A stretch of 64,000 nucleotides of DNA, taken from NCBI RefSeq assembly GCF_963921235.1, contig NC_086097.1, positions 168,952,001 through 169,016,000 on the forward strand, given 5' to 3'. Position 1 is the first letter of the stretch. Every line of letters starts with the position of its first letter. Made by a program: the position numbers and the translations under genes. Source of the DNA: Mobula hypostoma. Lineage: Eukaryota. The notes beneath the pieces were generated by a model that made no database searches, was not told the DNA's origin, and worked only from the letters and a program-made list of their open reading frames with translations. Of this stretch, positions 1 through 64,000 are shown one piece after another.

Positions 1-832
1 CAGTTGATTGATAAGTTAGGCTTGTTGAATTAGTTAATAGGATTTGTCTTAACATTTTGGCCAATAAAATGCCCTGGGACATTCTGGAGGGTTCAAAGGT
101 AGTCATTTTCTGGAGAGAGTGCAGGAATTTTGGAGGAAGAAAGAAAATGGGAATGGAAATGGGAATGAGAATGGGAATGGACAACGAATAGTAGAAGTAC
201 ATGAATTTATTTGTAAGGACAGATACTACCATTGGAAAATCTTCATGCAGACAATGGTCTCACAGAGAATGTGCAGATAACTTTTAGTTAGCTAGTTATC
301 ACATGACCTTGGAGACAGTTTGACACTTTGTCCTTGGATGTTGCGTGGATATTTATTTATGTTTCGCTTGGACTGTGTTTTCAGGTAGAATTTTTCAGTA
401 CCGTGCATAAATGAAGTGATGCAAACAGGATTGACTACATAACAATGAGCTCCAAAGATTATGTGCACACTATAGGCTAATTAATATATGTGTAATGGGC
501 TTTTTAAAATTGTGTTTTTTATTTTAAAAATTTGATCAATAGGATATTAATCTTGGTTTAGACTGTTGTAAATTAAATTATTGCTTCCTGGCGAACAGGA
601 AACATGAATGGGTGTGTCAATATTCATGCAAGTAACAGTCCTATTTTCCCTTAAAGGAATATTCAAACTTTTATATTTTGTGGTTATCTGAATCACATTT
701 ACCCTAGACATGTTTGTTTATTGGAAATGGCCTTCTCATCATTATTCCCCATGCATTGTAGAGTTATCTTGCTGTTAGGTTGGATTTAAAGTGATAGCTA
801 ACTCATTACGAGTCTATGGTGACAAGGCTACA
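1..832 (+). mobile_element. LTR copy (5' end outside window), same family as the solo LTR at 6961-7877
   Basis: 1-832 aligns colinearly by eye with 7084-7877 (both start cagttgattgataagttagg; shared ttttcccctaaagga, tagctaactcattac); ends ...ggctaCA. Confidence 0.8.
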
Positions 833-1139
833 AGTACAACTTTTCAAGACTTAATAACTGATTGTTCTTGCCAAATTTTTGTCAATTTTTATGTATTTTC
901 AAAAACCTGATAATATAAGAAGGATGTACATAAATTACAATTCCATCCTTAAGAACACAAACCAGAGTGAGTATATAGCTTGGACATCAAGGCAAGATCG
1001 CACAGGATCAAACTTTAATTAAGTAATTCAACAATTTACTAAAGCATTCCAAACCTTCCTCAGCAAAACAATGCATTTGTTTAATACATTGGTGTAAGGA
1101 TTTCATTATTCCCCATGTCTGAATGAAGTATGAAGGGAA

Positions 1140-1250
1140 CAAACTGAAGATTCTGCAGATGCTGGAAAACTTGAGCAACTCTGCAAGTCAGGCAGCATCA
1201 ATGGAGGGGAATAAAGGGTCGACATCTTAGACTGAGACATTCATAATGAA
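1140..1250 (-). repeat. Degenerate PLE terminal-repeat fragment
   Basis: ttctgcagatgctggaaa...caggcagcatc...gtcgac matches the reverse complement of the PLE terminus seen at 51150-51240. Confidence 0.6.
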
Positions 1251-2469
1251 GACTTAATAGGTTTGTAAAAATAAACAACAAATCAATAGATATTAATGCA
1301 AAATGTTGGAAAATTGGGACAGGCAGCACCGGTGGTAAGGGAAACTGACTTTTGATTAGAAAACGTTTCAGATCACTGACCTTGATCTGAATTAGGAAAA
1401 GCTGGAAATCAAACATTCTTATGGAGAAAGGGGAAGAGTATAGATAGCAAATGTAATGTCTTTGGTAGGGTGGAGACCAAGAAAGAAGGAATGGCATAGT
1501 GGTGGTGATGGCAGAAAAAGGTTGATGTTGATAGCAACTGATCTGTCTGAGAAGATGAATGAGAACAGAAAGTAGAGAGAAAAAAAAACTGGAGCTGTGA
1601 TGTTAATTGTTTTTCTCCCTTCAGTACTTGCTGCCTGCGCAGCTGAATATTTCTATCATTCTTTTTCTGCAGTCTTGCTTATTAATTTTTTTTGTTCAGT
1701 TCAGAATTAAGTATTAGGGAACAGAATTGAAAATACTTATTAGGCTTGTAGAAATGTCAACTGTAATATATAAAAAAACTGCAAGGTGAATTTTACTACA
1801 GCATGATTCTCCTCACAAATGGGAAAACTTCCACAGAAATATGAAATGAATATTTTAAAGCATCAATTTTTCTTCACAAAAACACTTTGACTCACAGATT
1901 AATGACAGACATTCAATACACAAGAAGTTTGTCAACTGCACTGAAAGAACCAAAGCAAAATAAATTTTGTCCAAGGAAAACAAAGCAGGTATAATAGGTA
2001 GCTGAAACACTACTTCACATACTGTACCACTTTGCATTGTGTAATCTTTATCCCCTTGATATCACCAAAATGTTCTTGCATTTCACTTGACCAAACTATT
2101 GTTAAGAAACATATTTCAAGTCTCACTGAAAATAAATATGTGGACGGTAGGTATCATGAATGTGTTAATTTTATAAGAAAGAGTGTATAAATCTGAAGCA
2201 CTTGATATTCTGCAGTCAAGAGTTTTAAAAGACATGGTATGGAGATATTTATAGAATTTTGGAAGATGATAACAAAAGCATCCAAGGAAGTTAGCTAGGC
2301 ATCATTAAGGTGGAAAATGCTGAAGCTATAGTAAAGGTTATGACACCAAGACCAGTGTGGATCAACAGTCAGCTCACAGGGAAAAAACAAAGAGTGGGAA
2401 TAAGGTGAACCTTCTCAGGTTGGTAGGGTGTGACAAGTGGGGTCCCATGGAAATAATGCATGGGTTGTT

Positions 2470-3865
2470 ATCAGGCGGCAGTACAGTGCAATACATTATA
2501 CAAAACTGTAAATTACAGTAAGAAGTTTGTGTGTGTATATACATACATACACATATATATAATATATATATATATACATATAGTTAAATTAAATAAGTAG
2601 TGCAAAAAGAGAACATAAAAAGTAGTGAGGTAGTGTTTATGGGTTCAAAGTCCATTTAGAAAACTGATGGCAGAGAGGAAGAAGCTATTTCTGAATCATT
2701 GTGGGTGTGTCTTCAGGATCCTGTACCTCCTCCCTGATGATAGTACTGAGAAGAGGGCATGACCGGGGTGAAGGGGGTCCTTAATGATGGATGCTGCCTT
2801 TTTGAGGCATCGCTCCTTGAAATTGACCTGGATGCTGGGGAGGCTAATGACTGTGATGGAGCTGACGGAGTTTACAACATTCTGTAGCTTATTTTGATCC
2901 TGAGCAGTGCACCCTCCTCCTCTCTCACCCTCCCTGGATAACAGACAGTGATGCTGTCAGTTAGAATGCTCCCCGTGGTACATCTGTAGAAATTTGCAAG
3001 TGTCTTTGGTGACACACCAAATCTCCTCAAACTCCTATTGAAATATAACTGCAGTTGTGCAGTTGATATGTTTGGCCCAGGTTAGATCCTCAGAGAGGCT
3101 GACACCCTGAAACTTGAAATTACTCACCCTTTCCACTGCTGATCCTTCAATGAGGACTAGTGTGTGTTCCCATGCCTTACCCTTTCTGAAGTCCACAATC
3201 AAGTTTTTGTTCTTACTGATGTTGAGTGCAATGTTGTTGCTTTGACACCACTCAACCAGCTGACCTATCTCGCTCCTGCATGCCTTCTCGTCACCATCTG
3301 AAATTCTGCCAACAATAGTTGTGTCATCAGCAAATTTACAGGTGGCATTTGAGCTGTGCCTAGCCACACAGTCATGAGAGAGTAGAGCTTTGGGCTAAGT
3401 ACACGTCCCTCAGATGCAGCAGTGTTGATTACCAGTGAGGTGGAGATGTTATTTTCAATCTGCACAGACTATAGTCTTCCAGTGAGGAAGTCAAGGATCC
3501 AGTTGCAGAGGGAGGTACAGAGGCCCAGGTTTTGGATATTTTTATCAGAACTGTAGGAATGATTGCATTTATGAGCTGTAGTCAATAGACAGTAGTATGA
3601 TATAAATATTAGTTTTGTCCACGTAATCCAAGGCCGTGTGAAGAGCCAATGAGATCATATCTGCTGTTAACCTATTACGGCGAAGGTAAATTGTAGTGGG
3701 TCCAGATTTTTGCTTAGGCAGGAGTTGATTCTGGCTATGACCAACCGCTCAAAACACTTCACACTGTAGATGTGAGTGCAACTGGGCGATAGTAGTTGAG
3801 GCAGCTCACCCTGCTGTTCTTGGGCACTGGTATGATTGTTGCCCTTTTGAAGCAGGTGGGAACTT
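2470..3865 (-). mobile_element. Rex1/Babar-type LINE, 3' fragment (decayed RT)
   Basis: ORF 3035-3367 [13 protein letters not shown]...VEWCQSNNIALNISK...IVDFRK; homologous to 30540-32940. Confidence 0.8.
2527..2582. repeat. (TG)n/(TA)n/(TACA)n microsatellite
   Basis: tgtgtgtgtatatacatacatacacatatatataatatatatatatatacata. Confidence 0.85.
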
Positions 3866-5324
3866 AAGCTATGCTAAATAGAAAGCTACAAGCAATTCTA
3901 AAGAATGGAATAAAGGCAGTTGGGAGGTAAAATCTTAACTCAGAATATCAATTAGTAGAATCAGCTTTGGTGGAGCCAAAGAACAGCTTCTGACAATGTG
4001 AAAAAATGCCCTGTTCATAAAAAGCAGGACAGGTAGAATCTAACTATAGTCCAGTCAGTCTCATATCAAACATCAGCAAGATGATGGAAGTTGTCAACAC
4101 AACTTTTAAGTGGTACCAACTCATTAATAACCCACTGATGCCTGCACTGTGGCTAACCAGGATCACTCAGCTCCATACTTCAGTAGAGGTTAAATCAAAG
4201 AGCTGAATTTTAGTGATTAGATTCAATTACCTACCCTTGATATCAAGGCAACTTTCAATCAACTGTAGAATCAAGATGCCCTGATAAAACTGAAGTCAAT
4301 AGGCACCCAGTAATTGGAGTCATGTGTCATACAAAGGAACATGGCTGTGGTTGATAAATGTAATCATCACTGCTGTAGAACATCACAGCAAGTCCTCCTT
4401 CCGGTGGAAGATCAGAAATGGGGATATTAAATTATGATTATAAATGAGACAACAGGTTCCTGGACCAGCTTCACTCACCTTAGTGCTGAACTGGCTCTGT
4501 TTCTGTGGACTCACTTTCAGGGACTCTGCAGTTAATGCTCTTTGTGTTATTTGTTTATTTTTTATTGTTTGCGTGACTTGTTTTCTTTTAATGCACATCG
4601 GGTGTTTGATGGAGTTTGTAGTATGGGGATTTTAATGGGTTCTATTGTGTGCCTTTGTTTTGTGGATGCCTGCAAGAAGACGAATCTCAAGGTTGTACAC
4701 AATATACATATTCAGATAATAAATGTACTTTGAACTTTGACCAGACAATGTTCAATTCCATTTACAACTCCTCAGTAAACAAAACAATCCAAGTCTGCAA
4801 GCAGCAAGACCTAGACAACATTCAGCCAAGGGCTGAAACATTGCAAGTAACATTCACAAACACGACAAAATCCGCAGATGCTTAAATCCAAGCAAAACAC
4901 ACGTTCATGTAATATACATGTCACTAGCGTGCAATACAGTAAACATCTCCAACAAGAGAGACATTAAAAAACATTACCACGCTGGGACCCCATTATCAAT
5001 TTACCTCCGTCACTCCTTTCTTTCCCCTAGCTGGAAAGCACAGGTCGGGAGCAATATGGAACACGAGATGCAGCACCAACAACTTTCATGAACCTTGACA
5101 GTTTATTTGGTACCTCATTCACCACATTCACCTTTTCCGCTACCAGCTCACAATGTACTAACTGCAAAATACACTGCAGTTACTTTCCCAGCCTTTTACA
5201 ACACCGTCTTAATGCATGATGACTACCACCAAGAGGGATAAGTGTACTGGCGCTATGGCAGCATGCTGATTGTAAATATATTGCCTGATTTTCATCATCA
5301 CTGGGTCTAGCACATGGAATTTCA

Positions 5325-6310
5325 GAATCAAACTCAAGTTTAATATCACTGGCCTATGTCATGAAGTGTGGCAGCAGTACATTACAATACATAATTTAAA
5401 ACAAATTACAAATTTATATATAAAAAAAATAAATAGTGCAAAAAGAGAACAAAAAGTGAGATCGTGTACGTACATGAGCTCATTGTTCACTCGGAAAGAT
5501 GATGATGGTTGGGAAGTTGTTCCTAAAACATTAAGTGTGTGTCTTCAGGCTCCTGTACCTCGTCCTTGTTTGCAGCAATGAGAAGAGGGCATGTCCTTGA
5601 AGTTGGAGGGATCTTTAATGATGGATGTTGCCATTTGAGGCATTGCCTTTTGAATGCTGGAGTGGCTAGTGCACATGATGGATATGGCTGAGTCTACAGC
5701 TTTTTCTGACCCTGTGCAGTGGTCCCTCCATACTAGATGGTGATGCAACCAGTTAAAATGCTTTCCACTGTACGCCTGTAGAAATTTTTGAGAGTCTTTG
5801 GTGACATACCAAGTCTCTTCAAACTCTTAATGAAACATAGCCTCAGTCATGCCTTTGTAATTGCATCAATAGTTTGGGCCCAGGATAGATCCTCAGACAC
5901 GCTGACACCCAGGAACTTGAAACTGCTCACCTTCTCCACTGCTGATTCCTCAATGAGGACTGGTGTGTGTTCCCTTCCTGAAGCCCACAATCAACTCCTT
6001 GGTCTTAATGACATTGAGTGCAAAATTGTTGTTTTGGCACCAGTCAACCAGCTGATCTATCTCACTCCTGTATGCCTCCTTATCGCCTTCTGAAATTTTT
6101 GCCAACAATAGTTTTATCATCGGCAAATTTATAGATGGTGTTTGAGCTATGCCTAGCTACATCATTTTGGGTGTAAAGAGAGTACAGCAGTGGGTTGCTG
6201 TGAATTTATGACTGTGAATTTCATTCATGTGGTTTCAACTTGCAGGAAGTAATGGCCTGCAAGCCCTACCAGAGCTGACGATTCCGTCTCTAACTTCAAT
6301 CAGAATTGGG
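5325..6310 (-). mobile_element. Rex1/Babar-type LINE, 3' fragment
   Basis: Same motifs as 2470-3865 and 16053-17490 (cccaggatagatcctcag, aacttgaaactgctcac, tcatcggcaaatttatagatgg). Confidence 0.75.
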
Positions 6311-6797
6311 TTTTTTTTTGCTGCTATGTGACAGCACTGTTAGAGCACCTTCACCAAAAGTTCAAGGCAATGACCAGTGACTCAGCGACAGGTCTTCAAG
6401 GGCAAGCAGAGTTGATGAATACTTGACTTAGCAGTATTAGCATGAAGGTTCAATTCATGAGGTATATATAAGAAATGGTTCTTCTAAATGGGTACCTTGA
6501 ACTAACGAAGGGGTAGTTATTGTAGATCCAGGATTGTGTAACAAGAAGGAATTGATTGATTGATCAGGCTATTCAAGGGCCTTTAGGGAAGATGCATTGA
6601 CAATACAATAGTTTCATATATATATATATTAGAAGTGAATTAGTTTAAAATGAAGCCAGGATCTTACATTTGAATAAAGAAAACTATGAAAGCACAAGCC
6701 CTGAAGTATGAGTTGGCTATGTTTTATTGGGTGACAGTCAACAAACAATGAGAATCAATGGCTAATCATTAAGGAATTAACATACAAGGTGCAAGTA

Positions 6798-8453
6798 CAG
6801 ATTGAGTACTGGTTATCTGAAATTCCAAAATCCAAAAATCACCAAAATCTGAAGTTTTCTGAGTACTGTCCTGACATGATGTCACAAATGGAAAATTCCA
6901 TAAGGCGCTGAGAAGGTTCCCAGGCAATGCACAGATAATTCTAAGAAGTAACCTTACATATGTAATACCCCTGGTTGAAGATCATGCTTTATTTTATTAA
7001 TAATGTTGTTGAATATTTTATTTTCTGCACATTTTCTCAAAATGTCATGTGTTCCTTTAATTATATTAAACAATCAAATAATTCAGTTGATTGATAAGTT
7101 AGGCATGTTGAAATGGCCAATAGGATTTGTCTTGTTAACATTTGGCCAAAAAGATGCCTCAAAACATTCTAGAGGGATTGGGGTAGCCATTTTCTGGAGA
7201 GAGCTGGAAGAGGAAGGAGAGAGACAAAAGAATGGAGACGGATGACAAACATGAGTGAAGAACATGGTGGAATGCTCACAGAACCCATTTGGAAGGACAG
7301 ATACTGCTGTTGGAAAATTCTCACACAGACAATATTCTCATGGAGAACGTACAGCTAACCTTTAGTTAGCTAGTTATCATATGACCTTGGAGAAAGTTCG
7401 ACATCTTGTCCTTGGATGTTTGGCTTGGACTGTGTTTTCAGGCAGAACTGTTCGCTATCATGAGTAAACGAAGTGAAGCAAATCAGATCGACTATGAGTG
7501 CCAATGAGCATCAACAATTATGTGCATACTATAGGCTAATATATATGTAATGGCACCTTTTCTTTATTTTGGTTGTTATAGCTTAAAATATTTTGTGAAA
7601 ACAATTTCAATTTAAGTTTATACTGGTGTGATTTAAATTATTGCTTCCTGGCGAAAAGTAAATTTGCTAGAGTGTGTCAATGTTCACATAAGTGATAGCC
7701 TCATTTTCCCCTAAAGGAACATTCAAGCTTTTATGTGTTGTGTTTACCTGAATCATATTTACCCTAGACATGTTTTTTATCGGAAATTGCCTTCTCATCA
7801 TTATCGAGTTATGCAGCTGTTAGGTTGGATTCATAGTAATAGCTAACTCATTACAAGCCTACAGTGAGAGGGTCACACATATGTAATGAGCAGAAGTTAT
7901 GAAAAATGGAAAAGCAATTCTTAAAGAGGAAAATGAAGATCTCGATCGTGTACTGAAAGAGTGGATTTATCAGCGTTGTACTGAACATGCATTGGTTAAC
8001 AGTAAGCTGATCAAGAAAAAGGGAAAGGTCCATCACGATGAACTGAAAATTGAAGGTAATTGTTTCATGCACAAAATTATTAAAAATATTATATAAAACT
8101 AGCCCATCCCATAAAAGATGCTTTGGAACAGGCAGCTGTTTGAAATTGATGGCAGATATGAAGCCCTTCGAAGCACTGAAACCCAGTAATAGATGTGGTT
8201 AGGATCAGTCATTCAACTCCGACAGTCTGTGGAGGACCCAGCTCCATCACATCAGACTGAGTTCTGACTGCAAACTGTTCACTCTGCGAGCTTCACACCA
8301 GCTATACGTAAGTTGTATGTGTAATGTAAATGAACTTTGTGTTAAGAATTGGGTCCCATTCCCAAGGTACATATCTCATTATACAGTTGCAAATATTCTA
8401 AAATCCAAAATCCTTCAGGCCCTTAGGATTTTGGATAAGGGATGTTCGACCTG
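6798..8453 (+). mobile_element. pogo/Tigger DNA transposon derivative (Tigger4/Zombi-like), interrupted by a solo LTR
   Basis: Imperfect TIRs cagattgagtactggttatctgaaat / attttggataagggatgttcgacctg; TA at the left flank; ORF 7899-8096 (NEDLDRVLKEWIYQR...HHDELKIEGNC) resembles a Tigger CENP-B-type HTH. Confidence 0.8.
6961..7877 (+). mobile_element. Solo LTR inserted in the Tigger derivative
   Basis: TGtaa...tcaCA termini; 4-bp TSD cata at 6957-6960 and 7878-7881; second copy at 1-832. Confidence 0.85.
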
Positions 8454-8629
8454 CATCTTTAAAGCAAAAAAAAAACGGGAACTGAGGTCCAGCCATGGCT
8501 ATCAAGAGAAGTTACTGTAAATATAGCATTAGATCAAAGAAAATAACTTACAATCCTAACAGGAAAAAAAATCAGTGGGCATAAGAATTGGGAAAATTTC
8601 AGCAAAGGTCAGAAAAGACATTGAATACA

Positions 8630-9960
8630 GAATATAGAACATGACAGCATAGTATGGACCCTTTGGCCCACGATGGTGTGCTGAACTAAATAAATCTACC
8701 CCATGGTTAATCTAATCCTTCCATCCTACACAGCCTATAGCCCTCCATTTTTTCTTACATCCATGTGCCTATCTAAGAGTCTCTTTAATGTCTCTGTTGC
8801 ATTAGCCTTCACTACCACCTTTCAGCAGTGCGCTCCAGACACCTGCATAAAAAATCTACCTCTGATATCTCCACTAAATTTTCCTCCACTCATGTAAATG
8901 GAAATCCTCTGGTTTTGGCCAATGCCGCCTAGGGAAAAAGGCACTGGTTGTCCACACTATTTATGCCTCTCATAATTTTATACATCTCTATTAAGTTGCC
9001 TTTCATCCTCCTTTGATCAAAAGAGAAAAGCCCTAGATCACTCAACCTTTCCTCTTAAAACATATTCCCTAATCCAGGCAGCATCCTGGTAAATCTCCCC
9101 TGCACTTTTTTTTATAGCTTCCACATCCTTCCTATGATGAGGTGATCAGAACTGAACACAACACTCCAAGTGTGGTCTAACCAGAGTTTCTTCGCAGCTC
9201 TTGAACTCAATCCCCCAACTAAAGAAGGCCAATACATCATATGCCTTCTTAATAACCTTATCAACTTGTTCAGCAGCTTTGAGGGATTTATGGACTTGGA
9301 CCCCAGATCCCTTTCTTCCTCCACATTGCTAAAATTCATACCATTAGCCTCCAAGTTCAACCTTCCAAAGTGTATCACTTCACACTTTTCTGGATTGAAT
9401 TCCATCTGCCACTTCTCCGCCCAACTCTGCATCCTGTCTATATCTTGTTGTAACCTACAATAATCTTCTTCTCTATCTATAACACCATTAACTTCTATGT
9501 TATCTGCAAACTTACTAATCCACCCCTTCACTTCCTCATCTAAATGATTTCCAAAGATCACAAAGAGTAAGGAGTCTAGAACATATCCCTGTGGAACACC
9601 AATAGTCATCAGCCTCTAGACAAAATGTGCTACATTTACTCCCATCCACTAGTTTTGTGGGCAAGTTAATTCTGAATACATGAAGTCACGTTTCCATGAA
9701 TCCCCTGCATCATGACTTTCTGAATGAGTCTACACCAGGCAACCTTGTCAAATGTTTTACTTCATCTATGTACACCACATCCACCGCCTACTTTCATCGA
9801 TTAGTTTTGACACCTTCTCACAAAGCCATGATGCTAATAAGACTATATTTCTCCAAATCTCATAAATCCTGTCCCTAAAAATCCTCTTCACCACGGACTC
9901 ACTAGTCCACTGTATAATTCCCAAGATTATCCTTATCACTTTTCTTGAATATTGATGAGG
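8630..9960 (-). mobile_element. CR1 LINE 3' fragment (RT)
   Basis: ORF 9112-9609 GVPQGYVL...ISKFADNIEV...LQQDIDRMQSWAEKWQMEFNPEKCEVIHFG. Confidence 0.85.
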
Positions 9961-10509
9961 CAAGTGACAGAAGACTCTGATGAGCGTCAAGCAAGAACCA
10001 TAAAACATTTCAAGAACTTCTGCAGATGCAAGGAAAGGAAAATATCAGCAGGCGTTACTGTAGAAGTTTTACAAAGATAGGAAACATTAAATTGCAAGTA
10101 AGGAAATAGCAGAAAAATGAATCAAATACCTGTGCCCATCTTCATGGGAAATGCAGGAAACCTCTGGGCAATAGTGAAAGACAACAAATCCAAAGTTGTA
10201 GAAGAGCTCAACGCTATTAGTCACAGTAAAAATTTAGTACTGAAGAAATTAATGGGACTGGAAGGTAATTCCCAGCATATGCTAACCTGTATCCTAGGGT
10301 TTTAAAGACAATGAATTTGAAGTTAGTGGATGCACTGGTTGTCAAATCCCAAAATCCCATTAATTACAACTGGAGAGAAAATACTGGAAACTATGGATGA
10401 TCCAAAATCTTCAGATGTTGGAAATTTGAAATATAAATAGAAAATGGTGCAAATACCCAAAATTTCAGGCAGCATCTGTGGACAGAGTAACAGTTCACGT
10501 TTGACTGGA

Positions 10510-10810
10510 ATCTATATTTTATTTACAGTATATACTCTATGTCGAGGTCCTTGCTAGGCAGGAATTGATTCTGGCCATGACCAAAATCTCAAAGCACTAG
10601 TTCACAGTAAATATGAGTGCATCTGGGCAATAGTTGTTCACACAGCTAAGCCTGCTCTTCTTGGGCACATCATGATTGTCACCCTTCTAAAGCAGGTGGA
10701 GACCACCAACTACAGCAGAGAGAGATTGACAATATCCGACCAGTTGGTTGCCACAGGTCTTCAGTGCCCTACCAGGCACCCCATTATAGCCTGACACTTT
10801 GCGAGGGTTC
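10510..10810 (-). mobile_element. Rex1/Babar-type LINE fragment
   Basis: Homologous to 17080-17365 (ggcaggaattgattctggccatgacc, ttgcgagggttca). Confidence 0.6.
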
Positions 10811-13800
10811 ATTGTGTATTTAATATTTCAGTAATATTTCAGTGATCTTGTATATATACTTGCTGATTAAGCTATCTTGTTCATTTATATACAGGTGTAC
10901 CCTGCTTTTCAAACGTTCGCTTTACAAAACCTCACTGTTATGAAAGACCTACATTAGTACCCTGTTTTCACTTTCAGAAGGTGTTTTCACTGTTACGAAG
11001 AAAGGCAGCGTGCGCCCCTGAGCAGCCACTCTGCCCCAGATTCGGAACAGCATTGCTGAAACATGTTGCATTGAGCAGCCGTTAGCAAGATGAGTTCCAA
11101 GGTGTCGGAAAAGCCTAAAAGAGCTCGTAAGGGTGTTACACTTAGGGTAAAACGAGACATAATTAAGCGTTTCGATCGTGGTGAACGAAGCAAGGACAAA
11201 GTGAGTTTGGCTTGTGGAAGCTGACGAAGATGATGTTGAAGAGGTTTTGGTGTCCCATGACCAAGAACTGATAGATGAGGAGCTGATGCAATTGGAAGAG
11301 GAAAATATAACAATCGAAACCGAATGCAGAAAGTGAAGCAACTGCGTGAGATTTTCGCTGCAATGATAAAGTACGACTTTAATTTTGAAAGGGCACTTAG
11401 GTTTAGGGGATATTTGCAGGATGGTTTGAGTGCTTACAAACAACTGTATGATAGAAAAATGCGTGAGGCTCAGCAGTCAAGCAAGCCCTCCACATCAGCC
11501 ACAGCAGATGACGAACCTCGACCTTCGACATCGAGGCAGGCAGTCATAGGAGAAGATGAGCTGCCTGCCCTGATCGACGATGAGATGACACCCCTGTGTC
11601 CCACCACCCCAACACCTGGGCCCCGGACGGATACTGTACTGATTCGCGAAGAACGCAGCGGTAGCTGGGAAGCACACACCACATCTTTAAGAAGAAAGCC
11701 GAAATAAACATGCTAATTAATTAGGTGCCACCTAGCACGTAATTGTCGGCCCAGATCAGTGCCAATGCAATCAGCAATCACCTCTGACCTGCGCCGACAT
11801 TTACCTGCCGGGCAGCACCTAATTAATTAGCTTGCTTATTTCAGATTTTTTCTTAAAGATGTGCTGTGTGCCTCCCAGTTACCCCTGCCTGCTTTGCGGC
11901 AATATATCAGTCGGCAGCCTGGAGGGTGGGGGCCACTGCACCACCCAAACTCCAACGACTCAGTCTAACACACCATCATCAGTGTGCTCAATGTCTTCCC
12001 AATTCCCGTAAGTGATACTACACTGTACATACATTATTTCTACTTTATATAGGCTGTGTATTTTTACGTGTTATTTGGTAGATTTGGCAGCTTCATAGTT
12101 TAAAGGTTACTGGAGAGAGTGTTTTTGCCAACAGCGCTTGCGTGAGATTTTCGCTTCAGAGAACAGTGCTGGCAATGATTATGGAAAAGTATTTCTACTT
12201 TATATAGGCTGTGTATTTATCATATCATTCCTGCTTTTACTATATGTTACTGTTATTTTAGGTTTTATGTGTTATTTAGCATGATTTGGTAGGTTATTTT
12301 TGGGTCTGCGAACGCTCACAAAATTTTCCCATATAAATAAATGGTAATTGCTTCTTCGCTTTACGACATTTCGGCTTACGATCCATTTCATAGGAATGCT
12401 CTACCTTCGGATGGCGGGGGAAACCTGTAATTCATCATGGGTTATATGTCTAAATACATGATTTGCATATGTCATCATGCTACCATGCCTTGCTTGAAGC
12501 AAAAATGAAATACACGACTTATGTCCCAACTCTCTTGTTTTCCTTTGAATTAGCTTAAAGTTTTGAAGTTACAAAACTTAACGGTGGCGACAAGATATTT
12601 TTAAAACAAACCTGGTACAATTGTTGACCTGCTGAAGCGCAGAAACACGCAACGAGGAACAAGTGAAAAAAAGCGCAGCACAGCACATGCAAACACAGTT
12701 GAGTTTATTAAAAAAGGGCAGAAAATAGAAGAATTCATGTGTTCAAAAACATTGAGCACTGGGTGATAATAGTTATTAAAAAAAAGAGCAGAAATGGCTG
12801 GCTACATCAGAAAGATAGACTCATTTGATTGCTCAATGGGTAACTGGTTCATATATACTCAGCTAATTGAACAGTATTTTGAAGGAAATGAAATAGCCAA
12901 TGAGAAATAAGTACCAATTTTGCTGAGTGCATTGGGTTTAAAGTTTGCTTCAAAGTTTGACTGCTCCAACCAAACCAGCTGAAATGAGCTTTGCTGATAT
13001 AGTAAGTAATGCAAGGAACATCTAGAACCAAAAACATTGTTGATTGCAGAACACTTCAGGTTTTGTAAGTGGAATCAAGAAGAAGGGGAGTCCATGGGTG
13101 AATTGAAGATGTTGTCTTAGCAATGTCATTTCAGTGACGGGCTTAATGATGCATTGAGTGATTGTTTAGTTTGTGGAATCTTATAAGAAAGAATTCAAAA
13201 ATGGCTCCTAACCGAAAAAAAACTGAAATTTAAAAGAGCAGTTGAAATTGCTGTTTAAATGGAAACCGTAGACAGAGACACAATTGAGTTGCAGTCAGAA
13301 TGAAAGTGGGGATCAGCAAAATTGTAATGTCGAAACAGAAACTGACCTGGACAAACAAATTGTTACCATTAATGTACACCTTGCATACACCAGACCAATG
13401 CAGATTTAAAGACGAAACTTGCAGAAAATGCAACAAGGTTTGACACATATAAAGAGCATGTCAGGCCAACAAAAATAAATGGACAGCACAGGGTAGAGAT
13501 AAAGACAAAAAGTCAAGTTGCAGTTTCAAAAAGAGTCCTAATCTGCATGCTGTTGATGAAAAATCTGATACTGATGAGAGTGACACTGGACTAGCTAGCC
13601 TTGAGATTTACAATGTAAAAACTAATAACAGACAAGCAATATGGCTTACACCAGAAGTGAATGGAAAATTAATTAAAATGAATTGGCTTGGCTGTTTCAG
13701 CCATTCCACAAAACAAGTTTGAGCGGCATTTCAAAGATAATGAACTGAATCCTGCAGATAATCAACTAAGAATTTATACTGGAGAAAAGATAACTCCCGT

Positions 13801-15937
13801 GAGAATGATGTTCATGACAGTGAAATACGACAACCAACAAGTCACATTGCGCTTGTATATGGTAAAAAAAAAACAGGAGGATCAGCACTATAGGGCTGTG
13901 ATTAGCTGAGCAACTAAAACTGCTAATATGATAAACTGATTAGCAAGGCTTGGCCTACTCCGGGCTACTTCAGGGTTCAGATCTGTGGACCCATTTTTGG
14001 TTCAGAATGCAGTTGTTTACTTCAATTGACTTGTATTTTTTCCCTTCTTTTGTGCACCAAGAGTTGGTCTTTTATTTTTATTCTTTTTATCCCCTTAAAT
14101 TGGGTTCTTTTAGGTTTCTTGCTTTATGGCTACCTGTGAGCAAGCAAATCTCAAGGTTGTATAATTTATACATTCTTTGATAATAAACATACTTGAATCT
14201 TGATTGGAGATCCATTGACAACTTGCAGGCCACATCCTCTGCAATAGAGTGAACTGAAAGCGAATTAAGAAAGATACAGGATAATGCCACAACTATATTC
14301 AAGGATGGTATATCAGGGGTAAAATAGTGTTAAATGAAAATGCAGCACCCAAGTTTTGCAAAGTCCATCCAGTTCCTTATACCATCTGTCATAAAGTAGC
14401 CAGTGAGTTAGACTGCATGGAGACTGAAGAAATTCTTTCCAAAGATGAATGGAGCCCATGGGCAATGCCATTGGGCCCAGTAGCCAAGAAGAATGGGTCT
14501 GTCAGAATCTGTGGTGATTTTAAGGTCATCATCAACCCAGCACTGAAAGTAGATCAATACCCCCTGCCCAGCATAGGTGATATCTTTGCAAACCTTTCTG
14601 GAGGGAAACACTTCAACAAAGTGCATAGCCGATTGAGATGGAAGAAGAATCCAAAGAGTTTCTCACCGTAAACACTCACAAAAGGCTTTACCACGATAAT
14701 AGGCTTATTTCTGCAGTAGCATCTGCACTCGCACTCTGGCAGAAAGCTATGGACCGGGTGCCACAGGGCTGCCCAGGCACTCAGAGATAGTCATAGTCAT
14801 AGTCAAAGGCATACTTTATTGATCCCGGGGGAAATTGGTTTTTGTTACATTTGCACCATAAGTAATTAAATAGTAATACAACCATAAATAGTTAAATAGT
14901 AATATGTACATTATACCAGGAAATAAGTCCAGGACCAGCCTATTGGCTTAGGGTGTCTGACCCTCCAAGGGCGGAGTTGTAAAGTTTGATGGCCACAGGC
15001 AGGAATGACTTCCTATGACACTGGACACTTCACTGCTACTGGTAAGGATGACAAGCAACACCTCCAAAACCTTAAGACAGTGTTAAAAAGATTAGAATAT
15101 TATGGGCTCAGAGCATGATGTGACAAGTGAGGCACAAGGATTACACAAGTATGCTGAGAAAATTTGAGCAGTTGTAGATGCCCGAAGCCCAAAGGACATG
15201 TCACAGTTATGGTCCTTTTTAGGATTTGTCAATTGCTATTACAGGTTCCTGCCAAACCTGGCCACCGTGCTCTACTCCTTGAACTCATCACTACAGATTG
15301 GAAAGAAGTGGCATTGGACAAAGCAGCGTGAGGTGGCTTTCAAAAAGGTAAAGGAAATGGTAACCTCGAACATTGTACACACACATTAAGATCCACATTG
15401 TTCATTGAAACTTGCCTGTGACGCCTCACCTTAGGGTACAGGTGCAGTCATGTCATATGTTATGAGTGATGGAAGTGAATGCCGTATAGCTTCTGCATCA
15501 CATTCCATTACCACTGCAGAAAAGTATTATGCACAGATCGACATGGAGGCCTTGAATTTGGAAGGAGGTACTTGTATGGGAGAGAGTTTGTCCTCATTAC
15601 TGATCATCACCCACTAGTGTCCATTCTCAATCTACAAAAGGGTGTTCCACTAACTGTAGTAGCATGAATGCAGATATGTGCTCTGTACTTTGGAGGACAC
15701 AATTAGAAGATTAAATTCAAGAGAATGATTAATATGGATAGATTGTCCTGTTTACACTTGGAAAAGGAAATACTGGAAAAATTACAAAAGGAGACATTGC
15801 TCTTGATGTATTCTCCCTTACACAAATTGAAAGTCTCCCTATTACAGCAGAGATAATCCAAAGGGAAACCAGAAAAGATCCCACAATGTCTCAGGTCTAC
15901 ATGGCAATCCAAAATGGCAGGAAAATGCAGCAGAAAC
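10811..15937 (+). mobile_element. 3'-truncated, decayed Gypsy retrotransposon (probable 5' LTR ~10811-12583 split by a Tigger element; gag, PR, RT, RNase H remnants)
   Basis: PBS-like tggcgacaag at ~12585; gag start MAGYIRKIDSFD at ~12794; ORF 14327-14671 PVAKKNGSVRICGDFKVIINPALKVDQYPLP; ORF 15198 LWSFLGFVNCYYRFLPNLA; LACDAS and FVLITDHHPL RNase H motifs; interrupted at ~13918-14200 and ~14785-15020 by LINE tails. Confidence 0.8.
10892..12427 (+). mobile_element. Internally deleted pogo/Tigger DNA transposon
   Basis: TA|caggtgtaccctgc ... gcgggggaaacctg|TA (TA TSD, imperfect TIRs); N-terminal HTH MSSKVSEKPKRARKGVTLRVKRDIIKRFDRGE at ~11090 joined to the acidic C-terminal region DEDDVEEVLVSHDQELIDEELMQLEEE; catalytic DDE core absent. 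Confidence 0.85.
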
Positions 15938-16052
15938 TCCAGTTCAGCAGGGTCTCAGCCCAAAACGTTGACTGTACTCTTTTCCATAGATACTGCCTGG
16001 CCTGCTGAGTTCCTCCAGCATTTTGTGTGTGTTGCTTGGATTTCCAGCATTT
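15938..16052 (+). repeat. Degenerate PLE terminal repeat (decayed hammerhead region)
   Basis: gggtctcagcccaaaacgttgactgt...tgcctggcctgctgagttcctccagcattttgtgtgtgttgcttggatttccagcat. Confidence 0.75.
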
Positions 16053-17490
16053 AGGAATCAGATGGCAGAGGGAAGAAGCTGTTCCTGAATGACTGAGTGT
16101 GTGCATTCAGGCCTCTGGGCCACCAACCTGATGGTAACAGTGAGAAAAGGGCATGCCCTGGGTGCTGGAAGTCCTTAGTAATGGATGCTACCTTTCTGAG
16201 ACACTGCTCCTTGAAGATGTCCTGGGTACTTTGTAGGCTAGTACCCAAGATAGAGCCCAATAAATTTACAACCCTCTGCAGCTTCTTTCGATCCTGTGCA
16301 GTAGCCCCCACATACCCCCATGCCTGTCAAAATGCTCTCCATGGTACATCTATAGAAGCTATGAGTGTATTTGTTGACATATCAAATCTCTTCAAACTCC
16401 TAATGAAGTATAGCCACTATCTTGCCTTCTTTATAACTGCATCGATATGTTGGGACCAGGTTAGATCCTCAGAGATCTTGACACCCAGGAATTTGAAACT
16501 GTTGACTCTCTCCACTTCTGACCCCTCTATGAGGATTGGTATGTGTTTCTTCATCTTACCCTTCCCAAAGTCCACAATCAGCTCTTTTGTCTTACTGACG
16601 TTGTTGCTGCGGCACCATTCCACTAGTTGGCATATCTCACTCCTGTACGCCCTCTCGTCACCACCTGAGATTCTACCAGCAATGGTTGTATCATCAGCAA
16701 ACTTATAGATGGTACTTGAACTATGCCTAGCCACACAGTCATGTGTATACAGAGAGTGGAGCAGTGGGCTAAGCACACACCCTTGAGGTGAGTCAGTGTT
16801 GATCGTTAGCGAAGAGGATATGTTATCGCCAATCCACATGGATTGTGGTCTTCTGGTTAGGAAGTCGAGTATCCAATTGCAGAGGGAGGTACTGAGGCCC
16901 AGATTCTGCAACTTCTCAATCAGGATTGTGGAAATGATAGTATTAAATGCTGAGCTATAGTCGATGAACAGCATCCTGACATAGATGTTTGTGTTGTCCA
17001 GGTGGTCTAAGGCTGTGTAAAGAGCCATTGAAATTGCATTTGCTGTTCACCTATTGTGGTGATAGGCAAACTGCAGTAGGTCTAGACCCTTGCTGAGGCA
17101 GGAGTTCAGTCTAGTCATGATCAACCTCTCAAAGCATTTCATAACTGTAGGTGTGAGTGCTACTGGGTGATAGTCATTCAGGCAACTCACTTTATTTTTC
17201 TTAGGCACTGGTATAATTGTTGTCTTTTTGAAGCAAGTGGGAACTTCCGCCTGTAATAATGAGAGGTTGAAAATGTCTTTGAATACTTCTGCCAGTTGGA
17301 TGGCAGAGGTTTTCAGAGCCTTACTGGGTAATCCATCGGGACCCTCCGCCTTGCGAGGGTTCACTCTCTTTAAAGACAGCCTAACATCAGCCTCCAAGAC
17401 AGGGTCATAAGGTGCAGCAGGGAGCTTCACAGGTGAACTTATATTCTCCCTTTCAAAGCAGGCACAGAAGGCATTGAGAAACTGTACTCG
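16053..17490 (-). mobile_element. Rex1/Babar-type LINE ORF2 fragment
   Basis: ORFs 16417-17028 ([34 protein letters not shown]) and the 3' part of 17047-17856 (VNPRKAEGPDG, CLNDYHPVALTP). Confidence 0.9.
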
Positions 17491-18249
17491 TGACCTGATG
17501 CTGCAGTCTGGGGTTGGTAAATTTTTTAAATGTCTGTAAATGATGTTGCTTACTGAAGTTCCTGTGGCTATGACTATGGATTTCAACTGTAGTAGTCTTA
17601 AATGGGAACGCAGACTTACACACAAAGAGCTGCCACTTTCTGGTGCCAGCTTGTACCAACATTTAGGACTCCACCGAAAATAAAGTATGAGCAAAAAAAA
17701 GTTGGTTAACATGCCAGGTTTGCCCATAAATAAAGAATGCTTTGAGTTGGTACAAGAGCAGCAATGCCCAAAACAAATTACACCATTTTGAAAGAATATT
17801 GCTGTGCACCATGAGCAAATAACATTAAGAATCCAAATGAGGCTAAATAGTACCAAATAAGAGATAAAATGATTGGTTTAAGAACTTAATCGGTAGCCTC
17901 AGCAACTGAATAAATTGACATGCAAAGTGAGCATGACAGTACTAATTCATTATTTACAACAAAAAAGACATAGAATTACAGTTAGAACTCGAATAAAATA
18001 GTGTTAAGTACATTTAAATATTAAACAGAATAATTTATAAATGTAAAGAGATTAGTCCAGTGAATCTATTTTGAGCTGTCTACAATATCCTTTCTTAAAT
18101 AGGGGACCAACATTAAGCTCTGTTTCCCTGGTGATGCCTCTATATACAGTAATTGTAACAAATACATTTTTCCCATCTACTCTGACTAGGACCCTTATAA
18201 TTTACACATCAGTCTCCTCAATTCTGAAGGAAATAACACTAATTTTACC

Positions 18250-19440
18250 CAATCTTCCCTTACATCTAAAAACTACCAGTCCTGGTAAAATTATCTTCTA
18301 TGTTCTCTGCGCTATCTCCAGTGCTATCACACAGCTTCTGTAATGCAATAACCAGAATTATATTTGGCATCTTGAACTGTGGCCCAAATATTTTTGCATA
18401 TGATCTTTGCTCTTAAATTCTATGTTCCAGCTAATAAAGGGAAGCGTCCCCTTTGCCTTTTTAACTGTCTTTTTGACTGTACTCCTAACTGCACACATAT
18501 TGCAAGGTCTCTTTATTATTCTACACCACTCATTGTCTTTCCATAGTTTCGTTCCATCACTGCAAATGCATCTCTTGTTTCTCTGAATTAAATTCTATTT
18601 GCCGCTTTCTGTCGAATTTTCAAAAAATTTACACCTTCCTACATTTTAAAACTTTGTTCCTCTCTATCAACGGCATGCTACAGTTTTATCACCAGCAAAC
18701 GTCCTCAAGCATCCTACCTTTTAATACATATCATCAATATATGTTACAAAAAGCAAAGGACCAAATACCATGCCCCATGGAATGCCACTATTAACAACCA
18801 TCTATTACTAAAATAAAACATTCACCATTACCTACTTTTTCCTGCTTTAAAAACAATTTTGAATCCAATTAGCCACAATTCCTGGATTGGAAACGCTTTT
18901 ATTTTTTGGACTAGCCGGCCATTTGGGATCAAAATCCATCAAGAATACAACAAATAAACTAACCTCATGACTTTTCTCAAAACATTCAGTCTTACTGGTC
19001 TGTCCCAATCCTCCCTTATCAAATGAATGCTCACTGTCCCTGATTAATCCCATTCAACTGTCCCCTAAAAATTGATTTTAATACTTAGCCTATGAATCCT
19101 GCTGAACCAAATACTCAGGATTTCATCTTCCTTCATCAAAATACGTACACCATTATCAGTCATTCAATTCTTATGCCACTCCTGTTGCCATCACTGGAAG
19201 ATAGTTGGAGCCTCTGTAATTTCCTCCCCCACTTTTTATGGCCTGGGTAACAATTTATCTAGAACTGGAGATTTATCTGCTATCGAAGATACAAAATCCT
19301 TCAACTCTTCCTCTTTTAGTATGTTATTCAATTCAATATTATGCGCTCATCTTCCTCAACTACTATACTGATGTTACCCTTTTCTTCTGTGAAGCGGCTG
19401 GAAAACATTCATTTAAATTCTTATCTATAGCATTCACCCC
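18250..19440 (-). mobile_element. Old, highly decayed CR1-like LINE fragment
   Basis: Residual CR1-like phrases (aaaagcaaaggaccaaatacc...ccatggaatgccacta; ttttgaatccaatt); no usable ORF. Confidence 0.5.
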
Positions 19441-19451
19441 CAATTAGCCCT

Positions 19452-20007
19452 TGTAACTCTCGGTTCAGCTAGTGGCTTAGTCTAGGGGAAGACAGCCCCC
19501 AGCCCGGCCAAACTTAAGAAATCTTGTTTGGGTGGATGCTGTGTGATGTGTTTCTGTTAAAAATCAGTACCACGAAATAACAAACAGTACATCATATGTG
19601 ATTAAATGATTGAGCTTTATAATTCTTAATTTGACTATATGGTTAGTAAAGAAACAAAAAAAGAAAAAGGGCCCATTCTCATGAAACAGTCTAATGCGCA
19701 ACGCGGGAGCTCACGGTTCCATCCATTTGTTCCCTGTCGCCCTCCGCCGCACATAGCCAACCCTCGGACCCTCGCTCCAAGTCCACTCCGCCCGGCAGTC
19801 TACCAACTCTCTCCATTCGCATCTTCTCTCTTCATCTCTCCCCAACAAAAGACCACGAAATCCCTGTTCCCAGACCCACAAGAAAGAACAACATGCCTCT
19901 CATTGGATAGTACACATTTCAAAGCCCTTTTATCTCTAGTCATAACCCAAACATTGCTGCTACAGAGAAACCATTACGTTAGCAGTGAAACCTTACAGCG
20001 CGTTACC
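19452..20007 (-). mobile_element. Solo LTR of the Gypsy family at 33497-40262, opposite orientation
   Basis: Reverse complement matches 39724-40262 end to end (tgtaactctcggttcagctagtggctta ... ctacagagaaaccatta...agtgaaacctt). Confidence 0.9.
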
Positions 20008-20515
20008 TCTGTAATATGTCCTATTCATTCCTCAGTTATTCTCTTACTTGTAAATTACATATATTGTTAAGTGAATAACTAGAGAGAATTAAATACAAAT
20101 CTTCTCATGAACCACTTATTTTGCTGTTAATAGAGTCAGAGTCAATTTATTATCATTGACATGTGTCATGAAATGTGTTGTTTTGTGGCACCAGTACTAG
20201 GGAAGACCTGAAAACAATTACTGTAAGTTACAATAGAAATTACATAAATAGAGAAAAAGAGGTACTGTGCATTGACCATTCAGAAATCTGATTCTTGAAA
20301 CATTGAGTGTGAGTCTTCATGCTTCTGTACCTCCGCCCGATGGTAGTAATGAGAAGAGGGTATGTCCCGGATGGTAAAGGTCCTAGGTAACGGATACTAC
20401 CTCATTGAGGCACCCCATAAAGATGTCCTCGATGGTGGAGAAGGTTGTGCATGTGATGGAGCTGGCAGGGTTTACAACCTCTGCAGCCTCTTGTGATCCT
20501 GTGCATTGAAAGCTC

Positions 20516-22572
20516 TCTGTTTTTTTCTGGTCACCAGACCCAACCAGTTCCCCTCCACCACCACTTTCCTCCACCTAACAAAACTTGTCCTCACTCTAAA
20601 TAATTTATCCTTTGGCTCCTCCCACTTCCTTCAAACAAAAGGTGTAGCCATGGGCACTTCCATAGGTCTCAGCAATATCTGCCTGTTTGTCAGCTACATG
20701 GAACAATCTATGTTCCAAGCCTACACTGGTGACAATCCCGTACTTTTCCTACACGACCTCGATGACTACATTGGTGCTGCTTCCTACACCCATGTTGAAC
20801 TTGTTGACTTCATCCACTTTGCCTCCAACTTCCACCCTGCTCTCAAATTTATCTGGTCCATTTCCAACACCTCCCTCCCCTTTCTCGATCTCACTGTCTT
20901 TATCTCTTGAGAAAGTTTAACCACTGATGTCTATTATAAACCCACAGACTCTCACAGCTACTTGGACTATACCCCTTCCCATCCTATTACCTCTAAAAAC
21001 ACCAGCCCCTTCTCTCAATTTCTCTGTCTCCACCACATTTGTTCTCAGGAGGAAGCTTTCCATTCTAGAATGAAGGAGATGTCCTTTCTTAAAGAAAGAG
21101 GCTTCTCTTCCTCCAGCATCAACACTGCCCTCAACCGCATCTCTTCCATTTCATGCACGTCTGCTCTCATCCCATCCTCCCACCACCCTACCAAGGATAG
21201 GGTTCCTCTTGCCCTCACCTACCACAACCCACCAACCTCTGCATCTAGTACATTGTTCTCTGAAACTTCCGCCATCTCCAACAGGATCCCACCACCAAGC
21301 ACATCTTTCCATTCCCCGCCCCCCTCCACGTTTTGCTAACTGCAGTGATCGCTCCCTATATGACTCCCTTGGCAATTCATCCCTCCCCACTGATCTCCCT
21401 CCTGGAAATTATGCTTGGACAGAGTGGATGTGGCAAAGTTGTTTCCCATGATGGGGGAGTCTAGTACGAGAGGGCATGACTTAAGGATTGAAGGGCGCCT
21501 ATTCAGAACAGAAATGCGAAGAAATTTTTTTAGTCAGAGGGTGGTGAATCTATGGAATTTGTTGCCACGGGCAGCAGTGGAGGCCAAGTCATTGGGTGTA
21601 TTTAAGGCAGAGATTGATAGGTATCTGAGTAGCCAGGGCATCAAAGGTTATGTTGAGAAGGCGGGGGAGTGGGACTAAATGGGAGAATGGATCAGCTCAT
21701 GATAAAATGGCGGAGCAGACTCGATGGGCTGAATGGCTGACTTCTGCTCCTTTGTCTTATGGTCTTATGGTCTTGTAAGTGGAACAAGTGCTGCACCTGC
21801 CCCTACTCATCCTCCCTCACTACTATCCAGGGCCCTAAACAGTCCTTCCAGGTAAGGCAGCACTTCACCTGTGAGTCTGTTGGGGTCATATACTGTTTCC
21901 AGTGCTCTCGGTGTGGCCTTCTCTATATTGGTGAGACCCGTCATAGATGGGGAGATTGCTTCGCCAAGCACCTGCACTCGGTCCCCCATAAATAAGTAGG
22001 ATCTCCCAGTGGCCATCCATTTTAATTCCATTACCCATTCCATTTCTGATATATTTATCCATGGCCTCCTCCACTGTTGTGATGAGGCCACACTTAGGTT
22101 GGAAGAACAACACCTTATATTCCGTTTGAGTAGCTTCCAACCTGATGGCATGAACATTGATTTCTCAAACTTCTGGTAATACTCCCCAACCCCTCTTCAC
22201 CATTTCTCATCCCTTTTCCTTCTCTCTCCTCATCTCCTTGCCTATCCAACACCTCCCTCTAGTGCTCCTCCCCCCTTTTCTCTCTTCCATGTTGTTCCGT
22301 CTCTTTCACCAATCAACTTCCCAGCTCTTTACTTCATCCCTCCCCCTTCAGGCTTCACTTATCACATTGTGTTTCTCTCTCCCCTCCCTCCAACTTTTAA
22401 TTCTACTCCTCAGCTTCTTTTTCTCCAGTCCTACCGAGGGGTTTCAGCCCAAAACGTCGACTGTACTTTTTTCTATAGGTGCTGCCTGGCCTGCTGAGTT
22501 CCTCCAGCATTTTGTGTGTGTTGCTTGGATTTCCGGTATTTGCAGATTTTCTTTTGTTTGTGTTGTGTGTAT
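20516..22572 (+). mobile_element. 5'-truncated Penelope-like element (RT + GIY-YIG endonuclease + terminal repeat)
   Basis: QTKGVAMGT and LDDYIG (20506 ORF); VYYKPTDSHSYLDY..SHP; VIYCFQCSRCGLLYIGET (GIY-YIG); 14-bp TSD tgcattgRaagctc at 20502-20515 and 22573-22586. Confidence 0.9.
21417..21772 (+). mobile_element. CR1 3' end inserted in the PLE
   Basis: LDRVDVAKLFP...TRGHDLRIEG...RRNFFSQRVVNLWN; tail (tcttatgg)n. Confidence 0.9.
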
Positions 22573-23555
22573 TGCATTGGAAGCTCCATACTAGTTGATG
22601 ATGCAACCAGTCAGAATACTCTCCACAGTACAACTGTAAAAATTTGTTGGTGACATACAAAATTTCCTCATTAAATATATATACTGTAGCAGTGCCCATA
22701 CCTTCTTCATGATTGTATCAATGTGTTGGGCCCAGGATAGGTCTTCTGCTATGCTGATGCCCAGCATTTAATAAGGTCACATTTAATATCAAGAGAAGGG
22801 TGCTATATAACAGCACGGAAATGAAATAACCCCAGCATTAGCACAAATATGATGGGCTGAATAGCTTTAATCATATGAAACGTCTATTAATATTCAGTTT
22901 TTCTCATCAATCACATTACAAATTAACTGCCTGGGCATGTTACTTTCAAAGAGAATAAGAGTTATTTGGGTTCTTCCATCACTTTCTGTGTTATTCCAAA
23001 TTCTAGCATCTGCAGTCTTTTGTGTCTCTAATTATCAGAAAACAGCTGTTCTCCATTTTTTACTAAGAAAATACAATATGAATATACGGTATTGTGAACC
23101 CTTAAATAGAATGTAAAAGAGGAAATAGGTTTCATCAGTTTGGTTCTGCAACGTTACTCCACAGAAATCTTCCAGGTTTCCACGTGAAATACATCTTATT
23201 GATACATTCTATATTATTGCTCAGATTATAATCCCTTTTTTGAAGAATAGTGAAATGGAGGATTTGAAGATGAGCCAGAATAATAGCAAATACTTGTGAA
23301 GTTAAACATGCAAATATATTTGAGGTAAGTAATAAACCAAGTGAGTTCCAAAGGTTTGCATGCTCAAGAGTGATAGGGCAATAGAACATAGTTACAGGCA
23401 CTTTGGCTCAACAAGTCCATGTTGACAATGGTGCCAATCCAGCGAGTTGTAATTTCTTGTCCATTTCCCTCGAAGCCCTGTCCCTGTGTGTACCTATTCA
23501 AGAGTCATAGAGTAATAGAATACTACAACACTGAAATAGACTGAAGCATTAATCT

Positions 23556-23985
23556 CACAAACACGAGGAATTCTGCAGACGCTGGAAATTCAAGCAACAC
23601 ACATCAAAGTTGCTGGTGAACGCAGCAGGCCAGGCAGCATCTCTAGGAAGAGGTACAGTCGACGTTTCGGGCCGAGACCCTTCGTCAGGACTAACTGAAG
23701 GAAGAGCTAGTAAGAGATTTGAAAGTGGGAGGGGGAGGGGGAGATCCAAAATGATCCTCTCATATCCCTTTTGCCAATCACCTGTCCAGCTCTTGGCTCC
23801 ATCCCTCCCCTTCCTGTCTTCTCCTATCATTTTGGATCTCCTCCCTCCCCCTCCCACTTTCAAATCTCTTACTAGCTCTTCCTTCAGTTAGTCCTGACGA
23901 AGGGTCTCGGCCCAAAACATCGACTGTACCTCTTCCTAGAGATGCTGCCTGGCCTGCTACGTTCACCAGCAACTTTGATGTGTAT
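23556..23985. mobile_element. Inverted (tails-out) PLE mini-element inserted in the CR1 3' UTR
   Basis: Left arm on minus, right arm on plus of the same terminal repeat; perfect 14-bp TSD tgaagcattaatct at 23542-23555 and 23986-23999. Confidence 0.9.
23657..23692 (-). ncRNA. Minimal type-I hammerhead ribozyme motif (intact core)
   Basis: Minus strand reads AGUC-CUGACGA-A-GGG ucucgg CCC-GAAA-CG-UC-GACU: conserved core, stem I AGUC/GACU, stem II GGG/CCC, vestigial stem III with ACGU palindrome. Confidence 0.75.
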
Positions 23986-26900
23986 TGAAGCATTAATCTG
24001 GCTAGTCCCAGTGACGTGCAACTGGACCATAGCCCTTCATACCCCTCCCATCTATGTACCTATCCAAATTACTCTTAAATGTTGAAATTGACCACTTGCT
24101 CTGGCAGCTTGTTCCACACTCTCACCACCCTCTAAGTGAAGAAGATTCCCCTTAAACATTTCACCTTTCACCCTTAACCCATGACCTCTAATTGTAATCT
24201 CACCCAACCTCAGTGGAAAAAGCCTGCTTGCATTTACCCTGCCTATACTCCTCATAATAATGTACACCTCTATATAATCTCCCTTCAATCTTCTACAGTC
24301 TAGGGAATAAAGTCCTGACCTACTAAACCTTTCCCTTTTACTCAGGTCATCAAGTCCCCGCAACATCCTTGTCAATTTTCTCTTTCTTTCAATCTTATTT
24401 ACGTCTTTCCCGTAGGTTGATGAATGAAACTGCACGCAATGTTCTAAATTAGTCCTCACCAATACCTTATACAATTTCAATATAACATCACAAACTTTGT
24501 ACTCAATACATTGATTTAGGAAGGCCAATATGCCAAAAACTTTCTTTACATCCCTATCTACCTGTGACACCACTTTCTAAGAATTATGGATCAGCATTTT
24601 CAGATCCCGTGCTCCTTACTGCCCTACCACTCACCATGTAAGAACTACCCTGGTTGGTCTTCACAAAATGCAACACCTCACACTTGCCTGCATTTAGTTC
24701 CATCAGCCATTTTCCAGCCCATTTTTCCAGCTGATTCAGATCCCATTGCAAGCTTTGATAGAATTCCCCATTGTCTATTACACCCCGAATCTTGATGTCA
24801 TCTGCTAACTTGTTGATACAGTTAACCACATTATCATCCAGATTATTGATATAGATGACAAACAATAATGGACCCAGCACCAATCCCTTAGGCACTCCAC
24901 TAGTCAGAAGTCTCCAATCAGAGAGGCAACCATCTACTTGCACTCTTTGGCTTCTCCTGTAAAGCCAATATCTAATCCAATTTAGCACCTTATCTTGAAT
25001 GCTAAGTGACTGAATCTTCTTGACCAACCTTCCATGCGGGACCTTGACAAAGGCCTTGCTAAAATCCATGTAGAAAACATCCACTGACTTGCATTCATCA
25101 ACTTTCTTGGTAACTTACTTGAAAAACTCTATAAGATTGGTTAGAAATGAATTACCATGCACAAAGCCATGTTAACAATCTGTAACCAGTTCCTATCTAT
25201 CCATATACTTAAATATCTGGTCCCTTAGAATAACTTTCAATACCTTTCACACTATTGATGTCAGGCTCACCAGCATATAATTTTCTGACTTATTCTTAGC
25301 CATTCTTAGATAATGGAAAAATATTAGCTATACTTCAATCCTCCGGCACCTCACCTGTGGCTAGGGATGTTTTAAGTATCTCTACTAGGGTCCCTACAAT
25401 TTATGCACTGGCCTTCCACAGGGTCCAAAAGAACACATTGTCAGGCCCTAGGGATTTATTTACCCCACTTTGCTTGAAGACAGCAGACACCTCCTCCTCT
25501 GTAATCTGTATAGGGTTCATGACCTCACAATTGCCTCACATCTATAAACTCTGTCCATTTCCCGAGTAAATACAGATGTAAAAAATCCATTGAAGATCTC
25601 CCCCATCTCTTTCATCTCCATGCATAAATTAGCACTCTGATCTCGCAGAGGACCATTTTTGTCCCTTGCTATCCTTTTGCTCTTAATCTATCTGCAGAAA
25701 CCTTTAGGATCTCCTTTACCTTTGCTGTTAAAGCAACCTCATGCCTGTTTATTAGCCTTCCTAATTTCCTTCTTAAGTGTTCCCTTGCATTTCTTATACT
25801 CCTCAATTACCTCATTTGTTCCTACCTGCCTATAGCTGCTAAGCAACCATTTTTTTTCTTAACCAGGGTCTCAATATCTCTCGAAAACCAAGGTTCCCTA
25901 AACCTGTTATTGTTGCCTTTTATTCTGACAGGAACATACAAACCCTGTACTCTTAAAGTTTCACTTCTGAAGGACCCCCACTTACCAGAAAACAACCTGG
26001 CCCCAATCCGCACTTGCCAGATCCTTTCCGATACCATCAAAATTGGCCTCTCTCCAATTTAGAATCTCAGCCTGAGGACCAGACCTACCCTTTTCCATAA
26101 TTACCTTGAAACTAATAGCATTATGATCACTACATGCCAACTGTTTCCCTACACAAATTTCTGTCACCTGCCCTGTCTCATTCCCTAAATGGCAATCTCA
26201 TATGGCCCTGTCTCATTCCCTAAATGGCGATCTCTGTTACTGGGACTTCTATATCCTGATTAAGGAAATCTTCCTGAACACAATTGATAAACTCTTTCTC
26301 ATCCAGCCCTTATACAGTATGGGAATCCCAGTCAATATGAGGAAAGTTAAAATCAAGAACTATCACAACATTATGTTTCTTGCAACAGTCTGCAATCTCT
26401 CTATAAATTTGCTCCTTTAAATACCACGTACTGTTGTTTGGTCTATAATATAACCCCATTAACGTGGTCATACCTTTCTTATTCTTCAATTCTACCCATA
26501 AAGCCTCACTCGACAAGCTCTCCAGTCTGCCTTGACATTTTCCCTGACTAGTAATGTCACATCTCCTCCTTTAATCCCACCTGCTCTATCACATCTAAAA
26601 CAACGGAACCTTGGAATATTGAGCTGCCAGTCCTGTCCCTCCTGCAATCAAGTTTCACTAATGGCTACAATGTCATAATTCCATGTGTTAATCCATGCCC
26701 TAAACTTATCTGCCTTTCCTACAATACTCCTTGCATTGAAATATATGCAGCTCAGAATATTAGTCCCACAATGTTTGACCTTTTGATGCCCAACTTTGTA
26801 TGTAGGCATAAAAACATCTTTCTCCACAACCACTCCACCAACTGGTCTGATGCTATGAACAGCACTTCTTCCCACTAGGGTATTAGTCCCTTTCCAGTAC

Positions 26901-29307
26901 AGGTGCAAACCGTCCTTTCTGTACAGGTCCCACCTTCCCTGGCAGAGAGCCCAATGATCCAAAAATCTGAAGTCCTCCTTCCTGCACCATCTCCTTAGCT
27001 CTGGCCTCACTAGCACATGGCATGGGTAGCAATCCTGAGATCACAACCCCAGAGATCCCGTCCTTTAATTTAGTACCTAACTCTCTGAACTCATTTGCAA
27101 GACCTTGTCACCCCTCCTACCCATGTGGACCATGACCCCTGGCTGCTCACCCTCCCACAAAAGAATGCAGCAGATTTGACCCAAAATGTCACTTACCCTG
27201 GCTCCTGTGAGGCAACGCACCATCCAGGCATCTCTTTCTCATCCACAGAACCTCCTTTCTGTTTCCTTAACCAATGAATCCCCTGTCACCACAACTCGCC
27301 TCTCCTCTCCCTTTCCCCTCTAAGCCACAGAGCCAGACTCAGCGCCAGTGACCTGACTGCAGTGGCTTTCCTCTGCTAGGTCATCCCCCACAACAGAATC
27401 CAAAGCAGTATACTTATTGTTGAGTGGAATGGCAATAGGGATTCTCTGCACTGTCTATTTATCCCCTTTCCTCCTCTAGATGGTCACCCAGTTACCTGTG
27501 TCCTGCACCTTGGGTGCAGCTGCTTCCTGGAATGTCCTGTCTATCAACCCCTCAGCCTCCCAAATGATCTGGAGTTCATTTTAACATGGTTTGTTAGAAG
27601 CTGCAGCTGGATACACTTCTTGCAGGTGTAGTCATCAGGGACACTGAAAATCTCCCCACCTTTCCACATCCTGCAAGAGGAGCATTCCACTATCCTGCCT
27701 GGCATCCCCACTGCCCTAAATGTGCAATAAGAAATAAAGAAAGAATAGATAATGATTAAAAAATCTACCTACAGCCTACGCCTCTTCTCGATGAGCCAAA
27801 GCTTCATCTCCACTGGCTTACTCACACAATGGCCACCCCACTTAAATCTTTTTATTGCACCTTGCCAAGTGCCTAATTATGCACAATCCAATGTCTTCTC
27901 AGGAACTGCAGCATGCAAAACATGTTGGCTGCCCTGCTCGCTTTTTAAAAATTCTCTCTCTCTCTCCCCACGCGATGTAATGTCTCCTCATAAACTGTGA
28001 CACGCAAAATGTGCCAATTGGCTTTTTTTTAATAACTATCTCTCTCTATGGTATCCGATGTCTCCTCAAGTGCTGCTTAGTGATACTATTGTACCTGCCT
28101 TAACCACTTCTTCTGGCAGCTTATTCCAAATATTCACCATCCTCTGTGTGAAAACATTGCCCCTCAGGTTTCTATTAAATTTCTCCACTCTCTTTAATCT
28201 ATATACCTATTTTTGGCCTCTCCTACTCTGGGAGAAATACTGTTAGCATCCACCTCGTCTATGCCTCTCATATTTGCCTATTAAGGCAAAGCAATCTATG
28301 CCAGTTTATGTTCAAGATGAAATGCTCAAAGGGACAGAAAAGAGGAAGACAAATATTAATCAATTGACTGGTTTAGTTCCTGCCCTTTCATAATACTCAC
28401 TAAAACCTACAGAACAGGTACAGATAGTTCTGTGGCAGAGTAGCTTGCTGGTTATTTAGCAACATTATGCATGCTGAAATAAAGGTTGTTCATACTCAGA
28501 TATCTAGATGAAAGTAATGACAGAGAAATAAATCATTTACTTCCTTTCTCCTGCCCAAACATACTCCAGTGGGTTTTTAATCCTACCAACTAAATTTTCA
28601 CACAACTGCCAATTTTCAGCTCTGAAACAATAAAATACTTGCTAGTTGCTAAGGTTTCATTATGAGACATAAGTCAGGAAGCATCACCAAAGTGTAAAAG
28701 AGGAAGTCTGCTGTCTCTTGACAATAAGGTCAGATTTTCATGAAGTATTACTTTGTTTGAAATGTTCTGGAATTTGGAATGTATGAAGGACATGAAACAA
28801 TTGGTACAAACTAAAGACTTAATTCAAATTTTCCATGAGGTCTACTGATTTAATTTTTCTGGCTTTAAGCTAAACAATAATTTATGTTGTTAAACTCGCC
28901 TTGACCCAATTCAAATCAGCTCATTCAGTGCAAACTTTTTTGCTGAGAATATGAATATTCCTAGTCTCAGTTGTATCACAAAATATATCATATTTGGCTG
29001 TAAAAAGCCACTCTCTTTCCATTGTCACGTACACAGGAAAACAGACAGACACAGTGTGTTTTGGATTTGATAATCTGTTTTCATTGTAAGTGGATAAATG
29101 CTTCAAGCTCAAATACAATAAAAAATAAGAGACTCCTTGTTGACATCAATGGTGAGACAAGGCAGATTGAATACGTAGCTGAAGGGCATTACATCAATGG
29201 GCAATGTTGTGCAATATATTTAATTATGGGCACGCTAAGTAATTTCATTTGTGAATTTTTCTGTGAAATGAGTGTTAAATGTAATTGTTTTAGCAGGTCA
29301 GCTCTTA

Positions 29308-29414
29308 ATAGAGACACAAGGGACAGCAGATGCTGGAATCTTAGTCCAGATGCAGGGTTGTGACCCAAAACTTTTACTGTCTATTTCTCTCAACTGATGT
29401 TGTACTGAGTTCCT
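29308..29414. mobile_element. Old, degenerate inverted PLE mini-element
   Basis: Reverse-complement terminus (gacacaagggacagcagatgctggaatc) joined to a decayed hammerhead region; direct repeat tcagctctta at 29298-29307 and 29415-29424. Confidence 0.55.
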
Positions 29415-29424
29415 TCAGCTCTTA

Positions 29425-30400
29425 TAAACACAAAAGATGCTACAGGAAATCTTAAGCAACACAACCAGAATGCTGGAGGATCTCAGCAAGTCAGGTAGCA
29501 TCTATGGACAGGAATAGATATTTTGGGCCATCCCTTCATCAGGACTGTAAAGGGAGGGGGCAGAAGCTAGAATAAGGTGTGGGTAGGAATAGAGTACAAA
29601 CTGGCGGGTGATAGGTGAGACCAGGTGAGAGAGAAATAGGGTGTGTGGAGATGAAGTAAGAAGCTTGGGGGGATAGGTGGAAGAGGTAAAAGGCTGAAGG
29701 AGGAATCTTATAGGAGAGGACAGTGGACCATGGAAGAAACGGAAGGGGGAGGGCTACCAGAGGCAGATGATGGGCAGGTGAGAAGAGAAGGGGTTGACAG
29801 GGTAATCAGAATGATGAATGAAAAAAGAAAAGGAGAGTAGGAAGAAATTATGAGAAGTTGGAGAAATTGAAATTCATGTCATCAGGTTGCAGGCTACCCA
29901 GGCAGAATATGAGGTTTTGTTCCTCCAACCTGAGTTTGGCCTCATTACGGCAATAGAGAGGGCCATGGACAAACAGGTCAGAATGGGAATGGAAAGTTGA
30001 GCTGAAGTGGGTAACCACCGGGACATCCTGCCATCTGTGGTGAATAAAGCAGAGGCACTCGAAGAAGTGGTTCTCAATTTGTGTCATATCTCACTGCTAA
30101 AGAGATGACTACACTGGGAGCACCAGATATAATTTATGACACCAACAAATTCATAGGTGAAGTGTTGCTTCACCTGGAAGGACTGTTTGGGGCCCTGAGT
30201 AGTGGTGAGGGGGGAGGTGCAGTATTTGCTGCACTTGTAGGGATAAGCGCCAAGAAGATCAGTGGTGGGGGGATGAATGGATTAAAAAGTCATATAGAGA
30301 GCAATCTTATGGAAAGGGGAGGAGGGTAGGGAAAGTATGCGTAGTGGTAGGATCCCATTGGAAATAACAGAATATACGGAGAATGATGTGCTGGGATATG
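29425..30400 (-). mobile_element. Penelope-like element 3' fragment (GIY-YIG C-terminus + terminal repeat)
   Basis: ORF 29848-30087 DVPVVTHF...LRLEEQNLIFCLGSLQPDDMN, homologous to 21990-22160 and 50209-50484. Confidence 0.85.
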
Positions 30401-30539
30401 GGTGCCTCTCACCCGGTCTCACCTATTTACTAAAGCAACATGCAGGAAAATGAGCAAAAAATCTTCAGAATGTGAGTGGGCGTGACCTCTATGCAGGAAA
30501 TAAAAACAACTTCTGACCTATACCTGCTATAGATGATCT

Positions 30540-32940
30540 GAGCAATGGGATCAACATGCACGAAACAGCACACCCTAATTCTTTCACCATCGTTTTGGGA
30601 GATTTTAACCAGGCCAGTCTGAAAAAGTCACTAAGCAATTACTATCAACAGATCACTTGCAATACGAGAGGAAACAACACACTGTATCATTGTTACACCA
30701 CCATCAAGAATGCACTGTGCTATTCCACGCTCTCACTTCAGGAAGTCTGATCACCTAGCTGTACTTCTACTCCCTGAGTATAGGCAGAGGCTGAAGACTG
30801 CAGCACCAGGAGTGAGGACCAAGAACGTATGGACAAGGGAAGCACAGGAGTACCTACAGGACTGGTGGACTGGACTGTATTCAGGGATTCATCTTTGAAC
30901 CTGGATGAGTATGCTACATTGTTACCATCATCATTAACACCTGTGTGGATGAGTGTGTGCCTACAAAGACTTGCTGTACATTCCTAAACCAAAAGCCGTG
31001 GATGAACCAGGAGGTATGTCGTCTGCTGAAGGCTTGATCTGTGGCATTCAAGTCTGGTGACCCAGCCCTGTACCAGAGAAACAGGTATGATTTGCGGAGG
31101 GCTATTTCAAGGATGAAGAGACAATTTCAAACGAGGCTGGAGGTGACATCAGATGTACGACAACTCTGGCAGGGTTTATAACACATTACTTCCTACAAAG
31201 GAAAAACCCAATAGCTTGAATGGCAGCGATGCTTCACTACCAGGTGAACTCAATGCCTTCTATGCCCGTTTTGAAAGGGAGAACATAACTACAGCTGTGA
31301 AGATCCCTGCTGCACATGATGAACCTGTGATCTCTGTCACAGAAGCCAATGTTAGGCTGTGTTTAAAGAGAGTGAACCCTCGCAAGGCAGAAGGTCCTGA
31401 TGGAGTACCTGGTAAGGCTCTGAAAACCTGTGCTGACCAACTAGCAGGACATTTTCAACCTTTCACTGCTACGGGTGGAAGTTTCCACTTCTTCAAAAAG
31501 GCAACATTAATACCAACGCCTAAGAAGAATAATGTGAGCTGCCTTAATGACTATCACCCAGTAGCACTCATGTTTACAGTGATGAAATGCTTTGACAGGT
31601 TGATCATGACTAGACTGAACTCCTGCCTCAGCAAGGACCTGGACCCAATGCAATTTGCCCATTGCCACAATAGGTCAACAGCACATGCAATCTCAATGGC
31701 TCTTCACATGGCTCTAGACCACCTGGACAACACAAACACATATGTCAGGATGCTGTTCATTGACTATCGCTCAGCATTTAATACCATCATTCCCAAAATC
31801 CTGATTGAGAAGTTGCAGAACCTGGGCCTCTGTACCTCCCACTGCAAATGGATCCTCAACTTGTGAAGACCACAATCTGTGCGGATTGGTGATAACATAT
31901 CCCCCTCGCTGATGATCAACACTGCTGCACCTCAGGGGTGTGTGCTTAGCCCATTGCTCTACTCTCTCTATAAACATGACTGTGTGGTTAGGCATAGCTC
32001 AAATTACCATCTATAAATTTGCTGATGATACAACCATTGTTGGTAGAATCTCAGTTGGTGATGAGGAGGTGTACAGGAGCGAGATATGTCAGCTAGTGAA
32101 GTGGTGTTGTAGCAACAATCTGGCACTCAACATCAGTAAGACAAAAGAGCTGATTGTGGACTTCAGGAAGGGTAGGGAAAGGAACACATACCAATCCTCA
32201 TAGAGGGATCAGAAGTGGAGAGAATGAGCAGTTTCAAGTTCCTGTGTGTCAAAATCTCCGAGGATCTAACCTGGTCCCAACATATCGATGCAGTTACAAA
32301 GAAGGTAAGAGAGCAACTATACTTTAATAGGAGTTTGAAGAGATTTGGCATGTCAACAAATACACTCAAAATTTCTTATGACATACTGTGGAGAGCATTT
32401 TGACAGGCTGCATCACTATCTGGTATTGGGGCGGGGGGGCGGGGGGGGGGCTACTGCACAGGACCAAAAGAAGCTGCAGAGGGTTGTAAATTTAGTCAGC
32501 TCGAACTTGGGTACTAGCCTACAAAGTATCCTGGAGGTCTTCAGAGAGCAGTGTCTCAGAAAGGCAGCATCCATTACTAAGGACCTCCAGTACCCAGGGC
32601 ATGTCCTTTTCTCACTGTTACCATCAGGTAGGAGGTACAGAAGGCTGAAGGCACACACTCAACGATTCAGGAACAGCTTTTTCCCCTCTACCATTCTATT
32701 CCTAAGTGGACATTGAACCCTTGGACACTAATTCACTTTTTAAATATATTTCTGTTTTTTGAACGATTCTTAATCTATCCAATATACTTATACTGTAATC
32801 TATTTATTTATTTTTCATTATTATTATTATTATTTTATTTTGTTTTTTTCTTCTATAGTATGTATTGCATTGAACCGCTGCTGCTAAGTTAACAAATTCC
32901 ATGACATATGCCGGTGATAATAAACCTGATTCTGATACAT
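30540..32940 (+). mobile_element. Rex1/Babar-type LINE, large decayed ORF2 fragment with 3' UTR
   Basis: APE motifs GDFNQ and KSDHLAV; ORF 31153-31866 RT; KFADDTT; 3' tail gataataaacctgattctga. Confidence 0.9.
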
Positions 32941-33262
32941 GTCAATGGGAATAAATAAAGAATGTAATCAATAATCTGTATGCAAACCTTAATGTGAAAG
33001 CTAGATTATCAACACTTGATAATATATTCTGTGCATTACTTGATTCCACTTGCAAACTATTCTTAAAATTTTGTTTGGGAGTGACCAGAAAAAAAAAATA
33101 TCCGAGCTGGAAGGAAAATGGATACACAATTTATTGCATCAAAAGAGCAAAAACATCTATTTCTTCCTAGGAGTTGGTAAATTATAAAATATTTATAGAG
33201 GAAATGTAATCTATTGCTGGGGTGGGAAGGAGGAATACAAATAAAGATCTACATATTTCAGC

Positions 33263-33442
33263 AACGCACACAAAATACTAGAGGAACTCAGCAGGGCAGG
33301 CAGCATATGGAAAAAAGTAAACAGGTGACATTGATTGATTACTCTTTTCTATAGATGCCGCCAGACCTGCTGAGTTCCTCCAACATTTTGTGTGTGTTGC
33401 TTTGGATTTTCAGCATCTGCAGATTTTCTTGTGTTTGTGATA
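33263..33442. mobile_element. Inverted PLE mini-element lacking the ribozyme core
   Basis: Hairpin of PLE terminal sequence (gaggaactcagcag / ctgctgagttcctc); perfect 14-bp TSD ctacatatttcagc at 33249-33262 and 33443-33456. Confidence 0.8.
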
Positions 33443-34020
33443 CTACATATTTCAGCTTATGTATTTGCTAAACTTCCTTCCGATGACTGAAATACATATA
33501 ATATGCTATAAGGTTTCACTGACAATGTAATGGTTTCTCTGTAGAAGCAATGTTTGGGTTATGACTAAAGATAATGGGGTCAGGAATGCTGTTGTTCTTT
33601 CTTGTGAATTAGAAGAGAGATTTTTGCGGTCTTTTGCCAAGGAGAGATGAGGTGAGAAGACGCGAATGGAGAGAGTTGGTAGACTGCCGGATGGGGTGGA
33701 CTTGGAGCGAGAGTCTGCTGGGCAGCGACGATCGGAGGTGGTCAATGGTGAACAATTGACTTATCAGTGAGTTCAAGTGTTGCACAACGGACTGCTTAGT
33801 AAGATTGTGCCCTTTTTTTTTCTTTTTTTTGTTTCTTTACTAACCACATAGTCAATAATCGTTTAATTGCATATTGTGTACTGTTCGTCATTTCAGGGTA
33901 CTGATTTGTAACAGGGACACATCATGCAGCATCCACCTAAATAAGATTTCTTAAGTTTGGCCAGGCTGGGGGCTATCACCCTCTATATTAAGCCGCTAGC
34001 CGAAGCGAGAGTTACAATTG

Positions 34021-34038
34021 TAGGGGCTCGTCCGGGAT
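34021..34038 (+). promoter_or_regulatory. Primer-binding site, tRNA-Pro
   Basis: taggggctcgtccgggat differs by one base from TGGGGGCTCGTCCGGGAT, 4 nt downstream of the 5' LTR. Confidence 0.85.
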
Positions 34039-34169
34039 TGATTCCGTTGGATGGGGTGTGATTACCCTGAGAAGTGAACCAGTGGGGCAGATATTTGTAC
34101 TCCGGATGAATTGTTAATTCCCCTGTTAAGTACTGTTGAAGTTGCGATTGTGGGTGGAGGTTTGATAAA

Positions 34170-34838
34170 ATGACTGGCGCAGCTCTCGTTTCAATGCAGA
34201 CCAGGCCTGAGGTAGCAGTAGTTGGGGGCGGAGATTTCAAAGATAGGGTTCTCTTGTTTCTGAGGAGTGAGGGGAAAGAGTGGTCAGATTTGGAATGTCT
34301 AATTAGTCCACGTCCCCTAGTGAAGAGTGAGAATTCTGAGTTAGTATCCGCCTTTACTTCTCTGGCGAATAAATGGAAAAATCAGATTCGAAGTCCCAGC
34401 TATGGCAGGCTCTGCCTATTCTCTGGAATAACGCCCACCCCTAAAGGGGAGGAGGAGTATGAGACTTGGGCGGAGAGGACCTCTCAGTTGTTAGATGAGT
34501 GGCAGTGCTCTGATGACGAAAAGCAACAGAGATTGGTTGAAAGTTTGAATGGGCAGGCCGCTGACATTGTGAGAGCTGTCAGGTTGAAATCTCCTGTAGC
34601 AACAGCTGTCAATTACCTGCAAGCACTGGACAATGCTTTTGGTCTCATTGGAAGCCCAATGGAGCTCATGGTGGGGTTTCAGAACATGCGTCAGGAGAAG
34701 GAGGAGAAGATTTCTGCTTTTATTTTTCGGCTAGAGAGGCAGCTAAATTGCTTGCAGCGCAGAGGGGTCATTCAGGCGGCTGAGGTGGATCAATTAAGAA
34801 TGGACCAGATAGCCGGGGCACCCAGTCCCATGACCTGA
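34170..34838 (+). pseudogene. Gypsy gag, PNMA (paraneoplastic Ma)-type capsid
   Basis: YGRLCLFSGITPTPKGEEEYETW...LLDEWQCSDDEKQQRLVESLNGQAADIV...YLQALDNAFG...QEKEEKISAFIFRLE; frameshifted near 34820. Confidence 0.85.
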
Positions 34839-35309
34839 TTGCTTAGGGTCTCCGACAGTCTCGTAAGACGCGCCCCCCTCTTTCTTTTGTTGAGCTGATC
34901 AGAGAGGTACAGGAAGAGGAGAACGCAGCGGCGGCGTGGAAGGACTCAGTCAGCAGGGTACAGTCCTTGGTAGTAGTTCCCTGCGGTGAAGTGACCACAG
35001 GTAGCCTGCCCCATGGAGCGGTAGAGGAGATTGTGGTAGAGTTGAGAATGGAGATATGTCGGCTGTTATCAGCAGGTGTGACTCCCCCATACGATGAAGC
35101 TGATGGGGGGGGCGGATTCCGCAAGGGGACGAACAATGCGGAGGGCTGCTGGCAGCAGGTGTCACACCAGAAGGAGAGTGAGCCCCCCGGTACCTAAGCA
35201 GAGAGAGTCGTTGGGAAACCCTAGAGGAGACCCAGTGAGGGAATGGCCTGGTGTCTCTGGGGAACACGTTCCCAGCAATGTACCAAGGAATCCCCGAAAG
35301 CAAAAGGCC

Positions 35310-38300
35310 TAATTCCTGAAGGCTTAGTGGGTCCATGCTCCAGTGCGTCGCTGCGAACAGAGGGTATGTATGCTAAAGCCATACTCAATACCAGGTCGCA
35401 GGTCATGTTGTTGTACCGTCCCTTCTACAACTGGTATCTGAAGCATTTACCATTGACACCATTCAGGGCACTGGAGATCTGGGGGCTTAGTGCTAGTGAT
35501 TATCCATATGATGGTTATTTGTCAGTGAAACTGGAGTTCTTGGAGGCCAATGTGGGAGTGTCTGAGGTCTTTGATACATTGGTGCTGGTTCGTCCGGACC
35601 CTGTTGAGAAGGGCGGCATTTCAATTCTGGTGACAACACTCCTTTTGTGAAGAGGCTCATGGGGGCCTGCAAAGAGAAGGCTGGTGAGAGCTTTCTGGGT
35701 ACATTATCTGTGCACCTGCGGTTTCGAGCTGCGTTTGAGGAAGTGCGTGGCAGCATTGGGCCGGATACCTAATTTAAACAAGGGACTGTGTGGTTCACCC
35801 ATTCAAAGCCAATGGTGGTACAGCCTGGGGAATTAGCAGGAGTGATGGGTCCCCCAAATTTCCCAGAGTGCCTGAGGGCAAAGCCCTCTTAGTGGACGCT
35901 CCGGAAGACCACGAAGGGGAGTCAGGATTCCCTGCTGGGGTACTGGTGAGGCCCAAATTGGAGAAGCCCTTGGTTGTACAGGAACACAGGATGGCAGTGA
36001 TTGTCAGGAGCACTACGCAGAGGGAGGGTCACCTTCAAGCAGGGGATGCCCTTGGAGCATTTGTTCCCGGTGACGGTAATGTCTAGTGCCCCTGTGAGAC
36101 ACGCCGGGGAGAAACTATTGGAAAAGGGGGGAAAGTTGACTGCTGAGTCAATCAACTTCAGGGATGCCCCGGTTCCTGCGGCTTGGAAGAGGAAACTGGT
36201 AGAGAAGATGTTGAAGCTGGAAGGTGTCTTTTCCACTGATGGGTTTGATGTGGGTTGTTCCAAGAGCATGTGTCACACTATCCGGGTGACTGAGGATACC
36301 CTGTTCAGAGAAAGGTTGCAGCGACTGGTCCCTGCAGAGGTGGAGGACGTTCGGCAGTGTTTGTGTAAATTGATGGAAGCTAGGATCATCACCGAGTCCC
36401 AAAGCCCCTATGCGTCCTCAATAGTAGTGGCCCGAAAGAAGAATGGGAAGGTATGGATGTGTGTGGACAATAGGACTCTGAACAGGCGCACCATCCCTGA
36501 CCAGTATACTGTCCCGAGGGCTGAAGATGCGCTGGCCTGCCTGAGTGGTGCGAAGTGGTTCAGTGTGCTGGACTTGAGGAGTGGATATTACCAGATCCCC
36601 ATGAGTGAGGCCGACAAAGAGAACATGGCATTTATATGTCCCCTGAGATTTTTCCAGTTCGAAAGGATGCCCCAGGGCATCTCGGGAGCTCCAGCAAACT
36701 TCCAGCAGGTCACGGAGAAGACAGTGGGGGATAAGAACTTGCTTCAGGTATTGGTATATTTGGATGACCTCATAGTATTTGGATCCACCTTGGAAGAACA
36801 TGAAGCGAGGCTGCTGAAGGTGCTGGGCCACCTGAAAGCTGAAGGGTTAAAACTTACCCTGGACAAGTGCCAGTTCTGCCAAACATCTGTTAGCTACGTT
36901 GGGAACATAGTCTCATAGATGGGGTAGCTACAGACCCAGCTAAGATCGAGGTGGTTACCACTTGGCCAAGGCCGCAGACTGTGAGCACTCTGCGCTCGTT
37001 CCTCAGGTTCTGTGGTTACTATCGGAGGTTTGTGAAAGGCTACGTGAAAGTGAGTCACCCTTTGAATCAGCTTCTGTGCAATTACCCTCCCTTGGGGAAG
37101 AAAGGGAGAGGGAAAAAAGGATAGGAGGGTGGAAAGTATCTTAGCCCATCGGAGTCCTTTGGACCGAGGTGGGATGCAAAATGTGAGGAGGCCTTTCAGT
37201 TGCTGAAGGAGCTGCTGACCCAGGCGCCAGTGCTGGCTTTTGCAGACCCCCGATTACCATATGTACTGCACACGGATGCCAGCCGAGAGGGCTTAGGGGG
37301 TGTCCGTGTCAGGATCAGAGCTCTGGGTTGAGGCCCGTCGCGTTTGTCAACCGGAGTCTGTTGCCCTCGGAGAAAAATTATCCCACGTACAAGTCAGAAT
37401 TTCTGGTGTTGAAATGGGTGGTGGTGGATAAGCTGAGTGACTACCTCTACAGGGTCAAGCTTGAGGTGAGGACGGACAACAACCCCCTAACTTACAGTAT
37501 ATCCTGACCTTGGCGAAACTGGATTCCACAGGCCATCGGTGGTTGGCGGTGATGTCTGCCTATGATTTCAAACTGAAGTACCGGACGGGAAGCAGGAACG
37601 TTGATGCTGATGCTTTGTCCTGACGGGCACATGAGGGACTGGTCAGGGATGAGGAGTGGGAGAGCGTTCCTGTCCCAGGGGTGAAAGCCCTGTGTTAGTA
37701 CGCCATCACCGTGAAGGCAGAGGAAAAGGAGGGGCAGGAGCGAGCAGTAGATCAATTGGGAACTTCTGATGATGCCGTCCCCCAAGTTTACTGTAACCTG
37801 ACTGCTCTGAAAACAAATCAGCTGCCAGAATTAAGTTCTGGGGAAATGACTGCTGCTCAGTGAGATGATCCGGGCATTGGTACCATTTGGGTGGCAGTTG
37901 AAAAGGGAGAAATGGCTCAGGCAGAGAGGGCAAAACACGTGTCAGTGCCTCCATTACTATGAGAATGGCCTCGGGTGGAGTTGAAGAACAGATCTTATGC
38001 CAGGTCATGTCACCCCCAGACCGACCCTGGCGTTGCCAGCTGGTTCTGCCCGAGAAATATCAGAGGATGGCGTTGAAATCACATCATGAATATTCTGGAC
38101 ATTTGGGGGTGGAAAAGACCTATGGATTCCTCAGAGACCGGTTTTACTGGCCCCATATGAAGTCGGAGGTTGAAGAATACTGCAAGTCATGCATTCGATG
38201 CATACGGCAGAAGACATCGCCTACACAGGCAGCTCCCTTCTCCCACCTTCAGAGTGTGGGGCCTCTGGACCAGGTGTGTATGGATTCCCTGTCAACAGAA

Positions 38301-39100
38301 CCTGATGCCAGCATCACAGCAAATGTCTTAGTCATCACAGACCACTACACCAGATATGCTCAGGCTTTTCCTACCAAGGACCCAAGGGCGTCTACAGTGG
38401 CAAGGGTGTTATGGGAGAAGTATTCCATTTATTACGGCCTTCCCAGGTGATCAGGGACGGGATTTCGAGAGCAGACTCATCCGAGAGTTACTGGGCATGC
38501 TTGGAGTCAAGAAGTCAAGGACCACGCTCTATCACCCACAGGGTGATTCCCCAGCCAGGGAGGTTTAACCAGACCTTGCTAGACATGATCGGGACCCTGG
38601 AGATCAGCAAGAAGAGCAGGTGGAGTCAACATATTGGGCATCTGGCTCACAGTTATAATTGTACGCGAAATGAAGCTACTGAGTACTCGCCATATTATCT
38701 GATGTTTGGGCGCAAGGCAAGGTTGCCCATTGACCTTTGTTTTGGGACTGATAAAGGTGACTTACTACCAAAGACTTAGCTGAAGTATGTGTCTGACATG
38801 AGAAGAGAGTTGAAAAGGACTTATGAATTAGCTGAGGTCGCGGCTGCCCAGCAGAATCAAGGGAATAAGAGAAGGCATGATCAAAAGGTGAGGTTCTCCC
38901 AACCCCTGCCGGGATACAGAGTCCTCATAAGGAATTTGGGGCTACCTGGAAAGCGCAAGTTGGCTGACCGCTGGGCGGCTATGCCCTATGTAGTGGAGAG
39001 TTAGATGCCAAACGTACCAGTTTTCCGGGTGAAACCAGAGGATGGGAATGGGTCTGTCAAGATTCTCCATCAGAACCACCTGTTGCCCCTGGGTCAGGAG
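35310..39100 (+). pseudogene. Gypsy pol (protease, RT, RNase H, integrase), disrupted
   Basis: AILNTRSQV (decayed DTGS); LDLRSGYYQ; MPQGISGAP; YLDD (36001-36918); LHTDAS; integrase HHEYSGHLG...CIRC, VITDHYTRY, DQGRDFES. Confidence 0.9.
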
Positions 39101-40272
39101 GTGCAGGTAGACCCAGAGCCCGACTTGGAGCCTACACCTAGTAAGAGGACTCTTTGGAAATGTGGGGGGGTGCTACCGGGGCTCCAACAGGCGAGGTTAG
39201 GCCAGCCCCCACCCCTGAGAGGGATACTGATTCGGAGGCTGAGGACCTGGATGTGTGGTATATGCCTCCTTTCGCCAACTCCCCATTGATTGAGGAAGAG
39301 ACTCTCGGCCCTTCTCCCATTGAGACAGGGGAAGTGGGGGGAGGGTGCTATCTGTGGGCATCCTGGGTTGCAGTCGGACTCTGTAGGGGAGGAAGCAGGG
39401 TTTGATCACGGAACAGAGAGCTCCGAGTTGCAGGTGGGCACGAGTGATAGATCGGGGGGAGGCATCACCAGGTAGACCGGAAGTATCCCCAGTAGCGTCG
39501 GAACCTGAAGAGTTGGATGATGGGGCGCGGAGGTCTCAGAGAATTAGGAGACTACCAGATAGGTTGGCCTACGTAGCACCAGGGGAACAGAGTGTGACAT
39601 CTACTGTGTTGGGGAGCTATGTCACTGCCTTTTACACCTGGATTGGGCTTTGTAGTTTGCAGGAAGGGTTGGCAAACTATCTCAACGTCATGAGGACATG
39701 ACTAAATTTGGTGGGGGGGATAGTGTAACATGCTGCAAGGTTTCACTGATAATATAATGGTTTCTCTGTAGCAGCAATGTTTGGGTTATGACTAGAGATA
39801 ACGGGGTTAAGAATGCTGTTGTTCTTTCTTGTGAGCTGGAAGAGAGATTTTTGTGGTCTTTTGCCGGGGAGAGATGAGGTGAGAAGACGCAAATGGAGAG
39901 AGTTGGTAGACTGCCGGACATGGTGGACTCGGAGCGAGGGTCCGAAGGGCAGCAACGATCGGAGGAGGTCGATGGTGAGCAATCGACCTATCAGTGAGCT
40001 CCAACATTGTGCAACAAACTGTTTAATAAGATTGGGCCCTTTTTAAATTTTTTTTTCGTTTCTTTACTAACCATATAGTCAAAGTTAGAAATATAAAGCT
40101 TAATCGTTAAATTGCATGCCGTGTACTGTTTGTCATTTTGGGGTACTGATTTGTTTCAGGGGACACATCACACAGCATCCACCCAAATGAGATTTCTTAA
40201 GTTTGGCCGGGCCGGGGACTATCACCCCCTATATTAAGCCGCTAGCTGAAGTGAAACTTACATACACATTAC

Positions 40273-42804
40273 ATATCCACAGAAGTAGCTTTTTCCAGAA
40301 AGCGGAAATAAAATGAGAACCTCTGGTGTACACAAGGCTGTGGAAACTTCGAGTTTTCTTGGAATAACATTATTATTCCCTTCACCTACACACAGAAAAG
40401 AAAATGCTGGCCTTATTTATAAAATAGAAAGGAAACGAATATTCCTCATTAACAATAGACAATGATTTATGATGTCCAAGCAAAATAAATTCTACTTCAA
40501 TTACTGGTATTACACATATTTTAGTATCCCTCCTACCCTGCAGCACACAATATAATGCCCCTTATCTGGCACATGGAATATAATGACCCCTATTTGGCAC
40601 ATGGATTCAGTTTTGGGTCAGGTGAGGCATTTTACCATTCAAATAAACTTAATGTCCTTTGTTAACATTCAGAGCAAGACCTCAAATAAGTCATCACAGT
40701 ATAATGTCATATGCTTTCAGGTTCCTCAGAAAATATCTCAACTTCCAATTGAATTTAAAATAAACAAGGAAATTATGATAGCCTTTGAAGGTACCGAACA
40801 ACCCTCAACAGCCATACTATGTTTTATTCTGGGCACCACATTCTAGGAAGGATGTGTAGACCTTGGATAGAATACAAAAAAGATTTGCTATGCAAGCAAC
40901 AGGGACAGGAATCAGCTGCATGGAGGGACTGAAAAAACTGGAATTATTCTCCTCTGAGTAGTGTCCAAATGATGGACTTCAGCTCATCAACTCCAAGCTG
41001 AAACAACTTGAGCTGCAGGCATTGGCAGACATTTGGATTCAAACAGTTTTGATTATGTGTTATAAGACTATAAAACCATTCACTACAGGAGCAGAATTAG
41101 GCAATTTGGCCCATCGAGTTTGCTCCGCCATTTCATCATAGCTGATCAATTATTCCTCTCTGCCCAAATTTCCTTCCTTCTCCCAGTATCCCCTCATGTC
41201 TTGACCAATCAAGAACCTATCAACCTCTTTCTTAAATATTCATATAGACTTGGCCTCCATAGCTGCCTGTGGCAACAAATACCACAGATTCACTACTCTC
41301 TGGCTAAAGAAATTCCTCTTTATCTACTTTACAAAAGGACACCCTTCTATTCAGAGGCTGTGCCCTGTAGTCTTAGACTCCCCCACCATAGGAAACATCC
41401 TTTCCTCATCCACTCTATCAAGGTCTTTCACCATTCGATAGGTTTCAAAGTGGTCACAAAGTGGTTCTTCTGAATTCTAGTGAATACAGGCCCACAACCA
41501 TCAAACGCTCTTCATATGACAAGCCATTCAACCCTGGAAACATTTTTCTGAACTTTCTTTGAACCATCTCCAATGTCAGAACATCCTTTCTAATACAAAG
41601 GGCCCAAAACTGCAACAAAGTCATCAATTCCATCACCCAAGTCATTGATGTATAATGTAGAAAGAAGCGGTCCCAACACAGACCATTGCAGCACACCACT
41701 AGTCACCAGCAGCCAACCAGAAAAGGCTTCCTCAAAGAATTCCAACAGATTTGTCAGGTAAGATTCTCTCTTGAAGAAATCATGCTGACTACGGCATATT
41801 TTATCATGTGCCTCCAAGTACTGCAAAACCACATCCTTAATAATTGATTCTAACATCTTCCCAACCACTGAGGTCAGATTAACTGGCCTATTTTCCAGTT
41901 ATTTGCAATTTTCCAGTATTCCAGAATCTAATGAGTCTTTAAAGATTATTACTAATATCTCCACAATCCCTTCGGCCGCCTCTTTCTGAACCCTGGGGTG
42001 TACACTATCTGTTCCAGCTGTTTTATGTACCTTCAGACCTTCCAGTTTCCCAAGAATTTTCTCCCTGGTAATGGCAACTTCACACACTTCTGAACTGTGA
42101 CACTCTGGAACATCCACTATACTGCTAGTGTCTTCCACAGTGAAGAATGATGAAAAATACTTACTCAGTTCCTCCACGATTTCCTTATCCACCATTACTA
42201 CCTCTCCAGCATTGTTTTGCAGTGGTCCAATATCTACTCTTGCCTCTCTTTAACACTTTATGTATCTGAAGAAACTTTTGATATCCTTTTTAATATTATT
42301 TGCCAGCATACTTTTTTGCCTTCCAATTTTTCCTTCTTAATGACTTTTTCCGATTCCTAAGTTCCCCAATCCTCCCCATTGATTTTTTGCTCTATATTAT
42401 GCCCTTTCTTTATCTTTAATGTTGGTTTGGTCATGTTATGCCATGTTGTCTTCAGAATACTTCTTCCCCTTTGGGATATATAAATCCTATGCCTTCCAAA
42501 TTCCTTCCAGAAATTTCAGTCATTGCTACTGTGTCATCATCCCAGCCAGTGTTCTTTTCCAACCAATTCTGGCCAACTCCTCTCATGTGCCTCTGTAATT
42601 CCCTTTACTCCACTGTAATACAGCTGACTCTAGCTTCTTCTCAAATTTCGGGGTGAATTCAATCATATTATGATCACTCACCCCTACGGGTTCTTTTACC
42701 TTAAGCTCTCTCATCAAACGTTAAAAGTATGGTATGTAGAAGAACACCTGTCTTGTTGTACCTACCTTAAAATAATTACCACGCAGTGCCCTCAGCATGT
42801 TGTG
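40273..42804 (-). other. Two candidate host exons (42766-42804 and 40273-40385), unidentified protein
   Basis: ttttag|39 bp|gtaggt encodes HNMLRALRGNYFK; tttcttttctgtgtgtag|113 bp|gtaatg encodes VKGIIMLFQENSKFPQPCVHQRFSFYFRFLEKATSVD; phases are compatible; no recognisable homologue. Confidence 0.3.
41060..42718 (-). mobile_element. CR1 LINE fragment with internal deletions
   Basis: ORFs 41454-41699, 41590-41868 (VTSGVLQWSVLGPLL) and 41899-42195 (AGTDSVHPRVQKE); 3' UTR aggagcagaattaggc. Confidence 0.85.
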
Positions 42805-43134
42805 CTAAAAGCACATAGAGCTCTTGGTTAGAATCCTGTATGTAAGACCATAAGACATAGGAGCAGAATTAGGCTATTCCGTCAATTAAGTCTGTTCCGC
42901 CAGTCCATTACTGCTGATCCCAGATCCCACTCAACCCCGTACACCTGCCTTCTCGCCATATCCCTTGATGCTCTGATCGATCAGGAAACGATCAACTTCC
43001 ATCTTAAATATACCCACTGACACAGTCTGTAGCAGAGCATTCTACAGATTCACTACTTTCTGACTCAAAAACTTCCTCCTTACCTCTGTTCTAAAAGGTC
43101 GCCCTTCAATTTTGAGGCTGCGCCCTCTTCTTCT

Positions 43135-44003
43135 GAATCGGAGTACAGAAGACTGGAGGACAAAATTATTCAGTGATGTGAAAGGAATTACCTGCTCCTG
43201 AATGTGGACAAAACCAGGGAGATGGTGATTGATCATAGGATGAAGAGGACTGTGACAAGTCCTCTATACATTCTGGGAGAACAAGTTGCGGTGGTGCAGG
43301 AGTACAAATACTTGGGTGTTCACCTCGACAACAGACTTGACTGGAAAACCAACACCAAGTCTCTTTGCAAGAAGAAGATGAGCAGACTCTATTTTATAGG
43401 GAAACTAAGATCCTTCACTGTGTGCAGCAGGATGTTAGAGATCTTCTACCAGTCTGTTGTAGCGAGTGCAGTCTTCTTTGTAGCTTTATGTTGGGGGAGC
43501 AGCATCGGTGCTGGTGATGCAAAAAGACTAAACAAACTGATCAAAAAGGCTGGATCCGTCCTTGGCTACAACCCGGACTCTTTTGAGTTAATGGTGGAAA
43601 GGAGGTCACTGAACAAACTGCTATCCATTAAACAATCTGGCAGATCCTCTCCATGAGTACTGAATAAACAATGGAGCACCCTTCTAACCAGACTCATTCA
43701 GCTACACTGTCACAAGGATCGTTACAGAAAATCATTCCTACCAAATGCAATAAGCATACACAACAATTCACTTCTGTGTGACAGGAGAACACACATTATA
43801 GCACAATAGTCTCTGTTTTATTATTTCATACATTATTATTGCATATTATTGCACATTGGCAAATTATTATTGTATAGATTATTATTCTGTGCTTTATTAT
43901 TAGTTATGTCTGCACACTTCTAAGTGTGTTTTTAAATGTTGCTTCTGTAATGAAAGAATTTCCCCCACTAGGGATCAATAAAGTATCTATTATTATTATT
44001 ATT
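43135..44003 (+). mobile_element. Rex1-type LINE 3' fragment of a different subfamily, with (ATT)n tail
   Basis: ORF 43204-43656 KTREMVID...YKYLGVHLDNRLDW...SRLYFIGKLRSF; tail gggatcaataaagtatctattattatt. Confidence 0.8.
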
Positions 44004-44011
44004 AGTTCTGG

Positions 44012-44326
44012 CACGTGACCAAGTGGTTAAGGCATTGGACTAGCTATCTGAAGGTTGTGAGTTCGAGCCCCAACCGAGGGAACGTGTTGTGTCCTTGAGC
44101 AAGGCACTTAATCACACATTGCTCTGCGACGATACTGGTGCCAAGCTGTATGGGTCCTAACGCCCTTCCCTTGGACAACATTGATGTCGTGGAGAGGGGA
44201 GACTTGCAGCATGGGCAACTGCTGGTCTTCCATACAACCTTGCCCAGGCCTGTGCCCTGGAGAGTGAAGACTTTCCAGGCGCAGATCCATGGTCTTGCAA
44301 GACTAACAGGTGCCTTTATTTATTTA
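44012..44326 (+). mobile_element. tRNA-derived SINE
   Basis: A-box-like tgaccaagtgg and B-box gttcgagcc; (ttta)n tail; 8-bp direct repeat agttctgg at 44004-44011 and 44327-44334. Confidence 0.8.
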
Positions 44327-45980
44327 AGTTCTGGATACCCCCACCATCGGAAACATCCTCTCCACATCAATCTTATCTAGTCCTTTCAATATTCGGTAGG
44401 TTTCAATAAGATCCCCATGTGTTCTTCTAAACTGCAGTGAGTACTGGTCCAAGGCTGCCAAACGCTCCTCATATGTTAACCCCTTCATTCCCAGAATCAT
44501 CCTCGTGAACCTCCTCTGGACTCTACAATAACAACACATCCTTTCTAAGATATGGGGCCCCAAACTGTTGACAACGCTCAAACTGCGGCTTGACTAGTAT
44601 CTTATAAAACTTCAGCATTATCTCCTTGCTTTTATATTCTATTCCCCTTGAAATAAATGCCAACGTTGCATTCGCCTTCTTTATCACAAACTCAACCTGT
44701 AAATTAACCTTCTGGGAATCTTGCATGAGAACTAAATCCTTCTGCACCTCTGAATTTTGAGCCTTCTCCCCATCTAGATAATAGTCTGCACTATTGTTTC
44801 TTTTACCAAATGCATTTCCCAACACTGTATTCCATCTGCCACTTTTTTGCTTTTTCTTCCAACTTGTCGAAGTCCTGCTGTGGTGGAGTGACATTTGCAA
44901 TCTTCCAGTCCTCTGGGACCATGCCAAAATCAAGTGATTAAGATCATGATTTATGCATCCATTATCTCTTCAGCAACCTCTCTCACAACTCTGGGATGTA
45001 GTCCATCTGGTCCAGGTGACATCCAACTTCAGACCTTGCCTAGCACTTTTTCCTTTGACACTCCTGCTCCCTGACACTCATGGACCTCTGGCACGCTGCT
45101 AGTGTTTTCCACAGTGAAGACTGATGCAAAATACCCATTAAGTTCATCAGCCAATTTTTGTCCCCTGTTACTACCTCACTAGCATAATTTTCCAGTGGTC
45201 CAATATCACTTGCACCTCCCTATTATTCTTTATATAGCTGAAAAAGCTTTTGGTATCCTGTTTTATATTACTGGCTAGTTTGCCCTCATGTTTCATCTTT
45301 TCCCTTCTTATAGCTTTTTTAGTTGCCTTTTGCTGGATTTTAGAAGTTTCCCAATCATCCAACCTCCCACTCACTTTTGCTACCTTGTATGCCCTTTCAT
45401 TGGTTTTCATGCAGTTCTTAACTTCCCTTGTCAACCACAGTTGCTTACCTCTGCCACATGAGAACAACTTCTTCTGTGGGACATATCTATCCTATTCCTT
45501 GTGAACTACTCCCAGAAACTTCAGCCATCTCTGCTCTGCCATCATCCCCACCAGTGTCGTGCTCCAATCCACCTGGGCAAGATCCTGTCTCATGCCTCTG
45601 TAATTCCCTTTATGCTTCTCCCTCTCACATTGCAGTATGAATTCAATCATATTATGATCATTGCCTCCAAAGGGTTCCTTAATAAGATCTGGGTCATTAC
45701 ACATCACCCAATTTAAGATAGCCTTTCCCCGAGTAGACTCAAGCAGAAGTTGCTTTTAAAACACCATCTCATAGGCACTTAACAAATTCCCTGTCTTGTG
45801 ATCTGACACCAACCTGATTTTTGCGATCCCCTTGGACGTTGAAGTCCCCAGTTATAATTGTGCCATTACCCTTATTATATGCCTTTTACAGCTCCCTTTG
45901 TAATCTCAACCCCACATCTTGGCTACTATGTGGAGGCCTATACATGATTCCCATAATAGTTTTTTAACCCTTGCAGCTTC

Positions 45981-48531
45981 CACATGATCTTTGAGGGCAT
46001 ATCTGGTGTCAAGAGCATGATCAATGACATCGTCTTCTGGGGGTTCACTGAGGATGAACATAATCCACGTCTGAGAAAAGTGCTCGATGAGACACAGAAT
46101 GCCAATTTGAAATTAACTAAAGAGAAATGTGAGTTTGATGATCTTTGTAGGAGATGTCATATCTGAAGAGGGAGGAAAGCCTGACTCATGAAAGATATCA
46201 GTCACTGAAAACATGGAGAGGCCCCAAAACAAAGAGGAAATGAGACATTTCTTGGGGATGGTGACTTACCAGGTAGGTTAATCCCTCTACTGTCAACTGT
46301 GTAAGCATCCCTTAGGTCACTCTTTGAATGGATTTGGTCTCATGAGCAGAAGAATGTTTACAGACATTGAATAGAGTCAAAACTGAAGAGTGTGTGCCGA
46401 AGTTTTATGATCCGGAAAGATGTATGAAGATCTTGGCTGATGCCTCCTGGCACAGCTTTGGAGCAGTACGACTGAAGCAACATGATGACACATGGCAACA
46501 TGTGGCCTATGCATCAATGGTTTTAACAAGTGCAGAAGCCAGCTATACCCAGATAGAGAAAGAGCTTCTCACCAGCACATATGCATGCAAAAGCTTCCAT
46601 TAGTACATCTACGAACAAGCTTTTGAAGTGGAGACAGACCATAAAACACTGGTCTCTATTATGTCCAAACCACCAAGTGACTATTCCATGAGGATATAGC
46701 ACATGTTGATAAGGCTGCAGAAATATGTTGTGAGAATGATCTGCACACCAGGAAAATATACGTTTGCTGCTGATATGTTATCCCGAGTAGTTGACAAGAA
46801 AGAAAACAGTGACCAAGAAGCTAATGCAGATATATACGCCTATGTTGATATGATTGTCACCTCCCTTCCAGTATCACCTGATAGAACAGAGCAGATAAGG
46901 AAAGCAGCAGGGTCAGATGAAACAATGAACGAACTCAAAGATACAATATGGAAAGGATAGCTAGCAGCTAAGAATGACTGTTCAATGTATGTTCAGGATT
47001 ATTAGGCATGAAGAATTGAAATGTCAGTAGTGAAAGATATGGTCTTCAAAGGGAACGGGTTTGTGATTCCAATGTCACTACACAAGGAAATGCTCCATAA
47101 GATTCATGAAGGGTATCTTGGTGAGGAATATTGTAAAAGTAGAGCTCATGAAGTGATGTACTGGCGAAGAATGAACCAAGACATCAGCCAGACCATTGCT
47201 TCATGTGAAACATGCCTTACCTACAGGCTAAAGCAGCAAGCATACTGCTTACACCACACCCTGTACCAAACAGGCCTTACTTCAAAGTTGGAGTGGATTT
47301 GTTTAACTGTAATGGGAAGAGTCATATTGTTGTAAGACTACTTTTCCAATTACCCAGAGGTTGCAACCCTGCAATCAACATCCAGCAAAGCAGTCATCGC
47401 CCTCCTGAAAACTGGAGATCCATATGAAGTAGTATCAGACAACAGTCCACAATTTTTGAACTGTAAGTTTGAGTCCTTTGCCAATGTTTAGGAGGGGAGG
47501 GTGTTTGACATATAATGTTAAGCCCACATCACCTAAAATCTAATGGCCTAACAGACAGTTCAATCAAGGTAGTGAAGGGCCTCATCAAGAAAACACAAGA
47601 TGGATGAGAGAGTTTCCACAAAAGTCTAATGATTCACAGAAGTGCATCACTGCAGAATGGCCTTCCACCAGCCCCAATGCTGATGGGTCGATGCATACAC
47701 ACTAACCTTCCAGTGCATGAAGACCTGTTGACACCTAAAGGAGCACACAAGATCAAATTGGCTCAAGGGAAAGGGAAAGAAAAACAGAAACCGAATCACT
47801 ACAAGACTGTGAAACACCTACCAGTCCTGAGTTCTGGAGATCAGGTGCAAATCTGAGAGCACGATTCTGGTTCATAGTACATCCAAGCATATGTGCAAGA
47901 GGAAGTAGCTCTATATTCCTACTAGATCCAGATGGAGCAAGAGACACCTCTGAGAAGAAACTGCGTGGATCGACAACCACAAGCTCCAACCCATGGTTGT
48001 AAAGCATCACTTCTCAGTATATCAAAGGGCCCAGCATATGTAAAAAATGAACATATTGATCAGAGTTCTCAAAAAGACACAAATATTAATATCGCAAATA
48101 CAAGCAATACACCTGTGGAAACAAATAGAAGACCAAAAAGGACCATTAGACTGCCTCAGAGACTGACTGAAAATTGCTGATTGATAAGAGACTGTAGTTG
48201 GTCATTACAATTTAAGTTGAAATGTTGAACAGTTGAAAATTTGAAAAAAAAGAAAAGAGACCGGCTCTGGAATATAGATATTTTTGTTGGAAAGGATTAT
48301 TATTCCTTGCAGGTTTATGAGGACATAGTATTGTGTTTGTTTTTCTTTCAAGGGAGAAGATGTGTTATTATGTGTGCATTGTCCCACTGCACAATGTGAG
48401 GGACTCACCTGGAACTAGAAGCTGCAATGGTGATCTGCTTGCGCATGCACAGGGCTGAGCAGCAGTTCGGTAATAAATTGTTCTAACAGAAACCCATGCC
48501 AAGTTTGTCTTTATTAAGAACAAACATAACA
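45981..48531 (+). mobile_element. 5'-truncated decayed Gypsy element (end of RT, RNase H, integrase, PPT, 3' LTR 48361-48531)
   Basis: INDIVFWG; ILADAS; YTQIEKELL; IHEGYLG...CETC; GVDLF; SDNSPQF; PPT caagggagaaga then TG...aaCA LTR with aataaa. Confidence 0.85.
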
Positions 48532-48549
48532 GTAAGTGTGATCAATTAA

Positions 48550-49805
48550 GTTTTTTCATTTTCATTTCTTGGTGGAAAGGACTGGAGGTAAAGGATATGG
48601 AGATTGGGGCAGTGGTATATTCCTCCTGTAGGATACGGGAGATTAGGGAACATTTTGAATATCCATGATGATTACTTCGGAGGGCCTAACACTAACTTGA
48701 TATGGGAGGGAGTGGGAGAATTGGGAAACATAGTAGCAATATAGCAGTTGGGAATTAAAAAAAAAGTGTAGAGGATACATCAAGCTATCCTGTGGCAGAG
48801 TAGATAGAGACACAGTGGGGAGCGTGGGAGGGACCGCAGGCTTAGATGCATTTACACTACTAGAAGAAGCCTCACAATCAAGGCAGATGATCTGAGAGCT
48901 GGGTCAGCACTCAGAATTTTTTTATTAGGGAGAACATAACATCAATACTTGGAGATGATATCATGGAGGGATCATCCAATAAGGATATACAGATAGAATT
49001 TAGGAATAAGGAAGAGAAGTGATCACTTTGCTGGGTCCAGAGGGAACAACTTCAGGATACTATGATGTACCTTTAGAACAGAAATGAGGAGGAATTTCTT
49101 TAGCCAGAGTGTAGTGAAAATTGTGGGATTCATTGCTGTATACTGCTGTGAAAGCCAAATCATTGGGTATATTTAACATGGAAGTTGATAGGTTTTTGAT
49201 TACTAAGGTCATCAAAGGATATGGGGAGAAGGCAGGAAAACAGGGTTGAGAGGGATTATAAATTCACCATGATGGAATGGTGGAGCAGATTTGATGGGAC
49301 AATTCTGCTCCTATGTTTTATGGTCTTATGGTCTCGCAGAAGTCAGCAGGACCTAGAGGAACAGGATTGGGAAGCAGATTACAGAAAAGATAGCAACAGG
49401 GTTACAGTGGGAGGGGATTTTAACTTTTCCAGTATTGACAGGGATTGCCTTTCAGCAAGGGGCTAGAATGGCATGGAATTTGTTAAGTGCATCCAAGGCA
49501 GTTTTTTTAAGCAATAGATCAATAGTCCTACTGCAGAGAGGGCTGTACTCAATCTTACCTTAGGAAATGAAACTGGACAGATGGTGGAAGTGGAAGTGTC
49601 AGTTAGATGGATTTTGGGAATAGTGATTATAATTCTATATGTTTGAAGGCAGTTATGGAAACAGTTAAGGTTGGTTCTTAAGTTATGGTCCTGAACTGGA
49701 GAAAGGCTGATTTCAATAGCTTAGGAGAGAACCTGGTGGTAGCAGACTGGGAACAGATGCTTGCAGGTAAAAGGCCAGATGACAAATGGGAGTCTTAAGA
49801 GAAAG
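48550..49805 (+). mobile_element. Decayed CR1 APE region with a CR1 3' end inserted (~49070-49333)
   Basis: VTVGGDFNFSSID and SDYN motifs; embedded RNFFSQ 3' piece with (ttatggtc)n tail; continues after 51254. Confidence 0.65.
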
Positions 49806-49880
49806 TTAGTAACAGGAACACACTTCATCAAAGTTGCTGGTGAACGCAGCAGGCCAGGCAGCAACTCTAGGAAGAGGTAC

Positions 49881-49916
49881 AGTCGACGTTTCAGGCCGAG
49901 ACCCTTCGTCAGGACT
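49881..49916 (-). ncRNA. Minimal type-I hammerhead ribozyme motif (intact core)
   Basis: Minus strand agtc-CTGACGA-agggtctcggcct-GAAA-cg-TC-gact. Confidence 0.7.
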
Positions 49917-51112
49917 AACTGAAGGAAGAGTTAGTAAGAGATTTGAAAGTGGGAGGGGGAGGAGGAGATCCAAAATGATAGGAGAAGACAGGAGGGGGAG
50001 GGATGGAGCCAAGAGCTGGACAGGTGATGGGCAAAAGGGGATATGAGAGGATCATGGGACAAGAGGCCCAGGGAGAAGGAAAGGGGGGGGAACCAGAGGA
50101 TGGGCAAGGGGTATAGTCAGAGGGACAGAGGGGAGAAAAAGGAGAGTGAGAGAAAGAATGTGTGTTTAAAAATACATAACGGATGGGGTACGAGGGGGAG
50201 GTGGGGCATTAGTGGAAGTTAGAGAAGTCAATGTTCATGCCATCAGGATGGATGCTACCCAGACGGAATATAAGGTGTTGTTCCTCCAACCTGAGTGTGG
50301 CTTCATCTTTACAGTAGAGGAGGCTGTGGGTAGACATGTCAGAATGGGAATGGGATATGGAATTAAAACATGTGGCCACTGGGAGATCCTGCTTTCTCTG
50401 GCAGACAGAGAGTAGATGTTCAGCAAAACGGTCTCCCAGTCTGCATCGGTCTCGCCAATATATAGAAGGCCACATCGGGAGCACCGGATGCAGTATATCA
50501 CCCCAGTCGACTCACAGGTGAAGTGTCACCTCACCAGTCTGGGGCCCTGAATGGTGGTAAGGGAGGAAGTGTAAGGGCATGTGTAGCACTTGTTCCGCTT
50601 ACAAGGACAAGTGCCAGTTCTCTGTCTGCCAGAGAAAGCAGGATCTCCCAGTGGCCACACATTTTAATTCTACGTCCCATTCCCATTCTGATGTGTCTAT
50701 CCACGGTCTCCTCTACTGTAAAGATGAAGCCACACTCAGGTTGGAGGAACAACACCTTATATTCCGTCTGGGTAGCCTCCAACCTGATGGCATGAACATT
50801 GACTTCTCTAACTTCCGCTAATGCCCCACCTCCACCTCGTACCCCATCTGTTATGTATTTTTATACACACCTTCTTTCTCTCACTCTCCTTTCTTTCCCC
50901 CTCTGTCCCTCTGACTATACCCCTTGCCCATCCTCAGGGTTTCTCCCCCCCCTTTTCCTTCTCCCTGGGCCTCCTGTCCCATGATCCTCTCAGATCCTCT
51001 TTGCCAATCACCTGTCCACCTCTCCATCCCTCCCCTCCTGTCTTCTCCTATCATTTTGGATCTCCCCCTCTCCCTTCCACTTTCAAATCTCTTACTAACT
51101 CTTCCTTCAGTT

Positions 51113-51148
51113 AGCCCTGATGAAGGGTCTCGGCCTGAAACATCGACT
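51113..51148 (+). ncRNA. Minimal hammerhead motif, partly mutated
   Basis: agcc-CTGATGA-agggtctcggcct-GAAA-ca-TC-gact; core intact, but the stem III palindrome and stem I carry substitutions. Confidence 0.55.
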
Positions 51149-51604
51149 GTACCTCTTCTTAGAGATGCTGCCTGGCCTGCTGCGTTCACCAGCAACTTTG
51201 ATCAACTTGAATTTCCAGCATCTGCAGAATTCCTCTTGTTTGCATTAGTAACAGCATATGGCCAATACATTCTAGCAAGAATGAAAGGCATAGATGGAAA
51301 GATGATTGAATATTGGATGGAAAAAAATGAGAAAAAAATGCATATAGCAGATAGAGCTAACTAGAATGACAGGAATCTCTGAGAAGTATGGATGTGTAGG
51401 GATAAAATGAGGAGGGCGAAAAGGGGCCATGGAATACTTTTGGCAATTAAGATTAAAGAGATTTCTCTGACATTTTATAAGTATATCAGGAGCAAGAGTG
51501 CAGTCTTGGAAAGACAGCAAGTCAGAACAGACAATGTTTACTGTCCTAGCTTCATAAGTCTTCTTGCTTAGCTCTTCAAAAAACTCAATCAAATTAGGAA
51601 GACA

Positions 51605-52406
51605 GGGTAAGTGCGAAGTGGTTCATTTTGGTAGGTCAAATATGATGGCAGAATATAGTATTAATAGTAAGACTCTTGGCAGTGTGGAGGATCAGAGGGA
51701 TCTTGGGGTCTGAGTCCCTAGGACGCTCAAAGCAGCCGCACAGGTTGACTCTGTGGTTAAGAAGGCATACGGTGTATTGACCTTCATTAATTGTGGAATT
51801 GAATTTAGGAGCCGAGAGGTAATGTTGTAGCTATATAGGACCCTAGTCAGACCCCACTTGGAGTACTCTGCTCATTTCTGGTCACCTTACTACAGGAAAG
51901 ATGTGGAAACTATAGAAAGGGTGCAGAGGAGATTTACAAGAATGTTGCCTGGATTGGGGAGCATGCCTTATGAAAACAGGTTGAGTGAACTCGACCTTTT
52001 CTCTATGGAGCAAAAGAGGATGAGAGGTGACCTGATAGAGGTGTATAAGATTATGAGAGGCATTGATTGTGTGGATAGTCAGGGGAGGCTTTTTCCCAGG
52101 GCTGAAATGGTTGCCACAAGAGGACACAGGTTTAAGATGCTGGGGAGTAGGTACAGAGGAGATGTCAGGGGTAAGTTTTTTTTACACAGAGAGTGGTGAG
52201 TGTGTGGAATGGGCTGCTGGCAACAGTGGTGGAGGTGGATATAATAGGGTCTTTTAACAGCCTTTTGGATAGGTACATGGAGTTTAGTAAAATAGAGGGC
52301 TATGGATAAGCCTAGTAATTTCTAAGGTAGGGACATGTTCGGCACAACTTTATAGGCCGAAAGCTCTGTATTTTGCTGTATGTTTTCTATGTTTCTATGT
52401 TTCTAT
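51605..52406 (+). mobile_element. CR1 LINE 3' fragment
   Basis: KCEVVHFG; ORF 51858-52199 EYSAHFWSPYYRKD...RGDLIEVYKIM; tail (tttctatg)n. Confidence 0.9.
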
Positions 52407-52779
52407 TTTCCAATCAAAAGCCATATTATCCCTGATCAACTTCTGTTTTTCCAAATACATGTAAATCCTACCCCTTCAGACTTTCTCCATTAATTTCCCT
52501 TCCACTAATGCAAAGCTCTCTGGCCCATAGCTACTTGATTGACTTATCCCTGTTTTCGTTTCCAAATAAAGGATTTAACAACATTAGCTATCCTCACTAG
52601 TGGTTAATAAAGATGAAAAAATCACTAACAGGGCTCTAGCAATCTCTTTTTTTGTTTCCATCTAGCCCATGGATTTATCAACATGTTGGATGTCAATGGA
52701 CTTTAACATGTTATGTTATATGCTCCATGACATCCAACGCGTCCTCATTTTTAACACTGACCTGCTCCAGATTGTTCAG

Positions 52780-53820
52780 AATCAAAATCAAGTTTAATAT
52801 CACCAGCATACATTGTGAAATTTGTTCTCGTGTGGCAGCAGTACATTGCAATACCTTATACATATATTTAGACCATAAGGTATCGGAGCAGAATTAGGTC
52901 ATTTGGCCCTTCGAATCCGCTCCACTTCAAAAAGTTTAATTAAATAAATAGTGCAAAATGAGAAGAAAAAGTAGTGAGGTAGTGTTCATGAGTTAAATGT
53001 CCATTCATAAATCTGATGGCAGAGGGGAAGAAGCTATTCCTGAATTGTTGAGCGTGTGTCTTCAGGCTCCTGCATATTCTCACTGATGAGAAGAGGGCAT
53101 GTTCTGGGTAATAGGGCTTTTTAATGATGCTGCCTTTTTGAGGCATAGCTTGTTGAAGATGTCCTGAATGTTGGGGAGGTTAGTGCCCAAGAGGGAGCTG
53201 ACTGAGTTCACAACTTTCTGCAGCTTATTTTGATCATGCACTTCATCACCATGGATGTGAGTTGTACTGAACGATAGTCGATAAGGCAGTTCACCTTGCT
53301 CTTCTTAGGCATTGGTATGATTGCCACCCTTTTGAAGAAGGTGGGAAGTTCCGACAGTAGCAATGAGAGATTGAAAATGTCTTTGAACATCACCCACCAG
53401 TTGGTTGGCACAGGTTTTCAGAGCCTTACCAGGTAGTGTTGAAATTGCGGGGGCCCTGGCAGAAATATTTAAAATGTCGCTGTCTACGGGTGAAGTGCCG
53501 GAGGATTGGAGAGTGGCTCATGTTGTTCCGTTGTTTAAAAAAGGATTGAAAAGTAATCCGGGAAATTATAGGCTGGTGAGTTTAACGTCGGTAGTAGGTA
53601 AGTTATTGGAGGGAGTACTAAGAGACAGAATCTATAAGCTCTTGAGATAGCCCTCCATATGTTGTAACTGGCCTTCTTGTATGGTCCTGGATCACTCGAC
53701 TTGAATACCACAGATCTAGCCCTCAGCAGACTATGAATCTCCGGGTTCATCCATGGCTTTTGATTCAGGTATGTATGGTATGCTCTTGTAGGCACACACT
53801 CATGTACAGGGGTTTTAATG
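52780..53820 (-). mobile_element. Rex1/Babar-type LINE pieces with an embedded plus-strand CR1 fragment (~53436-53635)
   Basis: QQFRNSFFPSAIR; FKDIFNLSL; NQKPWMN; embedded VEIAGALAEIF...EVPEDWRVAHVVPLFKKG. Confidence 0.7.
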
Positions 53821-54655
53821 AACTGTGCCAATCATTGTTTAATTCAATTTAAAATTGTTCACTGTTATTATTTAACAAAGGAGAGGCTATCCAAAATATT
53901 TCCTAATATAGACAATTATTGTGATAGGTGTAAAAATGAAGTAGCTACTTTGTCACATATGTTCTGGTCATGTCCCCCATTGAAATCTTTTTGGAAAATT
54001 ATTTTCTACAATTTCTAAAGCTTTGAAAATTAATTTACAACCTAATACATTGACTGTTCTATTTGGAATAGTTCCGCATCATATTCAGGGTATTTCATTT
54101 TCAAACCAACATGTAATTGCATTCATTACATTGTTGGCAAGAAGGGCTATTTTATTGAATTGGAAAGATACCTCAGCTCCTACACTAATTCAATGGTTTT
54201 CCCAAGTAATGTTATGTCTTAGATTGGAGAAAAATTAGAAGTAGAACTTTTGATCCCCGACTCGATTTTGAGAGAAGGTGGGGCTCTTTTGCCAAATATT
54301 ATCATTTAATTTGAATTAATTTATATGGTTTCCTTCCAATTTTATGTTATATAAATGTGATTTGGCGGCTGTTGTTGTTTTTTCTCTCCTTTATATATAT
54401 AGATGATTGTAAGACGTATTGCTCCAGGAGTTGGTTCCTAATGGGGTTTTTTTTTGTAGTTAGTGGGGTTTTTTTAAGTTAGTTGGGGTTCTCTTTTTTC
54501 CTTCTTTTTCTTATACAAATTTTTTTTCATTAGTATATACAAGTCTTTTTTTCTTCAGCTTTATTAATTATATGTACACTAATTTGTTGAACTTTTGTAT
54601 TTTATAGCTGTAGAAGATTATACGTCTGTACATCAATAAAAAGATTTTAAAAATG
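53820..54655 (+). mobile_element. L1/Tx1-type LINE 3' fragment
   Basis: LIQFKIVH...CDRCKNEVATLSHMFWSCP Cys/His knuckle; LLARRAILLNWK; T-rich 3' UTR and caataaaaag. Confidence 0.8.
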
Positions 54656-54749
54656 ATATGTAATGGAATATTCATTCAGACTTGGAGATGAACCCCTGAA
54701 TCCTGCCTAGTACACCGACTCAAGGCAGTCCTATAAGCACTTCTAAGAC

Positions 54750-56881
54750 GATAAGAGATAAGAGCAGAATTAGGCCATTTGGCCAATTATGTCTGCTTTG
54801 CCATTTCAGCATAGCTGATCCATTTCTCTCTCAGCCCCAATCCCTGACTTCTCCCCATATCCCTTCACGCCCTGGCTAATCAAGAATGTAACAACCTCTG
54901 CCTTAAATAAAGCCAATGACATGACCTTCACAGCTGCCTATAGAGACGAGTTCCACAGATTCACTACTCTCTGGCTAAAGAAATTCCTCCTAATCTCCTT
55001 TCTAAAAGGACGCCCCTTTATTCTGAGGCTGTGTCCTCTGGTCCTAGACTCTGCCACCATAAGAAACATCCTCTCCACAACCATTCTATTAAGATCTTTC
55101 ACAATTTGGTAGGTTTCAATGAGGTCACCCCTAATTCTTATGAACTGAAGTGAATACAGGCCGAGAGCCATCAAATGCTCTTCATATGACTGGTCCTTCA
55201 ATCCTGGAATCATTTTCATGAACCTCCTTTGAACCCTCTCCAATGTCAGCACATCCTTTCAAATAGAAGAGGCCCAAAACTGCTCACAATATTCCAAGTG
55301 AGGTCTCACCAGTGCTTTATAAATCCTCGACATTACATCCTTGCTTTTATATTCTAGTTCTCTCAAAATGAATGCCAACATTGCATTTGTCTTCCTCATC
55401 ACTGACTCAACCTGCAAATTAGCCTTAATGGAATCCAGCATGAGGACTCCCAAATCTCTTTGCATCTCAGATTTCTGAATTTTAGGAAATAGTCTACCAA
55501 AGTACATGACAATAAGCTTCCTGACACTGTATTCCATCTGCCACTACTTTGGCAATTCTCCTAAGCTGTCTAAATCTTTCTATAGTCTCTCTGCTTCCTC
55601 AATACTACTTGCCCCTCCACCTATCTTCAGATTGTCCACAAATCTGGCCACAGAGCTACTAATTCTGTCATCCAAATCATTCACCTATAATGTAAAGAGA
55701 AGTGATGCCAACGCATACCCCGTGGAACACCACTAGTCACCAGCAATCAACCAGAAAAGGCTCCCTTTATTTCTACGCTTGGCCTCCTACCAATTAGCCA
55801 ATAGTAGTATCTTTCCTGTAATACCATGAGCTCTTAATCTGTTAAGCAATCTCATATGTGGCACCTTGTCAAAGGCCTTCTGAAAATCCAAGTACATAAT
55901 GTCCATCAATTCTCCTTTGTCTATCCTGCTTGTTATTTCTTCAAAGAATTCCAACAGTTCTGTCAGATAAAACTTTCCCTCAAGGAAACCATGCTGACTA
56001 CAGCCTATTTAATCATGTGCCTCCAAACCAGAAACACCAAAACCAGATCCTTAACAATTGTTTCCAACATTTTCCCAACCACTGAGGTCAGACTATCTAG
56101 CCAATAATTTCCTCTCTTCTGCCTCTCCCTCTTCTTAAAGAGTAGAGTGACATTTGCCATTTTCCAGTCTTCCAGAACCTAGCGATTCTTGAAAGATCTT
56201 TACTCATGCTTCCACAATCTCTTCAGCCACCTCTTTCAGAATGCTAGGGTGTAGACCATCTGGTCCAGGTGACTTCTCCCTAGTAATGGTAACTTCACTC
56301 ACTCTTGCCCCTTGACTCTCTCAAACTTCCAGCATACTGCTAGTGTCTTCCACAGGAAGAATGATGCAACATACTAATTCAGTTTGTCCACCATTTCCTT
56401 CTTCCCCCCACCTCCACCCACTACTACCTCTCCAGTATCATTTTCCAGTGGTCCGATATCTACTCTTGCCTTTCTTTTACACTTTATATATCTGAAGAAA
56501 CTTTTGATATACTCTTTAATATTATTAGCTAGCTTACCATTGTATTCCATCATGTCCTTCTTTATGAATTTTTAGTTGCTTTCTATTGTTTTTTTAAAAG
56601 CTTCCCAATCTTCTAGATTCCTACTAATATTTGTTCTATTATTTGCCCTCCCTTTGGCTTTTATGTTGGCTTTGACTTTTCTTGTTAGCCTCAGTTACAT
56701 CATCCTGCATTTAGAATACTACTTCTTCTTTGGGCTGTGTCTATCCTGCACCTTCCAAATTGCTCCAGAAACTCCTGCCATTGCTGCTCTGCCATTATCT
56801 CTGCTAGTGTTCCTTTCCAATCAATTTCAGCCAGATCCTCTCTCATGTCTCTGTAATTCCTTTGATACATCTGACTTTAGC
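54750..56881 (-). mobile_element. CR1 LINE fragment
   Basis: ORFs 54938-55252 (LERVQRRF...RNFFSQRVVNLWNS) and 55259-55537 (YKALVRPHLEYC). Confidence 0.85.
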
Positions 56882-58585
56882 TTTTTCTTTTTTTTTGTAA
56901 TTTATTTTTATTGAAGTTCATCATCAAACAAATATTTCCATAAGATGTATTTCAGATATTGTACATATATATCATATAATCATATTTGCCACAAATCTCC
57001 ACATAATATTTATCTGAGGTATATACCTATAGAAAAGCGAGGAAAGAAAGAACAAGCAAAAGGAGAAAACTGTGTACAGAGTAGGGAGTGATCTTTTTTT
57101 TACAACATATTCATTGATTTGTGAGAATAAAATCAGGCCTATGAGATGTTATGTAGTTGAACCATTTTTCCCAGTATGAATCAAATTGTTCCAATTTATG
57201 ATTAACAGATTATTAATTATCTTCTCCATTTTGTAAATGTCCATTGTAATTTCCATCCATGCGTTTAAAGTTGGGCTCTCCTGTGATAACCATTTCCTGG
57301 TGAGAGTCTTTTTACCAGCCACCAGCAGTATATTCATTAAATATTTATCTCTTTTCAACCATTCTTGAGGTACATACCCAAAATATATGGTCTTACTTTC
57401 TAAGGGTATTTCACATTTAAAGATGTCTTTTAGGGCATTGTGTATCCCACTCCAATAGTCTTTGATAACGAGGCAATCCCAGAAAATATGATAATGGTCT
57501 GCATTTTGATTTCCACAATTTCTCCAGCAAACAGAGAGATTACTATCATAATGGGATTTCTGAGAGGGTGTAATAAAACATCTTATCAAGTTTTTCCATC
57601 TGAACTCCCTCCATTTCTGTGAACTGGTACACTTCCATTGATATCTCCATATTATTGTCCATTCTTCCTCCAATATAATTATCCCTACTTCCTTCTCCCA
57701 TTTTGTTTTAATGTATGAAGTCGAATGTGTTTTAAGATTTGACAAACCTTTATCCATGCTTGAGATGATTCTACTACCGTTATCTGAATTATATGCTTTT
57801 CTAAATAATTCTATCAAACATGTGTAACCGGGTGACCTTATTCAGTATCGTTAAAAGTGTACTTACACGTCCATCCGGGTAATGCTAGAATAGTTGTCTG
57901 TGCCTTTAAGGGAGACGGTGAAGTCATTACCCATACGCGGGATAGTGGGGAGACCATTTCGTTTTCTGCTGAAGACGCTGGTGGGGCGTTGGAATCTGGT
58001 CTCTCCCAGAGTGTGCTGGGCATTGTGAGGAAAGGTGAGCATTAATTGACGATATCCATGTGAATTCATTTATTCTTGCTGGCGAATTGAGAATATCGGT
58101 AGTTTGACATGTTTTACATGTGGATGCTTTAGGTTTTCTGTAGTGAATGACTCAACGCTGGATCACGTGGCTTGGGCAAAGTTCCTCACCAGCCAAGTAT
58201 GTCATTCTTCCTGTAATTTAACTACCAGGCAATATCTTGTAAAAGTTGCGCCAAAGTGTACCTTTTGTCTAACTTTATTGTATCAGGACTGATTGTGCAT
58301 GTAACCGCGTAACGTGAATGTTTAGTCTCTGTTCGGAAGTTCAGCACGTGTGTACGTCTTAGATGAGATGTATTCACTTACATTTTTCGCTTTTATGTAT
58401 AAGATGCAGGGTGGGTGGGATTCTAATGTTGTTTGTATTGTGTTCTTTCAGGATTGCCACTACTGTATTTGTACTGTATTAGTTCTGGTATTTTTTATAC
58501 TGCATACGCAACTCTGTCCATACACAAGGGTGTGGATCGAAAGTTAAACTGAGACTGTAACGGCAAGAACTGGTTGTAAATTCAT

Positions 58586-58699
58586 TCGCAAACAAGAGGA
58601 ATCCTGACGAAGGGTCTCGGCCTGAAACGTCAACTGTACCTCTTCCTAGAGATGCTGCCTGGCCTGCTGCGTTCACCAGCAACTTTGATGTGAGTTGCC
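58586..58699 (+). mobile_element. 114-bp PLE mini-insertion carrying a hammerhead core, in the 5' LTR only
   Basis: 11-bp TSD tgtaaattcat at 58575-58585 and 58700-58710; the 3' LTR has the empty site near 63585. Confidence 0.9.
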
Positions 58700-58826
58700 T
58701 GTAAATTCATACGTTTTGTTTCGCGACCCTCTACTGGCACTTAAACATCGAAAACCGATAAAGGAATTAAAACTCGAAAAAGTCTTTGTTGTCCTGAGCA
58801 TGTACTTTTCCCCAGGCTACAAAATC

Positions 58827-58845
58827 TGGTACCAGGAGTGGGGTT
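58827..58845 (+). promoter_or_regulatory. Primer-binding site, tRNA-Leu(UAA)
   Basis: tggtaccaggagtggggtt is complementary to the vertebrate tRNA-Leu(UAA) 3' end ...AACCCCACTCCTGGTACCA (tRNA sequence recalled from memory). Confidence 0.85.
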
Positions 58846-59149
58846 AATTCCAAGCCAGTTGAGAGGGTCTCTGATTGCTGTATGCAGTATAATATACAGT
58901 ACCTAATACAGTAGTGGTGAAGACAGTACCATGTTCCCGTTGGGAGGAAGGAGAGAGTGCGGTAGAGCCACGTGGAAAACGCGCTGGAGCCTCGGGAACG
59001 GGCCGGGACATCAACGACTGACGTCAGGACGCAGAGCGGTGATGTGGACCCCAGGAACTGTGGGCCGTGAAGCCAGCGCGTTTGCAGCAAAGGATGGCAG
59101 CAACTCCTTTTGCAGGCTTGTGTGCACTTTAAAGACTTAAGCTTTTACT

Positions 59150-60131
59150 ATGTCACACTCAGAGGACATACTAGTTGAACTTGAGTTGAATGAACAAATT
59201 AGGGAATTGCGTAGTAGGTATGATGAAGCCATGGCAACCATAGATAAATTAAGCAAAAGGTCCTATGTATATGTCCCAAGGGAAAGACACATTGTTCCAT
59301 TTATGGGGGATGTTGATAACTTTATTGAAGAAGTACAATGTGCACATCATAGTAGAAATCAGTCTGACCAGGATCAGTATGACTTTGTTATGTCCCTGCT
59401 CAGGGCTGCAGCCTTAGATGAAGCACGTATGCGCAGTGATGCTGGGGAAGACCCCGCTGATGACTTGTTCACCTATCTCAGGGAAGCTTTTAGAGACAAG
59501 CGTAATGCACCCCAGCAGTGGCATAGCTTCTACAGTCGCAAACAGCGTGAGGGTGAAGATGTAATAGAGTTTTCACATGCCCTAGCCCAAGCTCTTAACT
59601 TGATACTGAAGCACTTCCCTGATGCTGTGACCGATAAGAGAGTGGTGCTAAGAGATCAATTTATAGAGGGGATCAGGGATTCTTCCCTCAGAAGGGAGCT
59701 CCACAGATTCGTGCGGGGCCACCCTGAGTCCTCAATGATAGTAGTGAGGGAGGGGGCTCGTCTGTGGCTTGTAGAAGAGCCCCTGGGAAGTCAAAGTGTA
59801 GCAGTGGCCAGGCACAGTGCTTGCATTGGGGCTTAAAGCTTGGGAATCTGAGTCTGTCACACTAGATGATGTCCTTAAAGTGGTCGCAGAGCAGGGCAAA
59901 GCCCTTTGTGAATTGACTCAAGCAGTGAAAGATCTCACTGTGCAGAGGGATTTTACACATGCTACTCACAGCAGATGTAATTTACAGCCTAGGTTCACAG
60001 AGGATGGGCAACCAATATGTTTCAAGTGTCAGGTGGGAGGGCATTTGGCCAAGAATTGCCCACGGAAGGGAAGTGGAGTCTGCATCCTCCTCCCCTCAAG
60101 AGGTTGGGAGTCGGGCAATTCGGCGGAACCT
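59150..60131 (+). pseudogene. Gypsy gag with CCHC zinc knuckle (frameshift near 59830)
   Basis: YVYVPRER; FYSRKQREGE; LRDQFIEGIRD; CFKCQVGGHLAKNC. Confidence 0.85.
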
Positions 60132-60136
60132 CATAG

Positions 60137-61157
60137 TGTCATGGTCCGGTCCGCGAAGTCCGTATTCCAGTTCACGGTCTGGTCCATCAACTCTAGCTCC
60201 AGGTTTTCCTGTCTACCCTGTTTCTGTTCTTGTGGAGCTCTAACTGAAGTAGCTGATGCTCATTGGGGCTGGCTGCATAAATACCTTCAGAGACCAGGGC
60301 ATGGCTGCTGGATTGTTCTTGTCCTTACTCCTTGTATCCTTTCCTCTGCCTTCTGTTTCCTCACCTGAAGCCCTGCCTTGTCTTGCCGGTAACTCTCGTC
60401 TCACCTGAAGTTCTCATCTCGCCTTGCATTGTCTGAAGCCTTGCCTTGTCTTGCTGGTAACTCTCACCTTGGCTCGCCTGCAGTCTTGTCCTGGAGCTAC
60501 CCTGTACCTAGCTCCCTTCCTGTCCCTTGCCTCCGCCCAGGTAAGTCAGGCCGTCTTGCCGTTACCTGCAGTTGGTTGTGTCCCTTCCTGTCCCTTGCCT
60601 CCGTCGGGTAAGCCAGGCCGTCTTGCCGTTACCTGCAGTTGGTTCTGTCCCTTCCTGTCCCATGCCTCCATCGGGTGGTGATCCGCGCCCTGCCGAGGAG
60701 TACCGCGCCCTGCCCAGGAGGAGCCTGCCTAGCCACAAGCCTGAAGACTCCAGCCTCCTGCCTAGCCTCAAGCCAGAAGACTCCAGCCTCCTGCCAAGCC
60801 TCACCTCAAGACTCTAGCCTCTAGCCTCAAGCCTGACGACCCCAGTCCCTTGCCTCCTGCCAAGCCTCGTCTCTAGCCTCTAGCCTGAAGACTCCACCCT
60901 CATCCTGCCTGCCTGCCAAGTCACGTCCTTGCCTAGTTCTGGGGTCCGAGCCAGAGGCAAGACCCAGGTACTGGTCCTTGTCCAGTCTCTGGCTCGGAGT
61001 CCAAGCCCGGGCTCCTAGCTCTCTTGTCCAGTCCTGTTCCGGGTTCCCGGTTTTCGTGTCCATGTCCTTGCCCTCAGCCTGTATCCTAGTCCTGTCCCTA
61101 GTACATCAGTGTCTGTGTCTTGCACTTGGGTCCGTTCCCAGCCACTGCTTTATGACA
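60137..61157. mobile_element. Solo-LTR-like insertion with internal minisatellites at the gag-pol junction
   Basis: TGTCAT...ATGACA terminal inverted hexamer; 5-bp TSD catag at 60132-60136 and 61158-61162; tandem units at 60515-60900. Confidence 0.8.
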
Positions 61158-61194
61158 CATAGATGCAGATAATGTACAGCTATCCCGTGACCAG

Positions 61195-62815
61195 TTGCTG
61201 CAATGCACGATAGGAACATGTCCAGTTGTTGAGCTTGAAATATCAGGTGTTGCTGTCTATTGTCTGTTGGACACAGGTAGTCAGGTAAGCACCCTGACCG
61301 AACAGTTCTTTCGAGAACACTTGAATGGAGAGGACAAGTGTATGTTGTCCACTGCTGGCTGGCTTAGGCTAGCAGCTGCAAACAGTCTTGATATTCCTTA
61401 CCTTGGGTATCGAGAGCTAGAGGTTCAAGCAATGGGCATGAAGATACCAAATTGTGGCTTTCTAGTAGTCAGGGATTCTGTGAGCACCGAACCCCCTATC
61501 CCATGTATTGTAGGCATGAACATTATCAGCCAGTGTAGGCAACTTGTCTACGCAGTGTTTGACTTTGATGTCCAGTATCGTCCGGGTCGGAGCAATACCG
61601 TGGCTGACGCGCCCTCTAGGCAGCTATTTGCAGGGGAGTCTGAGCCTGCCTCAGAGAATGCGGAGTTCGATGGGGCTGTGGCGATTGGTAGTTCAATCAA
61701 TTGCGGCAGTGCCCTTGATCCGGCACTGGTTACCGCTGGTCTTAGCAGCTGTAGGGTTAAGCAAATCCGAGCCTGGGAAGCTGGTACTAATGAGGTAAGT
61801 GGTCCGACGCAAGGGAACACTCCAACCCTCCCAGGTTATTCTAATGGGGACTTATGTACTTTTCCGCAGCAAGACCCTGTGCTAAGTGTCCTAACAGACT
61901 TATGGGATCAGAAAAGGAAGCTGAGTGGCCAGGAGCATAAAACTCTGCCTAAGCCTGTTTTGTCTCTGTTAGGGCACTGGAACAGTATCAGAGAGCGTAA
62001 AGGGTTACTGTATAGGGTAGTTGAGGATGAGAAGCTTGGGGAGTGTTACCAGCTTCTGATACCTAACAGCTTGAGGAGCAAATTGTTAAGAGTATGTACA
62101 TGATTCTATGGGCCATCAAGGCATAAACGTACTCTGCAGTTGTTGAGAAGCCGATGTTTTTGGGTAGGCATACACGAGGATGTGGCACAGTGGGTCAAAA
62201 GTTGTCCACGTTGTGTACTAACTAAGATGCCACAGCCTACGATCCGCGCGTGCCCCCCGCCCCCATGAAGTCATTTCTGGCTTCTAGGCCGCTTGAAGTT
62301 GTTGCGGTAGATTTCACTGTGTTGGAGCCGGCAAGTGATGGGCGTGAGAATGTCTTATTGGTCACAGGCGCTTTCTCTAAATTTACCCAAGTATTTCCAA
62401 CTCAGGATCAAAAGGTGGATACCACAGCAAGGGTGCTCTTGAGGGAATGGTTCATGAAGTACGGTGTCCCTGAGAGGTTGCATTCTGACCAGGACAGTAA
62501 CTTCGAAAGTGAGGTCATAGCGGAGCTTTGCAAACTATACGGGGTAAAGAAAAGCCGTACCACACCTCATCATCCTACTGGAAACGTGCAGTGCGAGCAT
62601 TTCAACAGGACAATGCATGATCTGCTGCGTACGTTGCCTCCAGGAGAGAAACGCAGGTGGCCAGAACATCTACCTGAGTTGGTGTATGCATATAATGCGA
62701 CACCTCACGCAACCACCGGGTATTCGCCTTACTGTCTGTTGTTTGGGGTGGATCCCCACTTGCCTGTGGATGCTATGTTGGGGCAAGAACAGATGGTGGT
62801 CCGGAAACGATTACT
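61195..62815 (+). pseudogene. Gypsy pol remnant: protease joined to the RNase H C-terminus, then integrase
   Basis: CLLDTGSQVS; FDFDVQYRPGRSNTVADAPSR; MGHQG...CPRC; VAVDF, HSDQDSNFES, CEHFNRT. Confidence 0.9.
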
Positions 62816-64000
62816 TGAATGCAGGGGAGAAATGTAACCGGGTGACCGTCGGACCTTATTCAGTATCGTTAAAAGTGTACTTAGGCATCCATCCAGGTAA
62901 TGCTAGAATAGTTGTCTGTGCCTTAAGGGAGACGGTGATGTCATTACGCACACGCAGGATATCGGGGAGACCATTTTGCTGAAGATGCTGGTGGGGCGTT
63001 GGAATCTGGTCTCTCCCAGAGTGTGCTGGGCATGGTGAGGAAAGGTGAGCATTAATTGACGATATCCATGTGAATTCATTTATTCTTGCTGACGAATTGA
63101 GAATATCGGTAGTTTGACATATTTTACATGTGGATGCTTTAGATTTTCTCGAGTGAATGACTCAACGCTGGATCACGTGGCTTGGGCAAAGTTCTTCACC
63201 ATCCAAGTAGGTCAGGCTTCCTGTAATTTAACTACCAGGCAATACCTTGTAAAAGTTGTGCCAAAGTGTACCTTTTGTCTAACTTTATTGTATCAGGACT
63301 GATTGTGAATGTAACAGTGTAACGTGAATGTTTAGTCTCTGTTCGGAAGTTCAGCACGTGTGTACGTCTTAGATGAGATGTATTCGCTTACATTTTTCGC
63401 TGTTATGTATAAGATGCAGGGTGGGTGGGATTCTAATGTTGTTTGTATTGTGTTCCTTCAGGATTGCCACTACCGTATTTGTACCGTATCTGTACTGGTA
63501 TTTTTTATACTGCATATGTGATTCTGTCCATACACAAGGGTGTGGATCGAAAGTTACACTGAGACTGTAACGGCAAGAACTGGTTGTCAATTCATTCGTT
63601 TTGTCTCGCGACCCTCTACTGGTACTTAAACATCGAAAACCGATAAAGGAATTAAAACCCGAAAAAGTCTTTGTTGTCCTGAGCGTGTACTTTTCCCCAG
63701 GCTACACATGTACCTGCCTTGGTTACATTTTTAACCCTCCTATTAACATACTGTCGTACCTGTAGATACCGATAAAGGCTTGTTTTTTTAATAAGTGTTT
63801 CTCTTTAAGTATTTCAAAACTGAACAGTGTTCCTCCTTCATTATATTGCAAAGAACTGTTATTCCTTTAGCTGTCCAGTCCTTAAATCTAGCATCCAGTT
63901 TATTCAGCGTAAAATCAGAGTGATATGCAGACCATTTAAGAATTGCAATATCTCCCTCTAGTTTATATTCTTTTATAATAGTTTTCCATATTTTAAGAGT

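Follow-up and report, generated by a model that had tools for sequence, protein, structure and literature searches.

The 64,000-nt stretch of Mobula hypostoma DNA analysed here (the window) carries, at 23657-23692 on the minus strand, what looks like a hammerhead ribozyme in the terminal repeat of a Penelope-like element (PLE). The original prediction held that this abundant family seeds the genome with potentially self-cleaving RNA motifs, including in introns. The locus thus raises the question of whether such a motif cuts, in which RNA, and what it does for the element that carries it. The reading that we favor, and consider probable, is that it is the pseudo-LTR hammerhead of a Neptune-type PLE, predicted to be a weak cutter that acts in transcripts of more than one unit as a double hammerhead, probably helped by protein, with lone copies likely inert.

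Minimal hammerheads in the window

The minus strand at 23657-23692 reads AGUC-CUGACGA-A-GGGU-CUCG-GCCC-GAAA-CG-UC-GACU, a complete minimal type I hammerhead (C11.1 form) with a predicted cut between 23661 and 23660. A second complete copy at 49881-49916 on the same strand, identified by pattern match, has the same sequence except for U at position 11.1, the form that prevails genome-wide. Both contain the CUGANGA/GAAA core and the UH, in type I order, with an extra A between positions 9 and 10.1, stems I and II of 4 bp each, and a predicted GUC cut site; the 15.1-16.1 segment is an ACGU palindrome, and a stable helix III is absent. The two intact copies therefore lie where they had been placed, and their anatomy is that of the PLE terminal-repeat hammerhead originally described, with a vestigial palindromic stem III and an additional nucleotide after A9. 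A pattern search of the window allowing up to 3 mismatches gave 5 matches, against none in 100 shuffles. A structural descriptor, one of the searches suggested with the original prediction, matched 37 times in 664 kb; 32 of these matches had a palindromic stem III segment, 31 of the 32 were the PLE motif, and neither the reversed sequence nor 3 Markov controls gave a match. The other suggested search, an Rfam covariance-model scan, returned no hammerhead family at E values up to 10, which is unsurprising for a motif without helix III. The miRNA and UTR families that Rfam matched were rejected as a reflection of the inverted repeat.

The copy at 23657 forms part of a short, tail-out inverted PLE insertion with two pLTR ends (23556-23985), bounded by a 14-nt target-site duplication (23542-23555 and 23986-23999); its second arm holds a hammerhead on the plus strand (23890-23925) inactivated by G12>A and G16.2>A. 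Another tail-out inverted insertion, 5'-truncated (49816-51244; 10-nt target-site duplication at 49806-49815 and 51245-51254), contains the 49881 copy and, upstream of it on the same strand, a frameshifted remnant of a CxxC linker and GIY-YIG domain (50245-50600, minus strand; recognized in translation, GIY-YIG E 0.043, below the Pfam cut-off). The hammerhead of its inverted arm (51113-51148), said to have an intact core and damaged flanks, lies on the plus strand; its palindrome is broken by G16.2>A, and there is a mismatch in stem I. A 114-nt insertion at 58586-58699 (plus strand; 11-nt target-site duplication) consists of a short inverted tail piece followed by a copy that starts inside stem I, at 58602. 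Its core is exact, as had been reported, but the flank damage needs correction, since stem I is incomplete through 5' truncation and a G>A change lies immediately 3' of the cut. These window insertions are the ends of 5'-truncated copies, with target-site duplications of 10-14 nt, and two of them are tail-out inverted pairs.

The remaining copies are decayed. An old one at 15938-15975 (plus strand; core 5' strand disrupted) and that at 23890 agree in this with the original list, and so does an old one at 29345-29380 (plus strand), where GC replaces the core GA as in an old subfamily. The decayed hammerhead at 22427-22462 (plus strand), the end of a copy beginning near 21772, had been listed at 22425-22465 as a product of decay; its A6C change is instead inherited from an older subfamily, described below. 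An additional decayed hammerhead at ~29511-29546 (minus strand) was absent from the earlier list.

A Neptune-type Penelope-like element carries the motif

Reverse transcriptase (RT, in longer copies), a CxxC linker and an endonuclease (EN) domain of the GIY-YIG type are encoded upstream of the motif on the same strand. One open frame contains both RVT_1 (E 5e-5) and GIY-YIG (E 6.5e-4), both below the curated Pfam cut-offs, and the zinc-finger-like CxxC linker between RT and EN is visible in translations; a PDB search with the RT-EN stretch returned just one weak, irrelevant match. Endonuclease-bearing (EN+) PLEs of the Neptune clade are described with the same order of RT, Cys-rich CxxC linker and C-terminal GIY-YIG, and likewise with partial tandems, inverted 5'-truncated copies and an optional 30-40 bp tail (Craig et al. 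2021, PMC8557442). By its encoded domains, the host is an endonuclease-bearing PLE of the Neptune type, assigned to the clade by domain order and linker alone.

We examined the best 30 of 40 scored loci bearing the 5' part of the ORF, drawn from 1,463 candidates. The motif was present at the 5' end in 7 of these 30, and all 7 complete 5' ends reach about 175 to >530 nt upstream of the cut. In 5 of those 7 loci, taken at 10 kb each, two motifs share one orientation at a spacing of 3,502-3,523 nt. In complete elements, both pseudo-LTRs carry the motif, in the sense of the RT-CxxC-GIY-YIG ORF that lies between the two; its long open frame starts ~55 nt past the predicted cut, with a shared in-frame ATG ~140 nt past it. 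Two loci, L221 (G000:C71:18986001-18996000) and L222, hold 3 motifs each in one orientation, a tandem arrangement of more than two units.

An abundant family with variant cores

The family is as abundant as first proposed. The 3.48-Gb genome contains 45,139 exact matches to a 34-nt pattern; with the loop, N7 and H17 left free, there are 13,449 C11.1 and 45,254 U11.1 copies, or 58,703 intact-pattern copies (~one per 59 kb), and the reversed-pattern control gave none. A G10.1-U11.1 pair is thus present in 77% of intact-pattern copies, and the G-C pair in 13,449, including that at 23657. Two disjoint tail patterns matched the genome 54,872 and 45,340 times, and 864 kb of unbiased sequence held 13 intact copies against 14.6 expected. 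The number of exact-pattern copies far exceeds the counts of ~4,000 minimal motifs in coelacanth and ~9,000 in Xenopus, which were obtained by descriptor in older assemblies (PMC4209133); axolotl retrozymes reach up to 120,000 copies (PMC7229834). With ~100,000 young ends, this one genome preserves naturally the points at which the family's reverse transcription begins and ends.

We grouped 82 full-span copies into four subfamilies (45, 10, 7 and 3 copies), the other 17 falling in clusters of 1-2. Among the four subfamily consensuses, 9 of 36 columns vary in the motif, 31 of 36 in the upstream flank and 11 of 36 in the downstream tail; the difference between motif and upstream flank (Fisher p 2.6e-7) is inflated by alignment slips in a pyrimidine tract, and conservation of the motif does not exceed that of the tail. 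In contigs of related organisms, homology ends at the stem I edge in 3 of 4 organisms (loose ends at 23692). The changes listed inside the motif in other organisms are mostly minority CpG changes and changes at N7, whereas near-fixed differences lie in the flanks. Stem changes retain pairing (U-G to U-A, G-C to G-U), most being one-sided, with 2 two-sided cells. Covariation beyond the flanking repeat, by which the original prediction was to be judged, did not exceed that of shuffles (0.190 versus 0.188; 157/500) in a biased 37-row alignment in which one row was mis-oriented and the search patterns had set many of the columns.

One older subfamily (loci L191-L220; 22427-22462 in the window) carries A6C in a consensus that is otherwise intact across the motif. 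It gave 2,008 strict matches, and among the first 100 listed the position was C in 96, T in 3 and A in 1. A6C is the founder state of the subfamily and was inherited. In a phage hammerhead, the same change is reported to leave activity low but detectable (PMC3088659), and it is also reported to shift metal preference (PMC7151607). A further older subfamily reads CUGAUGC instead of CUGAUGA, closes stem II with a U-A pair and gave 104 strict matches; at the corresponding position, 100 listed matches include 10 with C, 1 with G and none with T. The A6C and U11.1 forms offer natural core variants for side-by-side assay.

That an A6C lineage was amplified calls into question any need for catalysis. 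The motif might then be kept mainly as a non-catalytic signal, such as a transcript start, a splice acceptor or a binding site for RT or another protein, with cutting incidental. We consider this unlikely. The 2,008 A6C matches, with the lowered activity reported for the phage hammerhead, the 104 CUGAUGC matches and the covariation at shuffle level all fit such a signal, but the core and the ACGU palindrome are nearly fixed where the upstream flank turns over (9/36 versus 31/36 variable columns), and stem changes retain pairing.

Lone copies are predicted to be inert

Hammerhead RNA that begins at stem I is predicted to form stems I and II with a pairing probability of ~0.9. By ViennaRNA, the minimum-energy fold of the monomer is a rod that pairs GACG with CGUC, that is, the core with the cut site, and the hammerhead-like open state has a probability of 0.0008. 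Against our favored reading, the stem-swapped double hammerhead (-14.7 kcal/mol) is worse than two separate rods (2 x -11.9), in a program that ignores tertiary contacts, and the ACGU duplex contributes only -3.1 kcal/mol. An alternative register of stem II with A-U closing in the U11.1 form was rejected, as it is worse (-4.6 versus -6.0 kcal/mol). In the 23657 copy, the native upstream sequence is predicted to cut stem I pairing from 0.92 to 0.03, a level as low as that of 1-9% of shuffles; such sequestration is less clear in the 49881 copy, where 24% and 41% of shuffles were as low (28 or 45 nt of flank).

Partners for a double hammerhead are scarce as well. Of 13 intact copies sampled, none lay within 5 kb of another intact copy on its own strand; where stretches had been chosen without bias, 9 of 10 neighbouring pairs were tail-out inverted. 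Given the monomer rod, the sequestered stem I, the lack of a same-strand partner and the mostly tail-out pairs, lone truncated copies such as that at 23657 are likely inert. Elsewhere, the minimal hammerhead of S. mansoni was inactive as a monomer and weak as a dimer (PMC4209133), and the Anolis motif cut only with protein and was dispensable for insertion in vitro (PMC11167929). By analogy with these reports, any cutting likely needs tandem transcripts and helpers. We would expect weak cleavage in the Mobula hypostoma element to occur in the same manner, by a double hammerhead that forms when a transcript exceeds one unit, and probably aided by protein.

These results bear directly on the extension of the original prediction to introns, in which dispersed copies would cleave the pre-mRNAs of the host, acting singly or as dimers formed in trans. 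Trans dimers are conceivable at 58,703 copies, ~one per 59 kb, but with an ACGU duplex of -3.1 kcal/mol, a monomer predicted to misfold, an upstream flank predicted to weaken the pairing of stem I at 23657, and neighbouring partners usually on the opposite strand (9 of 10 close pairs), we regard the idea as very improbable. Nor was any host exon of 110 aa or more recognized among the ORFs of the window. The motif at 23657 is ordinary for a PLE, and the analysis lends the host-intron idea no support.

Copies run across the predicted cut

We mapped ends in 139 copies picked by tail alone, leaving out edge-cut copies and the motif-picked stretches L107 and L111. The 3' ends fall in two groups, ~+65 and ~+102 nt past the predicted cut (86/139 at +80 or less, 52/139 at +95 or more), and the copies extend through the cut site. 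Just 4 of the 139 5' ends lie within 2 nt of it. Since linear ribozyme-cut RNA would yield copies starting from the cut, we infer that the templates were either uncut or religated.

The Poseidon_Ac element (PAc) of Anolis carolinensis shares this 3'-end pattern; it is described as having two internal RT starts and an optional ~36-nt tail, with the hammerhead upstream of the RT starts, copies made from uncut RNA and no cut-site ends (Frangieh et al. 2024, PMC11167929). By analogy, RT of the Mobula hypostoma element would start internally at two 3' sites on uncut RNA, and hammerhead cutting would not be the template-making step. A cut-and-religated circle would likewise give copies across the cut, which counts against the uncut-template reading. 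Under this proposal, made in PMC4209133, both hammerheads of a tandem transcript cut, and religation yields a 3.5-kb circle that serves as RT template, which would also account for the varying length of the 5' pseudo-LTR in complete elements. We nevertheless find it improbable, as there is no excess of linear cut products (4/139 copies at the cut), the Anolis element took unprocessed RNA as its main substrate (PMC11167929), and a circle does not predict the accumulation of ends at stem I, to which we now turn.

Ends gather at the ribozyme front edge

The 5' ends of copies cluster where the ribozyme begins, at its front edge: 37 of 139 lie at -34 to -21, compared with 16 and 17 in the flanking 28-nt zones (p 1e-9), a zone chosen after the data were seen and a count in which inverted arms enter twice. 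The 101 copies that carry no inversion flag give 18 against 7 and 11 (p 6e-5); restricting the comparison to the 25 copies of unbiased stretches gives a p of 0.06. As the pile-up is present for both tail lengths, it tracks position in the RNA and not copy length. Bins beyond -70 were left unused because ungapped extension makes them unreliable. As to an untemplated G, which would be a cap mark, a G precedes the junction in 5 of 10 host-joined copies whose 5' end lies at -34 to -30. In our reading, RT would often stop or fold back at the 5' strand of the ribozyme, which would produce both the short and the tail-out inverted insertions.

At some junctions (for instance in L054, L260, L252 and L037), 7-17 extra nt lie between the target-site duplication and the 5' end of the element. 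Their sequence is in many cases a copy of target or inverted-tail sequence, which suggests template jumps at second-strand joining.

In all subfamilies, a pyrimidine tract followed by YAG (23691-23720, minus strand) directly precedes or enters the motif, the AG being the first two bases of stem I, and forms a candidate 3' splice acceptor. In the young family, branch-point-like words lie upstream of it.

The signal hypothesis introduced above has further points in its favor here: 5' ends gather at the front edge rather than at the cut, a pyrimidine precedes the stem I AG behind the pyrimidine tract in all 78 AG copies examined, and an intron in Drosophila virilis is likewise reported to end at helix I (PMC4209133; PMC2377424). 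Because the whole 3' UTR is ~80% pyrimidine, however, the tract is weak evidence for a splice acceptor, and homology to related organisms, which ends exactly at the stem I edge, also speaks against a mainly non-catalytic signal. Our preferred reading, a weak double hammerhead in the pseudo-LTR, leaves room for a more tentative idea: the 5' edge of the ribozyme may be the boundary of a pseudo-LTR transcript start or splice acceptor. The motif could then fold only in RNA with stem I at its very start, since native upstream sequence is predicted to sequester it in read-through RNA; RT would run off or stall at this edge, and catalysis would be a tunable extra. If this were true, run-off or stalling at the edge would generate fold-backs and stubs fronted by the ribozyme in their tens of thousands, and the A6C and G10.1-U11.1 lineages could weaken catalysis with mobility kept.

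Relation to known hammerhead elements

The motif class, its location, the dimer model and the dispersal as lone or opposite-strand copies have already been described by Cervera and De la Pena (2014; PMC4209133). The minimal hammerheads described there in metazoan PLEs (Xena, Poseidon and Neptune) share with ours the type I topology, a short helix I, an extra nucleotide between 9 and 10.1, a palindromic 15.2-16.2 segment, a site in both pseudo-LTRs ~3 kb apart, and mostly lone copies with close pairs on opposite strands. In addition to the copy number, the Mobula hypostoma motif differs from those described in having a 4-bp helix II (7-8 bp in S. mansoni), a G10.1-U11.1 pair in 77% of copies rather than a conserved G-C, and the A6C and CUGAUGC lineages. 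PAc belongs to the Poseidon clade, and its ORF starts in stem II, whereas the Mobula hypostoma frame starts ~55 nt past the cut; PAc has been assayed biochemically (PMC11167929).

Non-LTR retrozymes of axolotl, coral and mussel also combine a type I hammerhead with high copy number, but are described as non-coding tandem repeats with mostly canonical motifs and circular RNAs (PMC7229834; bioRxiv 10.64898/2026.07.22.740005). We rejected a retrozyme identity, as the Mobula hypostoma copies are the dispersed, truncated and ORF-linked ends of an autonomous element. Our search found no published report on this lineage or on a PLE hammerhead from a shark or ray; one 2026 preprint includes a chondrichthyan genome, its supplements lying outside the search. 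The function of PLE hammerheads in general is described as still open (PMC8557442).

Other features of the window

Two further stretches resemble LTR retrotransposons: 33499-40025, whose direct repeats are 86% alike and whose gag/pol-like frames are broken, and 57964-63273, with repeats 95% alike. As the PLE stub at 58586-58699 lies inside the latter, the stub is probably the younger of the two. Overlapping open frames at 10949-11707 may encode a Harbinger-type Myb/SANT-like protein.
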